A DNA stretch of 64,000 nucleotides, taken from positions 609 to 64,608 of the forward strand of contig DKZG01000014.1 in NCBI GenBank assembly GCA_002493595.1. Direction: 5' to 3'. Both the position numbers and the translations under genes were made by a program. The notes under the pieces are model-generated. The model did not search any database and had not been told where the DNA came from. It was given only the letters and a program-made list of their open reading frames with translations. Positions 1 through 64,000 of this stretch are shown here, piece by piece (within the stretch, counting starts at the first letter, position 1; the number at the start of each line of letters is the position of its first letter). Source of the stretch: Ruminococcaceae bacterium UBA7080. Lineage in GTDB: Bacteria > Bacillota > Clostridia > Oscillospirales > Acutalibacteraceae.

Positions 1-1235
1 CGAGCGATGCTTCGAAAGAGCTTACAGCGTTATTTAAATTTAATATTCCTCAACGATGGAGTATAGCTCATCTTTATCAAGCTGTTATTAACAATGAACC
101 ACATATAAACAGTATTTCGTTTTTAACAACACTTGCCGGCTATGTTCATTGGCATCTCAGTGGTGAAAAAGTTTTAGGAATTGGCGAAGCATCAGGTATG
201 TTTCCGATAAACAGTGAAGCAAATAACTATGATGCCGAAATGATGAAAGCCTTTGACATTTTGTTAGCAGAAAGAAATATTCCTTGGAAGCTTAATGAAA
301 TTTTGCCTAAAGTTTTGCCTGCTGGTGAGAAAGCCGGATTCCTTACGCAGGAGGGAGCACGCCTTATAGACCCTACCGGTACACTTAAGCCGGGGGCGGT
401 TTTGTGCCCTCCGGAGGGAGATGCCGGTACCGGTATGGTTGCTACAAACAGCGTAAGAGTTAAAACCGGTAATGTTTCTGCAGGTACTTCTATATTTTCA
501 ATGATTGTACTTGACAAGCTTCTCTCAAAGGTTTATGAAGAAATTGATATGGTAACTACCCCCACCGGTAAGCCGGTAGCAATGGTGCATTGTAATAACT
601 GCTGCACCGATCTGGATTGCTGGATCAGTCTTTTTATTCAGTTTTCCGATATGGCAGGCGTTAAGCTCAAAAAATCTCAAATTTATGACATGCTGTATCA
701 TGCAGCGCTTGAAGGCGATAAGTCATGCGGCGGAATCGTATCCTTTAATTATTTTTCGGGTGAGCCTGTTACTAAACTTAGCGGTGGAAGACCGCTTCTT
801 GTAAGAAACGAAAAATGTAATTTTAATCTTTCAAATTTTATTCGAGCACAAATTTACTCTGCTATGGCATCCCTTAAAATCGGAATGGATATTTTAAAGA
901 ATGAGAAGGTTGATATAGATACACTTATGGGTCACGGAGGCCTGTTTAAAACCAAGTATGTGGGACAAAAGCTCATGGCCGGTGCAATGGATACTCCTGT
1001 TGCAGTTATGGAAACTGCAGGTGAGGGCGGAGCCTGGGGTGCTGCTATACTTGCGAAATATACTGCTGACGCCGTGAATCAGCCTCTTGAAGATTATCTT
1101 GATGAAAGAGTGTTCAGTAAGTATAAAAGTACGGTTGAAGAGCCTGACCGAGATGATGTCCGAGGTTTTGAAGAGTATATGCAATTATATAAAAAAGCAA
1201 TCGCTGTTGAAGAAACAGCTGTTAAGACAATTTAA
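1..1235 (+). CDS. araB: L-ribulokinase-like FGGY carbohydrate kinase, 5'-truncated by window edge
   Basis: Frame of ORF 198..1235 is open back to base 3 (SDASKELTALFKFNIPQRWSIAHLYQ...). FGGY motifs GNVSAGTS, GHGGLFK and GEGGAWG; lies upstream of araA/araD. Confidence 0.85.
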   Translation, partial: SDASKELTALFKFNIPQRWSIAHLYQAVINNEPHINSISFLTTLAGYVHWHLSGEKVLGIGEASGMFPINSEANNYDAEMMKAFDILLAERNIPWKLNEILPKVLPAGEKAGFLTQEGARLIDPTGTLKPGAVLCPPEGDAGTGMVATNSVRVKTGNVSAGTSIFSMIVLDKLLSKVYEEIDMVTTPTGKPVAMVHCNNCCTDLDCWISLFIQFSDMAGVKLKKSQIYDMLYHAALEGDKSCGGIVSFNYFSGEPVTKLSGGRPLLVRNEKCNFNLSNFIRAQIYSAMASLKIGMDILKNEKVDIDTLMGHGGLFKTKYVGQKLMAGAMDTPVAVMETAGEGGAWGAAILAKYTADAVNQPLEDYLDERVFSKYKSTVEEPDRDDVRGFEEYMQLYKKAIAVEETAVKTI

Positions 1236-1250
1236 GGAGATTAATGTATT

Positions 1251-2726
1251 ATGGCTCTTAATGATTATAAATTTTGGTTTGTTGTGGGTACGCAGCATTT
1301 GTATGGAGAAGAAATTTTTGAAGACATCAATTCTCATGCCTGCGAAATGTGCAAAGCGTGGTCTGACAAGCTTTCTTGTGAAGTAATTGCCAAGCCGTGT
1401 GTTAAAACATCTGCAGAAATTCTTGAAATAATGCGCCGGGCCAATGCGGATTGCAGCTGTGCTGGTGTTATTACCTGGATGCATACCTTTTCACCGTCAA
1501 AAATGTGGATTGCAGGTCTTAATGAGCTTTCAAAGCCATATCTTCATGTGAATACACAATACAACAGAGATATTCCATGGGATAAAATTGATATGGACTT
1601 TATGAATCTTAATCAGTCTGCTCATGGTGACAGGGAACACGGGTATATTCATTCCAGAATGAGAAAAAAGGTTAAAGTGGCGGCAGGCTATTGGAAGGAT
1701 GAGCTGTTTTGCCAAAAGATAGATATTTGGATGCGTGCAGCAGTGGGTGCTGCTGAATCAAGAAAACTAAGAGTTTTGCGTATATCCGATAACATGAGAA
1801 ACGTTGCAGTTACCGACGGTGATAAAATTGAGGCCCAGATTAAGCTGGGATGGCAGGTTGATCATTACGGAGTAGGGGATATAATAAAGCTGGTTGATGC
1901 TGTTGATGAAAAGGAAATTGATATCCAAATGTCAGAATATGAAAAATATTATGATATGGATACAGATAATATAGACGCTGTACGTTATCAAGCCAGAGAA
2001 GAGATTGCATTAAAAAAATTCCTTGATGAGAATGGCTTCGGTGCTTTTCACACGAATTTTGAGGATTTGCAGCAGCTTAAGCAGCTTCCGGGTCTTGCAG
2101 CTCAGGATTTAATGAGACAGGGATACGGTTTTGGTGCCGAGGGTGACTGGAAGGTTGCAGCAATGACTCGAATTATGAAGCTGATGGCTGAAGGTATGAA
2201 GGGCGGGGGTACAGCCTTTATGGAGGATTATACCTATCACTTCGAGCCGGGAAACGAGATGCTGTTAGGTTCGCATATGTTGGAGGTTTGTCCGACAATT
2301 GCTGCGGATAAACCTAAGATCCAGGTGCATCCATTGAGCATTGGCGACAGAGAGGATCCCGCTCGATTGGTATTTAAAGCCCAGACGGGTAATGCGATTG
2401 TAGTTACGCTTGTTGATATGGGTGACAGGCTAAGAATGATTGTTAATGATGTTGTTTGCAAAATGCAGGAAAATGATATGCCCAATCTTCCCGTAGCAGG
2501 TGTTTTGTGGAAACCGCTGCCCTGTCTTCAAACTTCAGCTGAAGCGTGGATTTATGCCGGCGGTGCGCATCATTCTGTTTTATCATATACACTTACAGCT
2601 GATCATATGAGAGATTTTGCCGAAATTATGGATATTGAATTTATTCATATTAATAAAGATACAGAGATTAACGCATTCAAAAAAGAGCTGTTTTATAATG
2701 ATGTTGCATATAGGCTCAAAATGTAA
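1251..2726 (+). CDS. araA: L-arabinose isomerase
   Basis: FWFVVGTQHLYG, WMHTFSPSKMW, LNQSAHGDREHG, GYGFGAEGDWK, FMEDYTY, LGSHMLEVCP, GGAHH motifs. Confidence 0.97.
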   Translation: MALNDYKFWFVVGTQHLYGEEIFEDINSHACEMCKAWSDKLSCEVIAKPCVKTSAEILEIMRRANADCSCAGVITWMHTFSPSKMWIAGLNELSKPYLHVNTQYNRDIPWDKIDMDFMNLNQSAHGDREHGYIHSRMRKKVKVAAGYWKDELFCQKIDIWMRAAVGAAESRKLRVLRISDNMRNVAVTDGDKIEAQIKLGWQVDHYGVGDIIKLVDAVDEKEIDIQMSEYEKYYDMDTDNIDAVRYQAREEIALKKFLDENGFGAFHTNFEDLQQLKQLPGLAAQDLMRQGYGFGAEGDWKVAAMTRIMKLMAEGMKGGGTAFMEDYTYHFEPGNEMLLGSHMLEVCPTIAADKPKIQVHPLSIGDREDPARLVFKAQTGNAIVVTLVDMGDRLRMIVNDVVCKMQENDMPNLPVAGVLWKPLPCLQTSAEAWIYAGGAHHSVLSYTLTADHMRDFAEIMDIEFIHINKDTEINAFKKELFYNDVAYRLKM

Positions 2727-2737
2727 GGTGGCAAAAA

Positions 2738-3445
2738 ATGCTTGATGAATTAAAAGAAAAGGTTTTTAAAGCGAATTTACAGCTTGTTAAATATGGTTTA
2801 GTTGTTTTGACCTGGGGAAATGTTTCTGCAATAGATAAAAAAACAAATCTTATTGTAATAAAACCGTCAGGTGTTGCGTATGATATTATGAAAGCTTCTG
2901 ACATGGTTGTTGTGGACTTGCAGGGAAATAGAGTTGAAGGCGAGCTTAATCCTTCATCAGATACCCCAACACATATTGAGCTTTATAAAGCGTTTGAAGG
3001 GATCGGCAGCATCGTGCATACCCACTCGTCTTGGGCGTGTTCTTGGGCTCAGGCCGGTTGTGATATACCTGCTTATGGAACGACTCATGCTGATTTTGCC
3101 AATTGTGATATTCCCTGTGCAAGAGGTTTAACCAAAGATGAAGTTAACAGTGAGTATGAAGTGAATACAGGTAAAGTTATTGTAGAGGAATTCTCAAGGC
3201 GTTCAATAAATCCCGAAGAGTGTCCGGCTGTGCTGATTCACCGGCATGGACCTTTTGTTTGGGGAACAGATCCCGTTAAGGCAGTTGAAAATGCACTTGT
3301 TCTCGAAGAAATCGCTAAGATGGCAAGCCGAACGCAGCAATTAGCGCAGTATGGCAAATCTTCTGATATTGGAATTGAACAGTATCTTCTGGATAAGCAT
3401 TATCAAAGGAAGCATGGAAAGAATGCTTATTATGGACAAAAATAA
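2738..3445 (+). CDS. araD: L-ribulose-5-phosphate 4-epimerase
   Basis: TWGNVS, IKPSGV, PSSDTPTH, HTHS, GTTHAD, HGPFVWG, LLDKHYQRKHGKNAYYGQ. Confidence 0.97.
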   Translation: MLDELKEKVFKANLQLVKYGLVVLTWGNVSAIDKKTNLIVIKPSGVAYDIMKASDMVVVDLQGNRVEGELNPSSDTPTHIELYKAFEGIGSIVHTHSSWACSWAQAGCDIPAYGTTHADFANCDIPCARGLTKDEVNSEYEVNTGKVIVEEFSRRSINPEECPAVLIHRHGPFVWGTDPVKAVENALVLEEIAKMASRTQQLAQYGKSSDIGIEQYLLDKHYQRKHGKNAYYGQK

Positions 3446-3463
3446 TAGTTTAGGAGAATAAAA

Positions 3464-5209
3464 ATGAATAAGAAATTATCTTTAATCCTTGCTTTGGCAG
3501 TTATGCTGATTTGCTCTCTTTTTGCATTTCATGCATTTGCTGAAGATGGTACAGGTACTACACTCCCCGATGTGCCTCCTGTTGCTGAGCAAATTGCTAT
3601 CGGCAGCAGCAATACATCAATCAGTCTCAGCACAAGCTCTTATAGTTATAATGGTAAAGCAAAGACACCTGCTGTTACTGTTAAATTTACCGGCAGCGGC
3701 AGCAAAGCGATTACGCTTTCAAAAGGCGTTGACTATAAAGTGAGCTATTCGAACAATATCAATGCAGGTAAAGCAACTGTCAAGATTGAAGGTATAGGTG
3801 ATTACAGCGGTACAGTAATCAAAAATTTCACGATAAAACCTGTCAGCGTTGCATCAAAATCTGTTTCTGTTTCTTTGAGCTATTATAATGGAGTTTATTC
3901 CGGTAAAAGCAAAACACCAATACCGACTGTGTATTGGAATAATGGCAAATCAAAAGTCAAACTGGTTAAAGGACGCGATTATACAGTTTCATATTCTAAT
4001 AATAAAAATATGGGAAAGGCAACTGTAATTATTAAGGGAATTAAAAACTTTAATTCAACAGTGAAAAAGGATTTTAAAATTCTTCCAAAGCAGACTACCG
4101 GTCTTAAAATTTCCGGCACATCCGTAAATTCTGTTTCCTTAAAATGGTCAAAGCAAAGTTATGTTTCAGGCTATCAGGTATTAAGATATGATGCAGACAA
4201 AAAGAAATTTGTTCAGGTAAAGCGCTTGTCTGCAAATGCTACAAGCTGTACTGTTTCAGGTCTCGGTTCGGCAACTTCTTATCGTTTTAAGGTAAGAGCG
4301 TTTAAGCAGCTCAGTGACGGTAAAACAAATTATTACGGTGCTTACAGCTCTGAGGCTTCGACAGTAACGAAGCCTGCTCGTGTTACTCTAACCTCTGTGA
4401 CCAAGAGTGGTTCTTCAATTCGTGTGGAATGGAAAAAGACAAAAGCATCAGGCTATCATATTTATTACAGCACGGACAGCAAATTTAAAAAGAATGTAAA
4501 AAAGATAACAGTGAAAGGCTCTTCAAAGACCTCATATAAAATTAATAAAGTAAATAAAAAGGCTACTTATTATGTAAAGGTAAGAGCTTATTATAATCAT
4601 AATAAATCAACACTTATAGGTGCGTTCAGCTCAAGCTTAAGTACATATTATTCAAATCTTTATGCTTCCTATACATCGAATTATGTCAATAATGCCAATA
4701 GAACAAATAACCTTAAAATAGCTTCAAAAGCTATTTCGGGTACAATTATTAAGCCCGGTCAGACTTTTTCATTTAATAATGTGGTAGGTCCTCGTACATC
4801 TTCCAGAGGATATAAGGCAGCTCCTGTCTTTTCATCTTCCACAAACACTGAGGATGGAATCGGCGGAGGTATTTGTCAGGTTGCATCTACCATGTTTAAT
4901 TGTGCATTAAATGCAAATGTGGGCATTGTTGAGCGGCATCAGCATTCACAAAGAGTATCTTATGTTCCTTTAGGCAGAGATGCTGCTATTTATGGTACAG
5001 TACAGGATTTCAGATGGAAGAACACTACCAAATATCCTATCAGAGTTGTTATGACTGTTAAAAATGGCAAAATTACTTGCAGTTTCTATACTTGTGCAAA
5101 GGTCAAGCCGGCTAAGGTTGCCTTAAAAGTTTCAAGAAGCGGTAAGAATTTTACGCTCAGAAGAAGTGTGAATGGCAGGGTAAATTATACTTGCAAGTCA
5201 AAATATTAA
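3464..5209 (+). CDS. Secreted/surface protein: signal peptide + 2 Ig-like repeats + 2 FN3 domains + VanW-like domain
   Basis: Signal peptide ending AFA-E; FN3-like segments (VSLKWSK...GYQV..Y; IRVEWKK..ASGYHIYY); VanW motifs RTNNLKIA, GQTFSFNNVVGPR, GGGICQVASTMFN, ERHQHS, GRDAAI. Confidence 0.85.
   Translation: MNKKLSLILALAVMLICSLFAFHAFAEDGTGTTLPDVPPVAEQIAIGSSNTSISLSTSSYSYNGKAKTPAVTVKFTGSGSKAITLSKGVDYKVSYSNNINAGKATVKIEGIGDYSGTVIKNFTIKPVSVASKSVSVSLSYYNGVYSGKSKTPIPTVYWNNGKSKVKLVKGRDYTVSYSNNKNMGKATVIIKGIKNFNSTVKKDFKILPKQTTGLKISGTSVNSVSLKWSKQSYVSGYQVLRYDADKKKFVQVKRLSANATSCTVSGLGSATSYRFKVRAFKQLSDGKTNYYGAYSSEASTVTKPARVTLTSVTKSGSSIRVEWKKTKASGYHIYYSTDSKFKKNVKKITVKGSSKTSYKINKVNKKATYYVKVRAYYNHNKSTLIGAFSSSLSTYYSNLYASYTSNYVNNANRTNNLKIASKAISGTIIKPGQTFSFNNVVGPRTSSRGYKAAPVFSSSTNTEDGIGGGICQVASTMFNCALNANVGIVERHQHSQRVSYVPLGRDAAIYGTVQDFRWKNTTKYPIRVVMTVKNGKITCSFYTCAKVKPAKVALKVSRSGKNFTLRRSVNGRVNYTCKSKY
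3623..4087 (+). repeat. Two ~73-aa internal protein repeats (3623-3841 and 3872-4087)
   Basis: Both read SLS..Y.GK.KTP...V....L.KG.DY.VSYSNN.N.GKATV.I.GI.....T..K.F.I.P. Confidence 0.85.
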
Positions 5210-5223
5210 TCTTTATATAGAAT

Positions 5224-5269
5224 AAAAGCAACAACCTCGGCAAGTGAACAAGTCAAGGCTGTTGCTTTT
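5224..5269 (+). terminator. Intrinsic terminator after the VanW gene
   Basis: AAAAGCAACAACC ... GGCTGTTGCTTTT inverted repeat, one mismatch. Confidence 0.7.
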
Positions 5270-5317
5270 AATTCCGTCCTTATTTAAACTAAAGGATTAT
5301 AAATTGTATTTTTTTAA

Positions 5318-5356
5318 AATTTATCCCACGGCAAACCAAATGCCGTGGGATAAATT
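5318..5356 (-). terminator. Hairpin/terminator after the SDR gene
   Basis: Perfect 16-bp inverted repeat AATTTATCCCACGGCA / TGCCGTGGGATAAATT with a 7-nt loop. Confidence 0.75.
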
Positions 5357-5362
5357 AATATA

Positions 5363-6925
5363 TTATCTCTTAATATCGTCCCATTTAACGCCGTTAATGT
5401 GGAAGAGATCATCAAATTTATAAACATTATGCTCTTCCTTAGTGTGGCTCGGATACCATACCTGTGCAAAGAATGGGTTAGTTTTAGCAACCTCATCATA
5501 GTTCCATTCCTTCTGAGGAATGTAGCACTCAGGACACCAGTGACCGCCAAGAAGGATAAGAGCAGGTGATGCTTCAAATTCTGCACCGCAAAGTCCGCAT
5601 TTCCACTTAAGCTTTGTAGCCATATCGCCTTTTGTCATGGTTTCACTTAAGCATTCGCCGCCACGGAATTTAGCTGCCATCTTCATGTCTTCGATATCGA
5701 GCTCAGACTCAGGCTTTGTTTCATCATAACCATGGTCAAGCTTAAACTGTTCAGCAGCACTGTTATCCTTATCAAACTTGATAATGTTGAAATCTTCCCA
5801 TTTTGTCGGAAGCTTTTCCCAATCAGCTTTTGAGCCATAGTAAGCACTCATACGAACCTTATCATCCTTAGCAGCCCAATCAAGAGTACCGAAATCAGGA
5901 GTTTGTGCAATTTTCTTCATGAATGGCTTTGCACATGCAGCAACAAGGTTCTTAGGAAGGTATCTTGGTATTTTAAAATAGAACTCAACCTGATCAGCAA
6001 GACGATTGAAATATTCCTGAACAGGGAGATTTTCACGGAAGTGAAGGAAATCTTCAAGCTTGTCACCATCAGCATAGAACTGACCATGGAAATTCTTTGT
6101 AATAAACCAATTCGGCTCGAAAAGCTTTTCAGGACCTGCAAGACCGAGTGTACCGAGAAGGAGACACTCAAATTCATAGTTAGAAATTCTGTATTCCTTA
6201 CCTGAACCGATATTAAAGAAGTGATTCCAGAAGTCAGAACCGAGATTACCTTTTTTATCTTCAAGAACAAGATTGCACATAAGTCGGCCTGAATCTTCAA
6301 CTGTACACCATTCCAGAACACCATTAATCGGTACGTGGAACATAATCGGATCCATATTCTTTAAGATGTTTGGATAAAGAATTCCGGACTGACGCATTAC
6401 AACCCAGTTTTTGATACCGCTTTCAACAAAAGTACGCTCTGCAACTGTCTTTGAAATTGCATAATGGTCATAGATAGAAATTTTAATTGGGTCACCGCAG
6501 CGTCCCCAGTGAATCGGATAGTTACGACCGCCTGTTTCAGCAACTGTACCTATGTAGCAAACCTTAACAGCATCCGGATCAGGCTGAGCAAGTACAGCCT
6601 TGCAGATACTCTGTGCAGCGCCGATATTTGTTGCCTGTGTTCTGTAAGGTTTCCAGTCAGCAGTAGGGGATACCATGCCGCCTACGTGAAGAACATAATC
6701 TGAGCCGGTTACACCCTCAAGAATTGAGTCGTAATCAGTAAGGTCACCCCAAACAATCTTTACGTTCGGCTTAGCCATAAGACCCTTTAATTTTTCTTCA
6801 TTCTTCGGACTTTTACGAGCAAGCATCTTGATGTTGATGTCGCTTGGGTGCTTGAGCATTTCCTGCACAGCAGCCCAGCCCATATTACCGGTACCGCCGG
6901 TAATAAATACGGTTTTCTTTGACAT
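5363..6925 (-). CDS. Extended SDR (NAD-dependent epimerase/dehydratase/3beta-HSD-like) with C-terminal Zn-ribbon
   Basis: Start MSKKTVF at 6925 behind AAGGAGG; TGGTGNMG Rossmann motif; YAISK (YxxxK); C-terminal RGGECLS...WKCGLCG...GHWCPEC. Confidence 0.85.
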   Translation of the reverse strand: MSKKTVFITGGTGNMGWAAVQEMLKHPSDINIKMLARKSPKNEEKLKGLMAKPNVKIVWGDLTDYDSILEGVTGSDYVLHVGGMVSPTADWKPYRTQATNIGAAQSICKAVLAQPDPDAVKVCYIGTVAETGGRNYPIHWGRCGDPIKISIYDHYAISKTVAERTFVESGIKNWVVMRQSGILYPNILKNMDPIMFHVPINGVLEWCTVEDSGRLMCNLVLEDKKGNLGSDFWNHFFNIGSGKEYRISNYEFECLLLGTLGLAGPEKLFEPNWFITKNFHGQFYADGDKLEDFLHFRENLPVQEYFNRLADQVEFYFKIPRYLPKNLVAACAKPFMKKIAQTPDFGTLDWAAKDDKVRMSAYYGSKADWEKLPTKWEDFNIIKFDKDNSAAEQFKLDHGYDETKPESELDIEDMKMAAKFRGGECLSETMTKGDMATKLKWKCGLCGAEFEASPALILLGGHWCPECYIPQKEWNYDEVAKTNPFFAQVWYPSHTKEEHNVYKFDDLFHINGVKWDDIKR

Positions 6926-6971
6926 AATTTTTCCTCCTTGATGTGCTTTCGCATAAATTACATACAACTAA

Positions 6972-7000
6972 ATTATAAACTAATTATAAACAAATTGCAA
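6972..7000 (-). promoter_or_regulatory. sigmaA promoter of the SDR gene
   Basis: Minus strand TTGCAA-N17-TATAAT. Confidence 0.75.
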
Positions 7001-7080
7001 CACTATTCATGAAAAATATCAGGAATAATTTGATGTTTTTATTAATAAATTTATAATACTAAATTATATATAAATAACTG

Positions 7081-7109
7081 TTGACAAGATTCATACTTTG
7101 ATGTATTAT
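7081..7109 (+). promoter_or_regulatory. sigmaA promoter of the SAM riboswitch/metK
   Basis: TTGACA-N17-TATTAT just upstream of the aptamer. Confidence 0.8.
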
Positions 7110-7125
7110 TTAAGAAATGAATATT

Positions 7126-7218
7126 GCTTATCAAGAGTGGCTGAGGGACAGGCCCTGTGATGCCACAGCAACCTGCTTTTTGTAAGGTGCTAATACCTGC
7201 GTACACCGAGTGATGAGG
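7126..7218 (+). ncRNA. SAM-I (S-box) riboswitch aptamer
   Basis: CTTATCAAGAG-TGGCTGAGGGACAGGCCC-TGTGATGCCACAGCAACC...AAGGTGCTAATACC...GATGAG, directly upstream of metK. Confidence 0.95.
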
Positions 7219-7225
7219 TTTTTTG

Positions 7226-7254
7226 ACACACATACTCGCCTATGTGTGTTTTTT
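7226..7254 (+). terminator. Expression-platform terminator of the SAM-I riboswitch
   Basis: ACACACATA-ctcgcc-TATGTGTGT plus T run. Alternative pairing GAGT(G)ATG 7208-7215 with CATACTC 7231-7237 gives an antiterminator. Confidence 0.85.
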
Positions 7255-7284
7255 ATTATTTATGTTCATAAAGGAGAGAATATA

Positions 7285-8463
7285 ATGTCAAAGTTTTTAT
7301 TTACAAGCGAGTCTGTTACGAAAGGCCATCCTGATAAAATCTGTGACCGAATTTCAGACGCTATATTAGATGAAATGCTTGCTCAGGACCCGATGAGTCG
7401 TGTTGCGTGTGAAACCACCTGCACAACAGGTCAGGTTCTGGTTATGGGTGAAATTACAACATGTGCACAAGTTGATATTCCTGCAATTGTCCGCAAAACC
7501 ATTTGTGAAATTGGTTATGATGATGATAAAAAAGGCTTTAACGGCAATACATGTGCTGTTCTAACTGCCCTTGACAAACAGTCGAGTGATATTGCAATGG
7601 GTGTTGATAAATCTTATGAACTTAAAAATGACGAAGAGGATGAGTATAATTTAAATGGTGCAGGCGACCAGGGTATGATGTTTGGATATGCATGCAACGA
7701 AACGAAAGAGCTTATGCCGCTTCCTATCAGCCTTGCTCACAGGCTTGCTGTTAAGCTGACTGAGGTCAGAGAGAACGGAACACTCCCTTACCTCTATGCT
7801 GACGGTAAAACGCAGGTTACGGTTGAATATGAAGACGGAAAACCGGTTGCAGTTAAAACCGTTGTCGTATCAAGCCAGCATAGCGCCGATGTAGAGCTTG
7901 CACAGCTTCGTGAGGACATTATTGAAAAGGTTATTAAATCGACTATCCCTAAGGAACTTATCAGCGAAGAAACTGTGTACTATGTTAATCCTACCGGCCG
8001 ATTTGTTATTGGCGGACCTAACGGTGATTCAGGTTTGACCGGCAGAAAGATTATTGTTGATACATATGGCGGATATGCGCGTCACGGTGGTGGTGCTTTC
8101 AGCGGCAAGGATCCGACAAAAGTTGACAGAAGTGCGGCATATGCAGCACGCTGGGTTGCTAAAAACATTGTTGCTGCAGGTCTTGCAGATAAATGCGAAG
8201 TTGAGCTCGCTTATGCAATCGGTGTGGCAAAGCCTGTATCGGTTATGGTTGATACCTTTGCAACAGGGAAGATTGATGATGAAAAAATCAGTGAGATTGT
8301 TAATAAGGTATTTGATCTCAGGCCTTCTGCCATTATTGAGAGACTCGACCTCAGAAAGCCAATTTATAAGAATGTTTCTGCTTACGGGCATATGGGGCGT
8401 GAGGATCTGGATGTTTCCTGGGAAAAAGCAGATATGGTCGATGAGATAAAAAAATATATGTAA
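7285..8463 (+). CDS. metK: S-adenosylmethionine synthetase
   Basis: [48 protein letters not shown]. Start at 7285 behind AAGGAG. Confidence 0.98.
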
Positions 8464-8497
8464 CTATTGCGCAGTAATTATTTGATTGGATTTTATT

Positions 8498-9094
8498 ATG
8501 GATAATAAACCTGAAGTTCCTTTGAATTGCCTTTTTCAAGGTTGTTATAATCCTGTTTTTGAAGCTGAAATAAGCAGATGTAAGGATAAGTGTTATAAAT
8601 ATAATCAACTGAATCCAAATGACAGGGAAGCTCAGTATAAAATTCTTAAGGATTTGTTAGGTTCAATTGGTAAGGAGGTTATCATAACTCCACCCTTTTG
8701 GTGTGATTATGGGTATAATATAACAGTCGGTAATTCCTTTTATTCAAATCATAATTTGATAATTACTGATGGTGCAAAGGTGAAATTTGGAAATAATGTT
8801 TTTATAGCTCCGAATTGCTGCTTCACAACAGCTGAACATCCGATAGATCCTGAGCAGCGCAAATCCGGTCTTGAAATTGCAAATCCCATTACAGTGGGAA
8901 ATAATGTATGGATTGGTGCAGGTTCGACCATTCTTGCCGGTGTGACAATCGGCGATAATACTGTGATTGGTGCCGGAAGTGTAGTTACCAAATCAATTCC
9001 CCAAAATGTAGTTGCAGTCGGTGTGCCTTGCAAGGTTATGCGGGAAATAACTGATAGTGACAAATATCGTTATCGATTATTTAATCATAAATAG
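8498..9094 (+). CDS. maa: Maltose/galactoside O-acetyltransferase (hexapeptide repeat)
   Basis: PPFWCDYGYNI, hexapeptide repeats, NVWIGAG, VAVGVPCKV. Alternative start at 8486. Confidence 0.85.
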   Translation: MDNKPEVPLNCLFQGCYNPVFEAEISRCKDKCYKYNQLNPNDREAQYKILKDLLGSIGKEVIITPPFWCDYGYNITVGNSFYSNHNLIITDGAKVKFGNNVFIAPNCCFTTAEHPIDPEQRKSGLEIANPITVGNNVWIGAGSTILAGVTIGDNTVIGAGSVVTKSIPQNVVAVGVPCKVMREITDSDKYRYRLFNHK

Positions 9095-9102
9095 ATAATA
9101 AT

Positions 9103-9143
9103 AAATCTCCCTAAGCTTTGAAAACAAGCATTAGGGAGATTTT
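9103..9143. terminator. Bidirectional terminator between maa and proC
   Basis: AAATCTCCCTAA ... TTAGGGAGATTT inverted repeat between convergent genes. Confidence 0.8.
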
Positions 9144-9146
9144 GTT

Positions 9147-9944
9147 TTATAATCTTTTATCTTTATCAAGTGCTTTGTCAACGGCATTGTGTACAGCTTT
9201 TTCAAAACCGTCAGCTTGAAGCGACGTTACACCTTCAATTGTTGTACCGCCGGGTGAGCATACATTGTCAATCAGTTTCCACGGATGCTCGCTGCTTTCT
9301 AAAATCATTTTTGCACTGCCGTAAACAGTCTGAGCAGCAATCTTTAAAGCGTCATCTTTCTTCATTCCGTTTTTCACTCCTGCTCTTGCAAGGGCATCAA
9401 TAAACATATAAGTATATGCCGGTGCACAGCCGCCGAGAACACCGAAAAGCGGAAATGCACTTTCATCAAGACACATAACTTTTCCGATGCAGTTGAGAAG
9501 CTTTTCAATATTTTCTTTATCACATTCATTTACAAGATTATTAAAACAATAAGCGCTGATTGCTTCAGATACCTTTGCATTTATATTAGGCATAACTCTG
9601 ATTATTCTCGCATTAGTTTTAAGAGAATTACAAAGAAAATCCAGTGTTTTTCCTGCTGCAATGGAGACAAGCAACGGATGAAATATGCTAACTGCGTTCT
9701 CAATTTTTTTCAGAACAGAAGCAATCACATTTGGCTTAACTGCAAGAAAAACAATATCTGCTTTTTCAGCAATATCAATTTCGCTATTTAAAATTTCAGC
9801 GCCGTAATCATTTTTTATTATTTCGCAGGCGGGGGAGTATACGTCAAAAATAAGTATATCTTCACCTTTAACGAAATCGCTTTTTACAATGCCTTTTATA
9901 ATGGCTGTTGCCATATTGCCGCAGCCTATGAATCCTATTTTCAT
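9147..9944 (-). CDS. proC: Pyrroline-5-carboxylate reductase
   Basis: KIGFIGCGNMA, FLAVKP, SIAAG, RVMPN, VCSPGGTTIEG. Confidence 0.96.
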   Translation of the reverse strand: MKIGFIGCGNMATAIIKGIVKSDFVKGEDILIFDVYSPACEIIKNDYGAEILNSEIDIAEKADIVFLAVKPNVIASVLKKIENAVSIFHPLLVSIAAGKTLDFLCNSLKTNARIIRVMPNINAKVSEAISAYCFNNLVNECDKENIEKLLNCIGKVMCLDESAFPLFGVLGGCAPAYTYMFIDALARAGVKNGMKKDDALKIAAQTVYGSAKMILESSEHPWKLIDNVCSPGGTTIEGVTSLQADGFEKAVHNAVDKALDKDKRL

Positions 9945-9977
9945 AATGTTCTTCCTTTATGTACATGATAATAATTC

Positions 9978-10006
9978 ATTTTATCATCATATACATAAAA
10001 AATCAA
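9978..10006 (-). promoter_or_regulatory. sigmaA promoter of proC
   Basis: TTGATT-N17-TAAAAT with TG extension. Confidence 0.6.
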
Positions 10007-10027
10007 TTGTATTTTGATTATCAAAAT

Positions 10028-10285
10028 TTATTTTTTATGTAATTCACTGTATTTTCTTTTTGTTGCAAGACCGCCTCTGATATGTCTTTGTGCCTTGTTT
10101 TCTTCAAGCACTGCTTTAACCTCGCTGCAAAGCAAAGGATTGATGACAGAAAGTCTTTTTGTTACATCGTTATGCACAGTCGATTTGCTGATGCCGAATA
10201 CAACTGCAGCCTGGCGCACAGTGGCTTTTGTTTCAACAATATAATGCCCTAAGTCGATGCATCTTTTCTCTACATTACCTATCAA
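10028..10285 (-). CDS. spoIIID: Stage III sporulation transcriptional regulator D
   Basis: YIVETKATVRQAAVVFGISKSTVHNDVTKRL...NKAQRHIRGGLATKRKY. Confidence 0.96.
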   Translation of the reverse strand: MIGNVEKRCIDLGHYIVETKATVRQAAVVFGISKSTVHNDVTKRLSVINPLLCSEVKAVLEENKAQRHIRGGLATKRKYSELHKK

Positions 10286-10305
10286 GTGTTTTCACCTTCC
10301 TCAGT

Positions 10306-10334
10306 AATGTATATGAAAATAATCTGCAATTATA
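10306..10334 (-). promoter_or_regulatory. Putative sigmaE promoter of spoIIID
   Basis: Minus strand ATA-N15/17-CATATACATT; spoIIID is sigmaE-dependent in studied spore formers. Confidence 0.4.
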
Positions 10335-10373
10335 ACATACGATATAAATTAATTTTAATGGCTGATATATACG

Positions 10374-10412
10374 AAAACGCCTAAGCTTGCAAGTGCAAAG
10401 CTTAGGCGTTTT
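10374..10412 (-). terminator. Intrinsic terminator after the prs operon
   Basis: AAAACGCCTAAGCTT ... AAGCTTAGGCGTTTT perfect 15-bp inverted repeat. Confidence 0.85.
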
Positions 10413-10418
10413 TATGAA

Positions 10419-10919
10419 TTAATCTTTTTCGGTTGTTTCTTCGTTATTTTGTTTGAATTCACCTAAAAGATCAGCTAATGATTTTTGTTTTAGCTCATCC
10501 ACACGGTCATATTTGCTGACATCTTTTTTCTCAGCCTTTTCGCCGTCCTCTTCGATAACAGTCAAAGAAAGTTCTTTTTCTGTTACACGAAATTTATATA
10601 CAATTTCTTTATTGGTGTTTGGATTTTTTAAAATCAGTTTGTTTCCGTCAAGCTCATACTCACCTGAAAAATTAGCTGTAGAAATGTATGAGTCATAAGT
10701 CATATCATCATAAAAGATATATGCAGAAAGACCGGGATTTTTTTGACTTTGCCATTTTCCTACAATCTGATCATCACTTGATGAGAATATGCTCTTGGCT
10801 GCATCTGCAGGATTTTGATCAGTAGCAATACAGTAAACACCTGCAGCGATAATAAGTGCAGCAATAACACCCACTGCAGCACCTATAATTATTTTTTGAA
10901 TTCTTGTTAATTTGGCCAT
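10419..10919 (-). CDS. Membrane-anchored hypothetical protein with small beta-rich (lipocalin-like) domain
   Basis: N-terminal TM helix, then IVGKW...GEYELDGNKLIL...; start overlaps the prs stop (TAATG). Confidence 0.6.
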   Translation of the reverse strand: MAKLTRIQKIIIGAAVGVIAALIIAAGVYCIATDQNPADAAKSIFSSSDDQIVGKWQSQKNPGLSAYIFYDDMTYDSYISTANFSGEYELDGNKLILKNPNTNKEIVYKFRVTEKELSLTVIEEDGEKAEKKDVSKYDRVDELKQKSLADLLGEFKQNNEETTEKD

Positions 10920-12103
10920 TATTTAGCCTCCTTTAATCCTTTCCTAACAAGCAGGTTTTCAATCCTGTCTGATGAGTCAAGAAGAGAAGAAACCGACATG
11001 TCGTGGTTCAGCGTATCAATAAAATATGCTGTATATTTTGAAAGCTCAACACTTACATACCATTCTCTGCTTAAAAGCTCAGGTGATTGATAAACACCGT
11101 TTGTTGTAAATACTTTGTCAAACACACCATTATTATATGCTTCATCAAATACATCAAGACCATTACAGAACAAACCAAATGTAGTGCAAACAAAAATTCT
11201 TGCACAGCCAAGCTTTTTCAGTTTGCTTGCAACCTCAAGCATGGATTCACCTGATGAAATCATATCATCAACGATGATGATATCTTTGCCTTCAACCGAA
11301 TCACCGAGATACTGGTGCTCAACAATTGGATTTCTGCCATTAACAATTCTTGTATAATCTCTTCTTTTGTAGAACATGCCAAGATTAACGCCAAGCTGAG
11401 TAGCAAAATAAATACATCTGTGCATTGCACCCTCGTCAGGTGAAATAATCATAAGGTGATCAGGATCAATCGATAAATCATCAACATTATTAGCAAGTGC
11501 TTTAATCATTTGGTATGTAGGCATAACATTTTCGAATGATTTATCCGGAATGGAATTCTGAACGCGCTGGTCATGCGCATCAAATGTAATAATATTGTCA
11601 ACGCCGAGATTTACAAGCTCCTGCAGTGCCATTGCACAGTCAAGAGATTCGCGCGAGCTTCTCTTATGCTGTCTGCCCTCATAAAGCATCGGCATAATTA
11701 CGGAAACTCTTTTTGGCTTTGATGATAATGCGTGAATGACTCTTTTTAAATCTGCAAAATGGTCATCAGGTGATTTGGGAACAGTCATTCCATACATATT
11801 ATATGTGCAGCTGTAGTTAAATACATCTGCGATAATATAAATGTCATATCCTCTTACCGTTTCTTCAATAACACCTTTTCCTTCACCGCTGCCAAAACGC
11901 GGAACGGTGACATTGATTTTATATGAGTCGCGCTGGTAACCGAAAAATGCAACATTTTCCTGATGCTCGGTTGCCTGCGTTTTTCTCCACTTAACAAGGT
12001 ATTTGTCAATTTTGTCAGTGAGCTCTTCACAACCGGGCAAACCTATAATGCCAAGCGGTCCTATTGGGATTGTATTAATGTTTTCAGCTGTTTGTCTTGC
12101 CAT
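10919..12103 (-). CDS. prs: Ribose-phosphate pyrophosphokinase (long clostridial type)
   Basis: RFGSGEGK, YEGRQHKR, SPDEG, IIVDDMISSGES PRPP-binding loop. Confidence 0.9.
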   Translation of the reverse strand: MARQTAENINTIPIGPLGIIGLPGCEELTDKIDKYLVKWRKTQATEHQENVAFFGYQRDSYKINVTVPRFGSGEGKGVIEETVRGYDIYIIADVFNYSCTYNMYGMTVPKSPDDHFADLKRVIHALSSKPKRVSVIMPMLYEGRQHKRSSRESLDCAMALQELVNLGVDNIITFDAHDQRVQNSIPDKSFENVMPTYQMIKALANNVDDLSIDPDHLMIISPDEGAMHRCIYFATQLGVNLGMFYKRRDYTRIVNGRNPIVEHQYLGDSVEGKDIIIVDDMISSGESMLEVASKLKKLGCARIFVCTTFGLFCNGLDVFDEAYNNGVFDKVFTTNGVYQSPELLSREWYVSVELSKYTAYFIDTLNHDMSVSSLLDSSDRIENLLVRKGLKEAK

Positions 12104-12159
12104 AGCTAATAAACTCCTCTCAAATCTTTGTCATCATAAGTGACATAACCTGCCACACT

Positions 12160-12188
12160 ATTTTACAACAAATGCTTATTATTGTAAA
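12160..12188 (-). promoter_or_regulatory. sigmaA promoter of prs
   Basis: TTTACA-N17-TAAAAT. Confidence 0.55.
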
Positions 12189-12242
12189 TAACAAATTGTA
12201 GAAATTTGCAGTTTTTTGTTACCGAAAGGATTGTTAAATCCA

Positions 12243-15200
12243 TCACAAATTGATTGGGTTTTTCCTTCTTCTTACAAAAACTATATATGCGCAAATTCCT
12301 GCAGCACTTGCAGCAGAAATAATGATGCCGTAATTAAAACCGCGCGGCTGATAAACATATTCAATTGTATGCTCACCCGGCTTGACGGAAGCAGCAAGCA
12401 TTGCCTCGCCAACCTCATAGGTTTCAGTTTTTTCTCCGTCAATCAGAATAGACCAGCCCTTATCATAAGGTATTGATGAATATAAAACACTGTTTTCTTT
12501 AACCGTGATTTTTCCGGATATTTTTGTATCACTGTGCGAGGTAACATTCAGTGATGCAGCTTTGAGTTTTTCAAAACCTTTCTTTAATATATTTTCATCA
12601 ACTGTATAAGCATATATCTCAGCATATGTTTCGTTTGTTTCTATGTTTGAACAGTCGAGGGATACCTTAATCTCTTCATCTTTTTCGCAATAGCCCAAAT
12701 CAAGAATATATGGTTCATCTATCGGCTGAGTGAAAGCATTATAATGATTGCTGTTAATCTCAATATTTTCTATATCAGGAGATGTAACATAAAGGTAAGC
12801 GTTTCCTGCTTTTTCAGGAGAAATCGTAAAACTTACATTTCCATATCCCTCATCCGAACTGTTTTTATTAAACCAGTAAGTGCCGTTATTCATTATTTCT
12901 TCACCGGACAGACCGTCAAATTCGGTGGAGGTATAATTCATTTCATTAAAAATTCCGCTATAGCCTGTTGCACGTGTAAAATAATCAGACTGAACGTCAA
13001 AGGGATTTCCTTCTTCGGTAACCCAGTTGTTTATTTCATTATTAACTGCAAATGCAATGGGGAGAAAATATTTGTTTTCGTAAATTTCGGTTTCACCGTC
13101 TGCAACAGAAGAGTGATAAACATAAAAACTTTCGCCGGGCGCAATACTTGAAGGTGCCTTAATAAGATATTTGAGATTAAACATCATATTATAAACAGGC
13201 GTTTGTGTATTATAGGTATAGCTGTTTATTCTGTTGCCGAACATGCCCAGGCTGTATTGCAGCTGTGAATAATTTTCATAAGCCATTGAAGAAAATACAG
13301 ACATTCCGTTATACGCATAGTAACTCGGATCCATCCTTGTTTCAAGGTAAGTAAGCTCCTCGCGATATAAATCGTCATCCGATGAATGTATTTTTTCTAT
13401 CGCCTGTGTATAAGCAGCGTAATTGTTTTTATAATCTGTATTTGCCTGGGAAATGGATATAGAACCGGTATCTGCAATCAATACTTCACTGAAAACGAGC
13501 GCACAGGCAAGTGCAGATATGACCGCTTTATCAAGCTTGCCTTTTTTATAAATGAACAAAAAGGCTGTCCATAGAATAATAAATGCAATGCTGATGTATA
13601 TTGTTGTCTCAGACATTTTTGTAGTTGACATTTTTTGAGCAACAATGATAAAGAATATCCATGCCATTGCAGCAAAACCAACATCTCTAATATCAATGGA
13701 CCTGAATTTCGTAATACATTTATAACCGCAGATAAGAAGGATAAAAGTGTACATATATGAAAATCTAAATGGCAGATCATTCGGAAAATGAAATGCATGC
13801 CAAATAAAATTAAGACAATTATTGTCAAAGCTGAACAGGAAAAACAGCAGCATGAGAATATATGCGCCTTTTTCTTTTAACCTTATATCTTTATTAATAA
13901 CGAACAACGGCAGAAGAATGATTGAAAGCATACCTGAATATACATTCGGAAGTACGTCGTCACCGCTGCTTCGGATCGTTGTTTCAAGTCCTGCCAGATG
14001 TGATGTTATGAAATCAAATATATTGAAGTAGGAAGTAAAGGTTTTAGGAAAATCGTCAGAAGTAGCAGAGCTTGATGTCAGTATCATAAACACAGGTACA
14101 AGCACTACTGCACATAGGCCTGCCGCTGCGATGCTGCTTAAAGCAAATCTTACACCGCGGTTGAAAAACTTGTTATTCATCAAAGCTTTGAATGAATATT
14201 TTTTTCTAAATACCAAGGAATGATCGATTTTATGGTTGCCGTTTGATGATATAACGTAATAGCATAAAAAGTATATCACTGCAAATATGCAGCTCATAAA
14301 GCCCATATAGTAACTGGAAACAAATAAAAGCACAAGACTTATAATATAAGTTGCAGATTTGCCGTTATTAATAATTCTTTCAATGCCCAGTGCAATAACA
14401 GGCAGAAGTATCATACCCTCGAGCCACATAACATTCCAGTAATATGCCAAAAAATAGGCACTAAACGCATAAAAAACGCCGAATACCGAGCATAATGGCG
14501 TATGCTTTTTTTGTGATGCCTTCAGGTAGTAGGCAAAGGTTACGGCACTTAATATACATTTAATTGAAACAATAAACGAAATAGCGAAAGAAATATCCTC
14601 TTTATCAAATAAGAAAATCAGTGCCGAAAGAGGACTGGAGAGATAATTGAAATAGTTGCCCAAAAAACTGCTTCCGCCGCCGGAAAACCATGAGTACAAA
14701 AAGCTTTGGTGATTCACTATTCTTTCATAAAGCTCTGCAAAAAGCGGGCCGTACTGATGATAAAGGTCCATGCGCATAACAGTATAATCGCCGAAGGGGA
14801 AAACAGTATATATTATATAAATAATAGATATGCATAATGCTGTTATTGCACCGCTGAGCAAAACAAATCTGTTGTTATAGAAAATAAGATAGGTTTTGGA
14901 ATATTTGATGCTTGATGCTTGATATGCACAGTCAAAGAGTATGAGCCTGTCAAAAAAATAATTGAAGAAAAAGGATATGGAGAGAGCGACTAACCACACA
15001 AAGCCGTCAGACATTTTCAGCATATTGCCGAAAGAGACTTCTGATAATTTATAAAAACCAAAGTTTACTGCTCCCCTGAAAACGAGCATAAGGACTTGCT
15101 TTAAATCAGTGGACAATACATTTTTTGAAAAAACAAATTTTCTTTCCAAAAGATATAACACAATTTCAGCGGCTATAAATGCTGCTAAGACCGATACGGA

Positions 15201-15347
15201 TGCCGAAACGCCCAAAAAAACTTTAAGAATCTGTTTGACAGAAGTCAGTAAAAAAACAGAGAAAAGCGCAGCTAAAGTATAGCTTACTGTTTCTCCGTTA
15301 AATATCTTGTTTGTTTTAACGTTGTTCTTATACTCAGAAAAATTCAT
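12243..15347 (-). CDS. GtrA-like domain fused to YfhO-family (GT-C) polytopic membrane glycosyltransferase
   Basis: First ~140 aa have the 4-TM GtrA pattern (LERKFVF...FFNYFFDRLILF); remainder has YfhO features PFGD...MDLYHQY, GSSFLGNYFNYLSSP, FPNDLPFRFSY, SVFSSM, SIPYDKGW...DG, HTIEYVYQPRG. Confidence 0.85.
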   Translation of the reverse strand: MNFSEYKNNVKTNKIFNGETVSYTLAALFSVFLLTSVKQILKVFLGVSASVSVLAAFIAAEIVLYLLERKFVFSKNVLSTDLKQVLMLVFRGAVNFGFYKLSEVSFGNMLKMSDGFVWLVALSISFFFNYFFDRLILFDCAYQASSIKYSKTYLIFYNNRFVLLSGAITALCISIIYIIYTVFPFGDYTVMRMDLYHQYGPLFAELYERIVNHQSFLYSWFSGGGSSFLGNYFNYLSSPLSALIFLFDKEDISFAISFIVSIKCILSAVTFAYYLKASQKKHTPLCSVFGVFYAFSAYFLAYYWNVMWLEGMILLPVIALGIERIINNGKSATYIISLVLLFVSSYYMGFMSCIFAVIYFLCYYVISSNGNHKIDHSLVFRKKYSFKALMNNKFFNRGVRFALSSIAAAGLCAVVLVPVFMILTSSSATSDDFPKTFTSYFNIFDFITSHLAGLETTIRSSGDDVLPNVYSGMLSIILLPLFVINKDIRLKEKGAYILMLLFFLFSFDNNCLNFIWHAFHFPNDLPFRFSYMYTFILLICGYKCITKFRSIDIRDVGFAAMAWIFFIIVAQKMSTTKMSETTIYISIAFIILWTAFLFIYKKGKLDKAVISALACALVFSEVLIADTGSISISQANTDYKNNYAAYTQAIEKIHSSDDDLYREELTYLETRMDPSYYAYNGMSVFSSMAYENYSQLQYSLGMFGNRINSYTYNTQTPVYNMMFNLKYLIKAPSSIAPGESFYVYHSSVADGETEIYENKYFLPIAFAVNNEINNWVTEEGNPFDVQSDYFTRATGYSGIFNEMNYTSTEFDGLSGEEIMNNGTYWFNKNSSDEGYGNVSFTISPEKAGNAYLYVTSPDIENIEINSNHYNAFTQPIDEPYILDLGYCEKDEEIKVSLDCSNIETNETYAEIYAYTVDENILKKGFEKLKAASLNVTSHSDTKISGKITVKENSVLYSSIPYDKGWSILIDGEKTETYEVGEAMLAASVKPGEHTIEYVYQPRGFNYGIIISAASAAGICAYIVFVRRRKNPINL

Positions 15348-15383
15348 TATTTCACCAAATTATCATAATTTTATATCATCTAT

Positions 15384-15412
15384 ATAATAGCATACGGTCA
15401 TTAAATCTTCAA
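15384..15412 (-). promoter_or_regulatory. sigmaA promoter of the GtrA-YfhO gene
   Basis: TTGAAG-N17-TATTAT with TG extension. Confidence 0.6.
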
Positions 15413-15426
15413 TAAATATTTTTGTA

Positions 15427-15453
15427 ATACATCTGCATTTGTAGGCATAGACT
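15427..15453 (+). promoter_or_regulatory. Putative sigmaE promoter of the spoIIIA operon
   Basis: ATA-N16-CATAGACT just upstream of RBS GAGGTG, matching the sigmaE pattern ATA...cATAnnnT. Confidence 0.6.
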
Positions 15454-15466
15454 TTATCGAGGTGAT

Positions 15467-16450
15467 TTGTTGGACAATATATCATTTTTCATATCACTTT
15501 TTCCAAAATATCTTTCTGATATTTTCAGCTGCTTTGAGAACAGCATCATCAGTCGTATTACCGAAATAAGGATCAGGAGAAATAAACCGATTATGATTTA
15601 CCTGAAAAATACGCCTTATTTCATAAGTGTTTCCGGAAGACTGATTGAAAGGTATTGCGATCATTGTGTAGCTATTGATGATGAGAATTTTGATTTTATT
15701 ACAGACAGGCTTTGCAATCATTCTTTTCATACGAATATGCATTCGATGATAGATGGTTATATTACTGCCAAAAATGGTTCAAGAGTCGGTATCAGCGCCA
15801 CAGCAGTTTATAAGGATGGAAATATTCATTCCGTTCGGGATATCAGCAGCATAAATATAAGAATTGCAGCGCAGCACAGAAATTGTGCTTCTGAAGTATT
15901 AAAGCTTTTATATTCCAATACAATTCCAAGTATCATTGTTGCAGGTCCTGTGATGTCGGGCAAAACAACTTTTCTTCGCGATTTATCCCGCCAGCTTTCA
16001 AGCGGATTTGCCGGTAAATACCGAAAGGTTGCAATTACTGATGAAAGAAAAGAAATTGCCTCAGGGTTTGATGTGGGATTAAATACAGATGTCCTATACT
16101 CGTACGATAAAGCTAAAGCGATTGAAATTGCAACAAGAACGCTTTCACCTGATATTATAGTGTGCGACGAAATCGGAAATATGAATGAATTGGAAGCTAT
16201 TCAGTACGGTTTTTCAACAGGAGTCAGCTTTGCTGTATCCGTGCATATGAAAGAACGCCGACAGCTTACAGAAAATAAGATTGTGTCACGCTTGATTTTG
16301 ACAGGTGAGTTTGATTATATTGTGCTTCTTAAATCTTTTACAGATGAATTTGAAATTATTGATTTGAGGTCATCAGAAAGTGAAAACAGCAGGAATAATA
16401 ATGATTATCCTTTTTTCTTCCTCCCTTGGGTTGGCAGTGGCGGGATTTAA
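15467..16450 (+). CDS. spoIIIAA: Stage III sporulation protein AA (ATPase)
   Basis: EIRIRRNKP, GSRVGIS, SINIRIA, GPVMSGKTTFLRDL, DERKEIA, RTLSPDIIVCDEIG. Confidence 0.92.
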   Translation: MLDNISFFISLFPKYLSDIFSCFENSIISRITEIRIRRNKPIMIYLKNTPYFISVSGRLIERYCDHCVAIDDENFDFITDRLCNHSFHTNMHSMIDGYITAKNGSRVGISATAVYKDGNIHSVRDISSINIRIAAQHRNCASEVLKLLYSNTIPSIIVAGPVMSGKTTFLRDLSRQLSSGFAGKYRKVAITDERKEIASGFDVGLNTDVLYSYDKAKAIEIATRTLSPDIIVCDEIGNMNELEAIQYGFSTGVSFAVSVHMKERRQLTENKIVSRLILTGEFDYIVLLKSFTDEFEIIDLRSSESENSRNNNDYPFFFLPWVGSGGI

Positions 16451-16823
16451 AAAAAAGCAGATTAAATATATTGACAGCTTAATTTATATTGCCGAAAAGA
16501 TTCTTCTAATGCTCAGCAGCATTTCACCTGAAACAGAAGATATTATGAACGAGCTGAAAAACGATGAAAGACTGAAAGGCTTTGATTTTGGATTAAAGAA
16601 TGAGAATTCACCATTGCCGCCTGAGGAAAATGACAGGTCACGTTTGTTGTTTAATACTCTTGGCAAGTACGATTTAGACTGTCAAATAAGCTACATAAAT
16701 CAATATTTAGGATATTTTAAAATGCTAAGACAGCAGTATCAGGATTACTATAACAGCCACTATAAGCTGTATCTTGTTTTTGGAGTTTTTATAGGAATAC
16801 TTGTTTCGGTTTTACTGATATAG
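16380..16823 (+). CDS. spoIIIAB: Stage III sporulation protein AB
   Basis: Operon position; N- and C-terminal TMs; LGKYDLDCQI...KLYLVFGVFIG. Confidence 0.8.
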   Translation: MKTAGIIMIILFSSSLGLAVAGFKKKQIKYIDSLIYIAEKILLMLSSISPETEDIMNELKNDERLKGFDFGLKNENSPLPPEENDRSRLLFNTLGKYDLDCQISYINQYLGYFKMLRQQYQDYYNSHYKLYLVFGVFIGILVSVLLI

Positions 16824-16845
16824 TGCAGTGTTAACGGGAGGATAA

Positions 16846-17040
16846 ATGGAAGTTGATTTTATTTTTAAAATTGCAGCAATCGGAATAATTGTGGCGGTTT
16901 TGAATACGGTTTTAATAAGAAGCGGAAGAGAAGAACAGGCCATGCTGACAACTCTTGCAGGTGTTATTGTAGTTTTAATGATGCTTGTTCCTGAAATAAG
17001 TGATTTATTCTCAACCGTTAAGTCGTTGTTTGATCTATGA
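16846..17040 (+). CDS. spoIIIAC: Stage III sporulation protein AC
   Basis: IFKIAAIGIIVAVLNTVLIRSGREEQAMLTTLAG. Confidence 0.95.
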   Translation: MEVDFIFKIAAIGIIVAVLNTVLIRSGREEQAMLTTLAGVIVVLMMLVPEISDLFSTVKSLFDL

Positions 17041-17417
17041 TAAAGCTTGCGGGATTTATAATTATTTCTCTTTTACTTATTATTTTTTTAAAAGAGGCGA
17101 AAAGAGAATTTGCCATGGTTCTTACTCTAGGGTGTGCAATTGTTTTATTTGCTGCCGTGGCAGATGATTTTATTAATATATTACATAATGTATATAATTT
17201 ATCGTCAGGGCTAAAAAACATCAATGCGTATATTTCACTGATGATAAAGATTTTGGGAATATCTCTTGTGGCACAGTTTGTTGTGGATTTATGTCGCGAT
17301 GCCGGTGAAAATGCGCTCGCATCGCAGACTGAAATTGCTTCAAAAATAATCATTCTTATAATGACAATGCCGCTTTTTGAGACGGTGCTAAATATTGTTA
17401 CAGGACTTTTGAAATGA
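17037..17417 (+). CDS. spoIIIAD: Stage III sporulation protein AD
   Basis: IKILGISLVAQF..DLCRDAGENALASQTE..SKI. Confidence 0.93.
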   Translation: MIKLAGFIIISLLLIIFLKEAKREFAMVLTLGCAIVLFAAVADDFINILHNVYNLSSGLKNINAYISLMIKILGISLVAQFVVDLCRDAGENALASQTEIASKIIILIMTMPLFETVLNIVTGLLK

Positions 17418-18538
17418 AAAGAATTTTAATTATTTTATCGGTGTTGCTTATAATACCAAACACATTTTGCTTTGCAGCTGAAAAAAGCGAATACGAGGAG
17501 TATCTCGGCTCTTTTGACTTAAGCTCATTTGAACTGCTTGATAATGATACAAAGAATTTTTTGGATACTTTGGGGATACTTGACTTTGATTATGAAAATC
17601 TCTCGGATATTTCTATCAAAAGCGTTTTCGAGCATATCTGGAATATCATAACACAAAAGTCCGATGGGCCTATAAAAACAGGTATTATTGTAATTGTATT
17701 TATTTTGCTGGCTTCTTTTTTTCGCTCTTTCTCTACTGAAATTAATAAAAGTGATTTAACAGAAACCTTTTCCACTGTATCCACACTTATTATTTCCATA
17801 TTTCTTACATATAATTTAACGGATTGTATTGCACTTTGCTGCTCAACCATTAAGCTTTGCTCTGATTTTTCTTTTGCTTTTTTTCCGGCCTTTTGTATCA
17901 TTGTATCTACATCCGGTGCAGCTATGACATCTTTTTCGGTTAATACGACTCTGCTTATTCTTGCACAGTCACTTAATTATATATCCGAGCTTATTTTTAT
18001 TCCGATAACAAATTGTTTTCTTGCACTTGGAATATGTTCCGGAATACGCCGCGAGCTTAATTTGAGCGGAACAATCAATATGTTAAAGAAGTTGATAACA
18101 ACAGCTATTTCTACTGTATCGGCAATATTTGTTTCCATACTCTCTGTTAAAACAGCTGTTGCCTCTAAAGCCGATGCCCTTGGTCTTCGTTCGGTAAGAT
18201 TTGCAATCAACTCTGTTGTACCGGTAATCGGAAGCTCAATAAGTGAAGGGCTTCTTTCAATACAGAGCTATTCAAGCTTGATAAAGACGAGTGTCGGCGT
18301 TGTTGGCATTATTGCTGTAATATCAATATTTCTGCCTTCTCTGATAGAAATAAATCTTTGGCGTTTTGTGTTGTCGCTGTCATCCTTGTGCGGCGAAATA
18401 TTCGGTGACCGGTCATCTGTTAAGGCAGTAGAAACCTTTAAGGATGCTTTATTGATTATTGATGTGCTTTTAATTTTGACAATGGTAACAACAATCATAT
18501 CAATAGGTATACTGGTTGCGGCAAAGTCGGGGTCTTAA
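17414..18538 (+). CDS. spoIIIAE: Stage III sporulation protein AE
   Basis: Polytopic membrane protein; RFAINSVVPVIGSSISE; operon position. Confidence 0.88.
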   Translation: MKRILIILSVLLIIPNTFCFAAEKSEYEEYLGSFDLSSFELLDNDTKNFLDTLGILDFDYENLSDISIKSVFEHIWNIITQKSDGPIKTGIIVIVFILLASFFRSFSTEINKSDLTETFSTVSTLIISIFLTYNLTDCIALCCSTIKLCSDFSFAFFPAFCIIVSTSGAAMTSFSVNTTLLILAQSLNYISELIFIPITNCFLALGICSGIRRELNLSGTINMLKKLITTAISTVSAIFVSILSVKTAVASKADALGLRSVRFAINSVVPVIGSSISEGLLSIQSYSSLIKTSVGVVGIIAVISIFLPSLIEINLWRFVLSLSSLCGEIFGDRSSVKAVETFKDALLIIDVLLILTMVTTIISIGILVAAKSGS

Positions 18539-18976
18539 ATGGAATTTTTAAAAGAATGGACTTTAACCATCTGTATTACTTTAGTCATTTCAGTGATATT
18601 TTCAGTGCTTACGCCTAAAGGGAATATGGGCAAATTTTTTAAAATAATACTTGCAACGTTTATTTTTCTCTCATTTATCTATCCGTTTAAAAGTGATGAA
18701 ATTGATTTTTCATTTCCGGAATTTTCTGCTGAAGAGCTTGCTCAAGAGCAAAAAGATACATATGAGAAGACCGTTACAGCGCAGACTTTGCAGGCACTCG
18801 AAAGTCAAGGTTATAAATCCTGCAGCGTAAAGAGCAGAATTTCATTAAAAGATAATGAAATTCTAATTAAAAGTCTTACAATAACAGCTCCCGACAGCTA
18901 CAACAAAGATGAAATAAAAAAGTATATTTTTGATACGTTGGGAATTAACGCAGAGGTGTATTATCTTGGAGAATAA
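18539..18976 (+). CDS. spoIIIAF: Stage III sporulation protein AF
   Basis: LTPKGNMGKFFKIIL..F..L...P; operon position. Confidence 0.8.
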   Translation: MEFLKEWTLTICITLVISVIFSVLTPKGNMGKFFKIILATFIFLSFIYPFKSDEIDFSFPEFSAEELAQEQKDTYEKTVTAQTLQALESQGYKSCSVKSRISLKDNEILIKSLTITAPDSYNKDEIKKYIFDTLGINAEVYYLGE

Positions 18977-19493
18977 AATAAAGGAAAGATTAAAGAGCTT
19001 TATTTCAGGTGACAGCAAAAAAATTAAGATAATTGTTGCCGTAGGATTAATCGGTATGATTTTGATTTTTGCATCGGATTTGTTTGCCAAAGATGAAAAA
19101 AAGCAGGACGCCTCAAATGAAAGCATAAGCTATGAAGAATATACGCAAGAGCTTGAAAATAAGCTTGTACAGCTGATTTCATCGATAAGCGGAGTGGGTG
19201 AATGCCGTGTAATGATAACGCTTGAAAATACTGCCGAAAGTGTTTATGCTACAGATGTTGAAGTGAAAAATGATGATGAGACCCTTAATCAAAAGGATAA
19301 ATATGTTATTTATAATTCCGATAAAGGAGAGGCCCCTGTACTTATAAAAGAATTTTTGCCTAAGGTGCAGGGTGTTACGGTTGTCTGCACAGGTGGTGAC
19401 AATATTGCAGTGAAGGAAAAAATAATTGAAGCCGTTACCTCTTTATTTAATATACCAACAAACAGAGTATCTGTTTCAAAAATAAAAGCATAA
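18966..19493 (+). CDS. spoIIIAG: Stage III sporulation protein AG
   Basis: TTG start 7 nt after GAGGTG; LENKL..LISSISGVGECRVMITL, PKVQGVTVVCTGGD, LFNIPTNRVSV. Confidence 0.92.
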   Translation: MENKIKERLKSFISGDSKKIKIIVAVGLIGMILIFASDLFAKDEKKQDASNESISYEEYTQELENKLVQLISSISGVGECRVMITLENTAESVYATDVEVKNDDETLNQKDKYVIYNSDKGEAPVLIKEFLPKVQGVTVVCTGGDNIAVKEKIIEAVTSLFNIPTNRVSVSKIKA

Positions 19494-19504
19494 AGGTGAT
19501 AAAA

Positions 19505-20113
19505 ATGAGTAAAAACAAAATGAGCAAAGAAAAAAAGGAAAAAACAATATTAAATGAAAATGATATTTATAAAAAGAAGTCAAGAAAGACCAAAATAGCT
19601 ATTTCCTGCTTCATACTTCTGCTTGGTGTCGGTGTTATGGGCAATTGGTATTGGGAAAACAGCGATTTGTCTAATAAAGTCAGTACCATTTCAGGTGCGA
19701 AAGAAAAAATACTCGGCGAAGCTACTTATGTTGATGCAACAACCGAACCTGCAAAAGAAAGCCAATATTTTTCAAATGCCAGAGTTGACAGACAAAAAGC
19801 CAGAGATGAAAGTCTTGAAAAACTGCAGAAAATCTTAGATGCTTCTTCACAAAGTGATGCAGCAAAAAAAGAAGCTACGAAGAAAATCGCCGATATTTCC
19901 GATATGATTAATAAGGAAAATAAAATTGAAACACTTGTAACTGCGAAAGGCGTTAAAAACTGCATAGCAGTAATTAACGAAAATTCTAAAAAAGTGGATA
20001 TAATAGTAGAAGCAGAAGAGCTGTCAGATACGGTAATACTTCAGATTAAAGAAATTGCGACAGGGCAGCTTGGCTGTTCATATGAGGATGTAACAATTAT
20101 TCAGTCAAAATAA
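19505..20113 (+). CDS. spoIIIAH: Stage III sporulation protein AH
   Basis: TM anchor; YFSNARVDRQKARDE, IETLVTAKG..NCIA; last gene of the operon. Confidence 0.88.
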   Translation: MSKNKMSKEKKEKTILNENDIYKKKSRKTKIAISCFILLLGVGVMGNWYWENSDLSNKVSTISGAKEKILGEATYVDATTEPAKESQYFSNARVDRQKARDESLEKLQKILDASSQSDAAKKEATKKIADISDMINKENKIETLVTAKGVKNCIAVINENSKKVDIIVEAEELSDTVILQIKEIATGQLGCSYEDVTIIQSK

Positions 20114-20115
20114 AC

Positions 20116-20144
20116 TTGTATATTTATTCATTATATGTTATAAT
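20116..20144 (+). promoter_or_regulatory. sigmaA promoter of the asp23-nusB cluster
   Basis: TTGTAT-N17-TATAAT with TG extension. Confidence 0.75.
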
Positions 20145-20210
20145 CTTCAATAGATTTGCAATATGCTGGTTGGTTCAATATATGTAAATAAAAATTCAGG
20201 AGGTTGCTAT

Positions 20211-20600
20211 ATGGAGATTATATCAAAAAGCTCAATGGGTGAGCTGGTCATTTCTGACGAAGTTGTTTCTTCAATTGCGATAAATGCAGCAAAAGATGTT
20301 GATGGTGTTTCGTCTTTTTATTCCGGACCTGTTGATGTTGTAAATACCATAAAAAAAGGTAGTCTTAAGGTTATGAGTCCTGTAAGAATTATTCAGGATG
20401 GTGATGATTTCAGCATAAGCATTTATTTTAATATTGCTCAGGGTAAAAAATTCCAGACTGTAGCTGCTGAGGTTCAGGCTTCGGTCAAAGAGTCTGTACA
20501 AAATATGACCGGTAAGCTTGTGAATAAAGTTAATGTTATTGTAGCAGGAATAGATTTTGAAGAGCCTGACGGCAAAGAACCTTGTGAAACTGAAGAGTAG
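20211..20600 (+). CDS. Asp23/Gls24 family protein (YqhY-like)
   Basis: GELVISDEVVSSIA..AA..VDGV; VQASVKESVQNMTG..V..VNVIVAGI. Start behind GGAGG; conserved position before nusB. Confidence 0.9.
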   Translation: MEIISKSSMGELVISDEVVSSIAINAAKDVDGVSSFYSGPVDVVNTIKKGSLKVMSPVRIIQDGDDFSISIYFNIAQGKKFQTVAAEVQASVKESVQNMTGKLVNKVNVIVAGIDFEEPDGKEPCETEE

Positions 20601-20699
20601 GGCACAGTCATTCTGAGCGATGATTTCAGTTTTTCGGTTGCCCTGAAAAATTTGCCGGCAAATGAATATTTTGTCGGCTTTCTTAATTAGGAGAATTTT

Positions 20700-21092
20700 A
20701 TGAATAGAAATGCTATGAGAGAACAGGCTTTTTTTCTGACATTTGAAAATCTTTTTGAAATTAATGATAATTTGGACGAGCTTATTTCTCTTTACAGTGA
20801 TAATGTTGAAGAAGTGTGCGATTATGCTAAGTCGCTCTCGTCCGGAATAAAAGAGAAAACCGATGAGCTTAACGAAATAATCAGTACATATTCAAAGTCA
20901 TGGAAGGTGTCACGTCTGCCGAGGGTGACACTTGCAATACTTTATGTTGCACTTTATGAAATAATATACGTCGAAAATGTTCCTGAGAATGTTGCAATAA
21001 ACGAGGCTGTGGAGCTGGCAAAAAAATATGCATCAACAAATGATGCTTCGTTTATTAACGGTATCTTAGGTGCTTATTCAAGAGGAAGGTAA
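20700..21092 (+). CDS. nusB: Transcription antitermination factor NusB
   Basis: YSKSWKVSRL, AINEAVELAKKY, SFINGILG. Confidence 0.95.
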   Translation: MNRNAMREQAFFLTFENLFEINDNLDELISLYSDNVEEVCDYAKSLSSGIKEKTDELNEIISTYSKSWKVSRLPRVTLAILYVALYEIIYVENVPENVAINEAVELAKKYASTNDASFINGILGAYSRGR

Positions 21093-21093
21093 T

Positions 21094-22020
21094 ATGTATC
21101 TGGGTATTGATACAAGCAATTATACAACTTCACTTGCTCTTTTTGACGGTGAGAATGTTTTTCAGCAAAAAAAACTTCTGACTGTTAAGTCCGGAGAAAG
21201 AGGCCTTAGGCAAAGTGACGCTGTTTTTCAGCATACGTTAAATATGTACGAGCTGTCAGAAAGGCTAATGCTTGGTAATCAAAAAATTGATGCCGTAGGT
21301 GTAAGCACGCGTCCGAGAATTGTTGACGGCAGTTATATGCCTTGCTTTCTTGTCGGTAAAAGTCATGCGAAATGTATCAGTGTATTTGCTGACGCAAAGC
21401 TTTATAACACTTCCCACCAGATTGGTCACATTTTGGCTGCTTTATATTCCGCAAACAAGCTGCAACTGGTTGGGCAGCAGTTTATTGCATTTCATGTAAG
21501 CGGCGGAACCACAGAGGCACTGCTTGTTACACCGCATAAAGATGAGCTTATACGTGCAAGCGTGATTAGTGAAAGTTTGGATTTAAAAGCCGGACAGGCA
21601 ATTGACAGAGCCGGAGTTATGATGGGGCTTGAATTTCCGTGCGGCAAAGAGCTTGATGCACTTTCTCAGCAATCTGATAGGGAATTTAAGGTTAATCCTT
21701 CAATCATTGGTTCAAACTGTTCACTTTCAGGTATCGAAAACAAAGCTAAAGCGATGTTTGATAAAGGAGAAAGCAAAGAAGATATATCCAAATTCGTTTT
21801 ATGCTCTGTTTTATCAGCTGTAGATAAAATGACACAAATGATTATAAACTCCTATGGCGAGCTGCCGATTGTGTATGCAGGCGGTGTGATGTCGAATACT
21901 TTAATTAAGTCAAATATAATGAAGCAATACAGCAATGCGTATTTTGCTGCACCTGAATTCAGCTGCGATAATGCCTGCGGTACAGCAATATATGCTTATC
22001 TTAAGGATCAATATGAATAA
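21094..22020 (+). CDS. TsaD/Kae1-like ASKHA-fold protein (clostridial paralog, 'peptidase M22'-like)
   Basis: LGIDTSNYTTS, SHQIGH, HVSGGTTE, AGQAIDR, GGVMSN, CDNACG. Confidence 0.8.
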   Translation: MYLGIDTSNYTTSLALFDGENVFQQKKLLTVKSGERGLRQSDAVFQHTLNMYELSERLMLGNQKIDAVGVSTRPRIVDGSYMPCFLVGKSHAKCISVFADAKLYNTSHQIGHILAALYSANKLQLVGQQFIAFHVSGGTTEALLVTPHKDELIRASVISESLDLKAGQAIDRAGVMMGLEFPCGKELDALSQQSDREFKVNPSIIGSNCSLSGIENKAKAMFDKGESKEDISKFVLCSVLSAVDKMTQMIINSYGELPIVYAGGVMSNTLIKSNIMKQYSNAYFAAPEFSCDNACGTAIYAYLKDQYE

Positions 22021-23215
22021 CGCAGTCACAGTTACACAAGTTAATATTTATATAAAATCACTGATTGATGGCAGTGCACCGCTTAAAAGCATTTTTGTTG
22101 TTGGTGAAATAAGTAATTTTAAGCACTATTACCGCAGCGGTCATATGTACTTAACGCTGAAGGATGAAAATGCTCAGCTTAAAGCTGTTATGTTTTCAAC
22201 ATATGCCGGTCGTCTGAAATTCAAACCCGAGGATGGTATGAAAGTAATTTGCCGCGGCAGAATATCTGTTTATGACAGGGATGGTGTGTATCAGCTTTAT
22301 ATTGAAGATATGCAGCCGGATGGTATGGGTGCGTTAAATCTCGCCTTTGAACAGCTTAAGGAAAAGCTATCAAATGAGGGACTTTTTAATGATGCACATA
22401 AAAAGCCAATACCGAAATATCCCCGCAAAATCGGTATTGCTACCTCAAATTCAGGGGCCGCTGTTGAAGATATAAAGACAATAACCAAGCGCCGCTACCC
22501 GCTGAGTGAGCTTGTTATTGTGCCTACCATTGTGCAGGGTGAGAAGGCAAGCGCTGATATTGTTCAATCCATACAGCTTCTTGACAGTATTGACGATGTA
22601 GATGTTATTATCGTTGGCAGGGGCGGCGGTTCCATCGAAGATTTATGGGCATTTAATACTGAAGCAGTCGCGAGGGCTGTTTTTGCATGTAAAACGCCTA
22701 TTATATCTGCTGTCGGGCATGAAACGGATTTTACAATTTGTGATTTTGTTTCAGATTTAAGAGCTCCGACACCGAGTGCTGCTGCTGAGTTAGCCGTGCC
22801 GGATATAAGCAATATACTTTCTTTTGCTGATAATGCGCATCAAATTTTATCAAATCTATTGATACGCAGACTGGAAAGCGAAAATCTCAGATTGGATGAT
22901 CTTATTAATAATACCGTTATTTCAAATCCTATTTTGTATTATGAATCTTACAGTGATGATATCCGTGCTTTAAAAAAAGACTTAATTACTTTTTTTTCTG
23001 CTCGAATAAGAAAAGAAGAAGCTGTGCTTGCTCAGCTTGCAGGTAAGCTTGACGTATTAAGTCCTTTGGCTGTACTTTCAAGAGGTTACAGTGTCATAAA
23101 AAACAAAAACGCGGTTTTAATCAAAGATGCCGAAAATTTATGTGTCGGTGAACAGATTGAATTAACGCTTAATCATGGTTGCGCATTATGTACAGTGGAT
23201 GAGGTGAAATTATGA
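22013..23215 (+). CDS. xseA: Exodeoxyribonuclease VII large subunit
   Basis: VVGEISNF, SGHMYLTLKD, GRGGGSIEDLWAFN, SAVGHETDFT, RAPTPSAAAE. Confidence 0.97.
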   Translation: MNNAVTVTQVNIYIKSLIDGSAPLKSIFVVGEISNFKHYYRSGHMYLTLKDENAQLKAVMFSTYAGRLKFKPEDGMKVICRGRISVYDRDGVYQLYIEDMQPDGMGALNLAFEQLKEKLSNEGLFNDAHKKPIPKYPRKIGIATSNSGAAVEDIKTITKRRYPLSELVIVPTIVQGEKASADIVQSIQLLDSIDDVDVIIVGRGGGSIEDLWAFNTEAVARAVFACKTPIISAVGHETDFTICDFVSDLRAPTPSAAAELAVPDISNILSFADNAHQILSNLLIRRLESENLRLDDLINNTVISNPILYYESYSDDIRALKKDLITFFSARIRKEEAVLAQLAGKLDVLSPLAVLSRGYSVIKNKNAVLIKDAENLCVGEQIELTLNHGCALCTVDEVKL

Positions 23216-23406
23216 GTAATAAAGAAAAAATAACATATGAGGATGCAATTAACAGACTTGAGGAAATAGTCAATATTCTTGAAAAGAATGAAATTTCTCT
23301 TGATGAAAGTATGAAGCTTTTTGAAGAGGGAACAGCATTGACCTCTTACTGTTCAAATAAGCTGAAAGAAGCAGAACAAAAAATAACAGAACTTACTAAG
23401 GAGTAA
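23212..23406 (+). CDS. xseB: Exodeoxyribonuclease VII small subunit
   Basis: YEDAINRLEEIVNILE..EISLDESMKLFEEG. Confidence 0.95.
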   Translation: MSNKEKITYEDAINRLEEIVNILEKNEISLDESMKLFEEGTALTSYCSNKLKEAEQKITELTKE

Positions 23407-23408
23407 TT

Positions 23409-24293
23409 ATGACCGAATTTGAATTTGATAATATTTTAAAAAACGATATAAGGAAAGTTGAAAATTCTCTTTTATCTTATATTCCGGATGCAAAGGATGG
23501 TCAGTATGAAGTTGCCGAGGCAATGAAATACAGTCTTATTAACGACGGAAAGAGGATTAGACCTGTTCTTGCACTTGAGTTTGCAAAGGCTTGCGGAGGA
23601 ACACGGGATGACTGTCTTCCGCTTGCCTGTGCGCTTGAATATATTCACACCTACAGTCTTATTCATGATGATTTGCCATGTATGGATAATGACGATTTAA
23701 GAAGAGGAAAACCAAGCTGTCACAAGCAGTTTGATGAAGCAACTGCTCTGCTTGCGGGCGATGCGTTGCTTACTCATGCGTTTGAAATGATTACGGACAG
23801 TGATTTATCGGATGACAAAAAGGTTATGGCAGTCAGTCTTTTGTCTCAAAACTCCGGTGTTTCGGGAATGATAGGCGGTCAGGTGATTGATCTTCTTTTT
23901 GAAAAGGGTACTCCATCTTTAAAAGAATTGCTTACAGTATACAAATTAAAGACAGGTGCACTCATTTCAGCTGCCTGTCTGATGGGCTGTATAAGTGCGG
24001 GTGCCGGCAGTGAGCAGTTGTCCGCTGCTTCTAAATTTGCGTATTCATTGGGAATAGCTTTTCAAATTCAGGATGATATTCTTGATATTATCGGCGATGA
24101 AAAAATGCTGGGTAAGCCTGTAGGCTCTGATGCAGAAAACAGCAAAACAACATATGCTACCATAGTAGGTATTGAAAAAGCAAAACAGGATGTTGCCAGA
24201 TTAACCGATAATGCGGTAAAACAGCTTGAATTGTTTGAAGATACAGAATTTATTAAACAACTGGCATATAAATTAGTAAGCAGACAAAAATAA
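23409..24293 (+). CDS. ispA: Polyprenyl (farnesyl/geranyl) diphosphate synthase
   Basis: GKRIRP, SLIHDDLPCMDNDDLRRGKP, FQIQDDILD, GKPVGSD. Confidence 0.95.
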   Translation: MTEFEFDNILKNDIRKVENSLLSYIPDAKDGQYEVAEAMKYSLINDGKRIRPVLALEFAKACGGTRDDCLPLACALEYIHTYSLIHDDLPCMDNDDLRRGKPSCHKQFDEATALLAGDALLTHAFEMITDSDLSDDKKVMAVSLLSQNSGVSGMIGGQVIDLLFEKGTPSLKELLTVYKLKTGALISAACLMGCISAGAGSEQLSAASKFAYSLGIAFQIQDDILDIIGDEKMLGKPVGSDAENSKTTYATIVGIEKAKQDVARLTDNAVKQLELFEDTEFIKQLAYKLVSRQK

Positions 24294-24324
24294 TGGCTAT
24301 TTTTTTAGAGAGTGATGAAACTGT

Positions 24325-26169
24325 ATGTCTATTCTTGATTTCGTTAATTCGCCAAAAGATATAAAACAACTCAATACAAATGAATTAAATGAGTTATGTG
24401 ATGATATAAGAAAACTGCTGATTTCAACTGTATCGCAAACAGGCGGTCATCTTGCTTCCAATCTTGGTGTTGTTGAGTTAACAGTAGCACTTCACAAGGT
24501 TTTCAGCAGTCCTACGGACCAAATTGTTTTTGATGTAGGGCATCAGTGCTACACACATAAAATCCTGACAGGAAGGAAAAATGATTTTTCAACTCTGAGA
24601 ACAGAAGGGGGTATCAGCGGATTTACCCGTCCGGTTGAAAGTAAGCATGATATTTTTTCCTCGGGGCATAGCTCAACCTCTATTTCCGCTGCAGTCGGTC
24701 TTGCAAGAGCCAAGCAGATAAAAGGTGAAAAGGGAAAAGTTATTGCTGTTATAGGCGACGGTGCATTAACCGGAGGTCTTGCATATGAAGCACTGAACAA
24801 TTCCGGTAATGATAACAGCAATCTTATTGTAATATTAAATGACAATAATATGTCAATAAGTCAAAATGTAGGCTCAATGGCTAAGCATCTTACAACAATA
24901 CGTACTTCACCAAGATATGTTAATTTGAAAACAAAATTTCAGCGCGGTCTTGCAAAGATACCCAAAATCGGCGGCCGTATAAGCAGTGCCTTTACTTATG
25001 TTAATTCAAAAATCAGAAAGCGTATTTATCATGCTACCTTTTTTGAAGATTTGGGTTTCAGATATTATGGCCCTGTTGACGGTCATGATATAGAAGCTCT
25101 TATTGATGTGCTGAAAGCAGCCAAAGCCCATAATCATTCTGTTTTGATTAATGTTAATACAGTTAAAGGCAAGGGATATAATTTCGCTGAAAAAAATCCT
25201 ACGCAATTTCACGGTATCGGAAAATTTGATATAAATACAGGTGAACCTAAAAGCAGCGGAATAAACTTTTCATCATCTTTTGGCGATACCATGTGTTCAT
25301 TTGCCGAAAAAGATGCAAGAATATGTTGTGTTACAGCTGCTATGGCCGAAGGTACGGGACTATGTAATTTTGCCGCCAAATATCCTAAACGTTTTTTTGA
25401 TGTGGGTATTGCAGAGCAGCACGCAGTTACATTTTCAAGCGGTCTTGCAAAAAATGGTATGGTGCCTGTATTTGCTGTGTATTCAACCTTTTTGCAGCGT
25501 TCATATGATCAGCTTATTCATGATGTTGCCATGCAGGGTCTCAAGGTTATATTTGCTGTTGACCGGGCAGGCTTTGTCGGTGAAGACGGTGAAAGTCACC
25601 AAGGCGTATTTGACACATCATTTCTGAACTCAGTTATTGGTTTAACAATATATGCACCATCTTATTACAGCGACCTTTGTGCAATGCTGTATGAAGCCGT
25701 ATACAAGAATGAAGGTGCGGCAGCAATAAGATATCCCAGAGGCAGTGAACTGTATAAGCCTGAAAACTATACATATGCTCATGAGAACTTTTCTGTTTTT
25801 GGAGATATCCATTCAAAAAACTGTATTGTGACATACGGCAGAGAGTTTTCGCAATGCTATAAGGCGTTTGAAGCACTTGAGGATACATTTTTAATTAAGC
25901 TGAATAAAATAAAGCCCATTGATCTGTGCATTCTTGATTATTTGACAGAGTGTGAAAGTGTATTCTTTTTTGAAGAAGGAATTAGAAACGGCGGTATCGG
26001 AGAGTCATTTGCTTCATTGCTTATCGAAAATAATGTCAAGGCTCGCTTTCATCATACAGCTGTTGATAATGAATTTATTAAGCAAGCAAGTGTTGACAGC
26101 CAGTTTAAGCATTATAAATTAGACAGTAATTCTATAATCGAAGAGGTAAGAAATGCCAAAGGCAAATAA
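24325..26169 (+). CDS. dxs: 1-deoxy-D-xylulose-5-phosphate synthase
   Basis: GGHLASNLGVVEL, DVGHQCY, IGDGALTGGLAYEALN, DVGIAEQHAV. Confidence 0.97.
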   Translation: MSILDFVNSPKDIKQLNTNELNELCDDIRKLLISTVSQTGGHLASNLGVVELTVALHKVFSSPTDQIVFDVGHQCYTHKILTGRKNDFSTLRTEGGISGFTRPVESKHDIFSSGHSSTSISAAVGLARAKQIKGEKGKVIAVIGDGALTGGLAYEALNNSGNDNSNLIVILNDNNMSISQNVGSMAKHLTTIRTSPRYVNLKTKFQRGLAKIPKIGGRISSAFTYVNSKIRKRIYHATFFEDLGFRYYGPVDGHDIEALIDVLKAAKAHNHSVLINVNTVKGKGYNFAEKNPTQFHGIGKFDINTGEPKSSGINFSSSFGDTMCSFAEKDARICCVTAAMAEGTGLCNFAAKYPKRFFDVGIAEQHAVTFSSGLAKNGMVPVFAVYSTFLQRSYDQLIHDVAMQGLKVIFAVDRAGFVGEDGESHQGVFDTSFLNSVIGLTIYAPSYYSDLCAMLYEAVYKNEGAAAIRYPRGSELYKPENYTYAHENFSVFGDIHSKNCIVTYGREFSQCYKAFEALEDTFLIKLNKIKPIDLCILDYLTECESVFFFEEGIRNGGIGESFASLLIENNVKARFHHTAVDNEFIKQASVDSQFKHYKLDSNSIIEEVRNAKGK

Positions 26170-26965
26170 AATAAGGCTTGATGTTGCTCTTGTTGAAAAG
26201 GGACTTGCACCGAGCAGAGAAAAAGCGAAAGCCATTATCATGGCAGGAATTGTTTATGTTAATAATCAAAAATCAGATAAAGCCGGTAAAGAAGTGAAAG
26301 AGGGAGATACAATTGAAGTGCGCGGCAATACGCTTAAATATGTCAGTCGCGGCGGTCTCAAGCTTGAAAAGGCAATGAAATGTTTTCCGATTAAGCTTGA
26401 TAATAAGATTTGCATGGATGTAGGTGCTTCAACAGGCGGTTTTACGGATTGTATGCTTATGAATGGCGCGCAAAAAGTTTATTCAATTGATGTCGGCTAC
26501 GGACAGCTTGCATGGAAACTCAGGACTGATGAGCGGGTGGTTAATCTTGAAAGAACGAATTTTAGATATGTTACAAATGAGCAGGTGGGTGAAGCCATAG
26601 ATTTTTCATCAGTTGATGTATCTTTTATTTCGTTAAAGCACATTTTTCCCAATCTTAATACTCTGCTTAAAGATTGCGGACAGGCTGTATGCTTAATTAA
26701 GCCTCAGTTTGAGGCAGGCAGAGAAAAAGTGGGCAAAAAGGGCGTAGTCAGTGATTTAAATACACATCTTGAGGTCGTTTTAAAAATAATCGATTTGGCG
26801 ACAGAAAACGGTTTTTCTGTTCTCGGTCTTGATTTTTCACCCGTAAAGGGTCCTGAAGGCAATATTGAATATTTAATATTTTTAGAAAAAAGCGTTGAAC
26901 CAAGTGTTAGCAGCACCGTTGATGCTAAGGCTTTGGTATTTCAGTCGCACGAGGAATTGCTATGA
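26153..26965 (+). CDS. tlyA: TlyA family rRNA 2'-O-methyltransferase
   Basis: S4 domain; [43 protein letters not shown]. Confidence 0.95.
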
Positions 26966-27819
26966 ATATTTCGGTTTTCCCAAACTTACTGAATAACGGC
27001 GTTGAGGAGCTGAGCCGCAGCGTTTTTTCCGTATTATCCGGACTGAACACCAATGTATATGTCAGTGCTGCACTGAAAAATCAATTTAAAAGCAGCAGTG
27101 TTTTTTTCGGAGAATCGGAAGAAATTATGAAGAATTGTGATGTTGCTATCGCTATAGGCGGTGATGGTACAACCCTTAATGTTGCCAAAAAGGCTGCAGA
27201 TTACGGCAAATATGTTCTTGGAATAAATGCCGGCAGACTTGGTTTTATGAGTGGTCTGGAGCAGGATGAACTTGAACTTTTGAGGAATGTAGTGAAAGGA
27301 AATTTTGAGATTGATGAACGCATGATGCTCGTTGCCGAAATTGTTAAGAGCGGCAATGTACTTTCAAGTCATCAGTGTCTTAATGATGTTGTCATTTCTC
27401 GCGGAAATTTTGCCAGACTCATTGATATCAATATTACCTGCAGCGGAAGAAGTGTATCCAACATGCGTGCAGACGGAATTATAATTTCTACACCTACGGG
27501 TTCAACGGCTTATTCCATGGCAGCAGGTGGTCCTGTTGTCAGCCCTGAGGCAGAATGTATCCTTGCAACTCCGATTTGTCCTCACTCTTTGATGGACAGA
27601 AGCATTATTTTTTCTTCGGATAAGGAGCTTGTTGTGAAGGCACATAATGATAAAATGAATATTCCGGTACTGACTGTTGATGGTGAGGATGCAATTAATA
27701 TTGATTCTGATAGTGAAATTCATGTTAGAGCCTCTAAAACTACTGCAAAGCTGATTAAGCTTAAACCGGAAAACTTTTATGAAATATTAAATAAAAAAAT
27801 TATTGAAAGGAGAGCCTGA
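26962..27819 (+). CDS. nadK: NAD(+) kinase
   Basis: [39 protein letters not shown]. Confidence 0.95.
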
Positions 27820-28280
27820 TGAAAAAAAGGAGACATGCAAAAATCCTTGAACTTATAAATGCCAAGGATATTGAAACACAAGAAGAGCTTCAGGCTTATC
27901 TGTTAAAATGCGGCTTCGAAGTTACACAGGCTACAATCTCCCGTGATATTAAAGAGCTTCGTTTGGTTAAAGAGCTGTCTGAAAGAGGAAGATACATTTA
28001 TTCTACCGGAAAAAAGATGTCAAGCGATGCCATAAAAAGAACCGGCGGAATTTTTTCAGACTCCATTGTCAGCGTCGAACATGCCCTGAATACTGTTTGT
28101 ATAAAATGCTTTCCCGGTATGGCAATGGCAGTTTGTACTGCAATTGAGTCGATGGAGTGGACCGGTGTTGTTGGTGCAATATCCGGTGATGACACAATTT
28201 TTGTACTCTGCAAAACAGAAGATTTTGCAAAAATTTTCACTATGAACATGGAGAAGATTTTAAATGTTAAAAACACTTGA
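27819..28280 (+). CDS. argR: Arginine repressor
   Basis: IETQEEL, TQATISRDIKEL, GAISGDDTIFV. Confidence 0.95.
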   Translation: MKKRRHAKILELINAKDIETQEELQAYLLKCGFEVTQATISRDIKELRLVKELSERGRYIYSTGKKMSSDAIKRTGGIFSDSIVSVEHALNTVCIKCFPGMAMAVCTAIESMEWTGVVGAISGDDTIFVLCKTEDFAKIFTMNMEKILNVKNT

Positions 28281-29922
28281 TATTGAAAATATTGCTGTCA
28301 TCGAAAAAGCAAGTGTAGAATTTTCAGACGGACTTAATGTTCTTACAGGAGAAACAGGTGCCGGAAAATCCATCGTTGTTGACTCAATAAGCGCAATACT
28401 TGGTGAAAGAACATCAAAGGAAATTGTGCGATATGGCTGTGACAGTGCCTTTGTCAGTGCTTATTTCGAAGATATTTCCCAAACTGCTTTAAATAAGCTT
28501 GAGGAGCTGGGTTTTCAAAGTGAAGATGATCATTCACTTTTACTTACAAGAAAAATCAGCATTTCAGGAAAATCCGGGTGTAAAATCAATGGCAAAAGTG
28601 CGACAGTTTCTATGCTAAGAGAACTTGGAAGTGCGCTTGTTAATATTCACGGTCAGCATGACAGTCAGGAACTTTTAAATCCCGATTGTCAGTATAAATA
28701 TATCGATATGCTTTTTGACAATACTGCTGAACTTGAGGATTATAAAGAGTCGTTCAGAAATCTCATTGCTGTGCGCCGCCGTTTAAAATTTCTTGCTTCC
28801 GATGAAACAGATAAGGAGCGTTTGCTGGAGCTGCTTGATTATCAAATTAACGAGCTTGAAGCGGCAGATATCAAAATAGGTGAGCGCGACAGTCTTATAA
28901 AACGCAGAGAGCTTATTAATAAAAGCGAAGAACTCAATAGCGTAATACATTCTTCTTTACTTGCAATCAATGGTGATGAGGAGTTGGTCGGTGCACAGTC
29001 ACTTGTTAATGATTCTTGCAATTCACTTCTTGCATTTGATGAAGCAAAGACGGTTTCTGATATTTTATTGGATATTAATGATAAGTTGGAGGCTGCAAAG
29101 GACAAGCTTGAAGAGTTGAATTCTTTAGTGGATTTTAATCCGGAGGAGCTCGAGCAAATAGAAGAACGACTGGACTTGTTATACAGGTTTTCCAATAAAT
29201 ATGGAGCAACAGAAGAAGATATGCTGGAGTTTCTGAGTAACGCCAAAGAGAAAAGGGCTTCAATTGTTTATTCTGATGAAGAGCTTGAGCAGCTCAATAA
29301 TGAGTATGATTTGCTTTTTGAACAAACTGCAGAGCTGGCGCAGCGTCTGTCAGAAAAAAGAAAACAGGTTGCTGTAAAATTTGAAAAGGCTGTTAAAGAA
29401 GAACTAAGCTTTCTTGATATGCCTAAGCTCAGCTTTATTGTCAATTTTGATAGGGGAAAACTCTCTTCAAGTGGATTTGATAAAATTGAATTTTTGATTT
29501 CAACGAATCCGGGTGAACCACCTAAGCCGTTATCAAAAATTGCTTCCGGCGGTGAGCTTTCGAGAATAATGCTTGCAATTAAAAATATATTGTCGTACAA
29601 TGATACAATCGGTACTTTGGTGTTTGACGAAATAGATACCGGAGTCAGCGGAGGAGCCAGCCGCAAGATTGGCTTAAAGCTAAAAGCAGTATCAAAAAAT
29701 ACACAGGTAATATGTGTTACACATTCGGCACAAATTGCATCGAACGCTGACGAGCATTTTCTTATTCAAAAAGAATTTAGTGGAAACAGAACCTTTACCG
29801 GTGTTTCGCCCCTTGATTTTGATGGTAGAAAGAAAGAGCTTGCTCGTATTATGGGTGGTATTGAAATTACGGATACACTGCTTAACTCAGCTGAGGAGCT
29901 TCTTAACGCATCACAGAATTAA
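28264..29922 (+). CDS. recN: DNA repair protein RecN
   Basis: TGETGAGKS, IHGQH, ASGGELSR, FDEIDTGVSG, VICVTH. Confidence 0.97.
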   Translation: MLKTLDIENIAVIEKASVEFSDGLNVLTGETGAGKSIVVDSISAILGERTSKEIVRYGCDSAFVSAYFEDISQTALNKLEELGFQSEDDHSLLLTRKISISGKSGCKINGKSATVSMLRELGSALVNIHGQHDSQELLNPDCQYKYIDMLFDNTAELEDYKESFRNLIAVRRRLKFLASDETDKERLLELLDYQINELEAADIKIGERDSLIKRRELINKSEELNSVIHSSLLAINGDEELVGAQSLVNDSCNSLLAFDEAKTVSDILLDINDKLEAAKDKLEELNSLVDFNPEELEQIEERLDLLYRFSNKYGATEEDMLEFLSNAKEKRASIVYSDEELEQLNNEYDLLFEQTAELAQRLSEKRKQVAVKFEKAVKEELSFLDMPKLSFIVNFDRGKLSSSGFDKIEFLISTNPGEPPKPLSKIASGGELSRIMLAIKNILSYNDTIGTLVFDEIDTGVSGGASRKIGLKLKAVSKNTQVICVTHSAQIASNADEHFLIQKEFSGNRTFTGVSPLDFDGRKKELARIMGGIEITDTLLNSAEELLNASQN

Positions 29923-30033
29923 AAAAGATAAATGCTATACAAATTCATATTGAATAAAAAGTAAAGAGTGTCACTTGCGGCAAGTGACGGATTATTACTT
30001 TATCTTAATTAAACATTTAACGGAGGATTTTTT

Positions 30034-31254
30034 ATGGGAGTTTATGAAGAGTTGCAAGAAAGGGGTCTTATTGCCCAGGTAACTGACGAAAATGAAATCA
30101 GAGATTTGGTAAATGCAGGAAAGGCTGTATTTTATATTGGTTTTGATCCTACAGCTGACAGCTTGCATGTAGGCCATTTTATGGCACTTTGCCTTATGAA
30201 GCGACTTCAGATGGCAGGCAATAAGCCGATTGCTCTTATCGGCGGCGGTACCGGTATGATAGGTGATCCAAGCGGAAAAACCGATATGCGAAAAATGATG
30301 ACACCTGAAACTATACAGCATAACTGCGATTGTTTTAAAAAACAGATGTCAAAATTCATTGACTTTTCAGACAATAAGGCACTTATGGTGAATAATGCCG
30401 ATTGGCTCTTGGATTTGAATTATATTGATGTTTTGCGCGAGGTCGGTGCTTGCTTCAGTGTTAACAGAATGCTTTCCTTTGAATGCTATAAACAAAGAAT
30501 GGAAAGGGGTCTTTCTTTTCTTGAATTTAATTATATGATTATGCAAAGCTATGATTTCTACACGTTGTATAAAAAGTATGGCTGTAACTTGCAGTTCGGC
30601 GGTGATGATCAGTGGTCAAATATGATTGGCGGTATGGAGCTTATCAGGCGTAAGCTTTCGGGAAATGCAAATGCAATGACCATTACTCTTCTTACAAATT
30701 CAGAAGGCAAAAAAATGGGCAAAACAGAAAAAGGTGCTGTTTGGCTTGATGCTGAAAAAACCTCTCCATATGATTTTTATCAGTATTGGCGCAATGTAGG
30801 TGATGAAGATGTTATTAAGTGTATGAAGCTCTTAACCTTTATCCCTATGGAGCAAATCAGAGAGTATGAGAAATTTGAGGGTGCACAGTTGAATACAGCT
30901 AAAGAAGTGCTTGCATTTGAACTTACTAAGATGATACACGGTCAAGAAGAGGCTGCAAAAGCACAGCAGGCTGCAAAAGCACTTTTTGCAGGCGGAAGCG
31001 ATAATTCAAATATGCCTACTACGCAGCTTAGCGAGGATGATTTTACAGACGGAGAAATCACTGTGCTTGATATGATGCTTAAAGCAGGTATGATAAAATC
31101 GAAAGGTGAGGGCAGACGACTTATTGACCAGGGTGGCGTAAGTGTTAATGATGAAAAAATCAGCGGTGCTTTAACTGCTCTTAAACTTGATGATTTTAAT
31201 GAAGAAATAATCGTAAAAAAAGGCAAAAAAATGTTTAGAAAATTTACAAAGTAA
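30034..31254 (+). CDS. tyrS: Tyrosine-tRNA ligase
   Basis: [29 protein letters not shown]-terminal S4 domain. Confidence 0.97.
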
Positions 31255-31263
31255 TTCTTCTTT

Positions 31264-31291
31264 GACGGACAGTTATCTGTCCGTCTTTTTT
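31264..31291 (+). terminator. Intrinsic terminator after tyrS
   Basis: GACGGACAG-ttat-CTGTCCGTC followed by a T run. Confidence 0.9.
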
Positions 31292-31302
31292 ATATATCTT
31301 TA

Positions 31303-31331
31303 TTGATTAATTACAATAGATGTGATAAACT
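31303..31331 (+). promoter_or_regulatory. sigmaA promoter of the ligA cluster
   Basis: TTGATT-N17-TAAACT with TG extension. Confidence 0.6.
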
Positions 31332-31338
31332 AAAATGA

Positions 31339-33330
<1,992 letters not shown>

Positions 33331-33353
33331 TTCAAAAGAAGGGCATCTGATTT

Positions 33354-34190
33354 ATGAAAGAGTTCAGAAAAAAACAAAAACGTCTTTACGCTTTTATGAA
33401 GGCACTGATTATAGTTGCTGCTATTTGTATTTTTATTTTTATAGGAATTAAACCTGCAGTTGCACAAGTAAGTACGGTCGCTGTAATGGTATGCAATTAT
33501 ACTTGTGATTTTTTGATTCTATCGGCAATGGCAGTTCTTTTTATCTATTATTCAAAATATGGAAAGAGTGATGCATTTTTAACTTCTGTTGAAAATGAGC
33601 TTTCGGATGCCGGATACTATCTTACATCACGTGCAGAAAATACACAGAATGATTATGTAAATGCAGTTATACTTGATTTACAAAACTGCGGATATTCTGT
33701 TAATCGGAATGTAGAAATTAATGAGCTTGAATTTGATTTTAAAGCTGAGAACAGAAAAGAATTTTTTTACTGCATAAAAACCGATAATGCAGATAAAAAT
33801 GATATTCTTGCTTATCTGGATTCTGTTATTTATGATATAACGGTAAAAAACCTGAAGCGAAAAGGCAATGCTGTAATTTGCTTTGTAACAGATAAAGCTG
33901 AGGACGAAGCCATTGCATTAAGTAAAATGATTACACCGCTTGGTAAAAAGGAGCAAATTAAAATTGCTGTTGCTGTTTGTGAGTTATCCAGCAGAAGAGT
34001 TTATTTTCTCGGTAATATTAAAACAAAGTGCCAGCAGATGATTGCTAATTTTGTCATGAACTGTGATGTGCCGATTAAAGAACAGTACATAGGCAAAGAG
34101 AGGCTGCCCTTTCAGGTTGAACTGGAAGAGCATATGAAATCTTTTAATATTAAAGATTTTAAAGCCGGCAATTTTTATGCACATGAATAA
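33354..34190 (+). CDS. Hypothetical protein: 2 N-terminal TM helices + restriction-endonuclease-like fold domain
   Basis: Two hydrophobic helices, then DLQNCGYSVNRNVEINELEFDFKAE...FFYCIK. Good spacing and RBS between ligA and murD. Fold call by eye only. Confidence 0.6.
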   Translation: MKEFRKKQKRLYAFMKALIIVAAICIFIFIGIKPAVAQVSTVAVMVCNYTCDFLILSAMAVLFIYYSKYGKSDAFLTSVENELSDAGYYLTSRAENTQNDYVNAVILDLQNCGYSVNRNVEINELEFDFKAENRKEFFYCIKTDNADKNDILAYLDSVIYDITVKNLKRKGNAVICFVTDKAEDEAIALSKMITPLGKKEQIKIAVAVCELSSRRVYFLGNIKTKCQQMIANFVMNCDVPIKEQYIGKERLPFQVELEEHMKSFNIKDFKAGNFYAHE

Positions 34191-34199
34191 GGAGTAAAT

Positions 34200-35630
34200 A
34201 TGAATAACAAAGCAAAATCTTATTTTGAAAATTTGAAAAGTAAAAAAGTTGCCTTTGTCGGAATGGGTGTGGCTAATGTGCCATGTGCAGAGTTCCTTGC
34301 ACAGCAGGGTATTGAGGTTTACGCTTGTGACAGACGGGATAAAGAATATATAGGGGTCGAAATATGCCAAAGACTTGAATCACTTGGTGTAAACTTCTCT
34401 TTAGGTGAGAATTATCTGGATATTTTGCCTGATATGGATTTGGTATTTCGTTCACATGGGATACTTCCGTTTCAGAATCCATGGATAGGGGAATGCATTG
34501 AACGCGGCCAAACAGTTACAACAGAAATGGAAGTATTTTTTAAGCTTTGTCCATCAAAAATCATCGCTGTTACAGGTTCAAACGGCAAAACTACTACAAC
34601 AACACTTATATCTGAAATGCTTAAGCAGCAGGGCTATAACGTATATCTCGGCGGAAACATCGGCAAAGCGCTTATGCCGGAGCTTGAAACGATTTGCGAA
34701 AATGATATTGCAGTTGTTGAATTGTCATCGTTCCAGCTTCTGACAATGGGTAATTTGCAGAATACGCCCGACATTGCGGTTGTAACAAATATCGAATGTA
34801 CGCATCAGGATCATCATATCAGTCTTGATGAATATGTTGATGCAAAGAGAAATATTTTAATTTATCAGAATTCTGATTGTATTACTGTTCTTAATGCTGA
34901 TTGTGATTATTCAATCGGGAATAGGGTTTATCACGATATGAGATATGATGTCAGAGGCGAACTGTGTGAGTTTTCAGTCAGCCATCCTGTAATCAAAGGT
35001 GCATATATGAAAGAGAGCGGTGAAATTGTTTATACAAATCATGGTGAAGAAACGTTTGTTATGAACAGGGATGATATTATCCTTCCCGGTATGCATAATA
35101 TTGAAAATTATTGTACGGCAATCAGTGCACTCTGGAATATTGTTGAACCTGATAATATGTTAAAAGTTGCCAAACAATTCGGCGGTGTTGAACATAGGAT
35201 TGAATTTGTGCGTGAATTTGACGGTGTAAAATATTATAACGATTCTATCGCAACATCACCATCTCGTGTCATAAGCGGACTCAGAGCCTTTGGCAGAAAG
35301 ATTATTGTAATTATGGGCGGTTCCGATAAAGGAAATGATATAAGCGAAATGGTGCCGGATATACTTCAATATGTGAAGCTTCTTGTTTTAAACGGAGCTA
35401 CAGCCGATAAAATTTATAACACCATTATAGGCAGCAGTGAATATAAAAACAGTGATATAAATATAATAAAAACCGATACACTTGAAAATGCTTTATATGC
35501 AGCAAAACAAAATGCAGAGAACGGCGATATTGTTTCACTTTGTCCGGCATGTCCTGCATTTGATCAGTTTAAAACGTTTGAATACAGAGGCAGAAAATTT
35601 AAAGAACTTGTGAATGGATTTGATAAATGA
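34200..35630 (+). CDS. murD: UDP-N-acetylmuramoyl-L-alanine-D-glutamate ligase
   Basis: AVTGSNGKTTTT, GGNIG, ELSSFQL, HRIEFV, YNDSIAT, CPACPAFDQF..FEYRG. Confidence 0.88.
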   Translation: MNNKAKSYFENLKSKKVAFVGMGVANVPCAEFLAQQGIEVYACDRRDKEYIGVEICQRLESLGVNFSLGENYLDILPDMDLVFRSHGILPFQNPWIGECIERGQTVTTEMEVFFKLCPSKIIAVTGSNGKTTTTTLISEMLKQQGYNVYLGGNIGKALMPELETICENDIAVVELSSFQLLTMGNLQNTPDIAVVTNIECTHQDHHISLDEYVDAKRNILIYQNSDCITVLNADCDYSIGNRVYHDMRYDVRGELCEFSVSHPVIKGAYMKESGEIVYTNHGEETFVMNRDDIILPGMHNIENYCTAISALWNIVEPDNMLKVAKQFGGVEHRIEFVREFDGVKYYNDSIATSPSRVISGLRAFGRKIIVIMGGSDKGNDISEMVPDILQYVKLLVLNGATADKIYNTIIGSSEYKNSDINIIKTDTLENALYAAKQNAENGDIVSLCPACPAFDQFKTFEYRGRKFKELVNGFDK

Positions 35631-36652
35631 TGAAAACAAATACACTTGAATTAATAAAAGAGCTGACACAGCCTGTAGGTGTATCCGGAAAAGAAGAAAA
35701 TATTGCTTTGCTTTTAAAAGAAAAATTGCTGCCTTATGGTGATGTTTCAATAGATTCTATGAACAATGTATGCTGCACATTCGGTGAAGGTTATCATTTT
35801 CTTTTAGATGCACATATTGATGAAATCGGAATGATTGTAACAGATATTACGGATGACGGATTTATAAAAATGTCAGCCTGCGGTGGAATTGACACTCGCT
35901 TTCTGCCTGCAATGGAAGTTTCAATATGGGGCACAAAGGAAATAAAGGGCATAATATCTACCCTTCCGCCGCATTTGCAGACTGCTAATGATGAAAAAAA
36001 ATCCCCTAAACTCTCTGACCTCTCAATAGATACCGGTATGAAAAAGCAGGAGCTTGAAAACTTTGTTTCGCTTGGTGACAGAATTACGTTTAAGCGTAAT
36101 TTTACACCGCTTCTTAATGGTCTTGTATCCTCATCCTGTCTTGATGACAGGGCAGGTGTTGCAGCCATACTGCTTTCTCTTGAGGAATTGAAAAAATTGC
36201 CATGCAAGATTACGGTTATGTTTTCGTCTCAGGAGGAAGTCGGCACCAGGGGAGCAAAAACAGGCGCATGGAGCAAAAATTGTGATGAAGCTATAGTTGT
36301 AGATGTTTCATTCGCCTTAACCCCGGGCTGTGATAAGTCCGACTGCGGTGAAATTTCAAAAGGCGCAATGATCGGGTTTTCACCTACTATTGATGCTGAT
36401 ATATCAAAGCAGCTTGTAAATATAGCAAAAATGAAAGCTATCCCATATCAGTGTGAGATTATGTCAGGCAGAACCGGAACAAATGCCGATGTTATTGCCG
36501 TTTGTGAAAAGGGCATAAAAACGGCTCTTATTTCAATTCCTGAAAAGTATATGCATCAAAGAGTTGAAGTTGTCGATATTGAAGATGTCGAAAATGTTTC
36601 AAAACTGATATGTGCTTATATTTCAGAAAGGAGCAACGAAATAAATGCTTAA
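35627..36652 (+). CDS. M42 family metallo-aminopeptidase (paralog 1)
   Basis: AHIDEIG, LDDRAG, QEEVG, VDV, YMH metal ligands. Confidence 0.88.
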   Translation: MMKTNTLELIKELTQPVGVSGKEENIALLLKEKLLPYGDVSIDSMNNVCCTFGEGYHFLLDAHIDEIGMIVTDITDDGFIKMSACGGIDTRFLPAMEVSIWGTKEIKGIISTLPPHLQTANDEKKSPKLSDLSIDTGMKKQELENFVSLGDRITFKRNFTPLLNGLVSSSCLDDRAGVAAILLSLEELKKLPCKITVMFSSQEEVGTRGAKTGAWSKNCDEAIVVDVSFALTPGCDKSDCGEISKGAMIGFSPTIDADISKQLVNIAKMKAIPYQCEIMSGRTGTNADVIAVCEKGIKTALISIPEKYMHQRVEVVDIEDVENVSKLICAYISERSNEINA

Positions 36653-37646
36653 AACACTTTGCAGTCTTAACGGCACCTCCGGTGATGAGAAAAATGTAAG
36701 AGAATATATTCTTAATGAAATAAAAGATTATTGCGAGTACACGGTTGATAATCTCGGCTCCGTTATTGCTTTTAAAAAGGGTAATAATATACCTGCAAAA
36801 AAAGTTATGTTCTCAGCACATATGGACGAGGTTGGATTTATTATAACCGATATAGATGAGAACGGATATCTGTCCTTTCGTACAGTGGGAGGTATAGATA
36901 ATAAAGTAATAGCCGACAGGGTTGTGACCGTAAATTCAGTCAATGGCGTTATCGGTTTAAAACCTGTTCATATGCTGGAAAAGGATCAAAAAGAAACTGC
37001 ACCTGATATTAAGTTAATGAAAATTGATATAGGTGCTAACAGTAAAGAGGATGCACTGCAATATGTTCATCCGGGTGACTATGCTTATTTTAAATCCGAT
37101 TATTGTGAATTTGGTAATGGTTATATCAAATCAAAAGCACTGGATGATCGAATCGGCTGCATGCTTTTAATTGAACTAATTAAATCTGATTTGGATTATG
37201 ATACTTATTTTTGTTTTAATGTTCAGGAAGAGGTAGGTTTGCGAGGTGCTATGTGCACATCGTATGCAGTTCAAAGTGACATCTCAATCGTACTTGAAGC
37301 GACAACAGCGGCAGATTTGTGCAGTGTCACCGGCGGGGACAGAGTATGTGTTCTGGGCAATGGCGGCGTAGTTTCCTTTATGGACGGAAGAACAATTTAT
37401 GATAATTCACTTTATCGTTTGGCAATGAAGACGGCAAAAGACAATAATATTAAGGTTCAAACAAAAACGGCAATTGCCGGCGGAAATGATGCCGGTGCAA
37501 TTCAAAGCAGCGGAAAGGGAAGTCGTGTTCTTGCTGTTTCTTTACCTTGCAGATATATTCACTCGGCAGCGAGCGTTGTAAAGGAATCCGATATTTGTGA
37601 AACAAAAAGACTTTTAAAGGCACTTTTACCAAAACTATATGATTGA
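36645..37646 (+). CDS. M42 family metallo-aminopeptidase (paralog 2)
   Basis: AHMDEVG, KALDDRIG, VQEEVGLRGA, LEAT, GGNDAG, RYIH. Confidence 0.9.
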   Translation: MLKTLCSLNGTSGDEKNVREYILNEIKDYCEYTVDNLGSVIAFKKGNNIPAKKVMFSAHMDEVGFIITDIDENGYLSFRTVGGIDNKVIADRVVTVNSVNGVIGLKPVHMLEKDQKETAPDIKLMKIDIGANSKEDALQYVHPGDYAYFKSDYCEFGNGYIKSKALDDRIGCMLLIELIKSDLDYDTYFCFNVQEEVGLRGAMCTSYAVQSDISIVLEATTAADLCSVTGGDRVCVLGNGGVVSFMDGRTIYDNSLYRLAMKTAKDNNIKVQTKTAIAGGNDAGAIQSSGKGSRVLAVSLPCRYIHSAASVVKESDICETKRLLKALLPKLYD

Positions 37647-38361
37647 AAAAATTAATGATATAAATCAGCTTGTTGGTTTTTTTAAAGATGATATTTATTA
37701 TATAAGAATTATGTCCCTCATAAAGGCCTATGGCTGCAGCTACGATTTTGCTGTCTTTTATATGCAGATAGATGACAACAACAGAATAACAGCCATAATT
37801 TCAAGACTTGACGGGGATTTTACATTATGCTTCCATGATGAAAGCGACTTGGACGAGCTTGTACAATTTTTTACTTTGGCCGGATTTTCTGCTTTGTTGG
37901 CAGACAGCAGCTTTGTTTTGCCCAGTCCGTATGATGAAGGTATTGTTATGAGATCGTGTAAAAAAGTTGAATTTCCGGTGCAATATACACAAATTGACAG
38001 ATTTCCCAAATTGATGGAGCTGTATAATTTTGTTGATTATGATACGCTTGATTTTGAAGCTTGGTATGTTGATATAAGCCATCGCATCCGCCATGACTGT
38101 GCGCGTGCTTATACACTCAATATCAACGGTGAAATTATATCAAGCGGTATTTTCTCATCCATTTATAATGGTGACGTGATTCTGTCTGCTGTTCGTACAT
38201 CGCCTGAATTCAGACACCTTGGTTATGCTTCGCAGCTTATCAGCGAGATGATGAGTGATATTACCGGTCGGGTTTATTTAATGCGCGAGCAGTCCTTAAA
38301 TGAGAGCTTTTATAAAAAGCTTGGCTTTGAAAATATAGGAAATTGGAGAATGTATAAATGA
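37639..38361 (+). CDS. GNAT family acetyltransferase
   Basis: C-terminal VRTSPEFRHLGYASQL...FYKKLGF acetyl-CoA motifs. Confidence 0.85.
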   Translation: MIEKINDINQLVGFFKDDIYYIRIMSLIKAYGCSYDFAVFYMQIDDNNRITAIISRLDGDFTLCFHDESDLDELVQFFTLAGFSALLADSSFVLPSPYDEGIVMRSCKKVEFPVQYTQIDRFPKLMELYNFVDYDTLDFEAWYVDISHRIRHDCARAYTLNINGEIISSGIFSSIYNGDVILSAVRTSPEFRHLGYASQLISEMMSDITGRVYLMREQSLNESFYKKLGFENIGNWRMYK

Positions 38362-39620
38362 TACCTTTTTTTAAAATAAGTGAAAGAATTGAAGTGGCTT
38401 CACAAAAAGCATTAAAACTTTGCGAAGAACAGTTTAACTACATAAATCATGTTACTGAATTTAATCAGCTTAAAGTTCAAAAGGCGTTTATTGATAATGG
38501 TGTTTCCGAAAGTCATTTCAATTCAAGTACGGGATATGGTTACAATGACCGTGGCAGAGATACATTAGATAAGGTATGGGCACAGGTTTTCGGTACGGAA
38601 GATGCAATAGTAAGACATAATTTTACCTGTGGAACGCATACCCTTGCTACTGCACTTTTCGGCGTTTTGAGACCGGGAAATAAAATGCTTTGTGTTACAG
38701 GCACCCCTTATGACACGATTCACAGCGTCATAGGCATAAGCGGTGAGGGGATGGGCTCCCTTAAAGATTTCCAAATAGAATATGAGCAGGTTCCTTTAAA
38801 GAATGATCGCCTTGACTATGATGCCATTGAAAAGTCTGTCGACAGCAGTGTTACCATGGTTTATATTCAGCGAAGCAGGGGATATGAGCTTCGTCCCAGT
38901 CTCAGTGTTGAAGAGATTGAAAGAGTTTGTGAAATATCAAAGAAAAAGAATCCCAATGTAATCGTAATGGTTGACAATTGCTATGGCGAATTCACAGAAA
39001 AACGAGAGCCCGGAGAAGTGGGAGCCGATTTAATTGCAGGTTCGCTTATCAAAAATGCCGGCGGCGGTATTGCATCTACCGGCGGATATATTGCCGGTAA
39101 AAAGGAGCTTGTAGAAAAATGTGCCTACAGACTGACTACACCCGGTCTCGGTAAAGAGGTAGGTGCAACACTCGGACATAACAGGGAACTTTATATGGGA
39201 CTTTTCTTTGCACCGCATACTGTTGGAGAGGCTCTTAAAAGTTCAGTTTTTATATCGGCTTTATTTGAGTCTTTTGGTTATAAAGTAACACCAAGATATC
39301 ATGAAATCAGACACGACATTGTTCAGTCATTAGGACTTGAAAATGAAGAAAGTCTTGTAGCTTTTTGTCAGGGAATTCAAAGCGGAAGTCCTATTGACAG
39401 CTTTGTTTCACCTGTTCCGTGGGATATGCCGGGATATGACAGTAAAGTTGTTATGGCTGCAGGAGCTTTTACATTGGGGTCTTCTATTGAATTGTCTGCC
39501 GACGCTCCTATAAGAGAGCCGTTTTACGCATGGATACAAGGAGGTCTTAATTTTCACAGTGCAAAGATTTGTGCACTTCTTGCAGCACAGCAGATGGAAG
39601 ATAAGGGGTTATTAAAATGA
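38358..39620 (+). CDS. Methionine gamma-lyase family PLP enzyme (YnbB / 'aluminium resistance' family)
   Basis: STGYGYNDRGRD, VTGTPYDT, QRSRGY, VDNCYGEF, AGSLIKNAGGG, MAAGAF. Confidence 0.9.
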   Translation: MIPFFKISERIEVASQKALKLCEEQFNYINHVTEFNQLKVQKAFIDNGVSESHFNSSTGYGYNDRGRDTLDKVWAQVFGTEDAIVRHNFTCGTHTLATALFGVLRPGNKMLCVTGTPYDTIHSVIGISGEGMGSLKDFQIEYEQVPLKNDRLDYDAIEKSVDSSVTMVYIQRSRGYELRPSLSVEEIERVCEISKKKNPNVIVMVDNCYGEFTEKREPGEVGADLIAGSLIKNAGGGIASTGGYIAGKKELVEKCAYRLTTPGLGKEVGATLGHNRELYMGLFFAPHTVGEALKSSVFISALFESFGYKVTPRYHEIRHDIVQSLGLENEESLVAFCQGIQSGSPIDSFVSPVPWDMPGYDSKVVMAAGAFTLGSSIELSADAPIREPFYAWIQGGLNFHSAKICALLAAQQMEDKGLLK

Positions 39621-40342
39621 GTGATTATAATTTTGAGGGGATAAAATCCGATAGTATTCAGCTTTTATGTGAGAATTGTTTTAAGGATTCAAAAGCCTTT
39701 TATGAGGAGCATAAGGAGGATCTGAAGCAGGGAATAACCGTTCCTATGCGCCAAATCATGCTTGATTTAAGCGAACTTATGCTGGATATAGACGACATGA
39801 TGATGACAGATCCTGTCAGATCTGTATCGCGTATCTACAGAGATACAAGAGGAAACAGAAATAAAATTAAATATAGAGAAAATTTGTGGATGTTTTTCAG
39901 AAGATATAAAAACGAATTTCCGGGTGCGCCATTCTATTTTTTTGAATTTTTCCCGGATAGATTTGGATATGGCGTGGTATTTTGGCTGTATCGGCAGTCT
40001 TATTTTAAAGAGGTTCATAAATACATTTTAAAGCATCCTGCCAGATGGCTTGAGGCAGTTAAAGCTTGTGAAGATGCAGGATTGGTGTACGAGTGCCGTG
40101 ATGTTTATAAAAAGGATTTGTACCCTGACGCACCGAAAGAGCTTAAGCCTTATCTTCAGGCCAAAAATATATCATTCTGCTACTATTGTGAAGATTTGTC
40201 CAGAATAGCAAAGCCTTCTCTTATCGATGAATTAAAGCAGGCTTTTGAAACTGCACGTCCTATGTACGAATTCTTTATTGATGTTTATGAAAAAATGATG
40301 AGCGATGGCTTAATTAAACCCGAGGATTATTACAGAAGGTAA
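39617..40342 (+). CDS. DUF2461-like conserved hypothetical protein
   Basis: KAFYEEHK, SRIYRDTR..RNKIKYREN pattern. Confidence 0.7.
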   Translation: MSDYNFEGIKSDSIQLLCENCFKDSKAFYEEHKEDLKQGITVPMRQIMLDLSELMLDIDDMMMTDPVRSVSRIYRDTRGNRNKIKYRENLWMFFRRYKNEFPGAPFYFFEFFPDRFGYGVVFWLYRQSYFKEVHKYILKHPARWLEAVKACEDAGLVYECRDVYKKDLYPDAPKELKPYLQAKNISFCYYCEDLSRIAKPSLIDELKQAFETARPMYEFFIDVYEKMMSDGLIKPEDYYRR

Positions 40343-40348
40343 CCATTT

Positions 40349-43300
40349 ATGCTTAAAATAGTTTTCGGCCGTTCAGGCTACGGAAAAACAGAATATGTGT
40401 TTCATTCCATAAAAGAACTGGTTAGACAGGATATTTCCGATATTTTGCTTTTAACACCTGAGCAGTATTCCCTTGTAAGTGAAAGACGTTTGCTTTGTGA
40501 ACTTGGTGAAAGCAAAATCGCAAATGTTGATAATTCCTCTTTTTCGCGCATAAGCGATGCAGTTAAGAGAAAATATGGTTCTTACGGCATTCCTGTTTTA
40601 TCTAAAGGCGGCAAAGCAGTTTTAATGATGCAGGCAATAGAAAGCTCAAAGGAAAGCCTCTCTATTTTCAGTAAAAATCTTGACTCGGCAGCTTTTGTTC
40701 GTTCCATGATTAAGATTTATGATGAGATGAAGTCATGTAATCTTAACGGCAGTGAAATTATGTCGCTTTCTGCCGGTATAAAAAATAATGCTTTAATGAA
40801 AAAGCTTAATGATATTGCACTGATTATGAATACATATGAGCATATGATTGCCGACAGATATCTTGACAGTGCCGATGAGCTTACACGTCTTTATGAAAAA
40901 ATTAAGGATAAAAAATATTTTGCCGAAAAAACTGTATTTATTGATGGGTTTAACGGCTTTGTGGCTCAGGAATATAAAATTCTCGAGCTGATTATTAATG
41001 AGGCTGATTCCGTTACAATAACACTGTGTGCAAATTCTTTTGATACTGACGATGAATTCAGTTTGTTTAGTTATGTAAATCGATCAGCAGCAATATTGAA
41101 AAAAATTGCAGATAAAGCAAATATAAAATGCGAAACTCTGCTGCTTGATAAGAATTACAGAGCCAAAACCAGCGGTATAGCTGCTGTTGAAAAAAATTTA
41201 TTCTCACAGGAGAATATCGATTTATGTGAAGACGGCGAAAGTGTTAAGCTCTATTGTGCTAAAAGCATAACAGATGAATGCTGTGAAACTTCAAGACAAA
41301 TAAGAAGGCTGCTCAGAAAAGGATACAGAGCCAATGAAATAGCCGTAATTGTGCGAGATATTGATAAGTACAGGGACGAGCTTTCGGCAGCATTTAAAAA
41401 ATATGAAATTCCGTTTTTTAATGATGAACGACAACCGATTAAGTGTCAGCCTATTGTGGTTTTTATCGAGTATTTGTTAAGATGCATAAATTATTCCTTC
41501 AGAAGTGATGATATTTTAAGTCTTGCAAAAACAGGACTCGTTGATATTGATGATAAAGATATAAATTTATTAGAAAATTATGTTTACTTATGGAGCATAA
41601 ACGGAATGAAATGGACAAAACCGTTTGAAAATTCCACAAAAGGCTTTGTCAGTGAAATGGACAGCAGTGACAGTGCTCTACTTGCTTCAATCAACAAAAC
41701 AAGAGAAAAGCTTATTGCACCTCTTGTTAACTTTAAAAAGGCAGTCAAAAAAGCAAATGCACTTGAAATCTGCCGCTGGATTTATTATACGCTGACAGCA
41801 TATAAGGCAGATAAAAAAATATCCGAAAATGCTGCTGAACTTTCTAAAGCAGGCTGCCATACGCTTGCATTTCAGCAGGGCGCTGTTTGGGATATGGTTA
41901 TGGAAATTCTCAGTACCCTTCCTGATATTCTTGGCGTCAATGTAATAAAACCGAAAGAGTTTGCAAAGCTTTTTTCAATTGTTATCTCAACAGAAGATTT
42001 AGGTACTTTACCGTCAGGAATTGATAATGTTCAAATCGGTCAGGCTGACAGAATAAGAACAGATAATCCCAAAGCTGTTTTTGTGCTGGGGGCAAATGAA
42101 GGTGAATTTCCTCAGGCAATAACCGGCGGAGGGTTACTTTCCGAAAGCGACAGAAGAATACTCCTTGAAAATGATTTTAAGCTTTATTCCTATGGCGAAA
42201 TTCTTAATATTCAGGAAAAGTATTTTGCTTACATGGCTTGTTCTGCAGCTTCTGAAATGCTGTTTATATCGTATAAAGGAAGTGCAAAAGATGCTGCACC
42301 ATCCGATATAGTTCTTGCGATCAAAAGTATTTTTTCCAATATGAATGCATATTCCTTATCGGATATTCAGGAAATGGATTTAATTGAAACCCGAAGAAAT
42401 GCTTTTGAGTTAATGAGTGAAAAATATTTTGTCAATACTGCATTTTATTCATCTTTAAAGGATTACTTTAAAGATGATGAGCACTTTAATGGTGTTAAGG
42501 CACTCGCCGAGAATGATGATGCAAAAATCAATAATCATGCACTTGCTACATCTTTATTTCACTATGATATGTTCATTTCAGCATCAAGGATTGAAGATTT
42601 TTATAATTGCTCTTTCAGATATTTTTGTAAATTCGGTCTGAATGCGTTTAAACGGGAACGGGCGGAAATTAATCCTATGCAAAGAGGTACATTAATTCAT
42701 TATGTGCTTGAAAAAATATTATCTGAATATGGCAGTCATGAGCTTTCTCAAATGCCTGAATCCGATATTAAAACGATGGTAGATAAATACCTGTCAGAAT
42801 ATTTTAAAACACAGATGGGCAATATCGCAGATGTTTCTATAAGATTTAAGTACAATTATAACAGACTGTCAAAGTTGATTTACGGTGTTGTTTTTCATTT
42901 GGCCAAAGAGTTTTCACAGTGCGATTTTGAAGCGAAAGCCTTTGAACTTAATATTGACAAAGACGCACCGGTTAAGCCCTTTGTTCTTGATCTTGAAGAC
43001 GGCGGAACAATTCAAATCCGCGGTTCGATTGACAGAGTTGACATGTTTGAAAAAAACAATCAAAAATATGTTCGTGTTGTGGATTATAAGTCCGGAAGCA
43101 AGCTTTTTAATCTGTCAGATATAATGTATGGTCTCAACCTTCAGATGCTTATTTATCTTTTTTCTATCAGTGAGGATAAAAGGTCTGCGTTTAACGCCGT
43201 ACCGGCAGGTGTTCTTTATATGCACGCGTCAAGAAATGTGTTTAGTTTTGATTCACACAAAGAAGCTGCTGTCGCATTGCGAACGGAAGAATTAAACTCA

Positions 43301-43678
43301 TTTAAAATGAAGGGGATTGTAATATCCGATTTTGACGGTGAGCTTGCTATTGCTATGGAGCATGATTTAAATGGTGAATTTATTCCCGTAAAAATGAAAA
43401 AAAACGGTGAACTGACAGGGCAGCTTGCAAGCCTTCAGGAGCTTGGCCGTATGCAGCAAAAGGTTAACAGCCTAATCGTTCAAATGGGTATGGATTTACA
43501 TATGGGAAAAATAAGCAGAAATCCCGTTAAAAACAAAACGCATAAATCAACCTGTGATTTCTGTGATTATGTTGATGTTTGCGCAAATGTGAAAAATATT
43601 GAGCATCGAATTGTTCCCGATTTAACAGATTCGCAGGTAAAAGAGATTCTAGCAAAGGAGTATGGTGAAAATGCCTGA
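40349..43678 (+). CDS. addB: ATP-dependent helicase/nuclease subunit B
   Basis: FGRSGYGKT, TPEQYS, IDGFNGF; C-terminal RecB-type nuclease GSIDRVD...VVDYKSG, LQML; Fe-S cysteines (NCSF..FC; CDFCDY..VC). Confidence 0.93.
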   Translation: MLKIVFGRSGYGKTEYVFHSIKELVRQDISDILLLTPEQYSLVSERRLLCELGESKIANVDNSSFSRISDAVKRKYGSYGIPVLSKGGKAVLMMQAIESSKESLSIFSKNLDSAAFVRSMIKIYDEMKSCNLNGSEIMSLSAGIKNNALMKKLNDIALIMNTYEHMIADRYLDSADELTRLYEKIKDKKYFAEKTVFIDGFNGFVAQEYKILELIINEADSVTITLCANSFDTDDEFSLFSYVNRSAAILKKIADKANIKCETLLLDKNYRAKTSGIAAVEKNLFSQENIDLCEDGESVKLYCAKSITDECCETSRQIRRLLRKGYRANEIAVIVRDIDKYRDELSAAFKKYEIPFFNDERQPIKCQPIVVFIEYLLRCINYSFRSDDILSLAKTGLVDIDDKDINLLENYVYLWSINGMKWTKPFENSTKGFVSEMDSSDSALLASINKTREKLIAPLVNFKKAVKKANALEICRWIYYTLTAYKADKKISENAAELSKAGCHTLAFQQGAVWDMVMEILSTLPDILGVNVIKPKEFAKLFSIVISTEDLGTLPSGIDNVQIGQADRIRTDNPKAVFVLGANEGEFPQAITGGGLLSESDRRILLENDFKLYSYGEILNIQEKYFAYMACSAASEMLFISYKGSAKDAAPSDIVLAIKSIFSNMNAYSLSDIQEMDLIETRRNAFELMSEKYFVNTAFYSSLKDYFKDDEHFNGVKALAENDDAKINNHALATSLFHYDMFISASRIEDFYNCSFRYFCKFGLNAFKRERAEINPMQRGTLIHYVLEKILSEYGSHELSQMPESDIKTMVDKYLSEYFKTQMGNIADVSIRFKYNYNRLSKLIYGVVFHLAKEFSQCDFEAKAFELNIDKDAPVKPFVLDLEDGGTIQIRGSIDRVDMFEKNNQKYVRVVDYKSGSKLFNLSDIMYGLNLQMLIYLFSISEDKRSAFNAVPAGVLYMHASRNVFSFDSHKEAAVALRTEELNSFKMKGIVISDFDGELAIAMEHDLNGEFIPVKMKKNGELTGQLASLQELGRMQQKVNSLIVQMGMDLHMGKISRNPVKNKTHKSTCDFCDYVDVCANVKNIEHRIVPDLTDSQVKEILAKEYGENA

Positions 43679-46600
43679 ATGGACCACACAGCAGAAAAAT
43701 GCAATCACGGCAAAGGGAAGAAATATTCTTGTAAGTGCTGCAGCAGGTTCCGGTAAAACCGCTGTACTTGTTGAACGCGTTACAAGAATGATAACAGATA
43801 TAAATAATCCTGTTGATATTGATAAGCTGCTGATTGTTACATTTACCAATGCAGCTGCAGCCGAAATGAAATACAGAATATCAAAATCATTAAATACTTG
43901 TATCAAAAAAAATCCAAATGTGAAATTTTACAAAAAGCAGCTTTCTCTTCTGCCTAATGCAAAAATATGTACAATTGACTCCTTTTGCGTAAATCTTGTT
44001 AAAGAACATTTTTATGATTTGTCGATCAATCAGGATTTTGTGCTGCTTGATGAATGCGAACTCCAAATGATGGAGGATACAATTATAAATGAGGTTATTG
44101 ATGATTTTTTCGAGAAAGGGGAATCGGATTTCATTTCGCTTATGGAAGCTTTCACATCTCCGAGTAATGATAAACCCATTATAGAAGCAGTAAAAAAAGT
44201 TCTCAGGTTTATATATGCTCAGCCTTTTCCATATTATTGGCTTGAAAATGCGCTCGGTAAATATAATGCTGAAATTCCTTTTTGCGAAACTGTATGGTAT
44301 AAGTATATTAAATCACAGCTTGATGATTTATTTGATTTGGGTATAAGCTTGATTAGTAAGAATCTTTCTCTTGTGTGCTTTGATGATGAAAAACTTAATG
44401 ATAAATTAACTGTTGTTTTTAAAGATGATATGTCGGAATTTATGCGCTTTAAAAACGCGTATGAAATATCCTGGAATAAGTTGGTAAATGAACGACCTGC
44501 AAGCTTTATGCGATTTCCGAACACAAGCAAAATTGATAAGGATACAGCTTCTGTCTTAAAATCAAACAGAGAGATTTATAAAAAGCTTCTCAGTGCTGAA
44601 ATTCCGTCATTTTTCACGTCAGATGAAGATGGATACACGAAAGATATAATAAGCCTTGAAGCACAGCTCAGGGTGCTTGCTGAGATTGTTAAAGAGGTAG
44701 ATTTCAGACTGATGTCTGAAAAAAAAGAGCGAAACGCCTATTCCTTTTCGGACATAGAGCATTTTGCCATTACATTGCTTTTTTATATGGATGAAAATAA
44801 AAATATTGTCAAAACAGATTTGGCTAATCGTTTTGCTGATAGCTTTTATGAAATTCTTGTTGATGAATATCAGGATACGAATGAGGCACAGGATCTTTTA
44901 TTTTCATACCTCTCTAATGGTAAAAATCTTTTTACTGTTGGTGATATTAAACAAAGCATTTACCGCTTCAGACTGGCAATGCCGTATATTTTTAATGCAA
45001 AAAAGAAAACATATTTGCCCTACGATCCGAGCGATGACAGTTTAAGCTCAAAAATTATTCTTGATAAAAATTTCAGAAGCCGAAGAGATATTTGTGCATA
45101 TGTTAATTTTGTTTTTTCAAATCTCATGAGCGAAAAGCTTGGTGAACTCGATTATAATGAAGATGAATATTTAAATTGTGCGGCTGAATATAACGATTCA
45201 GACACAGTCAGTGCTCAAATAAAAATATTAAGCGGTGTTAAAGGTGAGGATACGGATAAAAAAGAGGCCGCCTATATTGCTGAATGTATAAAACAAAAGG
45301 TTGATTCAGGTGAACTTATAAAAGACGGTGATACTTATCGTCCCATAAATTACGGCGATTTTGTAATTTTGATGCGCAGTCTGAAAAACCATATCAATAA
45401 TTATTCTGAAACGCTTACAGAGTATGGTATACCTGTAATTTGTGATAATTCAACCAATCTGTTTGAAAATAATGAAATCAGAATGATAATGTCCTTGCTC
45501 AGAGCAATTGATAATCCAATGCAGGATATCCCATTATTGGCTGCAATGATGTCTCCGTTTTATGCCTTCAGTGCCGATGAATTAGCTGAAATTAAGGTGA
45601 ATTCACAGGAGAGAAGCTTATATTCAATTATATCAAATAGCAATAATAAAAAGGCAGCAAGCTTTGTGAATGAGCTTTGTGAATTAAGACGAATCAGTGT
45701 AACAATGTCGGTAGCCGGTTTTATCAGATATCTGATTGAAGATAAGGGTATAGTTGCCTATGTTAATGCTATGGGCAATGCAGAACAAAGATATCAAAAT
45801 ATTTTAAAGCTGATTTCATTTGCACAGAGCTTTGATAACGGAATAAATGTTGGATTGACCTCATTTTTAAGATATATTGATAAAATCATTTCGTCGGATA
45901 AAAATGTCGATTCGGCAGCACTCAGTGCAGGAAATGAAAATGCTGTTACGATTATGTCAGTTCATCATTCAAAGGGACTTGAATTTCCTGTATGCATTTT
46001 TGCCGGTACAAACAGAGCATATAATAAAACAGACTTAAACGATAAGCTCCTTTTAAATACAAATTATGGTATTGGTATCAAATGCCATAATGAAGAACAG
46101 CTTTATCAGTATAAGTCTATTCCGTATTCGGTGATTAAGGACAAAAGCACTTATGAACTTATGAGCGAAAATCTAAGAGTTTTGTATGTTGCCATGACCA
46201 GGGCCAAGGAACAGTTTATAACTTTTATTACCTGTGAAAATATTGAAAGCAAATTAAAGCGTCTTGCTCTCAATATTATAGAAAACAAAATCAGTCCGTA
46301 TATGAGCAAGAAGGTTAATTGTGATGCAGATTTCTTTTTAATGTGTGCTATGCTTCACAATGATGCAGAACTACTTAGGCAATGCATTGAAAACAATATC
46401 CAGACAAGAAGTTCCGGTTTTCCGCTTTTAGTTGAAATAATTAATGAAATTGAGTTGAAATCTTCTCAGAAAAAAATTGCGTTTGTCGATGCAGACCGTA
46501 GCATTATTGCTGAAATTGCTGATAAATTAACTTATTCTTATGAAAGAAAAGAGCTTGAAGGCATTTCCTCAAAGCTTAATGCATCTGCTCTTGACAGCTT

Positions 46601-47159
46601 TGACAGGGGCTTTGAATACATAACATCGTCTAAACCATCTTTTATGAATAACACAGGCTTAACAGCTGCTCAGCGCGGTACAGCAATGCATACTTTTATG
46701 CAGTATTGTACCTACGAGAGTGCAAGAGATAATCTTGAAAAGGAAATTTTAAAGCTCAGGAAAAACGGATATATAAGTTCGACTGAAGCAGACAGCTTAG
46801 ATCGAAACAGGCTTTCTGCTTTTTTTAAAAGCGATTTTGCTGTAAGGATGTTTCATTCAGATAAGATTCACCGGGAAATCAAAGTATCGTCATTTATCTG
46901 TGCAAAAGATATTTTTGATACCAATTTTTCAGATAAAATACTTGTTCAGGGTATAGCTGACTGTGTGTTTGAAGAAAATGATGAACTTGTTTTGCTGGAT
47001 TATAAAACAGATAAAGTAAGCGGAGAGTCACAGCTGATTGAAAGATATAAAAAACAAATTGATTTTTACAGATATGCCATTGCAAAAAAGCTGAACAAAC
47101 CCGTAAAAGAAGCAATTTTATATTCATTTTATCTTGGTAAAACAGTTACCGTTGATTAA
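43671..47159 (+). CDS. addA: ATP-dependent helicase/nuclease subunit A
   Basis: VSAAAGSGKT, TFTNAAA, VDEYQDTN, VGDIKQSIYRFR, SKGLEF, LYVAMTRA, GIAD...LDYKTD. Alternative start at 43662. Confidence 0.95.
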   Translation: MPEWTTQQKNAITAKGRNILVSAAAGSGKTAVLVERVTRMITDINNPVDIDKLLIVTFTNAAAAEMKYRISKSLNTCIKKNPNVKFYKKQLSLLPNAKICTIDSFCVNLVKEHFYDLSINQDFVLLDECELQMMEDTIINEVIDDFFEKGESDFISLMEAFTSPSNDKPIIEAVKKVLRFIYAQPFPYYWLENALGKYNAEIPFCETVWYKYIKSQLDDLFDLGISLISKNLSLVCFDDEKLNDKLTVVFKDDMSEFMRFKNAYEISWNKLVNERPASFMRFPNTSKIDKDTASVLKSNREIYKKLLSAEIPSFFTSDEDGYTKDIISLEAQLRVLAEIVKEVDFRLMSEKKERNAYSFSDIEHFAITLLFYMDENKNIVKTDLANRFADSFYEILVDEYQDTNEAQDLLFSYLSNGKNLFTVGDIKQSIYRFRLAMPYIFNAKKKTYLPYDPSDDSLSSKIILDKNFRSRRDICAYVNFVFSNLMSEKLGELDYNEDEYLNCAAEYNDSDTVSAQIKILSGVKGEDTDKKEAAYIAECIKQKVDSGELIKDGDTYRPINYGDFVILMRSLKNHINNYSETLTEYGIPVICDNSTNLFENNEIRMIMSLLRAIDNPMQDIPLLAAMMSPFYAFSADELAEIKVNSQERSLYSIISNSNNKKAASFVNELCELRRISVTMSVAGFIRYLIEDKGIVAYVNAMGNAEQRYQNILKLISFAQSFDNGINVGLTSFLRYIDKIISSDKNVDSAALSAGNENAVTIMSVHHSKGLEFPVCIFAGTNRAYNKTDLNDKLLLNTNYGIGIKCHNEEQLYQYKSIPYSVIKDKSTYELMSENLRVLYVAMTRAKEQFITFITCENIESKLKRLALNIIENKISPYMSKKVNCDADFFLMCAMLHNDAELLRQCIENNIQTRSSGFPLLVEIINEIELKSSQKKIAFVDADRSIIAEIADKLTYSYERKELEGISSKLNASALDSFDRGFEYITSSKPSFMNNTGLTAAQRGTAMHTFMQYCTYESARDNLEKEILKLRKNGYISSTEADSLDRNRLSAFFKSDFAVRMFHSDKIHREIKVSSFICAKDIFDTNFSDKILVQGIADCVFEENDELVLLDYKTDKVSGESQLIERYKKQIDFYRYAIAKKLNKPVKEAILYSFYLGKTVTVD

Positions 47160-47183
47160 TATAATAAAAATTATAAAAAATAC

Positions 47184-47212
47184 TTGCATTTTATAATATC
47201 TTGTGGTAATAT
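47184..47212 (+). promoter_or_regulatory. sigmaA promoter of rpmE
   Basis: TTGCAT-N17-TAATAT with TG extension. Confidence 0.7.
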
Positions 47213-47253
47213 ATCAAAGCATAATTACATTACTTGCAAAGAGGTGAAAGTAA

Positions 47254-47457
47254 ATGAAAGACGGAATTCATCCAAATTACGATAAATGTACTGTTAAGTG
47301 CGCTTGCGGTGCAACTTATGAAACAAAGAGCACAAAGAGTGAGCTGAGAGTTGATATCTGCTCAAAATGTCACCCGTTCTTTACCGGTAAGCAGAAGCTT
47401 GTTGATACAGGCGGACGTGTTGACCGATTCAATAAGAGATACGGCAGAAACGGCTAA
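47254..47457 (+). CDS. rpmE: 50S ribosomal protein L31 (Zn-binding type)
   Basis: [34 protein letters not shown]. Confidence 0.98.
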
Positions 47458-47468
47458 TATTGTTAATC

Positions 47469-47498
47469 AGGCAACGGTGGTATATCGTTGCCTTTTTT
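47469..47498 (+). terminator. Intrinsic terminator after rpmE
   Basis: AGGCAACGG...TCGTTGCCT followed by a T run. Confidence 0.8.
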
Positions 47499-47511
47499 CT
47501 TGGTGATTTTT

Positions 47512-48132
47512 ATGAAAGAGTATAAAACAGTTGAATTTGAAAGCAGTGATGATTTTGTTGAAAAAAAATCACGCTTTATCGGCTATGTTAAGCCTGTTAA
47601 AACACAACAGGAGGCCGCCGATTTTATCAGTTCAATAAAATCAAAGCACTGGGATGCCGCTCACAATGTATCAGCATATGTTCTGAAAAATAATAATATC
47701 CAGCGCTCCTCTGATGACGGTGAGCCGAGTGGAACAGCCGGTGTTCCTGTTCTTGATGTATTGCTTAAGGAGCAGCTTGTAGACGTCTGCGTTGTTGTTA
47801 CAAGATATTTTGGAGGTACGCTTCTTGGTACAGGCGGTCTCATTCGTGCTTATTCTTATGCATCAAAGCTTGCTGTTCATGCAGGTCATATTATTACAAT
47901 GGCACCATGCAAAATCCTTTCAGTTTCAGTTGAATACAATTTTTATGACAGGCTTAGTATTTTTCTTAATGATTTCGGTGCAAATATTGAGGAGTGTATT
48001 TTTTCAGATGCAGTTGAAGTGAAATTCAGCCTTAAGTCTGATTTATGCAATGCTTTTTCAGATAAACTCACACAGCTCAGCAACGGCAAATATTCAGCCA
48101 GAGAGCTTGGTGAAAAATTTTCAAAAGTATAA
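47512..48132 (+). CDS. yigZ: YigZ/IMPACT family protein
   Basis: EKKSRFIG, AAHNVSAY, SDDGEPSGTAG, RYFGGTLLGTGGLIRAY. Confidence 0.93.
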   Translation: MKEYKTVEFESSDDFVEKKSRFIGYVKPVKTQQEAADFISSIKSKHWDAAHNVSAYVLKNNNIQRSSDDGEPSGTAGVPVLDVLLKEQLVDVCVVVTRYFGGTLLGTGGLIRAYSYASKLAVHAGHIITMAPCKILSVSVEYNFYDRLSIFLNDFGANIEECIFSDAVEVKFSLKSDLCNAFSDKLTQLSNGKYSARELGEKFSKV

Positions 48133-48148
48133 AAATGAATAGATAAGT

Positions 48149-48188
48149 AAAAATCTGCCAATCATGGATTTGAAAGGCAGGTTTTTTT
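48149..48188 (+). terminator. Terminator-like hairpin between yigZ and spoIIR
   Basis: AAAAATCTGCC ... GGCAGGTTTTT, T7 run ending at the spoIIR ATG. Confidence 0.6.
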
Positions 48189-48770
48189 ATGAAAATTTCT
48201 AAAATATTTATTCCGCTGTTTATGATACTTACATTAAGTTTAAGTTTTTTTCAGCCTGTTATTGCAGTGTCCGAAAGTATAAGCAATAAAATTTTAAGGC
48301 TGCATATTCTTGCTGATTCGGACTCCGGTGAAGATCAAAACTTAAAGCTAAAAGTCAGGGATTATTTTCTTGATAATACAAAAGATTTGTTTACAGGAGA
48401 TACACTTGAAGAAAATATTCAAATTGCACAGGAAAATATTAACTATATGGAAGAGCTGTGCAATAAATGCCTGTATGATAACGGAAGTTCAAGCCGAGCA
48501 AAAGTAACACTTGAAAAAGAATACTTTGATACAAGAGTTTATGATGATTTTACACTTCCTGCAGGCGTCTATCATTCTATAAAAATTGAGATAGGCAAGG
48601 GGAGAGGTCACAATTGGTGGTGCATTGTATTTCCGTCTGTATGTTTGTCAGCATGTTCAACATCAATGAGTGAATACCTGAGTGAGGATGAAATGAAATT
48701 GGTAAGCGAAGGTTATACACCGAAATTTAAAATAATAGAAATATATGAAAAACTAAAAAACAAATGGTGA
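48189..48770 (+). CDS. spoIIR: Stage II sporulation protein R
   Basis: Signal peptide; LRLHILADSDS..DQNLKLKVRD, LPAGVY, IGKGRGHNWWCIVFP..C. Confidence 0.95.
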   Translation: MKISKIFIPLFMILTLSLSFFQPVIAVSESISNKILRLHILADSDSGEDQNLKLKVRDYFLDNTKDLFTGDTLEENIQIAQENINYMEELCNKCLYDNGSSSRAKVTLEKEYFDTRVYDDFTLPAGVYHSIKIEIGKGRGHNWWCIVFPSVCLSACSTSMSEYLSEDEMKLVSEGYTPKFKIIEIYEKLKNKW

Positions 48771-48833
48771 TAATTGTTTTTATGTGCAGCATCACATTTA
48801 TTATCTTCTTTTTTCAAAACAAAATGATAAATA

Positions 48834-48868
48834 AAAAGAGTGACAGATATTTTAACTGTCACTCTTTT
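48834..48868. terminator. Bidirectional terminator between spoIIR and tRNA-Leu(CAA)
   Basis: AAAAGAGTGACAG ... CTGTCACTCTTTT perfect 13-bp inverted repeat. Confidence 0.85.
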
Positions 48869-48954
48869 GGTGCCGGCGGCGGGGGTCGAACCCGCACCCT
48901 GTTGCCAGGACCGGATTTTGAGTCCGGCACGTCTGCCAATTCCATCACGCCGGC
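48868..48954 (-). tRNA. tRNA-Leu (anticodon CAA)
   Basis: GCCGGCG acceptor stem, anticodon arm CCGGA-CTCAAAA-TCCGG, long variable arm, GGTTCGACCC T-loop, encoded CCA. Confidence 0.97.
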
Positions 48955-49009
48955 AAATATATAATTTTATTTAAGGCATAGTAACACATTGCGGCTACTA
49001 TGCCTTAAA

Positions 49010-49096
49010 TGGTGCTGGTGACCGGACTTGAACCGGTACGGTATTGCTACCGAGGGATTTTAAGTCCCTTGCGTCTGCCTATTTCGCCACACCAGC
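49010..49096 (-). tRNA. tRNA-Leu (anticodon TAA)
   Basis: GCTGGTG acceptor stem, AGGGA-CTTAAAA-TCCCT, long variable arm, GGTTCAAGTCC, encoded CCA. Confidence 0.97.
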
Positions 49097-49107
49097 GTGC
49101 ACAAAAT

Positions 49108-49136
49108 ATGATAATAGATTTTTTGTATAAAGTCAA
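49108..49136 (-). promoter_or_regulatory. sigmaA promoter of the tRNA-Leu pair
   Basis: TTGACT-N17-TATCAT about 12 nt upstream of the mature 5' end. Confidence 0.75.
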
Positions 49137-49181
49137 TAGTTATTTTCAAAATTTAGCATGAATCAATAATATTTATACAAA

Positions 49182-50141
49182 TCAGTTAACAACATTCTGC
49201 GGGTATCCGTTCAAAAAGGCTTTCAGGTTTTCAGTAAGAATTTTTATGAGTCTTTCCCGTGTTTCTTTTGCTGCCCACGCAATATGAGGTGTTATATAGC
49301 AATTCTTTGCAGTCAGCAGGGGATTGCTGCTGTGAGCCGGCTCAAATTCAAGTACATCAAGTCCTGCTGCAGCAATACGTTCGCTATTAAGTGCATTTGC
49401 CAAAGCATTTTCGTCAACAACCGGTCCTCTTGAAGTATTGATGAATATGGCGGTTTTCTTCATCGAAGATATGGCATTTTCATTTATCATTCTATTTGTT
49501 TTATCAGTTAAAGGGCAATGACATGTAATAATATCACTTTCGGTCAAAAGTTGATCAAGCGGTGTAAAATTAATACGCTTAAGTGTGCCTTTGTCTTTTG
49601 GATGGGGAGCATAGGCGAGTACATTCATATCAAATGCTTCGGCAATAGCGGCAACCTTGCTTCCTATTGCACCAAAACCGATAATGCCTATTGTTTTTCC
49701 TGCAAGCTCACTCAACGGCGCATTCCAGTAACAGAAATCAGGGCAACTGCACCAATCACCGTTTTTAACAGATTCGGAATGCATTGAAACTTTGTTTGTT
49801 ATCTCCAAAATAAATGCAAAAACAAGCTGAGCTACTGCATTTGTTGAATAAGAAGGGATATTGCTTACCGTTATTCCGAGCTGCCTTGCATAATCACAGT
49901 CAACAACATTGTAGCCTGTAGATTGCAAACCGATATACTTTAGTTCGGGTGACAGTGCATCAAGTATTTCTTTTGTAATTACAGTCTTATTTACCATAAG
50001 TATTTGGGCACCTTTGGCTCTTTCAACGATTCTATCCGGTGATGTTCTTTCATATACCGTATATTCACCCAATTTTTCTATTTCTTTCCAGCTTAAATCA
50101 CCCGGATTCGTCGTATAACCGTCAAGATTTACAATTTTCAT
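49182..50141 (-). CDS. D-2-hydroxyacid dehydrogenase (glycerate dehydrogenase-like)
   Basis: NPGDLSW, GIIGFGAIG, HCPLT, INTSRG, LDVLEFEP, TPHIAW. Confidence 0.92.
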   Translation of the reverse strand: MKIVNLDGYTTNPGDLSWKEIEKLGEYTVYERTSPDRIVERAKGAQILMVNKTVITKEILDALSPELKYIGLQSTGYNVVDCDYARQLGITVSNIPSYSTNAVAQLVFAFILEITNKVSMHSESVKNGDWCSCPDFCYWNAPLSELAGKTIGIIGFGAIGSKVAAIAEAFDMNVLAYAPHPKDKGTLKRINFTPLDQLLTESDIITCHCPLTDKTNRMINENAISSMKKTAIFINTSRGPVVDENALANALNSERIAAAGLDVLEFEPAHSSNPLLTAKNCYITPHIAWAAKETRERLIKILTENLKAFLNGYPQNVVN

Positions 50142-50173
50142 GTCGTCACTCCCAAATGTGTTTTACATGAATC

Positions 50174-50237
50174 ATTATATCCTTAATAGTGAAAAAAAGC
50201 AATATTACTTGATAGTTTTAGTATAATAAGTTATAAT
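50174..50237. promoter_or_regulatory. Divergent sigmaA promoter pair (dehydrogenase / amidase-radA)
   Basis: Minus: TTGCTT-N17-TATAAT (50202-50174). Plus: TTGATA-N17-TATAAT (50209-50237). Confidence 0.7.
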
Positions 50238-50265
50238 CATAACATAAATATTAGCGGTGATATTT

Positions 50266-50961
50266 ATGAAAAAAATTCTCGTTGTTATTTTTACTTTTGT
50301 CTTTACTTTTCTTTCTTGTTTGGGAATGAATTATCTTATGAAAGATGTTGTTGCAATCAGCAGCAAATCAAATCATAACCGTGTTAACCTTGTCATTGAT
50401 GCAGGTCACGGCGGAATTGACGCAGGTACCATAGGTATTGATCAGTCTAATGAAAAGGAAATTAATTTAAGTATTGCACTGATGCTGTATGATTTTGCTA
50501 TGGTTAGCGGTATTTCGAGTTTTCTTGTGCGCGACGGTGATTATCTTGTTTACAGAGAAAATGATGACAGAAGCCGCTCAGACCTATATAACAGGATGGA
50601 CTACATAAACAGTATTGAAAACAGTACACTCATATCCATTCATCAAAACCATTTTGATGATGAAAGTCAATGGGGAATGCAAGTGTGGTATTCGCCGAAT
50701 GATGATAATAGTAAAATTATTGCTGATAATATTTTGAAAGTTACAAAATCGAACCTGCAAAAAGATAATACAAGACTTAACAAACGCTCAGACAGCAGCT
50801 ACTATCTGCTTTATAAAGCAAAAGTTCCTTCCGTTATGGTGGAATGCGGTTTCATGAGTAACCGCGATGAAAACAAAAAATTACAGGATACAAAATATCA
50901 GAAACAGCTGGCATATTCAATTATGCTGGGGTTTTCCGATTACTTGGTTAAGGAGTTATAA
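50266..50961 (+). CDS. N-acetylmuramoyl-L-alanine amidase (Amidase_3, CwlD-like)
   Basis: N-terminal TM; VIDAGHGG, EKEINL, ISIHQN, VMVECGFMSN. Confidence 0.9.
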   Translation: MKKILVVIFTFVFTFLSCLGMNYLMKDVVAISSKSNHNRVNLVIDAGHGGIDAGTIGIDQSNEKEINLSIALMLYDFAMVSGISSFLVRDGDYLVYRENDDRSRSDLYNRMDYINSIENSTLISIHQNHFDDESQWGMQVWYSPNDDNSKIIADNILKVTKSNLQKDNTRLNKRSDSSYYLLYKAKVPSVMVECGFMSNRDENKKLQDTKYQKQLAYSIMLGFSDYLVKEL

Positions 50962-52334
50962 TGGCAAAATTAAAACCTATTTACATTTGCAGTGAGTGCG
51001 GCTATGAATCACCAAAATGGTTTGGTAAGTGCCCCGGATGCAGTCAATGGAATACAATGAATGAGCAGCTCCCTGCAGCTCTTTCCGTTACGGGCAGAAC
51101 AAATGCATCCAATAGTACCGTCAGCCAAATCATGTCGCTCAGCGAGATAGAAGAGGATGTTGAAAAGAGAATATTTACAGGAAGCGATGAGCTTGACAGA
51201 GTACTTGGCGGCGGAATTGTTATAGGCAGTTTAGTTTTATTAAGCGGTGATCCGGGTATCGGAAAATCAACAATACTATTGCAGATTTGTCAGCATTTGG
51301 GAAAAAAGCTTAAGGTTTTATATGTAAGCGGCGAGGAGTCAGCGAATCAGTTAAAAATGAGAGCAAACAGACTCAATGTAAATTGTGATAATCTTTTTGT
51401 ACTTCCGCAAACCAATGTTGCAGTTATTGTTGAAACCATTAAAAAGGAAAGTCCTGATTTAGTGATTATTGATTCTATCCAGACAATGGTATATGATGAA
51501 ATTGCATCATCAGCCGGTTCCGTAACACAGGTAAGGGAATGTACCAATATATTTATGCATACAGCAAAAGGCTTGGGAATACCAATTATTATCGTCGGCC
51601 ATGTAAATAAGGATGGAGCCATTGCAGGCCCTAAAGTGCTTGAACATATAGTTGACACCGTACTTTATTTTGAGGGTGAAAAAAATTATTCCTACAGAAT
51701 TTTAAGGGGTGTAAAAAACAGATTTGGTTCAACTAATGAGATCGGTGTGTTTGAAATGACAGGAACAGGTTTAAAAGAAGTTGCCAATCCGTCATTAATG
51801 ATGATTTCGGGAAGACCTAAAAACACTTCGGGAACCTGTGTTGCTTGTGTTATGGAAGGGACAAGACCAATGCTTGCCGAAGTGCAGGGCCTTGTTTGTG
51901 CAACCGGTTTCGGTACTCCGAGAAGAATGAGCACAGGCTTTGATTATAACAGAATGAGCATGCTGCTTGCTGTTTTGGAAAAAAGAGCCGGATACTTTTT
52001 TAGTAATATGGATGCATATATTAATGTTGTAGGTGGCTTAAGATTAGATGAACCCGCTGCTGATTTGACTGTTGCTCTTGCACTGGTATCTTCATTAAAA
52101 GACAAACCGGTAGGGGACAAGATACTTGCTTTCGGTGAAATCGGTCTCGCAGGTGAAGTCAGAGCAGTTAATAACTGTGAGCAAAGAATATCGGAAGCTT
52201 ATAGATTAGGCTTTGAAAAATGCATCATACCATTTCATAACTATAAATCACTTTCAAAAGAATTAAAAATTAATGTAGATATTATACCTGTAAAAACAGT
52301 GCGTGATGCATTCTCAGCCTTAGTTGAAGAATAA
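50961..52334 (+). CDS. radA: DNA repair protein RadA/Sms
   Basis: CSECG..CPGC Zn finger, GDPGIGKST, KNRFG, Lon-like C-terminus. Confidence 0.97.
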   Translation: MAKLKPIYICSECGYESPKWFGKCPGCSQWNTMNEQLPAALSVTGRTNASNSTVSQIMSLSEIEEDVEKRIFTGSDELDRVLGGGIVIGSLVLLSGDPGIGKSTILLQICQHLGKKLKVLYVSGEESANQLKMRANRLNVNCDNLFVLPQTNVAVIVETIKKESPDLVIIDSIQTMVYDEIASSAGSVTQVRECTNIFMHTAKGLGIPIIIVGHVNKDGAIAGPKVLEHIVDTVLYFEGEKNYSYRILRGVKNRFGSTNEIGVFEMTGTGLKEVANPSLMMISGRPKNTSGTCVACVMEGTRPMLAEVQGLVCATGFGTPRRMSTGFDYNRMSMLLAVLEKRAGYFFSNMDAYINVVGGLRLDEPAADLTVALALVSSLKDKPVGDKILAFGEIGLAGEVRAVNNCEQRISEAYRLGFEKCIIPFHNYKSLSKELKINVDIIPVKTVRDAFSALVEE

Positions 52335-52343
52335 ATAACAATA

Positions 52344-52368
52344 ACCCTCTCTAATAAATGGAGAGGGT
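52344..52368 (+). terminator. Hairpin after radA
   Basis: ACCCTCTC...GAGAGGGT inverted repeat; weak U tract. Confidence 0.55.
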
Positions 52369-52452
52369 ATAACTTTATAGTTTTTAAGTATTTGCGAAAT
52401 CAAGTATATTAAGAAGAGAATTATTTTCTAATCATTAACCTGAAAAAAAGCC

Positions 52453-52480
52453 TTGTAATCCCGCCATTTTTTGATATAAT
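52453..52480 (+). promoter_or_regulatory. sigmaA promoter upstream of the recombinase (about 210-nt leader)
   Basis: TTGTAA-N16-TATAAT with perfect TGnTATAAT. Confidence 0.65.
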
Positions 52481-52695
52481 TATACAAAATAAATATTTTG
52501 TTCAATATAGGGGAGCTGTAAACGTAAATAATTACAGTTAACATGTCATTGCAAAAGATTGTCCAATAGCTATATTCATATTTAGAGAATCGTATTTCTT
52601 TTTATTAAAGGCTTATATGATTTCTTATTTTATATGATGTGCATTCGTAACTAAAAGATAAAAAACTTATTATCAATTAAGGAGTTGTTTTTTTT

Positions 52696-53670
52696 ATGAG
52701 AAAAGAAGAATTTATATACTTACCTAAACTTGTACAGCAATATCTTGTATATATCGAAGCAATCAAGGGGCACAGCAAATTATCTGTAATTGAATACGCC
52801 TCTGATTTGAGGACCTTTTTCAGATATATGGCTAAAAACAAAGGATTATGCAGCAGCGATACACCGGATGAAAAAATTGATCTATCCCCTATTGATTTAG
52901 ATTTTATACAGAGTGTAAATCTTACAGATGCATATCAATTTTTAATTTATTGCAAAGATGTACGTAATAACAGCGAGGCTACACGTTCAAGGCGAGTGAT
53001 TGCAGTACGCCGATTTTATAATTATCTATCAGAAAATCTTGGATTAATAGATAAAAACCCTTTAAAAAATCTTGATGCACCTAAAATGAAAAAATCCTTG
53101 CCCAAATATCTAACCCTTGAAGAATCGGAGAGATTGTTATCTGTAATCGATGGCAGGCATAAAGAACGTGACTATGCAATTGTTACTCTGTTTTTAAATT
53201 GCGGTATGCGTTTGAGTGAACTTGTTGCAATAGATTATAATGATATTAAGGATGATGGTTCGATTGTAATTACCGGAAAAGGCAACAAAGAGAGAATTGT
53301 GTATCTCAACCAAGCTTGTATCGATGCTGTCATAAAGTATATAAAAGTCAGACCAAACGATGGTGTAAAAGACAGAGCTTTATTTCTCAGCTCCAGAAAT
53401 AAACGGATAAGCCCTAAAACTGTACAGCATATGGTGTATGGATATCTTGAGAAAGCAGGACTTGGAGACAGAGGTTTATCTGTTCATAAGCTCAGGCATA
53501 CAGCAGCAACTTTGATGTATCAGCATGGCAATGTTGATTTGTTGCTGCTTAAAGAAATACTCGGTCACGAAAATCTCGGAACTACAGAAATTTATACGCA
53601 CATAAATGATGAAGCAACGCGTAAAGCGATACAATCCAATCCGCTCGCAAAGGAAAAACCTAAATGGTAA
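52696..53670 (+). CDS. Chromosomal tyrosine recombinase, XerC-annotated / XerS-like clostridial type
   Basis: Catalytic R (CGMRLSEL), K (TGKGNKER), HKLRH, LGH, Y (TEIYTH). No mobile-element neighbours. Confidence 0.9.
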   Translation: MRKEEFIYLPKLVQQYLVYIEAIKGHSKLSVIEYASDLRTFFRYMAKNKGLCSSDTPDEKIDLSPIDLDFIQSVNLTDAYQFLIYCKDVRNNSEATRSRRVIAVRRFYNYLSENLGLIDKNPLKNLDAPKMKKSLPKYLTLEESERLLSVIDGRHKERDYAIVTLFLNCGMRLSELVAIDYNDIKDDGSIVITGKGNKERIVYLNQACIDAVIKYIKVRPNDGVKDRALFLSSRNKRISPKTVQHMVYGYLEKAGLGDRGLSVHKLRHTAATLMYQHGNVDLLLLKEILGHENLGTTEIYTHINDEATRKAIQSNPLAKEKPKW

Positions 53671-54298
53671 CCACGGGAAATAATAGATTGGTCAGCAAAG
53701 CTTCAAAGAATGCAGCGACTGCAATGCCAAAAGCTAAAAGCAAGTATTTTTTTACATATGGTTTGACATTTAATTCGTTATTCTCAATACTGTTTTTAGT
53801 CGCTTTTACCAATGCTTTTGATAATTCACTGCTTATTTTAATTGTTAAGGCAATTACAGTCAAAAATAATGCTATATACGGGACAATCATCACAAGTGAA
53901 TAACCTACACCTTTAGCTGAGTAATTGACGAACAGATATGCTGTTCTAATACCGGTAACAATTCCTATTACAGTGGGTATAATATTTATAATAGGGTATC
54001 CTATTAAACAAAAACCCAGAAAAACTATGATTAAATATAATGAAAAATAGACACAAAAATCAGATATAAAAGAATTTAATATACTTTGATTTTCAGGCTT
54101 TAGCAGTGCATTTAATGCTTCTGTTGCAGATATTTTATAAAAATATGTACCTATAAAGAGACCGAAAGAATAGAAAAGTGCTGTATAAATAATAGACTTA
54201 TATTCATTAAAAATTTTTCCTATTTCGATTTTACGCTCTTCTTGCGCGTCAAACGCATTATCTTCATCTTCAAATAATGCAATTTTTTCATCTTCCAT
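53660..54298 (-). CDS. spoIIM: SpoIIM-like polytopic membrane protein
   Basis: LGFCLIGYPII..IP..IG..TG..TAYL..YSAKG...VP...AAFFEA pattern of SpoIIM. Confidence 0.65.
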   Translation of the reverse strand: MEDEKIALFEDEDNAFDAQEERKIEIGKIFNEYKSIIYTALFYSFGLFIGTYFYKISATEALNALLKPENQSILNSFISDFCVYFSLYLIIVFLGFCLIGYPIINIIPTVIGIVTGIRTAYLFVNYSAKGVGYSLVMIVPYIALFLTVIALTIKISSELSKALVKATKNSIENNELNVKPYVKKYLLLAFGIAVAAFFEALLTNLLFPVVTI

Positions 54299-54303
54299 TT
54301 ATT

Positions 54304-54693
54304 TCACCGAGACCTTTTCGCCGACTTTATAAGAGAAGTAATAAAAGCAGTGCCGATAATGGCAAATACTTTAACTAAAATAAAAACTGTTCCAGTTTTG
54401 TTAAAGCAGAAATTGACGATTGTAAAAATAGTTAACGGCATTACGGAAATCAGTGACAGCATAAGAAAATTGTTTTTAAATCCTCCGGTGCTTATAAAAG
54501 AAATAATAAATGCCGATATGATACACACAATTGTAGTAATGATAGGCATATGTTCTAACTCTAAGTCAAGCTTGAGAATTATAAATGAGCAAACAGTTCC
54601 GAATCCGAGTATACAAAAAGCTGACGATAGTATTAATTTTAATGAATACTTTATCAATAACCCTTTTGTGTCACCTGTAGTAATTTTAGGCAT
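54304..54693 (-). CDS. TIGR04086/YrzE-like 4-TM membrane protein
   Basis: Four TMs; directly downstream of yajC as in the queA-tgt-yajC-yrzE order of Bacillus. Confidence 0.65.
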   Translation of the reverse strand: MPKITTGDTKGLLIKYSLKLILSSAFCILGFGTVCSFIILKLDLELEHMPIITTIVCIISAFIISFISTGGFKNNFLMLSLISVMPLTIFTIVNFCFNKTGTVFILVKVFAIIGTAFITSLIKSAKRSR

Positions 54694-54694
54694 G

Positions 54695-54729
54695 AAAAAT
54701 CCCCCCGATTAATAATACTCGAGGGGATT
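54695..54729 (-). terminator. Terminator-like hairpin after yajC
   Basis: Minus strand AATCCCCTCGA-N10-TCGGGGGGATT followed by TTT. Confidence 0.65.
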
Positions 54730-54750
54730 GAAATTTAGAACAAAATGAAA

Positions 54751-55194
54751 TTAGTCCTTATTTTTTTTTGTTTCATCAATTGCTTCTTTTTTTGACTTTT
54801 TTTCAGCTTTCTTAGCCTTAGCAGCTTCACGGGCAGCTTCAACCTCTTTCTGGTGCTGTTCCATCTTTGTTTTATTGGTATTAACAGCCCAGCGCTCAAT
54901 TTTCATTTTATTTCTGTCAGAACCGGTTTCGATTACAATATCATTTTCACGGATTGTAACCACTCTGCCGACAATACCGCCGATTGTTACAATTTCATCA
55001 CCAATCTCAAGTGAAGCACGCATTTCCTGTTCTTCCTTCTGGCGTTTCTTTTGAGGGCGGATCATAAGAAAGTACATAACACCTACCAAAACCACCATCA
55101 TAATAATCATAGAAATTGACTGATTTTTCCCACCGGCAGCAGCTGCATCTCCGGATGCGCCTGTAAGCTGAGCCATCAAATTTATTAAATCCAT
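54751..55194 (-). CDS. yajC: Preprotein translocase subunit YajC
   Basis: MYFLMIRPQKKRQK, GDEIVTIGGIVG. Confidence 0.95.
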   Translation of the reverse strand: MDLINLMAQLTGASGDAAAAGGKNQSISMIIMMVVLVGVMYFLMIRPQKKRQKEEQEMRASLEIGDEIVTIGGIVGRVVTIRENDIVIETGSDRNKMKIERWAVNTNKTKMEQHQKEVEAAREAAKAKKAEKKSKKEAIDETKKNKD

Positions 55195-55221
55195 AAAACT
55201 TCCTCCTAATTTGTTAAAGCT

Positions 55222-55250
55222 ATTATATTAGATATCAGAATAATTTGCAA
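55222..55250 (-). promoter_or_regulatory. sigmaA promoter of yajC
   Basis: TTGCAA-N17-TATAAT. Confidence 0.75.
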
Positions 55251-55257
55251 GTCTTTT

Positions 55258-56397
<1,140 letters not shown>

Positions 56398-56465
56398 TTA
56401 CCTCGTATATCTTATATTTTTTTATAAAAGTGTATTATCATCTAATGAATTTTTTGCCTGAATTA

Positions 56466-57497
56466 TTAATATAAGAACATTGCATCACCAAAGGAGAAAA
56501 ACCTATATTTTTCTTCAACGGCAATTTTATATGCATGCATTATATTGTCAGAACCTGCAAAAGCCGATATAAGCATAATCAAGGTACTTTCCGGCAAATG
56601 AAAGTTAGTTACAAGTGCATCCATACATTTAAACGTATATCCCGGGTATATAAAAATACTTGTATCATCCTCATCAGCACATATGCAGCCATTTTTTACG
56701 GCAACTGATTCTACAGTTCTGCAGCTTGTTGTACCTACACATATAACACGCTTGCCGTTTTTATGTGTTTCATTAATTAAATCGGCTGTTTCCTGCGGCA
56801 TAATATAATGCTCAGTATGCATTGTATGCTTTGTAACATCATCAACTTTAACCGGTCTGAATGTACCCAAGCCGACATGAAGTGTTACATAACCTATTTT
56901 TACACCCTTTTTTTTAATCTTATCAAGCATCTCAGGTGTAAAATGCAGTCCGGCAGTAGGCGCTGCCGCTGAACCCAAATTTTCACTGTATACAGTCTGA
57001 TAGCGTTCCTTGTCTTTTAGTTTTTCTTTTATATAAGGCGGAAGGGGCATTTGACCGATTTCATCAAGAACTGCAAAGATATTATTATTGTCTTTGCACT
57101 TAAATTCAACAATCCTGTTGCCGTCATCCAGTATATCTGTAACTTTACACTCAAGCTGACCGTCACCAAATACAAATTCAGTGCCGATTTTTGCTCTTTT
57201 TCCCGGACCGCATAAGCATTCCCAAACAAGATTTTGTTTTTGCCTGAGCAAAAGAAATTCGACTACAGCACCTGTTTCTTTTTTTACACCGTAAATTCTT
57301 GCCGGTATTACGCGCGTATTATTTAATATTAAGCAATCTCCGGAATTTAAAAAATCAATTAAATTTTTAAAAACTTTATGCTGAATTTGCCCTGAGTTTT
57401 TATCCATAAGCATGAGCCTTGAGGCGTCTCGCGGTTCAATCGGAGTCTGTGCTATTAAATTTTCAGGCAAATCATAATAAAAATCTGAAGTTTTCAT
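56466..57497 (-). CDS. queA: S-adenosylmethionine:tRNA ribosyltransferase-isomerase
   Basis: [54 protein letters not shown]. Confidence 0.98.
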
Positions 57498-57518
57498 TTA
57501 TTTCTCCATAATTTATAA

Positions 57519-57548
57519 TTGACATATATATATAATAAGTGATATGAT
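57519..57548 (+). promoter_or_regulatory. Putative sigmaA promoter of asd-dapA-dapB
   Basis: TTGACA-N18-TATGAT with TG extension. Confidence 0.5.
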
Positions 57549-57669
57549 ATATACCATATTTGAGTTATATAATTACTTTATATTTTAGGTAATGATCAGG
57601 CTCAAACAATTATATATTATATTGCATATTATCTTGTTTTACAAGGTATTTTTTAAGGAGATTTTGGTT

Positions 57670-58755
57670 ATGGAAAAAATTTTTAATGTCGGTATTGTCG
57701 GCGCAACGGGTATGGTTGGTCAAAGATTTGCTACATTACTGGATGGCCATCCATGGTTTAATGTAGTTTGTCTTGCTGCATCATCAAGAAGTGCAGGTAA
57801 AACATATAAAGAAGCTGTAGGCAAAAAATGGTGTATGGATGTTGATATTCCCAAGACAATGCAGGACATTATTGTTATGGATGCAACAAATGATATTGAA
57901 AAAATTACTTCAATGGTTGACTTTGTATTTTGTGCTGTTGATATGAAAAAAGATGAAATCAAAGCACTTGAAGAAGAATACGCTAAACACGAATGCCCTG
58001 TTGTATCAAATAACAGTGCGCATCGATTTACAGCTGATGTTCCTATGGTTGTACCGGAGCTTAATGCAGAACACATTCACATTATCCCTTCACAAAGAAA
58101 GAGACTCGGTACCAAAAGAGGTTTTATCGCGGTTAAATCCAATTGCTCACTTCAATCCTATGTGCCCGCAATTTTCCCTTTGCATGAGAGATTTGGTGTG
58201 AAAAATGTACTTGTTTGTACTTATCAGGCCATATCAGGTGCCGGCAAAACGTTTGAGACGTGGCCCGATATGATTGATAATGTTATTCCTTATATCGGCG
58301 GTGAAGAGGAAAAAAGTGAAAAAGAGCCGCTCAAGCTTATGGGTGAAATCGACGGAGATATCATTAAATCTGCAAATGCCCCTAATTTCACAGCACAGTG
58401 TATTCGTGTTCCGGTATCTAACGGTCATCTCGGTGCTGTTTTCGTTGATTTTGAAAACAAACCGACCAAGGAAGAAATGATTGAAATTTGGGAAGGCTTC
58501 TCAGGAAGAGCACAGGAGCTTAATCTTCCGTCAGCTCCTAAAAAATTCCTCAATTACTTCACTGAAGATGACAGACCGCAGATTAAATCCGAAAGAATGC
58601 TTGAAAACGGTATGGCTGTATCAATCGGCAGACTTAGAGAAGATACACAGTACGATTATAAATTTGTATGCCTTTCACACAACACTTTAAGAGGTGCTGC
58701 AGGCGGAGCAGTTCTGCTGGCTGAGCTTTTAGCTGCAGAAGGTTATATGGACTGA
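57670..58755 (+). CDS. asd: Aspartate-semialdehyde dehydrogenase
   Basis: VGIVGATGMVGQ, VSNNSAHR, SNCS, YQAISGAG, CIRVPV..GH, HNTLRGAAG. Confidence 0.96.
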   Translation: MEKIFNVGIVGATGMVGQRFATLLDGHPWFNVVCLAASSRSAGKTYKEAVGKKWCMDVDIPKTMQDIIVMDATNDIEKITSMVDFVFCAVDMKKDEIKALEEEYAKHECPVVSNNSAHRFTADVPMVVPELNAEHIHIIPSQRKRLGTKRGFIAVKSNCSLQSYVPAIFPLHERFGVKNVLVCTYQAISGAGKTFETWPDMIDNVIPYIGGEEEKSEKEPLKLMGEIDGDIIKSANAPNFTAQCIRVPVSNGHLGAVFVDFENKPTKEEMIEIWEGFSGRAQELNLPSAPKKFLNYFTEDDRPQIKSERMLENGMAVSIGRLREDTQYDYKFVCLSHNTLRGAAGGAVLLAELLAAEGYMD

Positions 58756-58813
58756 TTCTCAATCAATAAATGTTTTATTCCTAATATATTTACTTTAAGG
58801 AGAAAAGATACTT

Positions 58814-59704
58814 ATGAAAAATCCAATTTTTACAGGTGCTGCTGTTGCAATTATTACACCGATGAATGCTGATGGTTCGGTAAATTACGATGAATTCGGA
58901 AAATTTATTGATTTTCAGATTGAAAACGGCACAGATGCAATTGTCGTTTGCGGTACAACAGGTGAATCCTCAACACTTAAAGTTGTTGAACACAATGAAG
59001 CAATCAGATGGTGTGTTGAGTATGTAAATCATCGCGTGCCTGTTATTGCAGGTACCGGCTCAAATTCAACTGCATGTGCAATTGAAATAAGCAAGGAAGC
59101 GTGTGATAACGGTGCAGATGCTCTTTTACTTGTTACACCATATTATAACAAAACAAGCCAGAGAGGTCTTATTGCACATTATACGGCTATTCATGATGCA
59201 ACAAATCTTCCTATTATTTTGTATAACGTTCCTTCAAGAACAGGACTTAATATTGCACCGGAAACTGCATATGAGCTGTCAAAACTGCCAAGAATAAACG
59301 GTATTAAGGAAGCATCCGGTAGCCTTGAGCAAATTGAAAAAATTCATGAGCTTTGCGGCGATGAACTTAATCTTTGGAGTGGTAATGATGACCAGATTTA
59401 TGACCTTATGGAAAGAGGCGGAAAAGGTGTAATCAGCGTTCTCTCAAACATCTGCCCGCAGGAGACACATGATATTGTTCAAAAATATCTTGACGGCGAT
59501 AAGGATGGAAGCAAGGCAATGATGGATAAGTATCTGAAGCTTGCAAAAGCCATGTTTGTTGACGTGAATCCTATTCCTGTTAAAGAAGCTGTCAGCCTTA
59601 TAGGTTTTAATGCCGGTCCATGCAGACTGCCGCTTATTGAGATGGATGAAACAAATAAGAGATACGTGAAAGAGACTATGGAAGAATACGGTCTTGTAAA
59701 ATAA
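58814..59704 (+). CDS. dapA: 4-hydroxy-tetrahydrodipicolinate synthase
   Basis: CGTTGES, AGTGSN, TPYYNK, YNVPSRTG, GIKEAS, NPIPVK. Confidence 0.96.
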   Translation: MKNPIFTGAAVAIITPMNADGSVNYDEFGKFIDFQIENGTDAIVVCGTTGESSTLKVVEHNEAIRWCVEYVNHRVPVIAGTGSNSTACAIEISKEACDNGADALLLVTPYYNKTSQRGLIAHYTAIHDATNLPIILYNVPSRTGLNIAPETAYELSKLPRINGIKEASGSLEQIEKIHELCGDELNLWSGNDDQIYDLMERGGKGVISVLSNICPQETHDIVQKYLDGDKDGSKAMMDKYLKLAKAMFVDVNPIPVKEAVSLIGFNAGPCRLPLIEMDETNKRYVKETMEEYGLVK

Positions 59705-59724
59705 ATTTATTGAGGAATTGTAAA

Positions 59725-60477
59725 ATGACAAGAATTATAATTACCGGTGCAAACGGTAAAATGGGAAAGGTTTTGCAAAGCATAATTGCCAACAGAGAGG
59801 ACTGCGAAATCGTTGCAGGTGTTGATTTAAATACTGACAAAAACGGTATATTCCCTATATATAAATCTATTTTTGAAGTTCAGGAAAAGGCTGATGCTGT
59901 AATTGATTTTTCCAACCCTGTACTTCTTGATGATTTGCTTGATTATTCAAAAAATACAGGAACTCCGCTCATTATTGCAACAACAGGTTATGACGATGAG
60001 CAGAAAAAGAAGATTGAAAGCGCTTCAGAAGTTTCGCCGATTTTCTTCACTTATAACATGAGTATGGGTATTAACCTGATGGCAAATCTGGCTAAAAAAG
60101 CCGTAGAAATTCTTGGCAATGATTTTGATATTGAGATTGTTGAAAAGCATCATAATCAAAAAATTGATGCTCCGAGCGGTACAGCCCTTATGCTCGCAGA
60201 TGCTATGTGTGAGGTTATGCCTAAGCCCATGAAATATGAATACGACCGCCATTCAAAGCGAGAAAAAAGAACCAAGGACGAAATAGGACTTCATGCAGTA
60301 AGGGGCGGAACCATTGTTGGTGAGCATGATATCATATTTGCCGGAAGAGATGAAGTGATAACACTTTCCCATTCGGCAAGAAGCAAAGAGATTTTTGCAG
60401 TCGGAGCTGTAAATGCTGCTGTTTATATGAATGGCAAGGCCCCGGGAATGTATGATATGAAAGAACTTATGGATTAA
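59725..60477 (+). CDS. dapB: 4-hydroxy-tetrahydrodipicolinate reductase
   Basis: GANGKMG, IDFS, ATTG, EKHHNQKIDAPSGTA, RGGTIVGEH. Confidence 0.96.
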   Translation: MTRIIITGANGKMGKVLQSIIANREDCEIVAGVDLNTDKNGIFPIYKSIFEVQEKADAVIDFSNPVLLDDLLDYSKNTGTPLIIATTGYDDEQKKKIESASEVSPIFFTYNMSMGINLMANLAKKAVEILGNDFDIEIVEKHHNQKIDAPSGTALMLADAMCEVMPKPMKYEYDRHSKREKRTKDEIGLHAVRGGTIVGEHDIIFAGRDEVITLSHSARSKEIFAVGAVNAAVYMNGKAPGMYDMKELMD

Positions 60478-60493
60478 TTTTTCCGAAATAAAT

Positions 60494-60530
60494 AAAAACC
60501 TCAGTTGGATTATGGCCAATTGAGGTTTTT
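60494..60530. terminator. Bidirectional terminator between dapB and the reductase
   Basis: AAAAACCTCAGTTGG ... CCAATTGAGGTTTTT. Confidence 0.85.
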
Positions 60531-60543
60531 ATTATTATAGAAT

Positions 60544-61677
60544 TCAATTAAAATATGTAACTAATTCTTTGAGTCTTTCAGGTATTTCAATACCTTGAGG
60601 GCAATGGTCTGAGCATTTTCTGCATCCAATACAAAGATCTGCTTTTTTATCAATTTTACTGTAAAGTTCTTTTCCTTTTTCTATTGAGAGTTCACCGGTT
60701 TTTATTTTATTATAGGCTGCAAAAATAGTGCTTATTCTTACATCCTTTGGACATTGCGAACAATAGTCACACCCTGTGCATGGAATAACCTGACTTTTGT
60801 TCATCATAGCAGCTGCATTTTCGCATATTTGAAATTCTCTTTCGGAAAACGTATGAAAATCACTTAAAGTTTTAACGTTATCATATATTTGTTCCAGAGA
60901 ATTCATTCCGCTGAGAATAGTAATAACGTTGCTGTGACTTGCAACAAAGCTCATAGCCCAAGATGCAATGCTGTTGTCAGGCTTTGCATTTTTAAACATT
61001 TTTTCTATTTCGCTTTCAACAGCAGAAAGTTTTCCGCCTCGAACAGGCTCCATAACAATTACCGGTATTCCCGCATCAGTCAAAAGCTGATACTGTGTTT
61101 TGGCATCTTGGTTTTTCCAATCCAGGTAATTCATTTGAATTTGTGCAAAATCCCATGGATGAGCAGCTATAATGTGCTTTAAATCTTCAATAGTACCATG
61201 AAAAGAAAATCCTATGTTTTTAATTCTTCCCTGTCTTCTTTTTTCGAGCAAAAAGTCGTACGCTTTAAATTCCTCGCACTTATCAAAATTTTCCTTATTG
61301 AGTGAGTGAAGAAGATAAAAATCAAAATAATCAGCACCTGTTCTAGCAAGCTGCTTTTGAAAGATCTTTTCCATATCCGTTTTTTTGGGGCACATCCAAA
61401 TAGGAAGTTTATCAGCAAGAAAATAACTATCTCTTGGATATTTTTTTAAAGCAGTGCCAATAAATTTCTCGCTTTTGCCTGCATGGTACATATAGGCGGT
61501 ATCAAAATAATTAACGCCGCTGTTATACGCTGCATCGACAAGCTGCTGACCTTTTTTGTAATCAATAAGCGGATTTGCTTCGCGTTTAACAGCAGTTTTG
61601 CAAGGCAGGCGCATTGCACCCAATCCCAGTAATGATACCTCCGTATCTTTAAACTTTCTGCGATCAACCATAATCAT
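60544..61677 (-). CDS. Aldo/keto reductase with C-terminal 4Fe-4S dicluster domain
   Basis: LGLGAMRLP, NYFDTAY, LADKLP, DFYLLH, GFSFH; CTGCDYC..CP and CIGCRKC..HCPQ. Confidence 0.9.
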   Translation of the reverse strand: MIMVDRRKFKDTEVSLLGLGAMRLPCKTAVKREANPLIDYKKGQQLVDAAYNSGVNYFDTAYMYHAGKSEKFIGTALKKYPRDSYFLADKLPIWMCPKKTDMEKIFQKQLARTGADYFDFYLLHSLNKENFDKCEEFKAYDFLLEKRRQGRIKNIGFSFHGTIEDLKHIIAAHPWDFAQIQMNYLDWKNQDAKTQYQLLTDAGIPVIVMEPVRGGKLSAVESEIEKMFKNAKPDNSIASWAMSFVASHSNVITILSGMNSLEQIYDNVKTLSDFHTFSEREFQICENAAAMMNKSQVIPCTGCDYCSQCPKDVRISTIFAAYNKIKTGELSIEKGKELYSKIDKKADLCIGCRKCSDHCPQGIEIPERLKELVTYFN

Positions 61678-61760
61678 TCACATAGTCTTTCCGCCCACTA
61701 ATATTTTCACGTTTCTCGCCTATGGGCTGACAAGTCGTAGTTTGAAAAAATTAAAGAATA

Positions 61761-63155
61761 CTATTCCTTTGTCCAGGTAACACCCTGAGGTGTATCCTTT
61801 AATATAATTCCCTTGGATTTTAAATCGTCGCGGATTTTATCGGCTGCAGCCCAATCTTTATTAGCCCTTGCTTTTTGACGTTTTGCAATAAGTGCTTCAA
61901 TCTCAGCATCAAGGTCATTGGACTTTCTGTTATATAGAATACCCAGCACACCGCACAGCTCATCAAAAATCTCTGCAGCAGACATACAGATCTTTTTAGA
62001 AATATTTTTATCAAGAATTTTGGTATTGATATCCTTAACGAGTTCAAAAACAGCTGAGAGTCCGTCAGCTGTATTCAGATCATCATCCATTGCAGTGATG
62101 AATTGTTCTCTGCGGTTTGTAATTAAAGCAAGAAGCTCATCATCACAGGCAACATCATCATTCGCATTTTTGATTGCAAAATCAAGACTTTCACGACAAG
62201 TATAAAGCCTATCAAGAGCAGATTTACACTGTTCAATGATTTCAAGATTATAATTAATTGGTGAGCGATAATGTGATGAAATAAGAAAATAACGTATTAC
62301 TTCATAGCCATAAACGTCAGCAATTTCGCGAACAGTCTTAAAATTGCCGAGAGATTTGCTCATTTTAACATTGTCAACGTTTATATATCCATTATGCATC
62401 CAGTATTTAGCAAAGGTACATCCGTTAGCACATTCGCTCTGAGTAATTTCATTTTCATGATGAGGAAAGACCAAATCCTTACCGCCGCAGTGAATATCAA
62501 TTGTTTTGCCAAGATAGCGTCTGTTCATTGCAGAGCATTCAATATGCCAGCCCGGTCTGCCTTTGCCCCATGGTGACTCCCAGTAAGGTTCTCCTTCTTT
62601 TGCTGCTTTCCAGAGTGCAAAGTCAAGAGGATCTTCCTTCTTTTCACCGATGGCAATTCTGGCACCTGACTGCAAATCCTCAATCGGCTGGTGGCTGAGT
62701 TTGCCGTATTCTTTAAATTTCAGCGTACGGAAATACACATCACCGTCAACAGCATAAGCATATCCCTTTGCTTCAAGTGATTGGATTATATCGATTATCT
62801 CGTCGATGTTTTCGGTAGCTTTCGGATGTACCGTAGCATCCTTAAAATTGAGTCCGTGGGCATCTGTCCAAAATTCCTTGATGTATTTTTTTGAAACTTC
62901 CTCGAAGGTAATTCCCTCTTCATTCGCTCTTTTGATTATTTTATCATCAACATCAGTAAAATTCTGAACAAATTTTACATTCATTCCGCGATATTCCATA
63001 TATCTTCTGAGAACATCAAACACGCAAAGCGGCCTTGCATTGCCAATATGAATAAAATTATAAACTGTTGGCCCGCAGGCATAAATTTTAACTTCATTCT
63101 TATCTACAGGTACAAATTCTTCTTTCCGGCGTGTCATTGTGTTATAAATCTTCAT
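61761..63155 (-). CDS. cysS: Cysteine-tRNA ligase
   Basis: CGPTVY..IHIGNAR, DFALWK, GRPGWHIECS, KMSKS. Confidence 0.98.
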   Translation of the reverse strand: MKIYNTMTRRKEEFVPVDKNEVKIYACGPTVYNFIHIGNARPLCVFDVLRRYMEYRGMNVKFVQNFTDVDDKIIKRANEEGITFEEVSKKYIKEFWTDAHGLNFKDATVHPKATENIDEIIDIIQSLEAKGYAYAVDGDVYFRTLKFKEYGKLSHQPIEDLQSGARIAIGEKKEDPLDFALWKAAKEGEPYWESPWGKGRPGWHIECSAMNRRYLGKTIDIHCGGKDLVFPHHENEITQSECANGCTFAKYWMHNGYINVDNVKMSKSLGNFKTVREIADVYGYEVIRYFLISSHYRSPINYNLEIIEQCKSALDRLYTCRESLDFAIKNANDDVACDDELLALITNRREQFITAMDDDLNTADGLSAVFELVKDINTKILDKNISKKICMSAAEIFDELCGVLGILYNRKSNDLDAEIEALIAKRQKARANKDWAAADKIRDDLKSKGIILKDTPQGVTWTKE

Positions 63156-63793
63156 TACAGAGACTCCTTCAAAATTTCAATTTCTTCCTCTAATTTTTCA
63201 ATCTTTTTAAGATTGTTTTTAATTGCGTTCATAACCGGATCCGGAATGTTAATCTGATCAAGATCGTCAATACGCTCACCGTCAATCCTGACAACTTCAC
63301 CCGGCACGCCGACTACTGTACAGTTAGGGTCAACATCTTTAACCACCACTGCACCGGCAGCAACCTTGGCATTACGGCCTATTGTTATAGGACCGAGTAC
63401 CTTGGCACCTGAGCCAATCATAACACCATTCTCAATCGTCGGATGACGCTTTCCGACATCTTTACCTGTACCGCCTAAGGTTACACCCTGATATATCATG
63501 ACATCATCACCGATTTCGGTTGTTTCGCCAATTACAATTCCACTGCCGTGGTCAATACAAACACGTCTGCCAATTTTTGCACCGGGATGAATTTCAATTC
63601 CGGTTTTATGAGCAGATCTTTGACTTATATATCTCGCTATAAAAGGCATATTATGACGCAAGAACCAATTTGCTTTTTTATGACTTCTGAGTGCTTTAAA
63701 TCCGGGATAAAGCAAAGCAATTTCAATAGGACTTCTTGCTGCAGGGTCATGATCCATAAAACTCTTTATATCTTCTTTGTAAGAGTCAAACAT
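63155..63793 (-). CDS. cysE: Serine O-acetyltransferase
   Basis: True start MFDSYK at 63793 behind GAAGGGAG; DPAARS, GIEIHPGA, IDHG.GIVIGET, GKRHPT. Confidence 0.96.
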   Translation of the reverse strand: MFDSYKEDIKSFMDHDPAARSPIEIALLYPGFKALRSHKKANWFLRHNMPFIARYISQRSAHKTGIEIHPGAKIGRRVCIDHGSGIVIGETTEIGDDVMIYQGVTLGGTGKDVGKRHPTIENGVMIGSGAKVLGPITIGRNAKVAAGAVVVKDVDPNCTVVGVPGEVVRIDGERIDDLDQINIPDPVMNAIKNNLKKIEKLEEEIEILKESL

Positions 63794-63814
63794 ACAATCT
63801 TCTCCCTTCAAAAC

Positions 63815-64000
63815 AAAAATGCCCCTGTCCCATGACAGAGGCAATGTAATACTGCGGTTCCACTCTTGTTTATACTCAGCTGATAACAGCTTAGCCTTTA
63901 ACGGAGCTGACCGGCTTGAAATACTGATTTCCTTCAAGCAACTCAAGAGTGCATTTGGGCAGTTCTGTTATGTGAACCTCGCAGCAATATAGCTCACTCT
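63815..64000 (-). ncRNA. T-box riboswitch (Cys) for cysE-cysS, 5' end cut by window edge
   Basis: T-box AGAGTGGAACCGC (63866-63854); terminator TGCCTCTGTC-atgg-GACAGGGGCA plus T5; stem I end with GAAC-TGC (63961-63959), a UGC Cys specifier candidate. Confidence 0.9.

Follow-up and report, generated by a model that had tools for sequence, protein, structure and literature searches.

SpiR of Eubacterium coprostanoligenes (WP_242941742.1; Arp et al., Nat Commun 2026;17:3495; PMC13079761) acts as a steroid delta5-4 isomerase/3-keto reductase; the enzyme is a homodimer and binds NAD(H). Cholesterol is oxidised to cholestenone, pregnenolone yields progesterone, and 3-keto steroids are reduced to the 3-beta alcohols. 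These activities were documented by LC-MS assays, ITC and DLS; the lysate assays lasted 48 h, and no kcat/Km is given (PMC13079761). For the conversion of cholesterol to poorly absorbed coprostanol by gut bacteria, SpiR is the proposed main enzyme and also the proposed best marker in metagenomes; this trait is associated with lower cholesterol in stool and serum. In the tree of that study SpiR clusters with AcmA, Rv1106c and HSD3B at identities below 25%, its identity to dw0523 is 39.5%, and its metal site is termed previously unrecognised in the SDR superfamily (PMC13079761). The cholesterol dehydrogenase IsmA (ECOP170, WP_078769004.1) is a classical SDR (PF00106) of 279 amino acids, which is NADP+-specific, has the residues S138/Y151/K155 and is induced by cholesterol (Kenny et al., Cell Host Microbe 2020; PMC7435688).

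We analysed a window of 64,000 nucleotides from Ruminococcaceae bacterium UBA7080 (contig DKZG01000014.1), in which one gene on the minus strand encodes an SDR of this kind (Table 1). The protein aligned with WP_242941742.1 over 520/520 residues without gaps, with 459 identities (88%) and 955 bits, compared to the cut-off of at least 500 bits used for SpiR homologs in PMC13079761. The locus L045:8001-9560 of E. coprostanoligenes ATCC 51222 encodes exactly WP_242941742.1. The window protein shares with the SpiR subfamily the length of about 520 residues, the SDR core followed by a C-terminal domain, the triad, the four cysteines and the placement in the cholesterol-reducing Acutalibacteraceae clade. 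The top genome loci came from MAGs of the Eubacterium coprostanoligenes group and of Fimenecus and from ATCC 51222, and they share the gene order. Exact DNA matches were found in rat and mouse gut metagenomes, the nearest genome being a mouse-gut 'Eubacterium sp.' MAG (98%). We regard the gene as very probably the spiR ortholog of a rodent-gut member of the E. coprostanoligenes group (Acutalibacteraceae), a stand-alone steroid SDR with an accessory C-terminal domain. By transfer of function from SpiR (PMC13079761), its product is predicted to be a steroid 3-beta-hydroxy-delta5 dehydrogenase/isomerase and 3-keto reductase. An earlier note on this DNA had proposed an extended SDR that acts on sterols or steroids and not on nucleotide sugars; the 88% identity to SpiR supports that interpretation. 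The sterol function of such enzymes is already in print (2026, SpiR), and the gene itself is no new enzyme.

Table 1. Features of the spiR ortholog and its flanks (window coordinates)
Feature	Position	Strand	Basis and remarks
Terminator hairpin, 16 bp, 6 nt past the stop codon	5318..5356	-	Folding
spiR ortholog CDS, 520 aa + stop (ATG 6925-6923, TAA 5365-5363)	5363..6925	-	ORF; 88% identity to SpiR
C-terminal extension, aa 296-520, beyond the extended-SDR core	5366..6040	-	AlphaFold2 model; mostly helical, holds the metal module
Cys4 module, aa 429-467, C443-x2-C446 and C464-x2-C467, DUF4379-like treble-clef/zinc-ribbon knuckles	5525..5641	-	Pfam, phmmer
Catalytic triad region: T127 (6545-6547), Y155 (6461-6463), K159 (6449-6451)	6449..6547	-	
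TGGTGNMG, glycine-rich dinucleotide-binding motif, aa 9-16	6878..6901	-	Sequence
Shine-Dalgarno AAGGAGG, 7 nt 5' of the ATG	6933..6939	-	Sequence; kept in orthologous loci
Sigma-70-type promoter, TTGCAA-17 nt-TATAAT	6972..7000	-	Sequence and conservation

The neighbours of the gene are araB/A/D, the gene of a VanW-Fn3 protein, metK with its SAM riboswitch, an acetyltransferase gene and proC. In 60 of 80 related loci metK and spiR are divergent neighbours, and the conservation of the SpiR-type protein equals that of MetK. In the Pfam annotation of 48 window ORFs, Old Yellow Enzyme/IsmB-type reductases, IsmA and transporters attributable to sterols were all missing, which bears out the description of the gene as stand-alone, outside any steroid cluster. 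A tblastn search for ismA gave no match in either the window or the 80 related loci. The same Pfam annotation of the window ORFs gave no polysaccharide or glycan genes nearby. From this absence the earlier note had argued for a sterol role over a sugar role; the absence and the conclusion both hold, while the reasoning that joined them is weak.

The motifs read from the chain in that note (the 520-residue SDR with TGGTGNMG, T127/Y155/K159 and the C-terminal cysteine motifs) were recovered residue for residue, the last of them as RGGECLS (aa 421-427), WKCGLCG (aa 441-447) and GHWCPEC (aa 461-467), with cysteines at 443, 446, 464 and 467. Extended-SDR Pfam models matched aa 3-181, the N-terminal ~180 residues, and both Epimerase (3.5e-10) and 3Beta_HSD (6.5e-8; PF01073, 32.4 bits against a cut-off of 22) exceeded their cut-offs. 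There were 223 cluster representatives below 1e-30, many of them full length, which places the protein in the 3-beta-HSDH/delta5-4 isomerase family. T9, G10, G13 and G16 of the glycine motif did not vary across 28 homologs. K159 was kept in all 41 family members compared (identity as low as 27%), Y155 in 40 and Thr or Ser at position 127 in 41. The catalytic triad is designated T126/Y155/K159 in PMC13079761. Both proteins, SpiR and the window ortholog, have Gly at position 126; the published number is therefore off by one, and the threonine is T127. After strand beta-2 the window protein has Arg37-Lys38 and no acidic residue. SDRs without an acidic residue at this position are usually NADP(H)-linked. 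The cofactor expected from Arg37-Lys38 thus conflicts with the ITC result for SpiR, which indicated NAD(H).

As with the 88%-identical ortholog, the enzyme would oxidise the 3-beta-hydroxyl of delta5-sterols (cholesterol, pregnenolone) with formation of the delta4-3-ketone, and in the reverse direction it would stereospecifically form the 3-beta alcohol from 3-keto-5-beta-steroids, for instance coprostanone. The two reactions would be the first and the last steps of the conversion of cholesterol to coprostanol. From general SDR chemistry and the conservation described above, Tyr155 would act as the catalytic acid/base, Lys159 would lower its pKa and bind the nicotinamide ribose, Thr127 would orient the substrate oxygen, and the TGGTGNMG loop would bind the dinucleotide. 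The steroid role of the family has independent support from fusion proteins. In two of these (P0153 and P0220) a domain 45-50% identical to the window protein follows an Oxidored_FMN + Pyr_redox_2 enzyme of the steroid 5-beta-reductase type; P0153 aligned with query residues 2-501 at 45% identity. Such fusions convert pregnenolone to epipregnanolone (PMC12238238).

The spiR ortholog has a promoter and a terminator to itself and forms a monocistronic unit. The near-consensus promoter, the strong Shine-Dalgarno sequence and the separate 16-bp hairpin that the earlier note had pointed out are all present. Promoter-like sites as such are at chance level for AT-rich sequence (4 found, 6.5 expected). 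The elements TTGYAA-17-TATAAT and AAGGAGG were kept in 12 orthologous loci, the remaining spacer having diverged. The hairpin, situated between the convergent spiR and VanW genes, folds at -25.9 kcal/mol (z = -6.5), and 0/200 shuffles folded as well. In three gut metatranscriptome runs the spiR of E. coprostanoligenes appeared as a single discrete contig that reached the terminator region, with a 5' end about 30 nt (X26, X27) or a few nucleotides (X29) past the start codon. These RNA contigs begin downstream of the equivalent promoter site and stop at or within the equivalent hairpin. Their depth was 16-45, compared to 0-25 for most flanking genes, and in a fourth run it was 352, compared to 41-247; assembler contig depth is a poor measure of expression, and in run X27 the region immediately downstream was deeper than spiR. 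For the strain of the window itself, rat-gut 'RNA-Seq' runs gave only contigs about 90% identical, which cover the gene and not its flanks; these were set aside, as they are confounded by the high conservation of spiR, and the E. coprostanoligenes locus served in their place.

The codon usage of the gene is distinct within the window. We measured it by NNC shares and codon ranks, the window holding no ribosomal-protein or elongation-factor reference set for a CAI. The share of C-ending codons over six NNY pairs was 0.44, the highest of 49 window ORFs (next ORF 0.31, median about 0.22), in line with the preference for TTC, AAC, CAC and ATC previously noticed by eye. AAG ranked first and CGT, CTT and CAG second among the same 49 ORFs. 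GCC, GCG, GTC, CCC, ACG, TCG and GGG are not used at all, which indicates a selective codon pattern and no plain shift in GC content. In 51 of 55 related loci the NNC share of the ortholog exceeded that of its conserved neighbours. Horizontal transfer is an unlikely source of the bias, since the pattern is codon-specific (CGT, CTT, AAG and NNC, without GCC, GCG or GGG) and recurs in these 51 loci. The codon bias and the E. coprostanoligenes metatranscriptome contigs lend indirect support to the earlier view of a highly expressed gene. We infer that the spiR ortholog is strongly expressed, and probably constitutively so.

Public records name the protein 'NAD-dependent epimerase/dehydratase family protein' or 'nucleoside-diphosphate-sugar epimerase', and an NDP-sugar epimerase/dehydratase was accordingly weighed against the steroid enzyme. 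Epimerase is its best Pfam match. The best PDB sequence matches are FnlA, CapD and PseB-type UDP-GlcNAc dehydratases, over aa 3-120 only, and by fold the nearest are RmlB, GMD and WbpP (TM 0.6-0.75, normalised to the target), with an identity of just 13-20% that makes this a likeness at the level of the class. The scores against NCBIfam equivalogs fell far below the cut-offs: 43.7 bits vs 407.75 for PseB, 40.6 vs 730 for FnlA, 21.5 vs 365 for dTDP-glucose dehydratase and 10.8 vs 262 for GalE. The steroid activity of the 88%-identical ortholog (PMC13079761) contradicts a sugar substrate, family members are fused to steroid 5-beta-reductases, and there are no glycan genes near the window gene. 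We rejected the nucleotide-sugar assignment, which we consider highly improbable. Homology to IsmA, which the earlier note had raised, has next to no probability. IsmA and SpiR are both Rossmann-fold members of the SDR superfamily from the same bacterial group, and both oxidise cholesterol. Yet a BLASTP alignment with the IsmA sequence (taken from Supplementary Data 1 of PMC13079761) was confined to 22 residues at the glycine motif (23.5 bits), adh_short, the class of IsmA (PF00106), scored 12.9 bits against a cut-off of 26.6, and the published identity of SpiR to IsmA is 10.7% (PMC13079761). The link to IsmA was thus rejected at the family level. A different question is the physiological role of the same enzyme, which might be a constitutive, broad-range 3-beta-hydroxy/3-keto steroid oxidoreductase, with the NADP+-dependent, cholesterol-induced IsmA carrying out the committed first step. 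Its substrates would then be phytosterols, steroid hormones or mainly coprostanone, in the final reduction to coprostanol. Lysate of E. coprostanoligenes oxidised cholesterol with NADP+, which fits IsmA and not an NAD-specific SpiR, and ismA was induced 28.9-fold by cholesterol (PMC7435688). SpiR is also active on pregnenolone and 5-beta-dihydroprogesterone, kinetic constants for it are absent from PMC13079761, the codon bias and the MetK-like conservation fit a constitutive core function, and close relatives occur in Tritrichomonas, not known as a maker of coprostanol. The 5-beta-reductase IsmB favours 5-cholesten-3-one (preprint 10.64898/2025.12.29.696961), which puts the need for the isomerase step in question. 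Against such a division of labour, SpiR binds cholesterol with a Kd of 908 nM, tighter than IsmA according to PMC13079761, the presence of spiR predicts the detection of coprostanone better than that of ismA (AUC 0.95), and a human isolate with spiR and without ismA still produces coprostanol. We judge the broad-range role unlikely, if the most credible of the alternatives, and favour a role of SpiR in both the first and the last steps.

The Cys4 site in the C-terminal extension admits two readings. The AlphaFold2 model of the whole chain was of good confidence (pLDDT 87.4, pTM 0.89). Its PDB fold matches span only about 350 alignment columns, corresponding to the SDR part, and neither sequence profile nor fold gave a significant PDB relative for aa 296-520 (separate C-terminal model, pLDDT 70). 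We infer that this extension of ~225 residues is an accessory domain. The Pfam model DUF4379, a 'probable treble clef zinc finger', matched residues 429-467 at 2.8e-4, with 21.5 bits against a cut-off of 24.5. In phmmer searches aa 403-472 matched proteins of 5-16 DUF4379 repeats (whole-protein E 1e-39 to 1e-75), and DUF4379 was confirmed in one of them (P0192, 3.1e-49). Homology to the PF14311 repeat is established through these repeat-protein matches, though the Pfam score itself is below the cut-off. The best PDB match, a weak one, was the DUF4379 protein mt-SAF33 (sequence E 0.83; fold match 9hny_Fd, probability 0.82). A rubredoxin-like Fe(Cys)4 centre with a redox or electron-relay function, for example towards an Fe-S flavoenzyme 5-beta-reductase, has been proposed from modelling in PMC13079761, a study that reports no metal measurement for it. 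The knuckles KCGLCG and WCPEC resemble the CxxCG and CPxC of rubredoxin. The four cysteines are invariant or nearly so within the SpiR subfamily (28/28 for C443, C464 and C467 and 26/28 for C446 in 28 close homologs), and fusions to flavodoxin and 4Fe-4S domains in some distant relatives show that the family does include redox partners. However, the ligands vary beyond the subfamily: CxxC...CxxC was kept in 9 of 41 full-length relatives, 22 had the DUF4379 pattern Cys-x3-His...CxxC, in which His replaces the second Cys, and 10, about a quarter, had lost the ligands. Replacement and loss of this kind fit a dispensable structural site. As set out above, the module is a homologue of the DUF4379 zinc-finger repeats; despite the CxxC...CxxC pattern, Pfam gave no rubredoxin match to the window protein, and none of the 50 best fold matches to the C-terminal model (pLDDT 70) was a rubredoxin. 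The hydride transfer of an SDR does not need a one-electron centre. These comparisons make the iron centre distinctly unlikely. The most likely reading of the Cys4 site is structural zinc, in a module that descends from a zinc finger of the DUF4379 type, and not a redox-active iron centre; family comparison thus favours the 'Zn ribbon' of the earlier note as the better-supported reading, as far as sequences can tell.

The genomes of Tritrichomonas foetus and T. musculus contain several full-length SpiR-like copies, 52-60% identical, with the Cys4 site kept. These genes are located on megabase-size scaffolds, and all copies have signal-peptide-like N-terminal extensions. As the sister group of the bacterial SpiR clade, they suggest that a gene passed between Clostridia and protists of the gut. 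Taken together, SpiR-type enzymes beyond the Acutalibacteraceae (through such transfer, possibly with sterol conversion by the protist) and a DUF4379-derived zinc finger at the Cys4 site make up a tentative proposal, to which we give somewhat less than an even chance. If it is true, the C-terminal domain would serve, through its zinc finger, for structure or docking and not as a redox centre. The choice between zinc and iron and the Tritrichomonas copies could alter the understanding of SpiR. As a discovery in itself the gene has been overtaken by the SpiR publication of 2026; what goes beyond the published account is the zinc reading based on DUF4379, the monocistronic metatranscriptome contig and the Tritrichomonas copies. 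A rodent-gut spiR with the same anatomy, and with a layout that is likewise stand-alone and strongly expressed, is also of use where the pathway is modelled in mice and rats.

The closest described system is SpiR, which has in common with the window protein the 520 residues, the glycine motif, the Thr/Tyr/Lys triad and the four Cys positions, as well as the divergent metK neighbour and the pattern of promoter and ribosome-binding site. The window ortholog differs in its rodent-gut origin and in 61 substitutions, which are denser at aa 340-400. The 3-beta-HSDH/delta5-4 isomerase family of dw0523 (Dysosmobacter welbionis) and the fused mf2052 and fp1951 (Arp et al., Nat Commun 2025;16:6285; PMC12238238) shares the extended-SDR core, the long C-terminal extension, the metal module and the remote PF01073 match, together with the conversion of 3-beta-hydroxy-delta5 to delta4-3-keto steroids. 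These proteins are about 30-45% identical to the window protein and often fused to or beside a 5-beta-reductase, whereas spiR is solitary; sampled sequences at this distance mostly have a Cys-x3-His first knuckle in place of CxxC. AcmA of Sterolibacterium denitrificans, Rv1106c of M. tuberculosis and eukaryotic HSD3B (PF01073) perform the same oxygen-independent 3-beta-HSD/isomerase chemistry as SpiR on an extended-SDR scaffold, but their descriptions include no C-terminal extension of ~225 residues with a Cys4 site. IsmA comes from the same organism group and has the same nominal reactions (cholesterol to cholestenone; interconversion of coprostanol and coprostanone), in contrast to its lack of detectable similarity to the window protein past the glycine motif. 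The DUF4379 proteins (PF14311), such as the trypanosome mitoribosome assembly factor mt-SAF33 (PDB 6sga/9hny chain Fd), have in common with the window protein the W-x-C...G-H-W-C-P-x-C knuckles and the local fold of aa 429-467. In the window protein, however, the module is a single copy within an enzyme, and the SpiR subfamily has Cys where DUF4379 has its His ligand.

The gene encodes a 520-residue protein in which every motif named in the earlier note could be located, and that description is confirmed in all details (table). Pfam assigns an extended-SDR Rossmann domain to the first ~180 residues (Epimerase, 3.5e-10; NmrA; 3Beta_HSD, 6.5e-8). A search of ~5.8 billion proteins gave 4591 relatives, and many gut MAG proteins share 83-93% identity with the window protein. 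A scan with one genome per species assigned the window to the Eubacterium coprostanoligenes group, with a mouse-gut "Eubacterium sp." MAG as the top locus (98%) and E. coprostanoligenes ATCC 51222 at 88%; exact DNA matches were found in rat and mouse gut metagenomes. The ATCC 51222 ortholog is identical in sequence to WP_242941742.1, which is SpiR (Arp et al., Nat Commun 2026;17:3495; PMC13079761). The window protein aligns with SpiR over 520 residues without a gap (88% identity, 955 bits), far above the 500 bits that the SpiR authors used as their homolog criterion. SpiR is a dimer of 520-residue chains, with cysteines C443/C446/C464/C467 and a triad given as T126/Y155/K159; NAD+ and NADH are bound at ~1 µM, and no binding of NADPH was seen (PMC13079761). 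Its oxidation products are cholestenone (from cholesterol) and progesterone (from pregnenolone), and it reduces 3-keto steroids to the 3-beta alcohols (PMC13079761). The catalytic threonine is residue 127 in both proteins and residue 126 is glycine; therefore, the published T126 numbering is off by one. The earlier suggestion that the enzyme acts on sterols or steroids is thus supported by experiments on a close ortholog.

Features of the spiR ortholog and its surroundings in the window, and metatranscriptome contigs (runs X26, X27 and X29) on the E. coprostanoligenes ATCC 51222 locus (L045)
Feature	Position	Strand	Detail
spiR ortholog	5363-6925	-	single ORF, ATG at 6925, TAA 5365-5363, 520 aa
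Glycine motif TGGTGNMG	residues 9-16		window protein sequence
Triad	T127, Y155, K159		window protein sequence
C-terminal motifs RGGECLS, WKCGLCG, GHWCPEC			cysteines at 443, 446, 464, 467
Promoter	7000-6972	-	TTGCAA-17 nt-TATAAT
Ribosome-binding site	7 nt 5' of ATG	-	AAGGAGG
Terminator hairpin, 16-bp	5318-5356		-25.9 kcal/mol, z = -6.5
Riboswitch promoter	7081-7109	+	TTGACA-17-TATTAT
SAM-I riboswitch	7125-7219	+	77.4 bits, upstream of metK
Terminator-like hairpin of riboswitch	7225-7250	+	
metK	7285-8463	+	
X26 contig	L045 7970-9594		depth 16.3
X27 contig	L045 7970-9548		depth 45.2
X29 contig	L045 8003-9577		depth 22.8

The homology to IsmA suggested earlier did not hold. IsmA is a 279-aa classical SDR, NADP+-specific and cholesterol-induced (PMC7435688); its sequence, taken from Supplementary Data 1 of PMC13079761, shares with the window protein solely a 22-residue stretch at the glycine motif (23.5 bits), and a relationship to IsmA is ruled out. 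A sugar enzyme is ruled out as well, as the NCBIfam sugar-enzyme models score ~40 bits against cut-offs of 400-730. Matches to PDB sequences are confined to residues ~3-120. The AlphaFold2 model (pLDDT 87.4, pTM 0.89) resembles dTDP-glucose and GDP-mannose dehydratases, UDP-GlcNAc epimerase and cinnamoyl-CoA reductase, with target-normalised TM of 0.6-0.75 and 13-20% identity over ~350 alignment columns, a likeness of the predicted fold that shows the extended-SDR fold class and nothing beyond. In P0153 and P0220, two relatives from the homology searches, a domain of 45-50% identity is placed behind an Oxidored_FMN + Pyr_redox_2 enzyme, and fusions of that type convert pregnenolone to epipregnanolone (PMC12238238). 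The domain fusions lend independent support to a steroid role. An Old Yellow Enzyme-type reductase is found at the N-terminus of P0153, P0220 and P0273. Among distant relatives of 36-38% identity, P0185 has C-terminal flavodoxin-like and 4Fe-4S dicluster domains, and P0179 a C-terminal 4Fe-4S dicluster domain only.

Arginine or lysine after strand beta-2, with no acidic residue, usually signals NADP(H) in SDRs. The window protein has Arg37-Lys38 at this position and no acidic residue (Arg-Lys-Ser, residues 37-39, window 6811-6819), and R37 is kept in 27 of 28 close homologs. This NADP-type signal is at odds with the reported binding of NAD(H), and not NADPH, by SpiR. The activity of E. coprostanoligenes lysates is NADP+-dependent, as is IsmA (PMC7435688), whereas SpiR binds NAD(H) only; the SpiR paper gives no kcat/Km, and its own lysate assays lasted 48 h (PMC13079761). 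The 5-beta-reductase IsmB prefers 5-cholesten-3-one (preprint 10.64898/2025.12.29.696961), so that it is uncertain where the isomerase step belongs. These kinetic, cofactor and IsmB tensions concern the carrier of the flux in vivo and leave the kind of enzyme untouched.

Full-length homologs of 52-60% identity occur in the parabasalid protists Tritrichomonas foetus (P0104, P0106, P0149) and T. musculus (P0112, P0117), and the largest of the scaffolds that carry them measures 11.4 Mb. They keep the Cys4 site and share its CxxC variant with the bacterial SpiR clade, of which they form the sister group in a neighbour-joining tree. All have hydrophobic, signal-peptide-like N-terminal extensions of 24-67 residues. 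The survey in the SpiR paper covered GTDB genomes only (PMC13079761), and therefore these copies could not appear in it; no report linking Tritrichomonas to SpiR-type enzymes was found in the literature searched.

From modelling, the SpiR authors proposed a rubredoxin-like Fe(Cys)4 centre, and argued that structural zinc is unlikely since sites of that kind "are not universally conserved"; their paper reports no metal analysis (PMC13079761). We compared the metal ligands in 41 relatives of full length, the most distant of them at 27% identity. Nine, comprising the SpiR clade, the copies from Tritrichomonas and two further proteins, show the CxxC...CxxC arrangement. Another 22 carry W-x-C-x3-H...C-x2-C, which has the DUF4379 pattern and gives a Cys-His-Cys-Cys site shorter by one residue, and in ten the ligands are wholly lost. 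The 5-beta-reductase fusion P0153 belongs to the Cys-His type. Residues 429-467 give a sub-threshold Pfam match to DUF4379, a "probable treble clef zinc finger", and residues 403-472 match proteins in which DUF4379 is repeated 5-16 times (whole-protein E-values from 1e-39 to 1e-75), among them P0192, verified as DUF4379 by Pfam (3.1e-49). The identity of this segment (window 5510-5717) to tandem-DUF4379 proteins such as P0192 (1629 aa), P0203 and P0209 is 38-50%. For the C-terminal region, the PDB offered a single relative, mt-SAF33, a DUF4379 protein of trypanosome mitoribosome assembly complexes, and this match is weak (profile E 0.83; fold E 0.47, prob 0.82). There was no rubredoxin among the top 50 fold matches, and the PDB profile and fold searches found no relative of residues 296-410 and 470-520.

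A histidine ligand and a dispensable site are the expectation for a structural zinc finger. The family comparison points against the rubredoxin-like proposal: redox-active iron, as modelled in SpiR, appears unlikely at a site that most relatives hold in Cys-His form or lack altogether, within a module that matches DUF4379. Zinc is the probable occupant of the Cys4 site, because the histidine ligand and the dispensability fit a structural zinc finger.

The expression signals noted earlier were all found, namely the promoter, the strong ribosome-binding site and the hairpin. A single promoter-like match in the AT-rich spacer means little, as four were found versus 6.5 expected; TTGYAA-17-TATAAT and AAGGAGG are kept in 12 orthologous loci, the remaining spacer having diverged. 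The codon preference claimed earlier makes the gene a clear outlier among 49 window ORFs, with a C-ending share of NNY codons of 0.44 (runner-up 0.31, median ~0.22). The shares of AAG, CGT, CTT and CAG are 0.63, 0.57, 0.68 and 0.92, and the gene has no GCC, GCG, GTC, CCC, ACG, TCG or GGG. The pattern is selective and is not a GC shift, and the same bias is seen in 51 of 55 orthologous loci, relative to conserved neighbours. The leucine codons avoided most strongly are TTG (0.00) and TTA (0.08), compared to 0.14 and 0.19 in other ORFs. Genes for tRNA-Leu with anticodons CAA and TAA, which read these codons, are located at 48868-48954 and 49010-49096 (-).

For the E. coprostanoligenes ortholog, 64-85% of sampled words were present in small metatranscriptome assemblies from pig gut and other sources, which were mapped onto the 17.5-kb L045 locus at a minimum of 95% identity. 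The X26 and X27 contigs begin ~30 nt 5' of the ATG (8001), downstream of TATAAT at 7932-7937, and that of X29 just past the ATG; all three end inside the terminator (9586-9613) or close to it. Most flanking genes have a depth of 0-25, and in a further run, X33, spiR reaches 352 versus 41-247 for the flanks, assembler depth being a crude measure that gives no transcriptome rank. This supports E. coprostanoligenes spiR being well expressed and monocistronic. In X27 (pig gut), the contig depth of the segment 9583-10362 just downstream is 142.8 and exceeds that of spiR.

The spiR ortholog of the window is likewise monocistronic; it converges with a VanW-Fn3 gene and diverges from the SAM-I riboswitch-metK unit, and the riboswitch unit (7081-7250) and the spiR promoter stand back-to-back. 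The divergent metK-spiR pair is retained in 60 of 80 loci, with identities of 84-98% for SpiR, 82-92% for MetK and far lower values for ProC, AraD and VanW. Pfam found ordinary housekeeping and sporulation genes, and no Old Yellow Enzyme/IsmB-type 5-beta-reductase, among 48 window ORFs; IsmA was not found in the window, and both absences agree with the report that ism genes are not colocalised. The sporulation genes (spoIIIAA, spoIIIAE, spoIIIAH, spoIIR and spoIIM, at 15467-20113, 48189-48770 and 53660-54298) contrast with the description of cholesterol-reducing Eubacterium species as non-spore-forming (PMC13079761). The sole other unusual oxidoreductase of the window is an aldo/keto reductase with a C-terminal 4Fe-4S dicluster domain (60544-61677, -). 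At 35627-37646 (+) there is a tandem pair of M42 glutamyl-aminopeptidase paralogs, after which come genes for a GNAT acetyltransferase and a methionine-gamma-lyase-like protein.

Four points retain interest: which metal occupies the site, what the C-terminal domain does, the mismatch over the cofactor, and the copies in protists. Considering that experiments on SpiR, the 88% ortholog, were published in 2026, the kind of enzyme is already known, and the gene is a further member of it in a new, rodent-gut host.

Follow-up and report, generated by a model that had tools for sequence, protein, structure and literature searches.

A single open reading frame in the genome of Ruminococcaceae bacterium UBA7080 encodes a protein that couples a GtrA-type membrane module (residues ~18–138), through a short connector (139–159), to a complete YfhO GT-C enzyme (160–1034). 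To our knowledge, GtrA-type and YfhO components are separate proteins in every studied system, and we came across no account, in the literature searched, of GtrA fused to YfhO or to any GT-C enzyme. The reading frame, which begins with ATG, specifies 1034 amino acids, and lacks internal stops, lies on the minus strand of a 64,000-nucleotide stretch of contig DKZG01000014.1 (hereafter, the window; coordinates below are window positions). It comprises the following features, each listed with the evidence by which it was delimited.

12243..15347, minus strand: whole open reading frame, consisting of GtrA module, connector, and YfhO GT-C glycosyltransferase (open reading frame list, homologues, AF2 model)
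14934..15296, minus strand: GtrA/DPMS-type four-helix membrane module, residues 18–138 (PF04138, stand-alone-GtrA HMM, AF2, PDB neighbours, codon bias)
15129..15146, minus strand: post-TM2 motif ERKFVF, residues 68–73 (E68, V72, and F73 invariant)
14934..14963, minus strand: TM4-end motif NYFFDRLILF, residues 129–138 (Y130, R134, and F138 in every orthologue, N129 in 90% or more)
14871..14933, minus strand: cytoplasmic connector (DCAY..., two short helices), residues 139–159 (invariant columns, AF2)
12246..14870, minus strand: YfhO-type GT-C glycosyltransferase, residues 160–1034 (PF09586, Foldseek)
14733..14798, minus strand: first external loop, bearing the putative catalytic motif PFGDYTVMRMDLYHQYGPLFAE, residues 184–205 (D194 invariant; D187 found in 90% or more of sequences)
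12348..13175, minus strand: extracytoplasmic beta-sandwich (CBM-like) region, residues ~725–1000 (AF2 strands, Foldseek)
12261..12344, minus strand: C-terminal transmembrane helix, residues 1002–1029 (AF2 helix; hydropathy segment 1007–1025)

Architecture and origin of the fused protein

The original prediction, made from the DNA alone, held that a GtrA-type module stands in frame with a full YfhO protein, and this is borne out by Pfam and orthologue matches, by AF2 modelling with Foldseek comparison, and by an HMM of stand-alone GtrA proteins. The two expected Pfam families behaved differently in detail. PF09586 matched residues 168–1011 across profile positions 4–835 of 835 (519 bits, E=3.4e-155). 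PF04138 (GtrA_DPMS_TM) matched residues 25–138 of the window protein across profile positions 4–117 of 117 (E=5.5e-4), with a score of 20.6 bits that falls under the Pfam gathering cut-off of 26.1 bits; it emerged only when the N-terminus was isolated, and was absent when the full-length protein was scanned. Across the family the same profile was matched by each of the 20 orthologous N-domains tested (best E 4.4e-11), and most full-length homologues carry precomputed annotations of both PF04138 and PF09586. When compared with 1.84 billion sequences, a profile of the N-domain retrieved bona fide GtrA proteins, and the stand-alone proteins among those retrieved match PF04138 with E-values of 1e-19 to 1e-28. 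An HMM constructed from stand-alone GtrA proteins alone recognized the window N-terminus at E=3.5e-16, a value that is optimistic because this set was selected by similarity to the N-domain profile. Searches with that profile found nothing among PDB sequences and, in a word-indexed protein search, almost only pieces of the same fused proteins. At the level of the orthologue family, assignment of the N-domain to GtrA is solid.

The AF2 model of the 1034-residue protein (pLDDT 74, pTM 0.75) places the module helices at residues 18–45, 49–71, 81–108, and 114–137. In a structure search of the PDB with the N-module, three structures of Pyrococcus furiosus type-III DPMS (PfDPMS; 9ep0, 5mlz, and 5mm1) ranked 1, 2, and 5 among 350,542 chains; their E-values of 0.8–2.8 are not significant, their TM-scores are 0.42–0.50 over ~120 columns, and they were the sole hits with a probability above 0.8 (0.82–0.92). 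Both termini of the module are predicted to be cytoplasmic, with the four transmembrane helices arranged as two hairpins. The topology signals agree on this arrangement: Lys and Arg are enriched in the N-tail, the TM2–TM3 loop, and the connector, the TM1–TM2 and TM3–TM4 loops are short, and the first external loop is acidic.

Two sequence patterns had been singled out in the original prediction, ERKFVF and DRLILF, and both are present, the latter at residues 133–138 (14934..14951). ERKFVF aligns to an NxKFxF-type motif of stand-alone GtrA proteins, that of E. coli included, and the longer NYFFDRLILF aligns to their N[YF]xxx[KR]xxxF motif. R91 and N129 are each kept by 90% or more of orthologues, and R134 by every one. 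In stand-alone GtrA proteins the aligned positions carry a conserved Arg, a conserved Asn, and a conserved Lys or Arg, and among these three residues would be the counterparts of R95 and N132, which are essential in L. monocytogenes GtcA (PMC7389260). An hhalign comparison of the N-domain profile with E. coli K-12 GtrA (YfdG) yielded a weak local match of 28 residues around the post-TM2 motif (E 0.089), which is useful for motif register and is no evidence of homology.

The connector, in which D139, C140, Y142, A144, and F156 are invariant and AF2 places helices at 144–147 and 151–158, runs into TM1 of the YfhO-type GT-C enzyme. From approximately residue 148 onward it matches the ancestral YfhO N-terminal tail. 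The remainder of the protein has a polytopic core, an acidic first-loop motif, and an extracytoplasmic domain, as identified by Foldseek, conservation, and AF2, in keeping with the GT-C fold; its structural matches include AftD (6wby, E 4e-7), ArnT (5ezm), and AftA (8if8). On general grounds for GT-C enzymes, the Asp motif of the net acidic loop after TM1 is presumed to be catalytic; the motif is also found in unfused orthologues. Foldseek comparison of the ectodomain region returned CBM6, CBM29, and CBM35 modules, and this predicted CBM-like ectodomain, which the C-terminal helix would anchor, is probably the acceptor-binding domain.

Homologues of the full-length product are 1030–1050 amino acids long and 55–99% identical to it. 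The architecture is retained in ~40 genomes, among them that of the cultured Eubacterium coprostanoligenes ATCC 51222, and these form a single monophyletic clade. Unfused YfhO proteins encoded at the corresponding position in Acutalibacteraceae/Oscillospirales metagenome-assembled genomes (loci L045–L083) share 41–45% identity with the fused protein over residues ~155–1030. They lack residues 1–~145 and begin at a point aligned to residue ~148, and most of their genes are likewise divergent from spoIIIAA. These comparisons show that the fusion arose once, in an Eubacterium coprostanoligenes-like clade, when a YfhO protein already encoded beside the spoIIIA operon gained ~145 N-terminal residues.

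The single origin and conservation of the fusion within one clade, the unfused positional orthologues, and the sub-threshold GtrA score had all escaped the original prediction.

Handling of a lipid-linked sugar

We consider it fairly probable, and the best explanation overall, that the GtrA-YfhO fusion handles a lipid-linked sugar in cis. A synthase encoded elsewhere in the genome would charge undecaprenyl phosphate with a sugar at the cytoplasmic face; once bound and translocated by the GtrA module, the lipid-linked sugar would pass in cis to the GT-C active site; and the GT-C part would attach the sugar to an acceptor bound by the CBM-like ectodomain, either a surface protein or a polymer of the cell envelope (teichoic acid or secondary wall polysaccharide). 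Fusion would thereby lock the two parts at a 1:1 stoichiometry and reserve the GtrA module for a single transferase. What we infer in this scheme is the flipping, the channelling, and the identity of both donor sugar and acceptor. More speculative, and in our estimation unlikely, is the stronger proposal that the fusion constitutes a self-contained flip-and-transfer machine, whose lone GtrA module would open sideways into the GT-C donor groove and hand over the sugar.

The original prediction had set the fusion against the three-component glycosylation scheme, a background that agrees with the literature (PMC7389260, PMC5836110, and PMC8035078). [quoted passage not shown] There, however, GtcA is a separate ~15-kDa protein that often serves several GT-A/GT-C pairs and is believed to form dimers (PMC8035078), whereas here the two components form one polypeptide; and while B. 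subtilis has a csbB-yfhO operon, the fusion gene has no adjacent csbB-like GT2. A second YfhO-type system is the protein O-glycosylation pair PgfM1/PgfM2 of S. mutans, members of the same YfhO family and the top NCBIfam hits for the GT-C part. These matches are confined to the YfhO part, from residue ~161, and their scores (258 bits vs an equivalog cut-off of 1500 for PgfM1, NF047589; 228 vs 1400 for PgfM2, NF047590) fall so far under the cut-offs that the window protein is no PgfM1/PgfM2 orthologue.

PfDPMS (5MLZ, 5MM1, and 9EP0), the best structural neighbour of the N-module and the one PF04138 member with a solved structure, likewise has a four-helix domain of this family covalently fused to a glycosyltransferase acting on the same polyprenyl-phosphate sugar. 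Crystallography suggests that this domain may flip the enzyme's own product; here, then, is an earlier case in which a GtrA-like domain works in cis on the lipid product of the glycosyltransferase to which it is fused (PMC12992685). The arrangement differs, in that the module of PfDPMS is C-terminal and its partner a cytoplasmic GT-A synthase, whereas here the module is N-terminal and its partner an extracytoplasmic GT-C consumer; moreover, polar-pocket residues of DPMS are reported missing from GtrA proteins (PMC12992685).

The flippase activity of GtrA proteins has never been demonstrated biochemically (PMC5836110, PMC11127046). A less likely but serious alternative is that the GtrA-derived module binds polyprenyl phosphate, anchors, or acts as a scaffold, recruiting the donor or the donor-making enzyme, with flipping left to another protein (a stand-alone GtrA, or one of the Wzx or MATE type). 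The homologous domain of PfDPMS primarily anchors the enzyme and binds Dol-P (PMC12992685), and Kolly 2015, as cited there, disputed that mycobacterial Rv3789 is a flippase; a GtrA-like protein has also been proposed as the hub of a GT-C glycosylation complex (bioRxiv 10.1101/2020.04.19.049825). Within the family itself, the invariant E68 occupies an Asn position of E. coli GtrA, at which stand-alone GtrA proteins vary, and the unfused orthologues evidently function without a module in cis. Against this, the module retains R91, N129, and R134, typical of stand-alone GtrA proteins, and is as conserved as the ectodomain. In addition, a search limited to the window and the flanks of each locus turned up no further GtrA gene, and none was found within 10 kb of the unfused orthologues.

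Donor supply, expression, and integrity of the locus

A donor synthase was sought around the fusion gene. The original prediction that the GT2 partner lies outside the window held up: none was detected among the 30 window open reading frames scanned with Pfam. No GT2 or UbiA-type donor synthase turned up in the window, nor within 10 kb of the gene in fused or unfused relatives, so the pathway context is missing from this neighbourhood. Such synthases can sit elsewhere in the genome, as GtcA does in Listeria and Bacillus, so the local absence of a GT2 is compatible with the three-component mechanism.

The gene directly downstream of the fusion, in essentially all fused loci and in none of the unfused ones, is prs. 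This arrangement would be explained if the donor were not a C55-P-hexose made by a GT2 but a polyprenyl-phospho-pentofuranose derived from PRPP, as in mycobacterial arabinan synthesis or the Citrobacter three-component system. The best structural neighbours of the GT-C part, AftD and AftA, are arabinofuranosyltransferases, and the GtrA protein Rv3789 serves the arabinan pathway (PMC11127046). Those structural matches, however, merely reflect the common GT-C fold, and by sequence the enzyme belongs to the YfhO family, characterised members of which use C55-P-GlcNAc (PMC8035078). Because prs looks like a housekeeping gene, being 76–94% identical across these genomes, and because the window encodes no UbiA-type phosphoribose synthase or other suitable polytopic membrane protein, we dropped the pentofuranose donor as the main explanation and consider it very improbable.

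The region upstream of the fusion gene carries two candidate expression signals.

15384..15412, minus strand: putative sigma-A-type promoter, TTGAAG and a TG-extended TATTAT separated by a 17-nt spacer (consensus scan)
15352..15356, minus strand: ribosome-binding site GGTGA, 4 nt before the ATG at 15347 (sequence, conservation)

The −35 TTGAA and the −10 element recur in 10 orthologous intergenic regions, with a varying spacer between them, and GGTGA is kept in 8 of the 10 aligned orthologues. The spoIIIA operon is divergent from the fusion gene, and we considered sporulation-specific expression. A CATAGA element, presumably a sigma-E-type −10, lies on the spoIIIAA side. Since the fusion's own promoter appears sigma-A-like and CATAGA belongs to the spoIIIAA side, we regard this link as unsupported, though conceivable. 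In most loci of both clades this yfhO lineage has stayed beside the spoIIIA operon, which may point to a role in sporulation-tied envelope glycosylation. In a transcript search, the sequence was well represented only in DNA metagenomes, with one wastewater RNA run containing 12% of its words.

Comparison with relatives shows the fusion to be, as far as conservation can tell, translated from its annotated ATG and under purifying selection. That it is an artefact, whether of sequencing or assembly error, of a wrong start that merges gtrA with yfhO, or of an untranslated leader read as an N-terminus, might be suspected from the sub-threshold PF04138 score and from one relative (L040) with an in-frame TAA between the modules, but is effectively refuted and has almost no chance of being correct: ~40 independent assemblies retain one open frame, with the junction that the original prediction had described as unbroken free of indels in contigs of independent mouse and rat gut studies; N-domain substitutions relative to L004 are biased to the third codon position (33/18/71 at positions 1/2/3); and conservation extends to M1, the ribosome-binding site, and the promoter, with no conserved internal Met ahead of the catalytic loop.

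Implications for GtrA proteins

GtrA-family proteins have been called flippases for ~25 years, with biochemical proof lacking. At ~15 kDa they are difficult to study, and the role of Rv3789 is disputed between flippase and scaffold. A natural fusion of single origin offers "Rosetta-stone" evidence for physical contact between a GtrA protein and a GT-C transferase, in contrast to the current view of one free GtrA protein common to several transferases, and it complements a 2026 proposal that the homologous archaeal DPMS domain flips the product of its fused synthase. The 115-kDa fusion, of which a version exists in the cultured E. coprostanoligenes ATCC 51222, is a better structural target than a ~15-kDa GtrA protein, and it suits a clean genetic comparison of full-length with split forms. 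The biological target would be a glycan on the surface of gut Clostridia that are abundant in rodents and ruminants. If the module proves dispensable or non-flipping, the result would still inform the scaffold-versus-flippase debate. If flip-and-transfer is true, GtrA proteins would work by direct physical coupling to their transferase.

The GtrA and YfhO domains of the fusion protein

The original prediction placed a GtrA-type module in frame with a YfhO glycosyltransferase in one polypeptide, and domain analysis confirms this architecture. The gene and its immediate features are as follows.

12243..15347 (−): fusion ORF, ATG start, 1034 amino acids, uninterrupted
4 nt 5′ of the ATG (−): ribosome-binding site, GGTGA
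Residues 160–182: TM1 of the YfhO part, after the connector

A Pfam scan of the full-length protein assigned residues 168–1011 to YfhO (PF09586) over the whole model length (E = 3.4e-155). The top NCBIfam matches were PgfM2 and PgfM1, streptococcal YfhO-type enzymes, at scores far under the equivalog cut-offs; together with the PF09586 match, these scores identify the protein, at the level of sequence, as a YfhO-family member and not a Pgf ortholog. Its GT-C core structurally matches AftD, ArnT, and AftA, its C-terminal ectodomain is similar to carbohydrate-binding modules, and a last helix is predicted to return the protein to the membrane after the ectodomain. NCBI-derived source names for the homologs read just "YfhO family protein."

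The HMM scan proposed as a check thus recovered YfhO, but the full-length window protein gave no GtrA match. When residues 1–166 were scanned alone, PF04138 (GtrA/DPMS transmembrane domain) aligned to residues 25–138 (profile positions 4–117 of 117) at 20.6 bits, under the 26.1-bit gathering score, so the window copy alone fails the curated threshold. At the family level, by contrast, the domain was found in all 20 aligned orthologous N-domains (best E = 4.4e-11), and precomputed annotation of most full-length homologs lists both PF09586 and PF04138. Searching 1.84 billion representative proteins with an N-domain profile, with no word index, returned 79 matches, which include fused proteins and fragments. 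Eight were scanned with Pfam, among them stand-alone proteins of 150–160 amino acids, one of 264, and others of ~300 with VanZ similarity, all of which carry PF04138 at 1e-19 to 1e-28. The ~300-residue proteins (P0145, P0151, and P0153), with GtrA at the C terminus, are the closest other architecture with a similar GtrA domain; their VanZ similarity, in the N-terminal region, is weak and sub-threshold and was seen in two of the three scanned.

An HMM built from stand-alone GtrA proteins only matched every fused ortholog and the window N terminus, the latter at E = 3.5e-16, an optimistic value because the seeds were picked by similarity to the N-domain profile. In a joint alignment the module runs end to end with stand-alone GtrA proteins, with the post-TM2 "...FVF" and TM4 "N[YF]xxx[KR]xxxF" motifs in register; the sequences initially singled out, ERKFVF and DRLILF, lie at residues 68–73 and 133–138. 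Alignment to E. coli GtrA with hhalign gave a weak local match only, in which E68 falls at the E. coli Asn position. Taken across the family, the sequence evidence settles the N-terminal part as a GtrA domain.

Predicted topology and proposed function

AlphaFold2 predicts four helices (residues 18–45, 49–71, 81–108, and 114–137) in the full-length model and the isolated domain alike (pLDDT 74 and 78). When the isolated domain was compared with 350,542 PDB chains, three entries of Pyrococcus furiosus dolichyl-phosphate mannose synthase (DPMS) took ranks 1, 2, and 5 and were its only matches with probability above 0.8 (0.82–0.92; TM-scores 0.42–0.50), at E-values of 0.8–2.8 that are not significant. 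DPMS is the solved protein with a PF04138 membrane domain. A basic N-terminal tail precedes two hairpins whose outer loops are short and whose inner loop is basic; the connector that follows has invariant D139, C140, Y142, A144, F156, and R160, and TM1 leads into an external loop that is acidic and contains PFGDYTVMRMDLYHQYGPLFAE; D194 of this motif never varies, and D187 occurs in 90% or more of the sequences. In the accepted GtrA topology both ends are cytoplasmic, and GT-C enzymes have a catalytic acidic residue in the first external loop (PMC8035078); the modeled arrangement of module, TM1, and acidic loop fits both.

The architectural part of the original interpretation holds, resting on domain identities, predicted topology, selection, and a single origin, while flipping, hand-over, donor, and acceptor are what we infer for this protein. 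In the mechanism we consider reasonably probable, the GtrA module would take up and translocate a C55-P-sugar made elsewhere, and the GT-C part would then use the sugar to glycosylate an envelope polymer or a surface protein. The main rival, in which the module does no more than bind or scaffold, seems to us unlikely but deserves serious weight: the role of Rv3789 is disputed, a "hub" has been proposed for a Pseudomonas GtrA-like protein, and flipping has been demonstrated for no GtrA protein (PMC5836110, PMC11127046).

In all characterised systems GtrA/GtcA/CflA is a separate small protein, often common to several GT-A/GT-C pairs and thought to dimerize (PMC8035078), whereas here the module is covalently joined to YfhO. 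The nearest precedent for covalent attachment is archaeal type-III DPMS, whose GtrA-type domain is fused to the synthase and may flip its own enzyme's product; the window module is instead fused to the consumer (PMC12992685).

Gene neighborhood and the sugar donor

The spoIIIAA-AH operon (window 15467-20113 (+)) lies divergent from the yfhO-type gene at nearly all fused loci and about three-quarters of those encoding unfused relatives. Because both sets divergently adjoin spoIIIAA, they are positional orthologs, and the linkage persists although proteins of the two clades are only ~40% identical. Back-to-back promoters occupy the 119-bp intergenic region: a sigma-A-type TTGAAG/TATTAT pair on the yfhO side and, on the spoIIIAA side, a conserved CATAGA that we take to be a sigma-E-type −10. 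Across orthologous intergenic regions a −35 TTGAA(G/C), a 17-nt spacer of variable sequence, and a TG-extended TATTAT −10 are kept. On the other side, prs, a DUF5640 gene, spoIIID, and proC follow the yfhO-type gene in the fused clade only.

12188..12160: promoter-like site between the fusion gene and prs
10919-12103 (−): prs (PRPP synthetase), 140 bp downstream of the fusion gene, same strand
10419-10919 (−): 166-amino-acid protein, N-terminal membrane anchor, weak DUF5640 similarity

No terminator was predicted between the fusion gene and prs; the start of the DUF5640-like gene overlaps the prs stop, and its synteny with prs and spoIIID is kept across the fused clade. The position of prs may reflect nothing more than the synteny of a housekeeping gene, or it may hint at a donor derived from PRPP. 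A pentofuranose donor of that kind, an idea prompted by the adjoining prs and by Kelly et al. 2024, is conceivable but has weak support and is quite improbable. The window holds no UbiA-type synthase, since besides the fusion protein only SpoIIIAE, a SpoIIM-like protein, and an amidase have at least two hydrophobic segments. As anticipated, no GT2 partner was found among the 30 window ORFs scanned, nor beside the relatives, and a second GtrA gene is absent from the window and from 10 kb around every locus.

Several other genes were noted. About 5 kb from the fusion gene, window 5363-6967 (−) encodes a 534-amino-acid protein whose N-terminal part is an NAD-dependent epimerase/dehydratase domain and whose long C-terminal half has no assignment; a similar 520-amino-acid gene lies near the ortholog at locus L002. 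It could conceivably supply a sugar nucleotide, by analogy with PgfE of S. mutans. One relative's locus (L001:16201-21698), though not the window, has a dlt-like set 3 kb past proC, comprising an MBOAT protein, a 77-amino-acid protein that is the size of a carrier protein and has no Pfam match, an AMP-binding enzyme, a 318-amino-acid protein, and an Orn/DAP-decarboxylase-like gene, which suggests teichoic-acid-type polymers in the group. A 278-amino-acid ORF (33354-34190 (+)), flanked by ligA and a Mur-ligase-like gene, matched nothing in Pfam at E ≤ 0.001. A tyrosine recombinase of the phage-integrase family (XerC/D-like; 52696-53670 (+)) is convergent with a SpoIIM-like three-TM protein (53660-54298 (−)), overlapping it by 11 bp.

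Integrity and origin of the fusion

The same architecture occurs in one frame in about 40 independent genome assemblies, including cultured Eubacterium coprostanoligenes ATCC 51222. No indel interrupts the start or the junction in contigs that come from separate studies of the mouse gut and the rat gut, in keeping with the lack of a stop or frameshift originally noted at the junction, and a 98.5%-identical variant differs by substitutions only. Between the window and its orthologs, substitutions in residues 12–140 pile up at codon position 3 (33/18/71 at positions 1/2/3 against the L004 ortholog), the same pattern as in the YfhO core, and amino-acid identity is 0.71 in the N-domain and 0.70 in the ectodomain. 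M1 is conserved among orthologs, whose alignment has no conserved Met from M1 to the catalytic loop. We regard an artefactual fusion as effectively ruled out.

Scanning a single genome for each species found 80 loci: fused proteins at least 45% identical to the query, and a second set, at 41–45%, without the module. The catalytic loop is common to both, and the short N-terminal tail of unfused proteins aligns to window residues ~148–165, so the added piece comprises residues 1–~145. A neighbor-joining tree built on the YfhO portion groups all fused proteins into one clade, which points to a single fusion event. Its only exceptions are a 5′-truncated contig (L037) and L040 (MAG RUG14311), where a TAA at the D133-equivalent codon (L040:379-381) cuts the GtrA module off from YfhO; an isolated nonsense variant (a real split or a pseudogene) and a sequencing error would both account for it.

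Literature searches turned up no account of a fusion between GtrA and either YfhO or another GT-C enzyme; being visible in domain annotations, the architecture is not hidden, but it seems not to have been examined. A fusion of pathway partners would not astonish a specialist, but a conserved natural one makes the role of GtrA proteins, and their contact with the transferase, more directly testable.

Follow-up and report, generated by a model that had tools for sequence, protein, structure and literature searches.

A putative Xer/dif module with a palindromic site beside its recombinase gene in a gut clostridium of the Oscillospirales

We found that an Xer-like tyrosine recombinase gene of the rodent-gut clostridium Ruminococcaceae bacterium UBA7080 and a 30-bp palindromic site located ~190 bp upstream of its ATG probably constitute a chromosomal dif/Xer module. 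The gene-site pair, contained in a 64,000-nt stretch of a single contig (hereafter the window), looks like an undescribed chromosome-dimer-resolution module, because the site is located at a switch in strand bias and is the insertion point of integrase-less filamentous prophages in related genomes. Judged from sequence, the pair is best read as a cis module resembling XerS/difSL but derived from a different recombinase clade.

The recombinase gene, xer (52696..53670, + strand), starts with ATG and encodes a protein of 324 aa, so that the open reading frame called in a first-pass annotation of this DNA is real. It is a housekeeping gene in the order amidase, radA, xer, spoIIM, yajC, tgt and queA, in line with the housekeeping context described in that annotation. 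As radA ends at 52334, the gap upstream of xer spans 52335-52695, and the previous figure of 361 bp agrees with the end of radA and the start of xer. The same annotation had proposed that this gap harbors a cis site of the gene's own and had stated that no att sequence is present. The proposal was borne out by a conserved AT-rich palindrome of ~30 bp, which is unique in the window (chance expectation, 0.03 matches) and located at 52478..52507. This dif-like core site consists of a 12-bp left arm, AATTATACAAAA (52478..52489), a 6-bp centre, TAAATA (52490..52495), and a 12-bp right arm, TTTTGTTCAATA (52496..52507); the centre is asymmetric and represents the putative strand-exchange region. The statement on att was wrong, because the gap contains this conserved recombination-type site, at which mobile elements are integrated in relatives and in another strain of this species. 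An AGGGGAG box (52509..52515, + strand), located 1 nt beyond the right arm, accompanies the site in a conserved and polar manner. An Rfam scan of the 361-bp gap gave nothing above noise, and the conserved motif therefore matches no known RNA. A 6-bp inverted repeat at 52518-52539, CTGTAA-N10-TTACAG, was dropped from consideration, as it is not conserved in relatives.

Orthologues of xer with 58-90% identity and conserved synteny are present in 80 species-level genomes. A PWM scan located the site in 68 of these 80 loci, with scores of 15-44 out of a possible 44.7, and many of the remaining 12 loci have almost no sequence upstream of xer. The site is conserved as a single copy in the related loci and always lies between radA and xer where the locus includes radA. 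Its family consensus is AATTnnnCAAAA TWAATA TTTTGnnnAATT, in which the arms are mirror images with symmetric ..CAAAA-N6-TTTTG.. ends, and a variable triplet covaries between the arms across species (ATA/TAT, TCG/CGA and GCA/TGC). When the halves were compared at 14 positions, including the two central bases beside each arm, all 14 were complementary in 7 of the 51 aligned sites and 10 in the UBA7080 site, the left and right arms of which differ at 3 of 12 positions. The AGGGGAG box carries 1.1-2.2 bits per position over its 7 positions in the 51 aligned sites, reaching 2.2 bits at the three central G's. Its spacing is unchanged in distant relatives, including L096. The site and its GGGGAG box still adjoin xer in relatives at 54% (L086), 51% (L087/88) and 48% identity (L096/97), the last of which carry them downstream of xer, and no site was found beside xer in some relatives at 42-49% identity (L089/90 and L094/95). 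Relative to xer, the site and box are reversed in seven species (L016, L030, L033, L034, L038, L058 and L064). We considered the box as a KOPS-like skewed motif and rejected this idea; the counts of AGGGGA (14 + and 2 - on the left, 3 + and 4 - on the right) are uninformative because they are confounded by ribosome-binding sites on the coding strands. The long radA-xer gaps of L016, L043, L045 and L064 were also rejected as mobile elements, since they contain a conserved 10-gene operon instead.

Ten related genomes, as well as a strain of the same species from the mouse gut, carry elements of 2-8 kb whose insertion point is precisely the central 6 bp of the site. Each insertion is accompanied by one full site and one hybrid half-site, and at 10 loci the half-site, comprising an arm and the centre, is directly repeated relative to the full site at a distance of 2.3-7.8 kb. 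The hybrid sites share the arm and the 6-bp centre, or all but the last 1-2 positions, and then diverge. The left arm is kept in the hybrid sites of L004, L011, L025, L026, L027, L033, L047, L074, L079 and the mouse-gut strain; the right arm is kept in that of L030, where the element lies on the opposite side. For L030 and L033, the junctions were inspected in the sequence itself. In the mouse-gut strain, the match of the X6/X7 contig to the window ends at 52495, beyond which ~6.2 kb of foreign DNA follows, and 52467-52495 is duplicated. The mouse-gut contigs are 95-99% identical to the window, with 22 base differences and three small indels over the compared stretches.

Six annotated elements are inovirus-like or rolling-circle, and no recombinase was found among their scanned ORFs. 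The L011 element encodes an XRE repressor, a Gp8-like coat protein, Zot/pI (7e-23) and an RCR Rep, and the L033 element encodes Zot (4e-18) and Rep_trans (3e-34). The others carry Rep_trans, a weak Zot and XRE (L030), Rep_OBD and XRE (L026), Rep_OBD (L047), or Rep_trans and DUF2726 (L079). The small ORFs of L026, L033, L047 and L079 were scanned in part, and the unscanned ones listed for L026, L033 and L047 are all shorter than 95 aa. The Xer query had no match in the extracted insertions, a set that excludes L074 and L079, as these loci do not reach radA. L004, L025 and L027 harbor small Rep_1 elements at the same site, which encode a tyrosine recombinase of 121-193 aa consisting of the catalytic domain only; some integrations may therefore be catalyzed by the elements. 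Recombinase-less inovirus-like and rolling-circle elements at the site are an IMEX signature. With respect to the dif criterion of being targeted by recombinase-less integrative elements (IMEX), the site thus accommodates six such elements in addition to the three small ones with a mini recombinase. A scan of IMG/VR for the full site retrieved a single, unrelated-looking contig (L091).

The strand bias of genes and bases changes at the locus. Within a 73-kb stretch, cumulative GC skew peaks at 52-54 kb. The genes are oriented 33 + and 6 - on the left versus 7 + and 15 - on the right (p=5e-5), and GC3 skew falls from +0.080 (left, n=39) to a weakly negative -0.028 (right, n=22; p=0.005). Positive skew on the left and negative skew on the right was observed in 24 of 28 related loci. 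These data, which extend over 73 kb and in which GC skew is confounded by gene orientation, may point to a terminus-like position of the site.

The xer product is composed of a core-binding domain and a catalytic domain, with Pfam matches to Phage_integrase (1.6e-36) and Phage_int_SAM_1 (2e-10). R172, K195, H264, R267, H291 and Y300 are invariant in its alignment with E. coli XerC, E. coli XerD and a real XerS, and the R-K-H-R-H-Y set reported earlier is thus intact, with all six residues present. Both strings quoted in the first-pass annotation, HKLRHTAATLMY and TEIYTHINDE, occur in the translation. Simple YRs of the Xer subgroup have core-binding and catalytic domains and the R-K-H-R-H-Y set but no arm-binding domain (PMC8138268), and the Pfam matches, the alignment and AF2/Foldseek place the xer product in this subgroup of the tyrosine recombinase superfamily. 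The AF2 model is of moderate quality only (pLDDT 74.5, with a poor C-terminus); it matched XerA, XerD and XerH in Foldseek, and although XerA (5hxy) was the best structural match, the ranking of the three is too close to discriminate between them. The core-binding domain contains an insertion of ~17-19 residues (roughly 53-72) that is missing from E. coli XerC and XerD, as had been noticed from the sequence. At this position XerS carries an insertion of just 11-13 aa, and the alignment also agrees with the earlier suggestion that the HKLRHT.AT motif is shared with XerS.

The further claim that the protein is XerS/XerH-like did not hold. The NCBIfam XerS model NF003462 scored the protein at 141 bits, below its cut-off of 267, and the match was confined to the C-terminal domain (residues 154-314 only); the XerS protein P0274, used as a control, scored 560 bits. 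By BLASTP, the xer product is 26% identical to XerS (76.6 bits), and E. coli XerC and XerD are closer, with identities of 31-35%. XerS has five insertions of its own, of which one has a counterpart in position here (residues ~53-72), the remaining four being absent. The phylogeny called for by the annotation, an NJ tree, did not group the protein with XerS (bootstrap 7.5%) or XerH (bootstrap 14.5%). In a PDB search, XerH was the weakest solved Xer (68 bits, compared with 113 for XerD and 109 for XerA), with 31% identity in the catalytic domain. The model that came nearest to its own cut-off was archaeal XerA_Arch (NF040815), at 201.4 bits against 220. As judged from these sequence comparisons, the xer product belongs to a separate Xer-like clade of the Oscillospirales (Eubacterium coprostanoligenes group).

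It is conceivable, but in our estimation unlikely, that the site is a chromosomal dif served by two recombinases of the XerCD or CodV/RipX type, in which case xer would be a divergent xerD or xerC with its partner gene elsewhere. The best HMM matches of the xer product are the XerC (TIGR02224, 202.8 bits) and XerD (TIGR02225, 194.1 bits) equivalogs and not XerS, BLASTP gave identities of 31-35% to E. coli XerC and XerD, and the arms are non-identical in this species. B. subtilis ripX (xerD), which we take to be located near spoIIM as well, would suggest vertical descent from XerD; the literature searched contained nothing usable on ripX-spoIIM synteny. In addition, XerCD is present in most of the Firmicutes analyzed by Kono et al. 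(PMC3025954). However, both HMM scores fall well short of the respective equivalog cut-offs of 335 and 330 bits, which were also missed by all 10 relatives sampled, the most distant of these having 39% identity, and no second tyrosine recombinase was found within ±10 kb at any related locus examined or elsewhere in the 64-kb window. The inner arm ends differ from the CATAA/TTATG of XerCD dif arms, and the canonical Firmicutes dif is ACTTCCTAGAATATATATTATGTAAACT-like. The outer arm halves of XerCD dif differ from each other, whereas the consensus arms here are mirror images with fully complementary halves in 7 of the 51 sites, and XerCD systems do not show such tight linkage of gene and site (PMC1914069).

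The left arm overlaps a predicted promoter. A sigma-70-like sequence at 52453..52480 (+ strand; TTGTAA, 16 nt, TG-n-TATAAT) matches at 10 of 12 positions, has an extended -10 and reads towards xer, with its -10 hexamer extending into the start of the left arm. TTGACA-17-TAYAAT is kept at this position in many relatives. The site is also just upstream of the SD-like GGGGAG, which doubles as the xer ribosome-binding site in L061. The palindrome might then be mainly an operator/promoter of xer, or an attB for element-encoded recombinases such as the mini tyrosine recombinases of the small Rep_1 elements, while xer has its role elsewhere, e.g., in a developmental or element-related rearrangement beside the sporulation gene spoIIM. 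We give this explanation little credence. An operator role would also explain the conservation of the site, given the overlap with the promoter, but not the integration junctions: the crossovers are precise at the 6-bp centre in 10 genomes and a conspecific strain, and six of the integrated elements lack a recombinase among their scanned ORFs. The 12-6-12 arrangement of the site around an asymmetric centre corresponds to a tyrosine-recombinase core site. Moreover, the site is more than the promoter and SD of xer, because it lies downstream of xer in L096/97 and is inverted in seven species. Least probable of all is an invertible promoter switch, to which the site would belong and which the neighboring recombinase would flip to give phase variation: the orientation of the site and GGGGAG varies among species (seven reversed) and a segment in L038 is flanked by a 14-bp inverted repeat, but each locus has one copy of the site with no inverted second copy in the window, no inversion joints occur in the metagenome contigs covering the region, and the orientation differs between species and not within one.

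A dif/Xer module of xer and its upstream site is consistent with the known single-recombinase systems, of which gene-site adjacency has been called a hallmark (PMC5357621, PMC1914069). XerS/difSL of streptococci and lactococci (Le Bourgeois 2007, PMC1914069) is likewise one cis module with the site shortly upstream of the recombinase gene, and the analogy to this arrangement drawn in the first-pass annotation was sound, the site being 189 bp upstream of the xer ATG and the linkage being kept in related loci. The A/T-rich arms of difSL end in ..GAAAA/TTTTC.. towards the centre in a similar way, and XerS and the xer product have the insertion point and the HKLRHT.AT motif in common. In contrast, XerS is 356 aa in length compared with 324 aa and has four insertions that the xer product lacks, and difSL is 31 bp with an 11-bp centre, compared with 30 bp and a 6-bp centre as deduced from the integration junctions. 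XerH/difH of Helicobacter and Campylobacter (PMC3325230, PMC5241119) also combines a nearly palindromic site with a nearby gene. The arm AATTATACAAAA resembles the difH arm AGTTATGAAAA, and the inner ends CAAAA/TTTTG resemble both the difH arm and the difSL arm TTTCCGAAAA as quoted in PMC5357621; XerH is longer (354-362 aa), however, and matches the xer product poorly (68 bits, bootstrap 14.5%). Archaeal XerA/dif (PMC2958812; NF040815) involves a single short Xer acting on a palindromic dif, and its HMM is the one approached most closely (201.4 bits), but XerA has no core-binding-domain insertion, the arm sequences differ and the host is archaeal instead of bacterial.

Two further systems resemble the locus in their integrated elements. 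XerL/dif of the Legionellales was recognized through LME-1 (PMC9765430), an integrase-less element with a site mimic that marks a ~30-bp, AT-rich, partly palindromic and terminus-proximal site, and the route to discovery is the same as here. At the available resolution, our site shows the dif properties of that study, i.e., it is ~30 bp, AT-rich, partly palindromic, single-copy and non-coding. XerL belongs to another phylum and, by description, to another recombinase clade, and is backed by genetic and biochemical proof where we rely on sequence. The IMEX phages of XerCD/dif, CTXphi, VGJphi, TLCphi and XacF1 (PMC5357621, PMC5666396), are integrase-less filamentous phages that use the host site as observed here, and their attP also has one good and one degenerate arm, so that one functional site is regenerated. 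Canonical XerCD/dif is 28 bp with distinct arms and unlinked genes, in contrast to the symmetric arms and adjacent gene in this Gram-positive gut anaerobe.

We infer that the xer product is the enzyme acting at the site and that it would act alone; cleavage at particular positions in the site and control of the recombination by FtsK are likewise presumed. The recombinase would bind both of the near-identical 12-bp arms (AATTnnnCAAAA), two sites on a chromosome dimer would synapse, and strand exchange across the asymmetric 6-bp centre (TWAATA) would resolve the dimer. Filamentous-phage-like and rolling-circle elements without a recombinase would hijack the same reaction with an attP made up of one good arm, an identical centre and one degenerate arm, and integration would consequently leave one regenerated full site and one crippled hybrid. 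In attP of the L011 or X7 type, the good arm and TAAATA are followed by CTsTGTGTATAy. Binding to the site probably also autoregulates xer, because the promoter -10 overlaps the left arm. More tentatively, we propose that Oscillospirales gut clostridia (the E. coprostanoligenes group, Acutalibacteraceae and relatives) may resolve chromosome dimers with an undescribed single-recombinase Xer clade distinct from XerC/D, XerS, XerH, XerA and, by description, XerL. Its gene would be coupled to a symmetric 12-6-12 dif with a polar AGGGGAG accessory box, and the site would be a platform for Gram-positive gut inoviruses and rolling-circle IMEXs.

To our knowledge, only a few Xer/dif systems that work with one recombinase are on record, namely XerS, XerH, XerA and XerL, and each of these descriptions altered the views of dimer resolution and its control by FtsK. 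We found no description of a comparable Xer/dif system in Clostridia in the literature searched, and the search gave nothing usable on dif in the Enterocloster inovirus paper. If the proposal is true, abundant gut anaerobes would represent a further independent single-recombinase clade, and the linkage of gene and site would be another case bearing on the spread of single-recombinase modules as units. Through its asymmetric centre and the GGGGAG box, the site would be a natural case for comparing the ways in which polarity arises in symmetric sites. A defined dif would become available for a large section of the Clostridia with few cultured members, which would aid in locating the terminus in MAGs and in site-specific genome engineering. 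It would also explain where and how integrase-less filamentous phages lysogenize Gram-positive gut commensals.

The xer gene (52696-53670, plus strand) lies 361 bp downstream of radA, which ends at 52334, and encodes a 324-aa protein with a Phage_integrase catalytic domain (Pfam, 1.6e-36) and an N-terminal SAM-like domain, the match to which stops after profile position 41. The first-pass annotation had read an intact R-K-H-R-H-Y set and an insertion in the core-binding domain, and both are borne out when the protein is aligned with XerC and XerD of E. coli and with XerS database entries, the latter confirmed by the XerS model at 560 bits. All six catalytic residues are aligned (R172, K195, H264, R267, H291 and Y300), and about 17-19 aa at residues ~53-72 (SSDTPDEKIDLSPIDLDFIQ) have no counterpart in XerC/XerD; XerS carries an insertion at the same point, but a shorter one. 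The AlphaFold2 model (mean pLDDT 74.5) places these residues in a predicted loop and short helix between two core-binding-domain helices.

The proposed membership in XerS or XerH did not hold. None of the curated NCBIfam models XerC (202.8 bits, cut-off 335), XerA_Arch (201.4, cut-off 220), XerD (194.1, cut-off 330) and XerS (141, C-terminal domain only, cut-off 267) was reached by the xer product, and the XerC, XerD and XerS cut-offs were also missed by all 10 sampled relatives, with identity down to 39%. In BLASTP, E. coli XerD (35% identity) came before XerC (31%) and XerS (26%), and the matches to solved structures were XerD (113 bits), XerA (109) and XerH (68). Foldseek ranked XerA, XerD and then XerH for the predicted model, with gaps too small to discriminate. 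In a neighbor-joining tree of 203 catalytic-domain columns, with XerH and XerA segments taken from PDB alignments, the window recombinase family formed a single clade (71% bootstrap) approximately equidistant from XerC/D/A, XerS and XerH, and the bootstraps for joining XerS and XerH were 7.5% and 14.5%. As no curated model is matched and no grouping with XerS or XerH is found, the sequence comparisons identify the xer product as a separate Xer-like clade, a member of neither family.

The housekeeping context noted earlier is confirmed: an amidase gene and radA precede xer, and SpoIIM, yajC, tgt and queA follow on the opposite strand. In B. subtilis, spoIIM probably also lies near ripX, which would suggest descent from XerD. 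The best 80 loci, drawn from species-representative genomes, come from MAGs and isolates labeled Eubacterium sp., Ruminococcaceae, Acutalibacteraceae and Candidatus Fimenecus, including E. coprostanoligenes ATCC 51222 (73% identity), and rat and mouse gut metagenomes contain the window's own sequence. The gene order radA-xer-spoIIM-yajC-tgt-queA-asd is kept in related loci, where the radA-to-xer spacing varies from 128 bp to 8.6 kb. In four of them (L016, L043, L045 and L064), radA is set apart from the site by some ten genes in one orientation (products of 439, 316, 205, 232, 192, 267, ~345 aa and others), a conserved block that is a rearrangement beside the site and not a mobile element. Two tRNA-Leu genes with CAA and TAA anticodons (48868-48954 and 49010-49096, minus strand) lie amid a mostly plus-strand region. 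A G+C-rich hairpin, CCCTCTC-N9-GAGAGGG (52345-52367), directly follows the radA stop codon and is likely the radA terminator; an sRNA at this position was rejected, the weak Rfam matches being noise.

When the short radA-xer gaps were aligned, a single strongly conserved motif emerged, TAYAATTnnnCAAAATWAATATTTTGnnnAATnnAGGGGAG. In the window it comprises a site at 52478-52507, AATTATACAAAA TAAATA TTTTGTTCAATA, followed by T and by an AGGGGAG box at 52509-52515, one base past the right arm. The site has no other match in the 64 kb at ≤3 mismatches (chance expectation, 0.03) and is present once per related locus, in agreement with the annotated proposal of an own cis site in the 361-bp gap. In the consensus, one arm mirrors the other, and their variable triplet co-changes on both sides (ATA/TAT, TCG/CGA, GCA/TGC), a pattern that fits a protein dimer on both arms. 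A predicted sigma-70-like promoter at 52453-52480 extends into the left arm. Transcription from it would begin within the palindrome, an argument against an RNA hairpin, and an Rfam search of the radA-xer gap found nothing.

Among more distant relatives, a site of the same kind adjoins xer in L086 (54% identity; AATTACACAAAA TTTTTA TTTTATGTAATT) and L087/88 (51%; ACATTCGCAAAA TCAATA TTTTACGAATGT), and lies 86 bp downstream of xer in L096/97 (48%; AATGTCGCAAAA TAAATA TTTTCCGACATT). Each of these relatives has a GGGGAG box one base past one arm; taken over L086 (~5935), L087 (~5587), L096 (~4637) and the window, the distance is 1-2 nt. Since the AGGGGAG box is kept from 100% to 48% protein identity, even where the site is downstream of xer, it is part of a composite site, not merely the xer ribosome-binding site. 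Its placement gives the otherwise palindromic site a fixed polarity, and the box may have an accessory or FtsK-related role or be left over from a ribosome-binding site. The E. coprostanoligenes subgroup (L016, L030, L033, L034, L038, L058 and L064) has site and box in reverse orientation with respect to xer, and a further conserved GAAAGGAAAA ~15 bp past the GGGGAG box. At 45% identity, L092 harbors a full palindrome, GATTCCGGAAAA TCCTTT TTTCCGGAATAA (7796-7825), 4.7 kb downstream of xer and an exact 12-bp arm copy (~1921-1932) ~160 bp upstream of it; this arm resembles the difSL arm TTTCCGAAAA.

Ten loci contain a partial second copy, one arm plus the 6-bp center, as a direct repeat of the full site at a distance of 2.3-7.8 kb. 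Divergence starts directly past the center, as in L011 (hybrid AATTGCACAAAATAAATA|CTCTGTGTATAT; own full site AATTGCACAAAATAAATATTTTGTGCAATA). The hybrid site faces radA in L033; in L030, a sister species, it is the full site that faces radA, and the hybrid (…ACGCA TATTAA TTTTGCGAAATT) adjoins xer. These opposite layouts imply that elements enter with either arm conserved, by crossover in the center. The L011 insert encodes an XRE repressor, a 112-aa Gp8-like coat protein, a rolling-circle Rep, a Zot/pI ATPase (7e-23; PHROG Zot-like, 1e-24) and 584-aa and 91-aa membrane proteins; the others carry Zot and Rep_trans (L033), Rep_trans, weak Zot and XRE (L030), Rep_OBD and XRE (L026), Rep_OBD (L047), or Rep_trans and DUF2726 (L079). 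No recombinase gene was found among the scanned ORFs of these six inserts; the scan covered all but a few ORFs, the exceptions listed for L026, L033 and L047 all being <95 aa. Judging by gene content, such inserts bear the signature of integrase-less elements exploiting host Xer (IMEX), a pattern known for CTXphi-type and XacF1 phages and LME-1 (PMC5357621, PMC5666396, PMC9765430).

The most direct evidence of insertion comes from contigs of two mouse-gut metagenome runs (X6/X7), 95-99% identical to the window, which are colinear with it until 52495, where ~6.2 kb of foreign DNA follows (…AAATA|CTGTGTGTATAC…) and rejoins at duplicated 52467-52495; the window thus represents the empty site of a locus occupied in another conspecific strain. 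In X6/X7 (window 52467-52495) and L033 (9900-9980), the element brings a −35/−10 promoter-like copy upstream of the arm (…CCCTTGACAATAGGGCGTTTTTTTGATATAATTATAC…), so that after integration the phage-borne copy would face xer and the chromosomal one the prophage. Rep_1 rolling-circle elements of 2.7-3 kb occupy the same site in L004, L025 and L027. Because these encode their own tyrosine recombinase of 121-193 aa, made up of just the catalytic domain (PF00589, up to 5e-19; 9117-9482, 5739-6263 and 8528-9109, respectively), the host enzyme would be dispensable for some integrations; the small protein may be a plasmid-type resolvase or an integrase acting on the same site. The sole viral contig with an exact full site, ACAATTCTGCAAAATATTTATTTTGTGGAATT (L091, 2423-2451; IMG/VR 3300001544_000058), does not look inovirus-like in gene content.

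The window was lengthened by 9 kb from a MAG contig carrying the same sequence. Over this 73-kb stretch, not the genome, cumulative GC skew climbs to 52-54 kb and drops from there to 72 kb, where the stretch ends. At third codon positions, GC skew is +0.080 on the left (39 genes) and −0.028 on the right (22 genes; Mann-Whitney p=0.005). Gene orientation switches as well, with 33+/6− on the left and 7+/15− on the right (Fisher p=5e-5). Of the 28 related loci with full flanks, which are non-independent by synteny, 24 have positive skew to the left and negative skew to the right. Judged on these 73 kb only, the switch at the locus looks terminus-like.

The arms of the window site end inward in CAAAA/TTTTG, presumably unlike the arm sequences of XerCD dif sites. 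Similar inner ends are found in difH and difSL (PMC5357621), and the site agrees, at the resolution available, with the criteria for Legionella dif (PMC9765430). Gene-site linkage is a hallmark of single-recombinase systems (PMC1914069, PMC5357621), and the window locus shares it, xer being linked to a candidate site of its own. This linkage and the symmetric arms make the main rival explanation, a second Xer partner encoded at an unlinked locus, less likely. A purely regulatory operator leaves the junctions at the site unexplained, as does part of an invertible switch. The literature searched describes XerS, XerH, XerA and XerL; for Clostridia/Oscillospirales, it yielded neither a gene-linked dif nor a single-recombinase Xer. 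In contrast to XerS/difSL, the window has a 30-bp site with a 6-bp center and a recombinase of another clade. The locus is thus most likely a dif/Xer module that would work like XerS/difSL, although its recombinase clade and its site differ.
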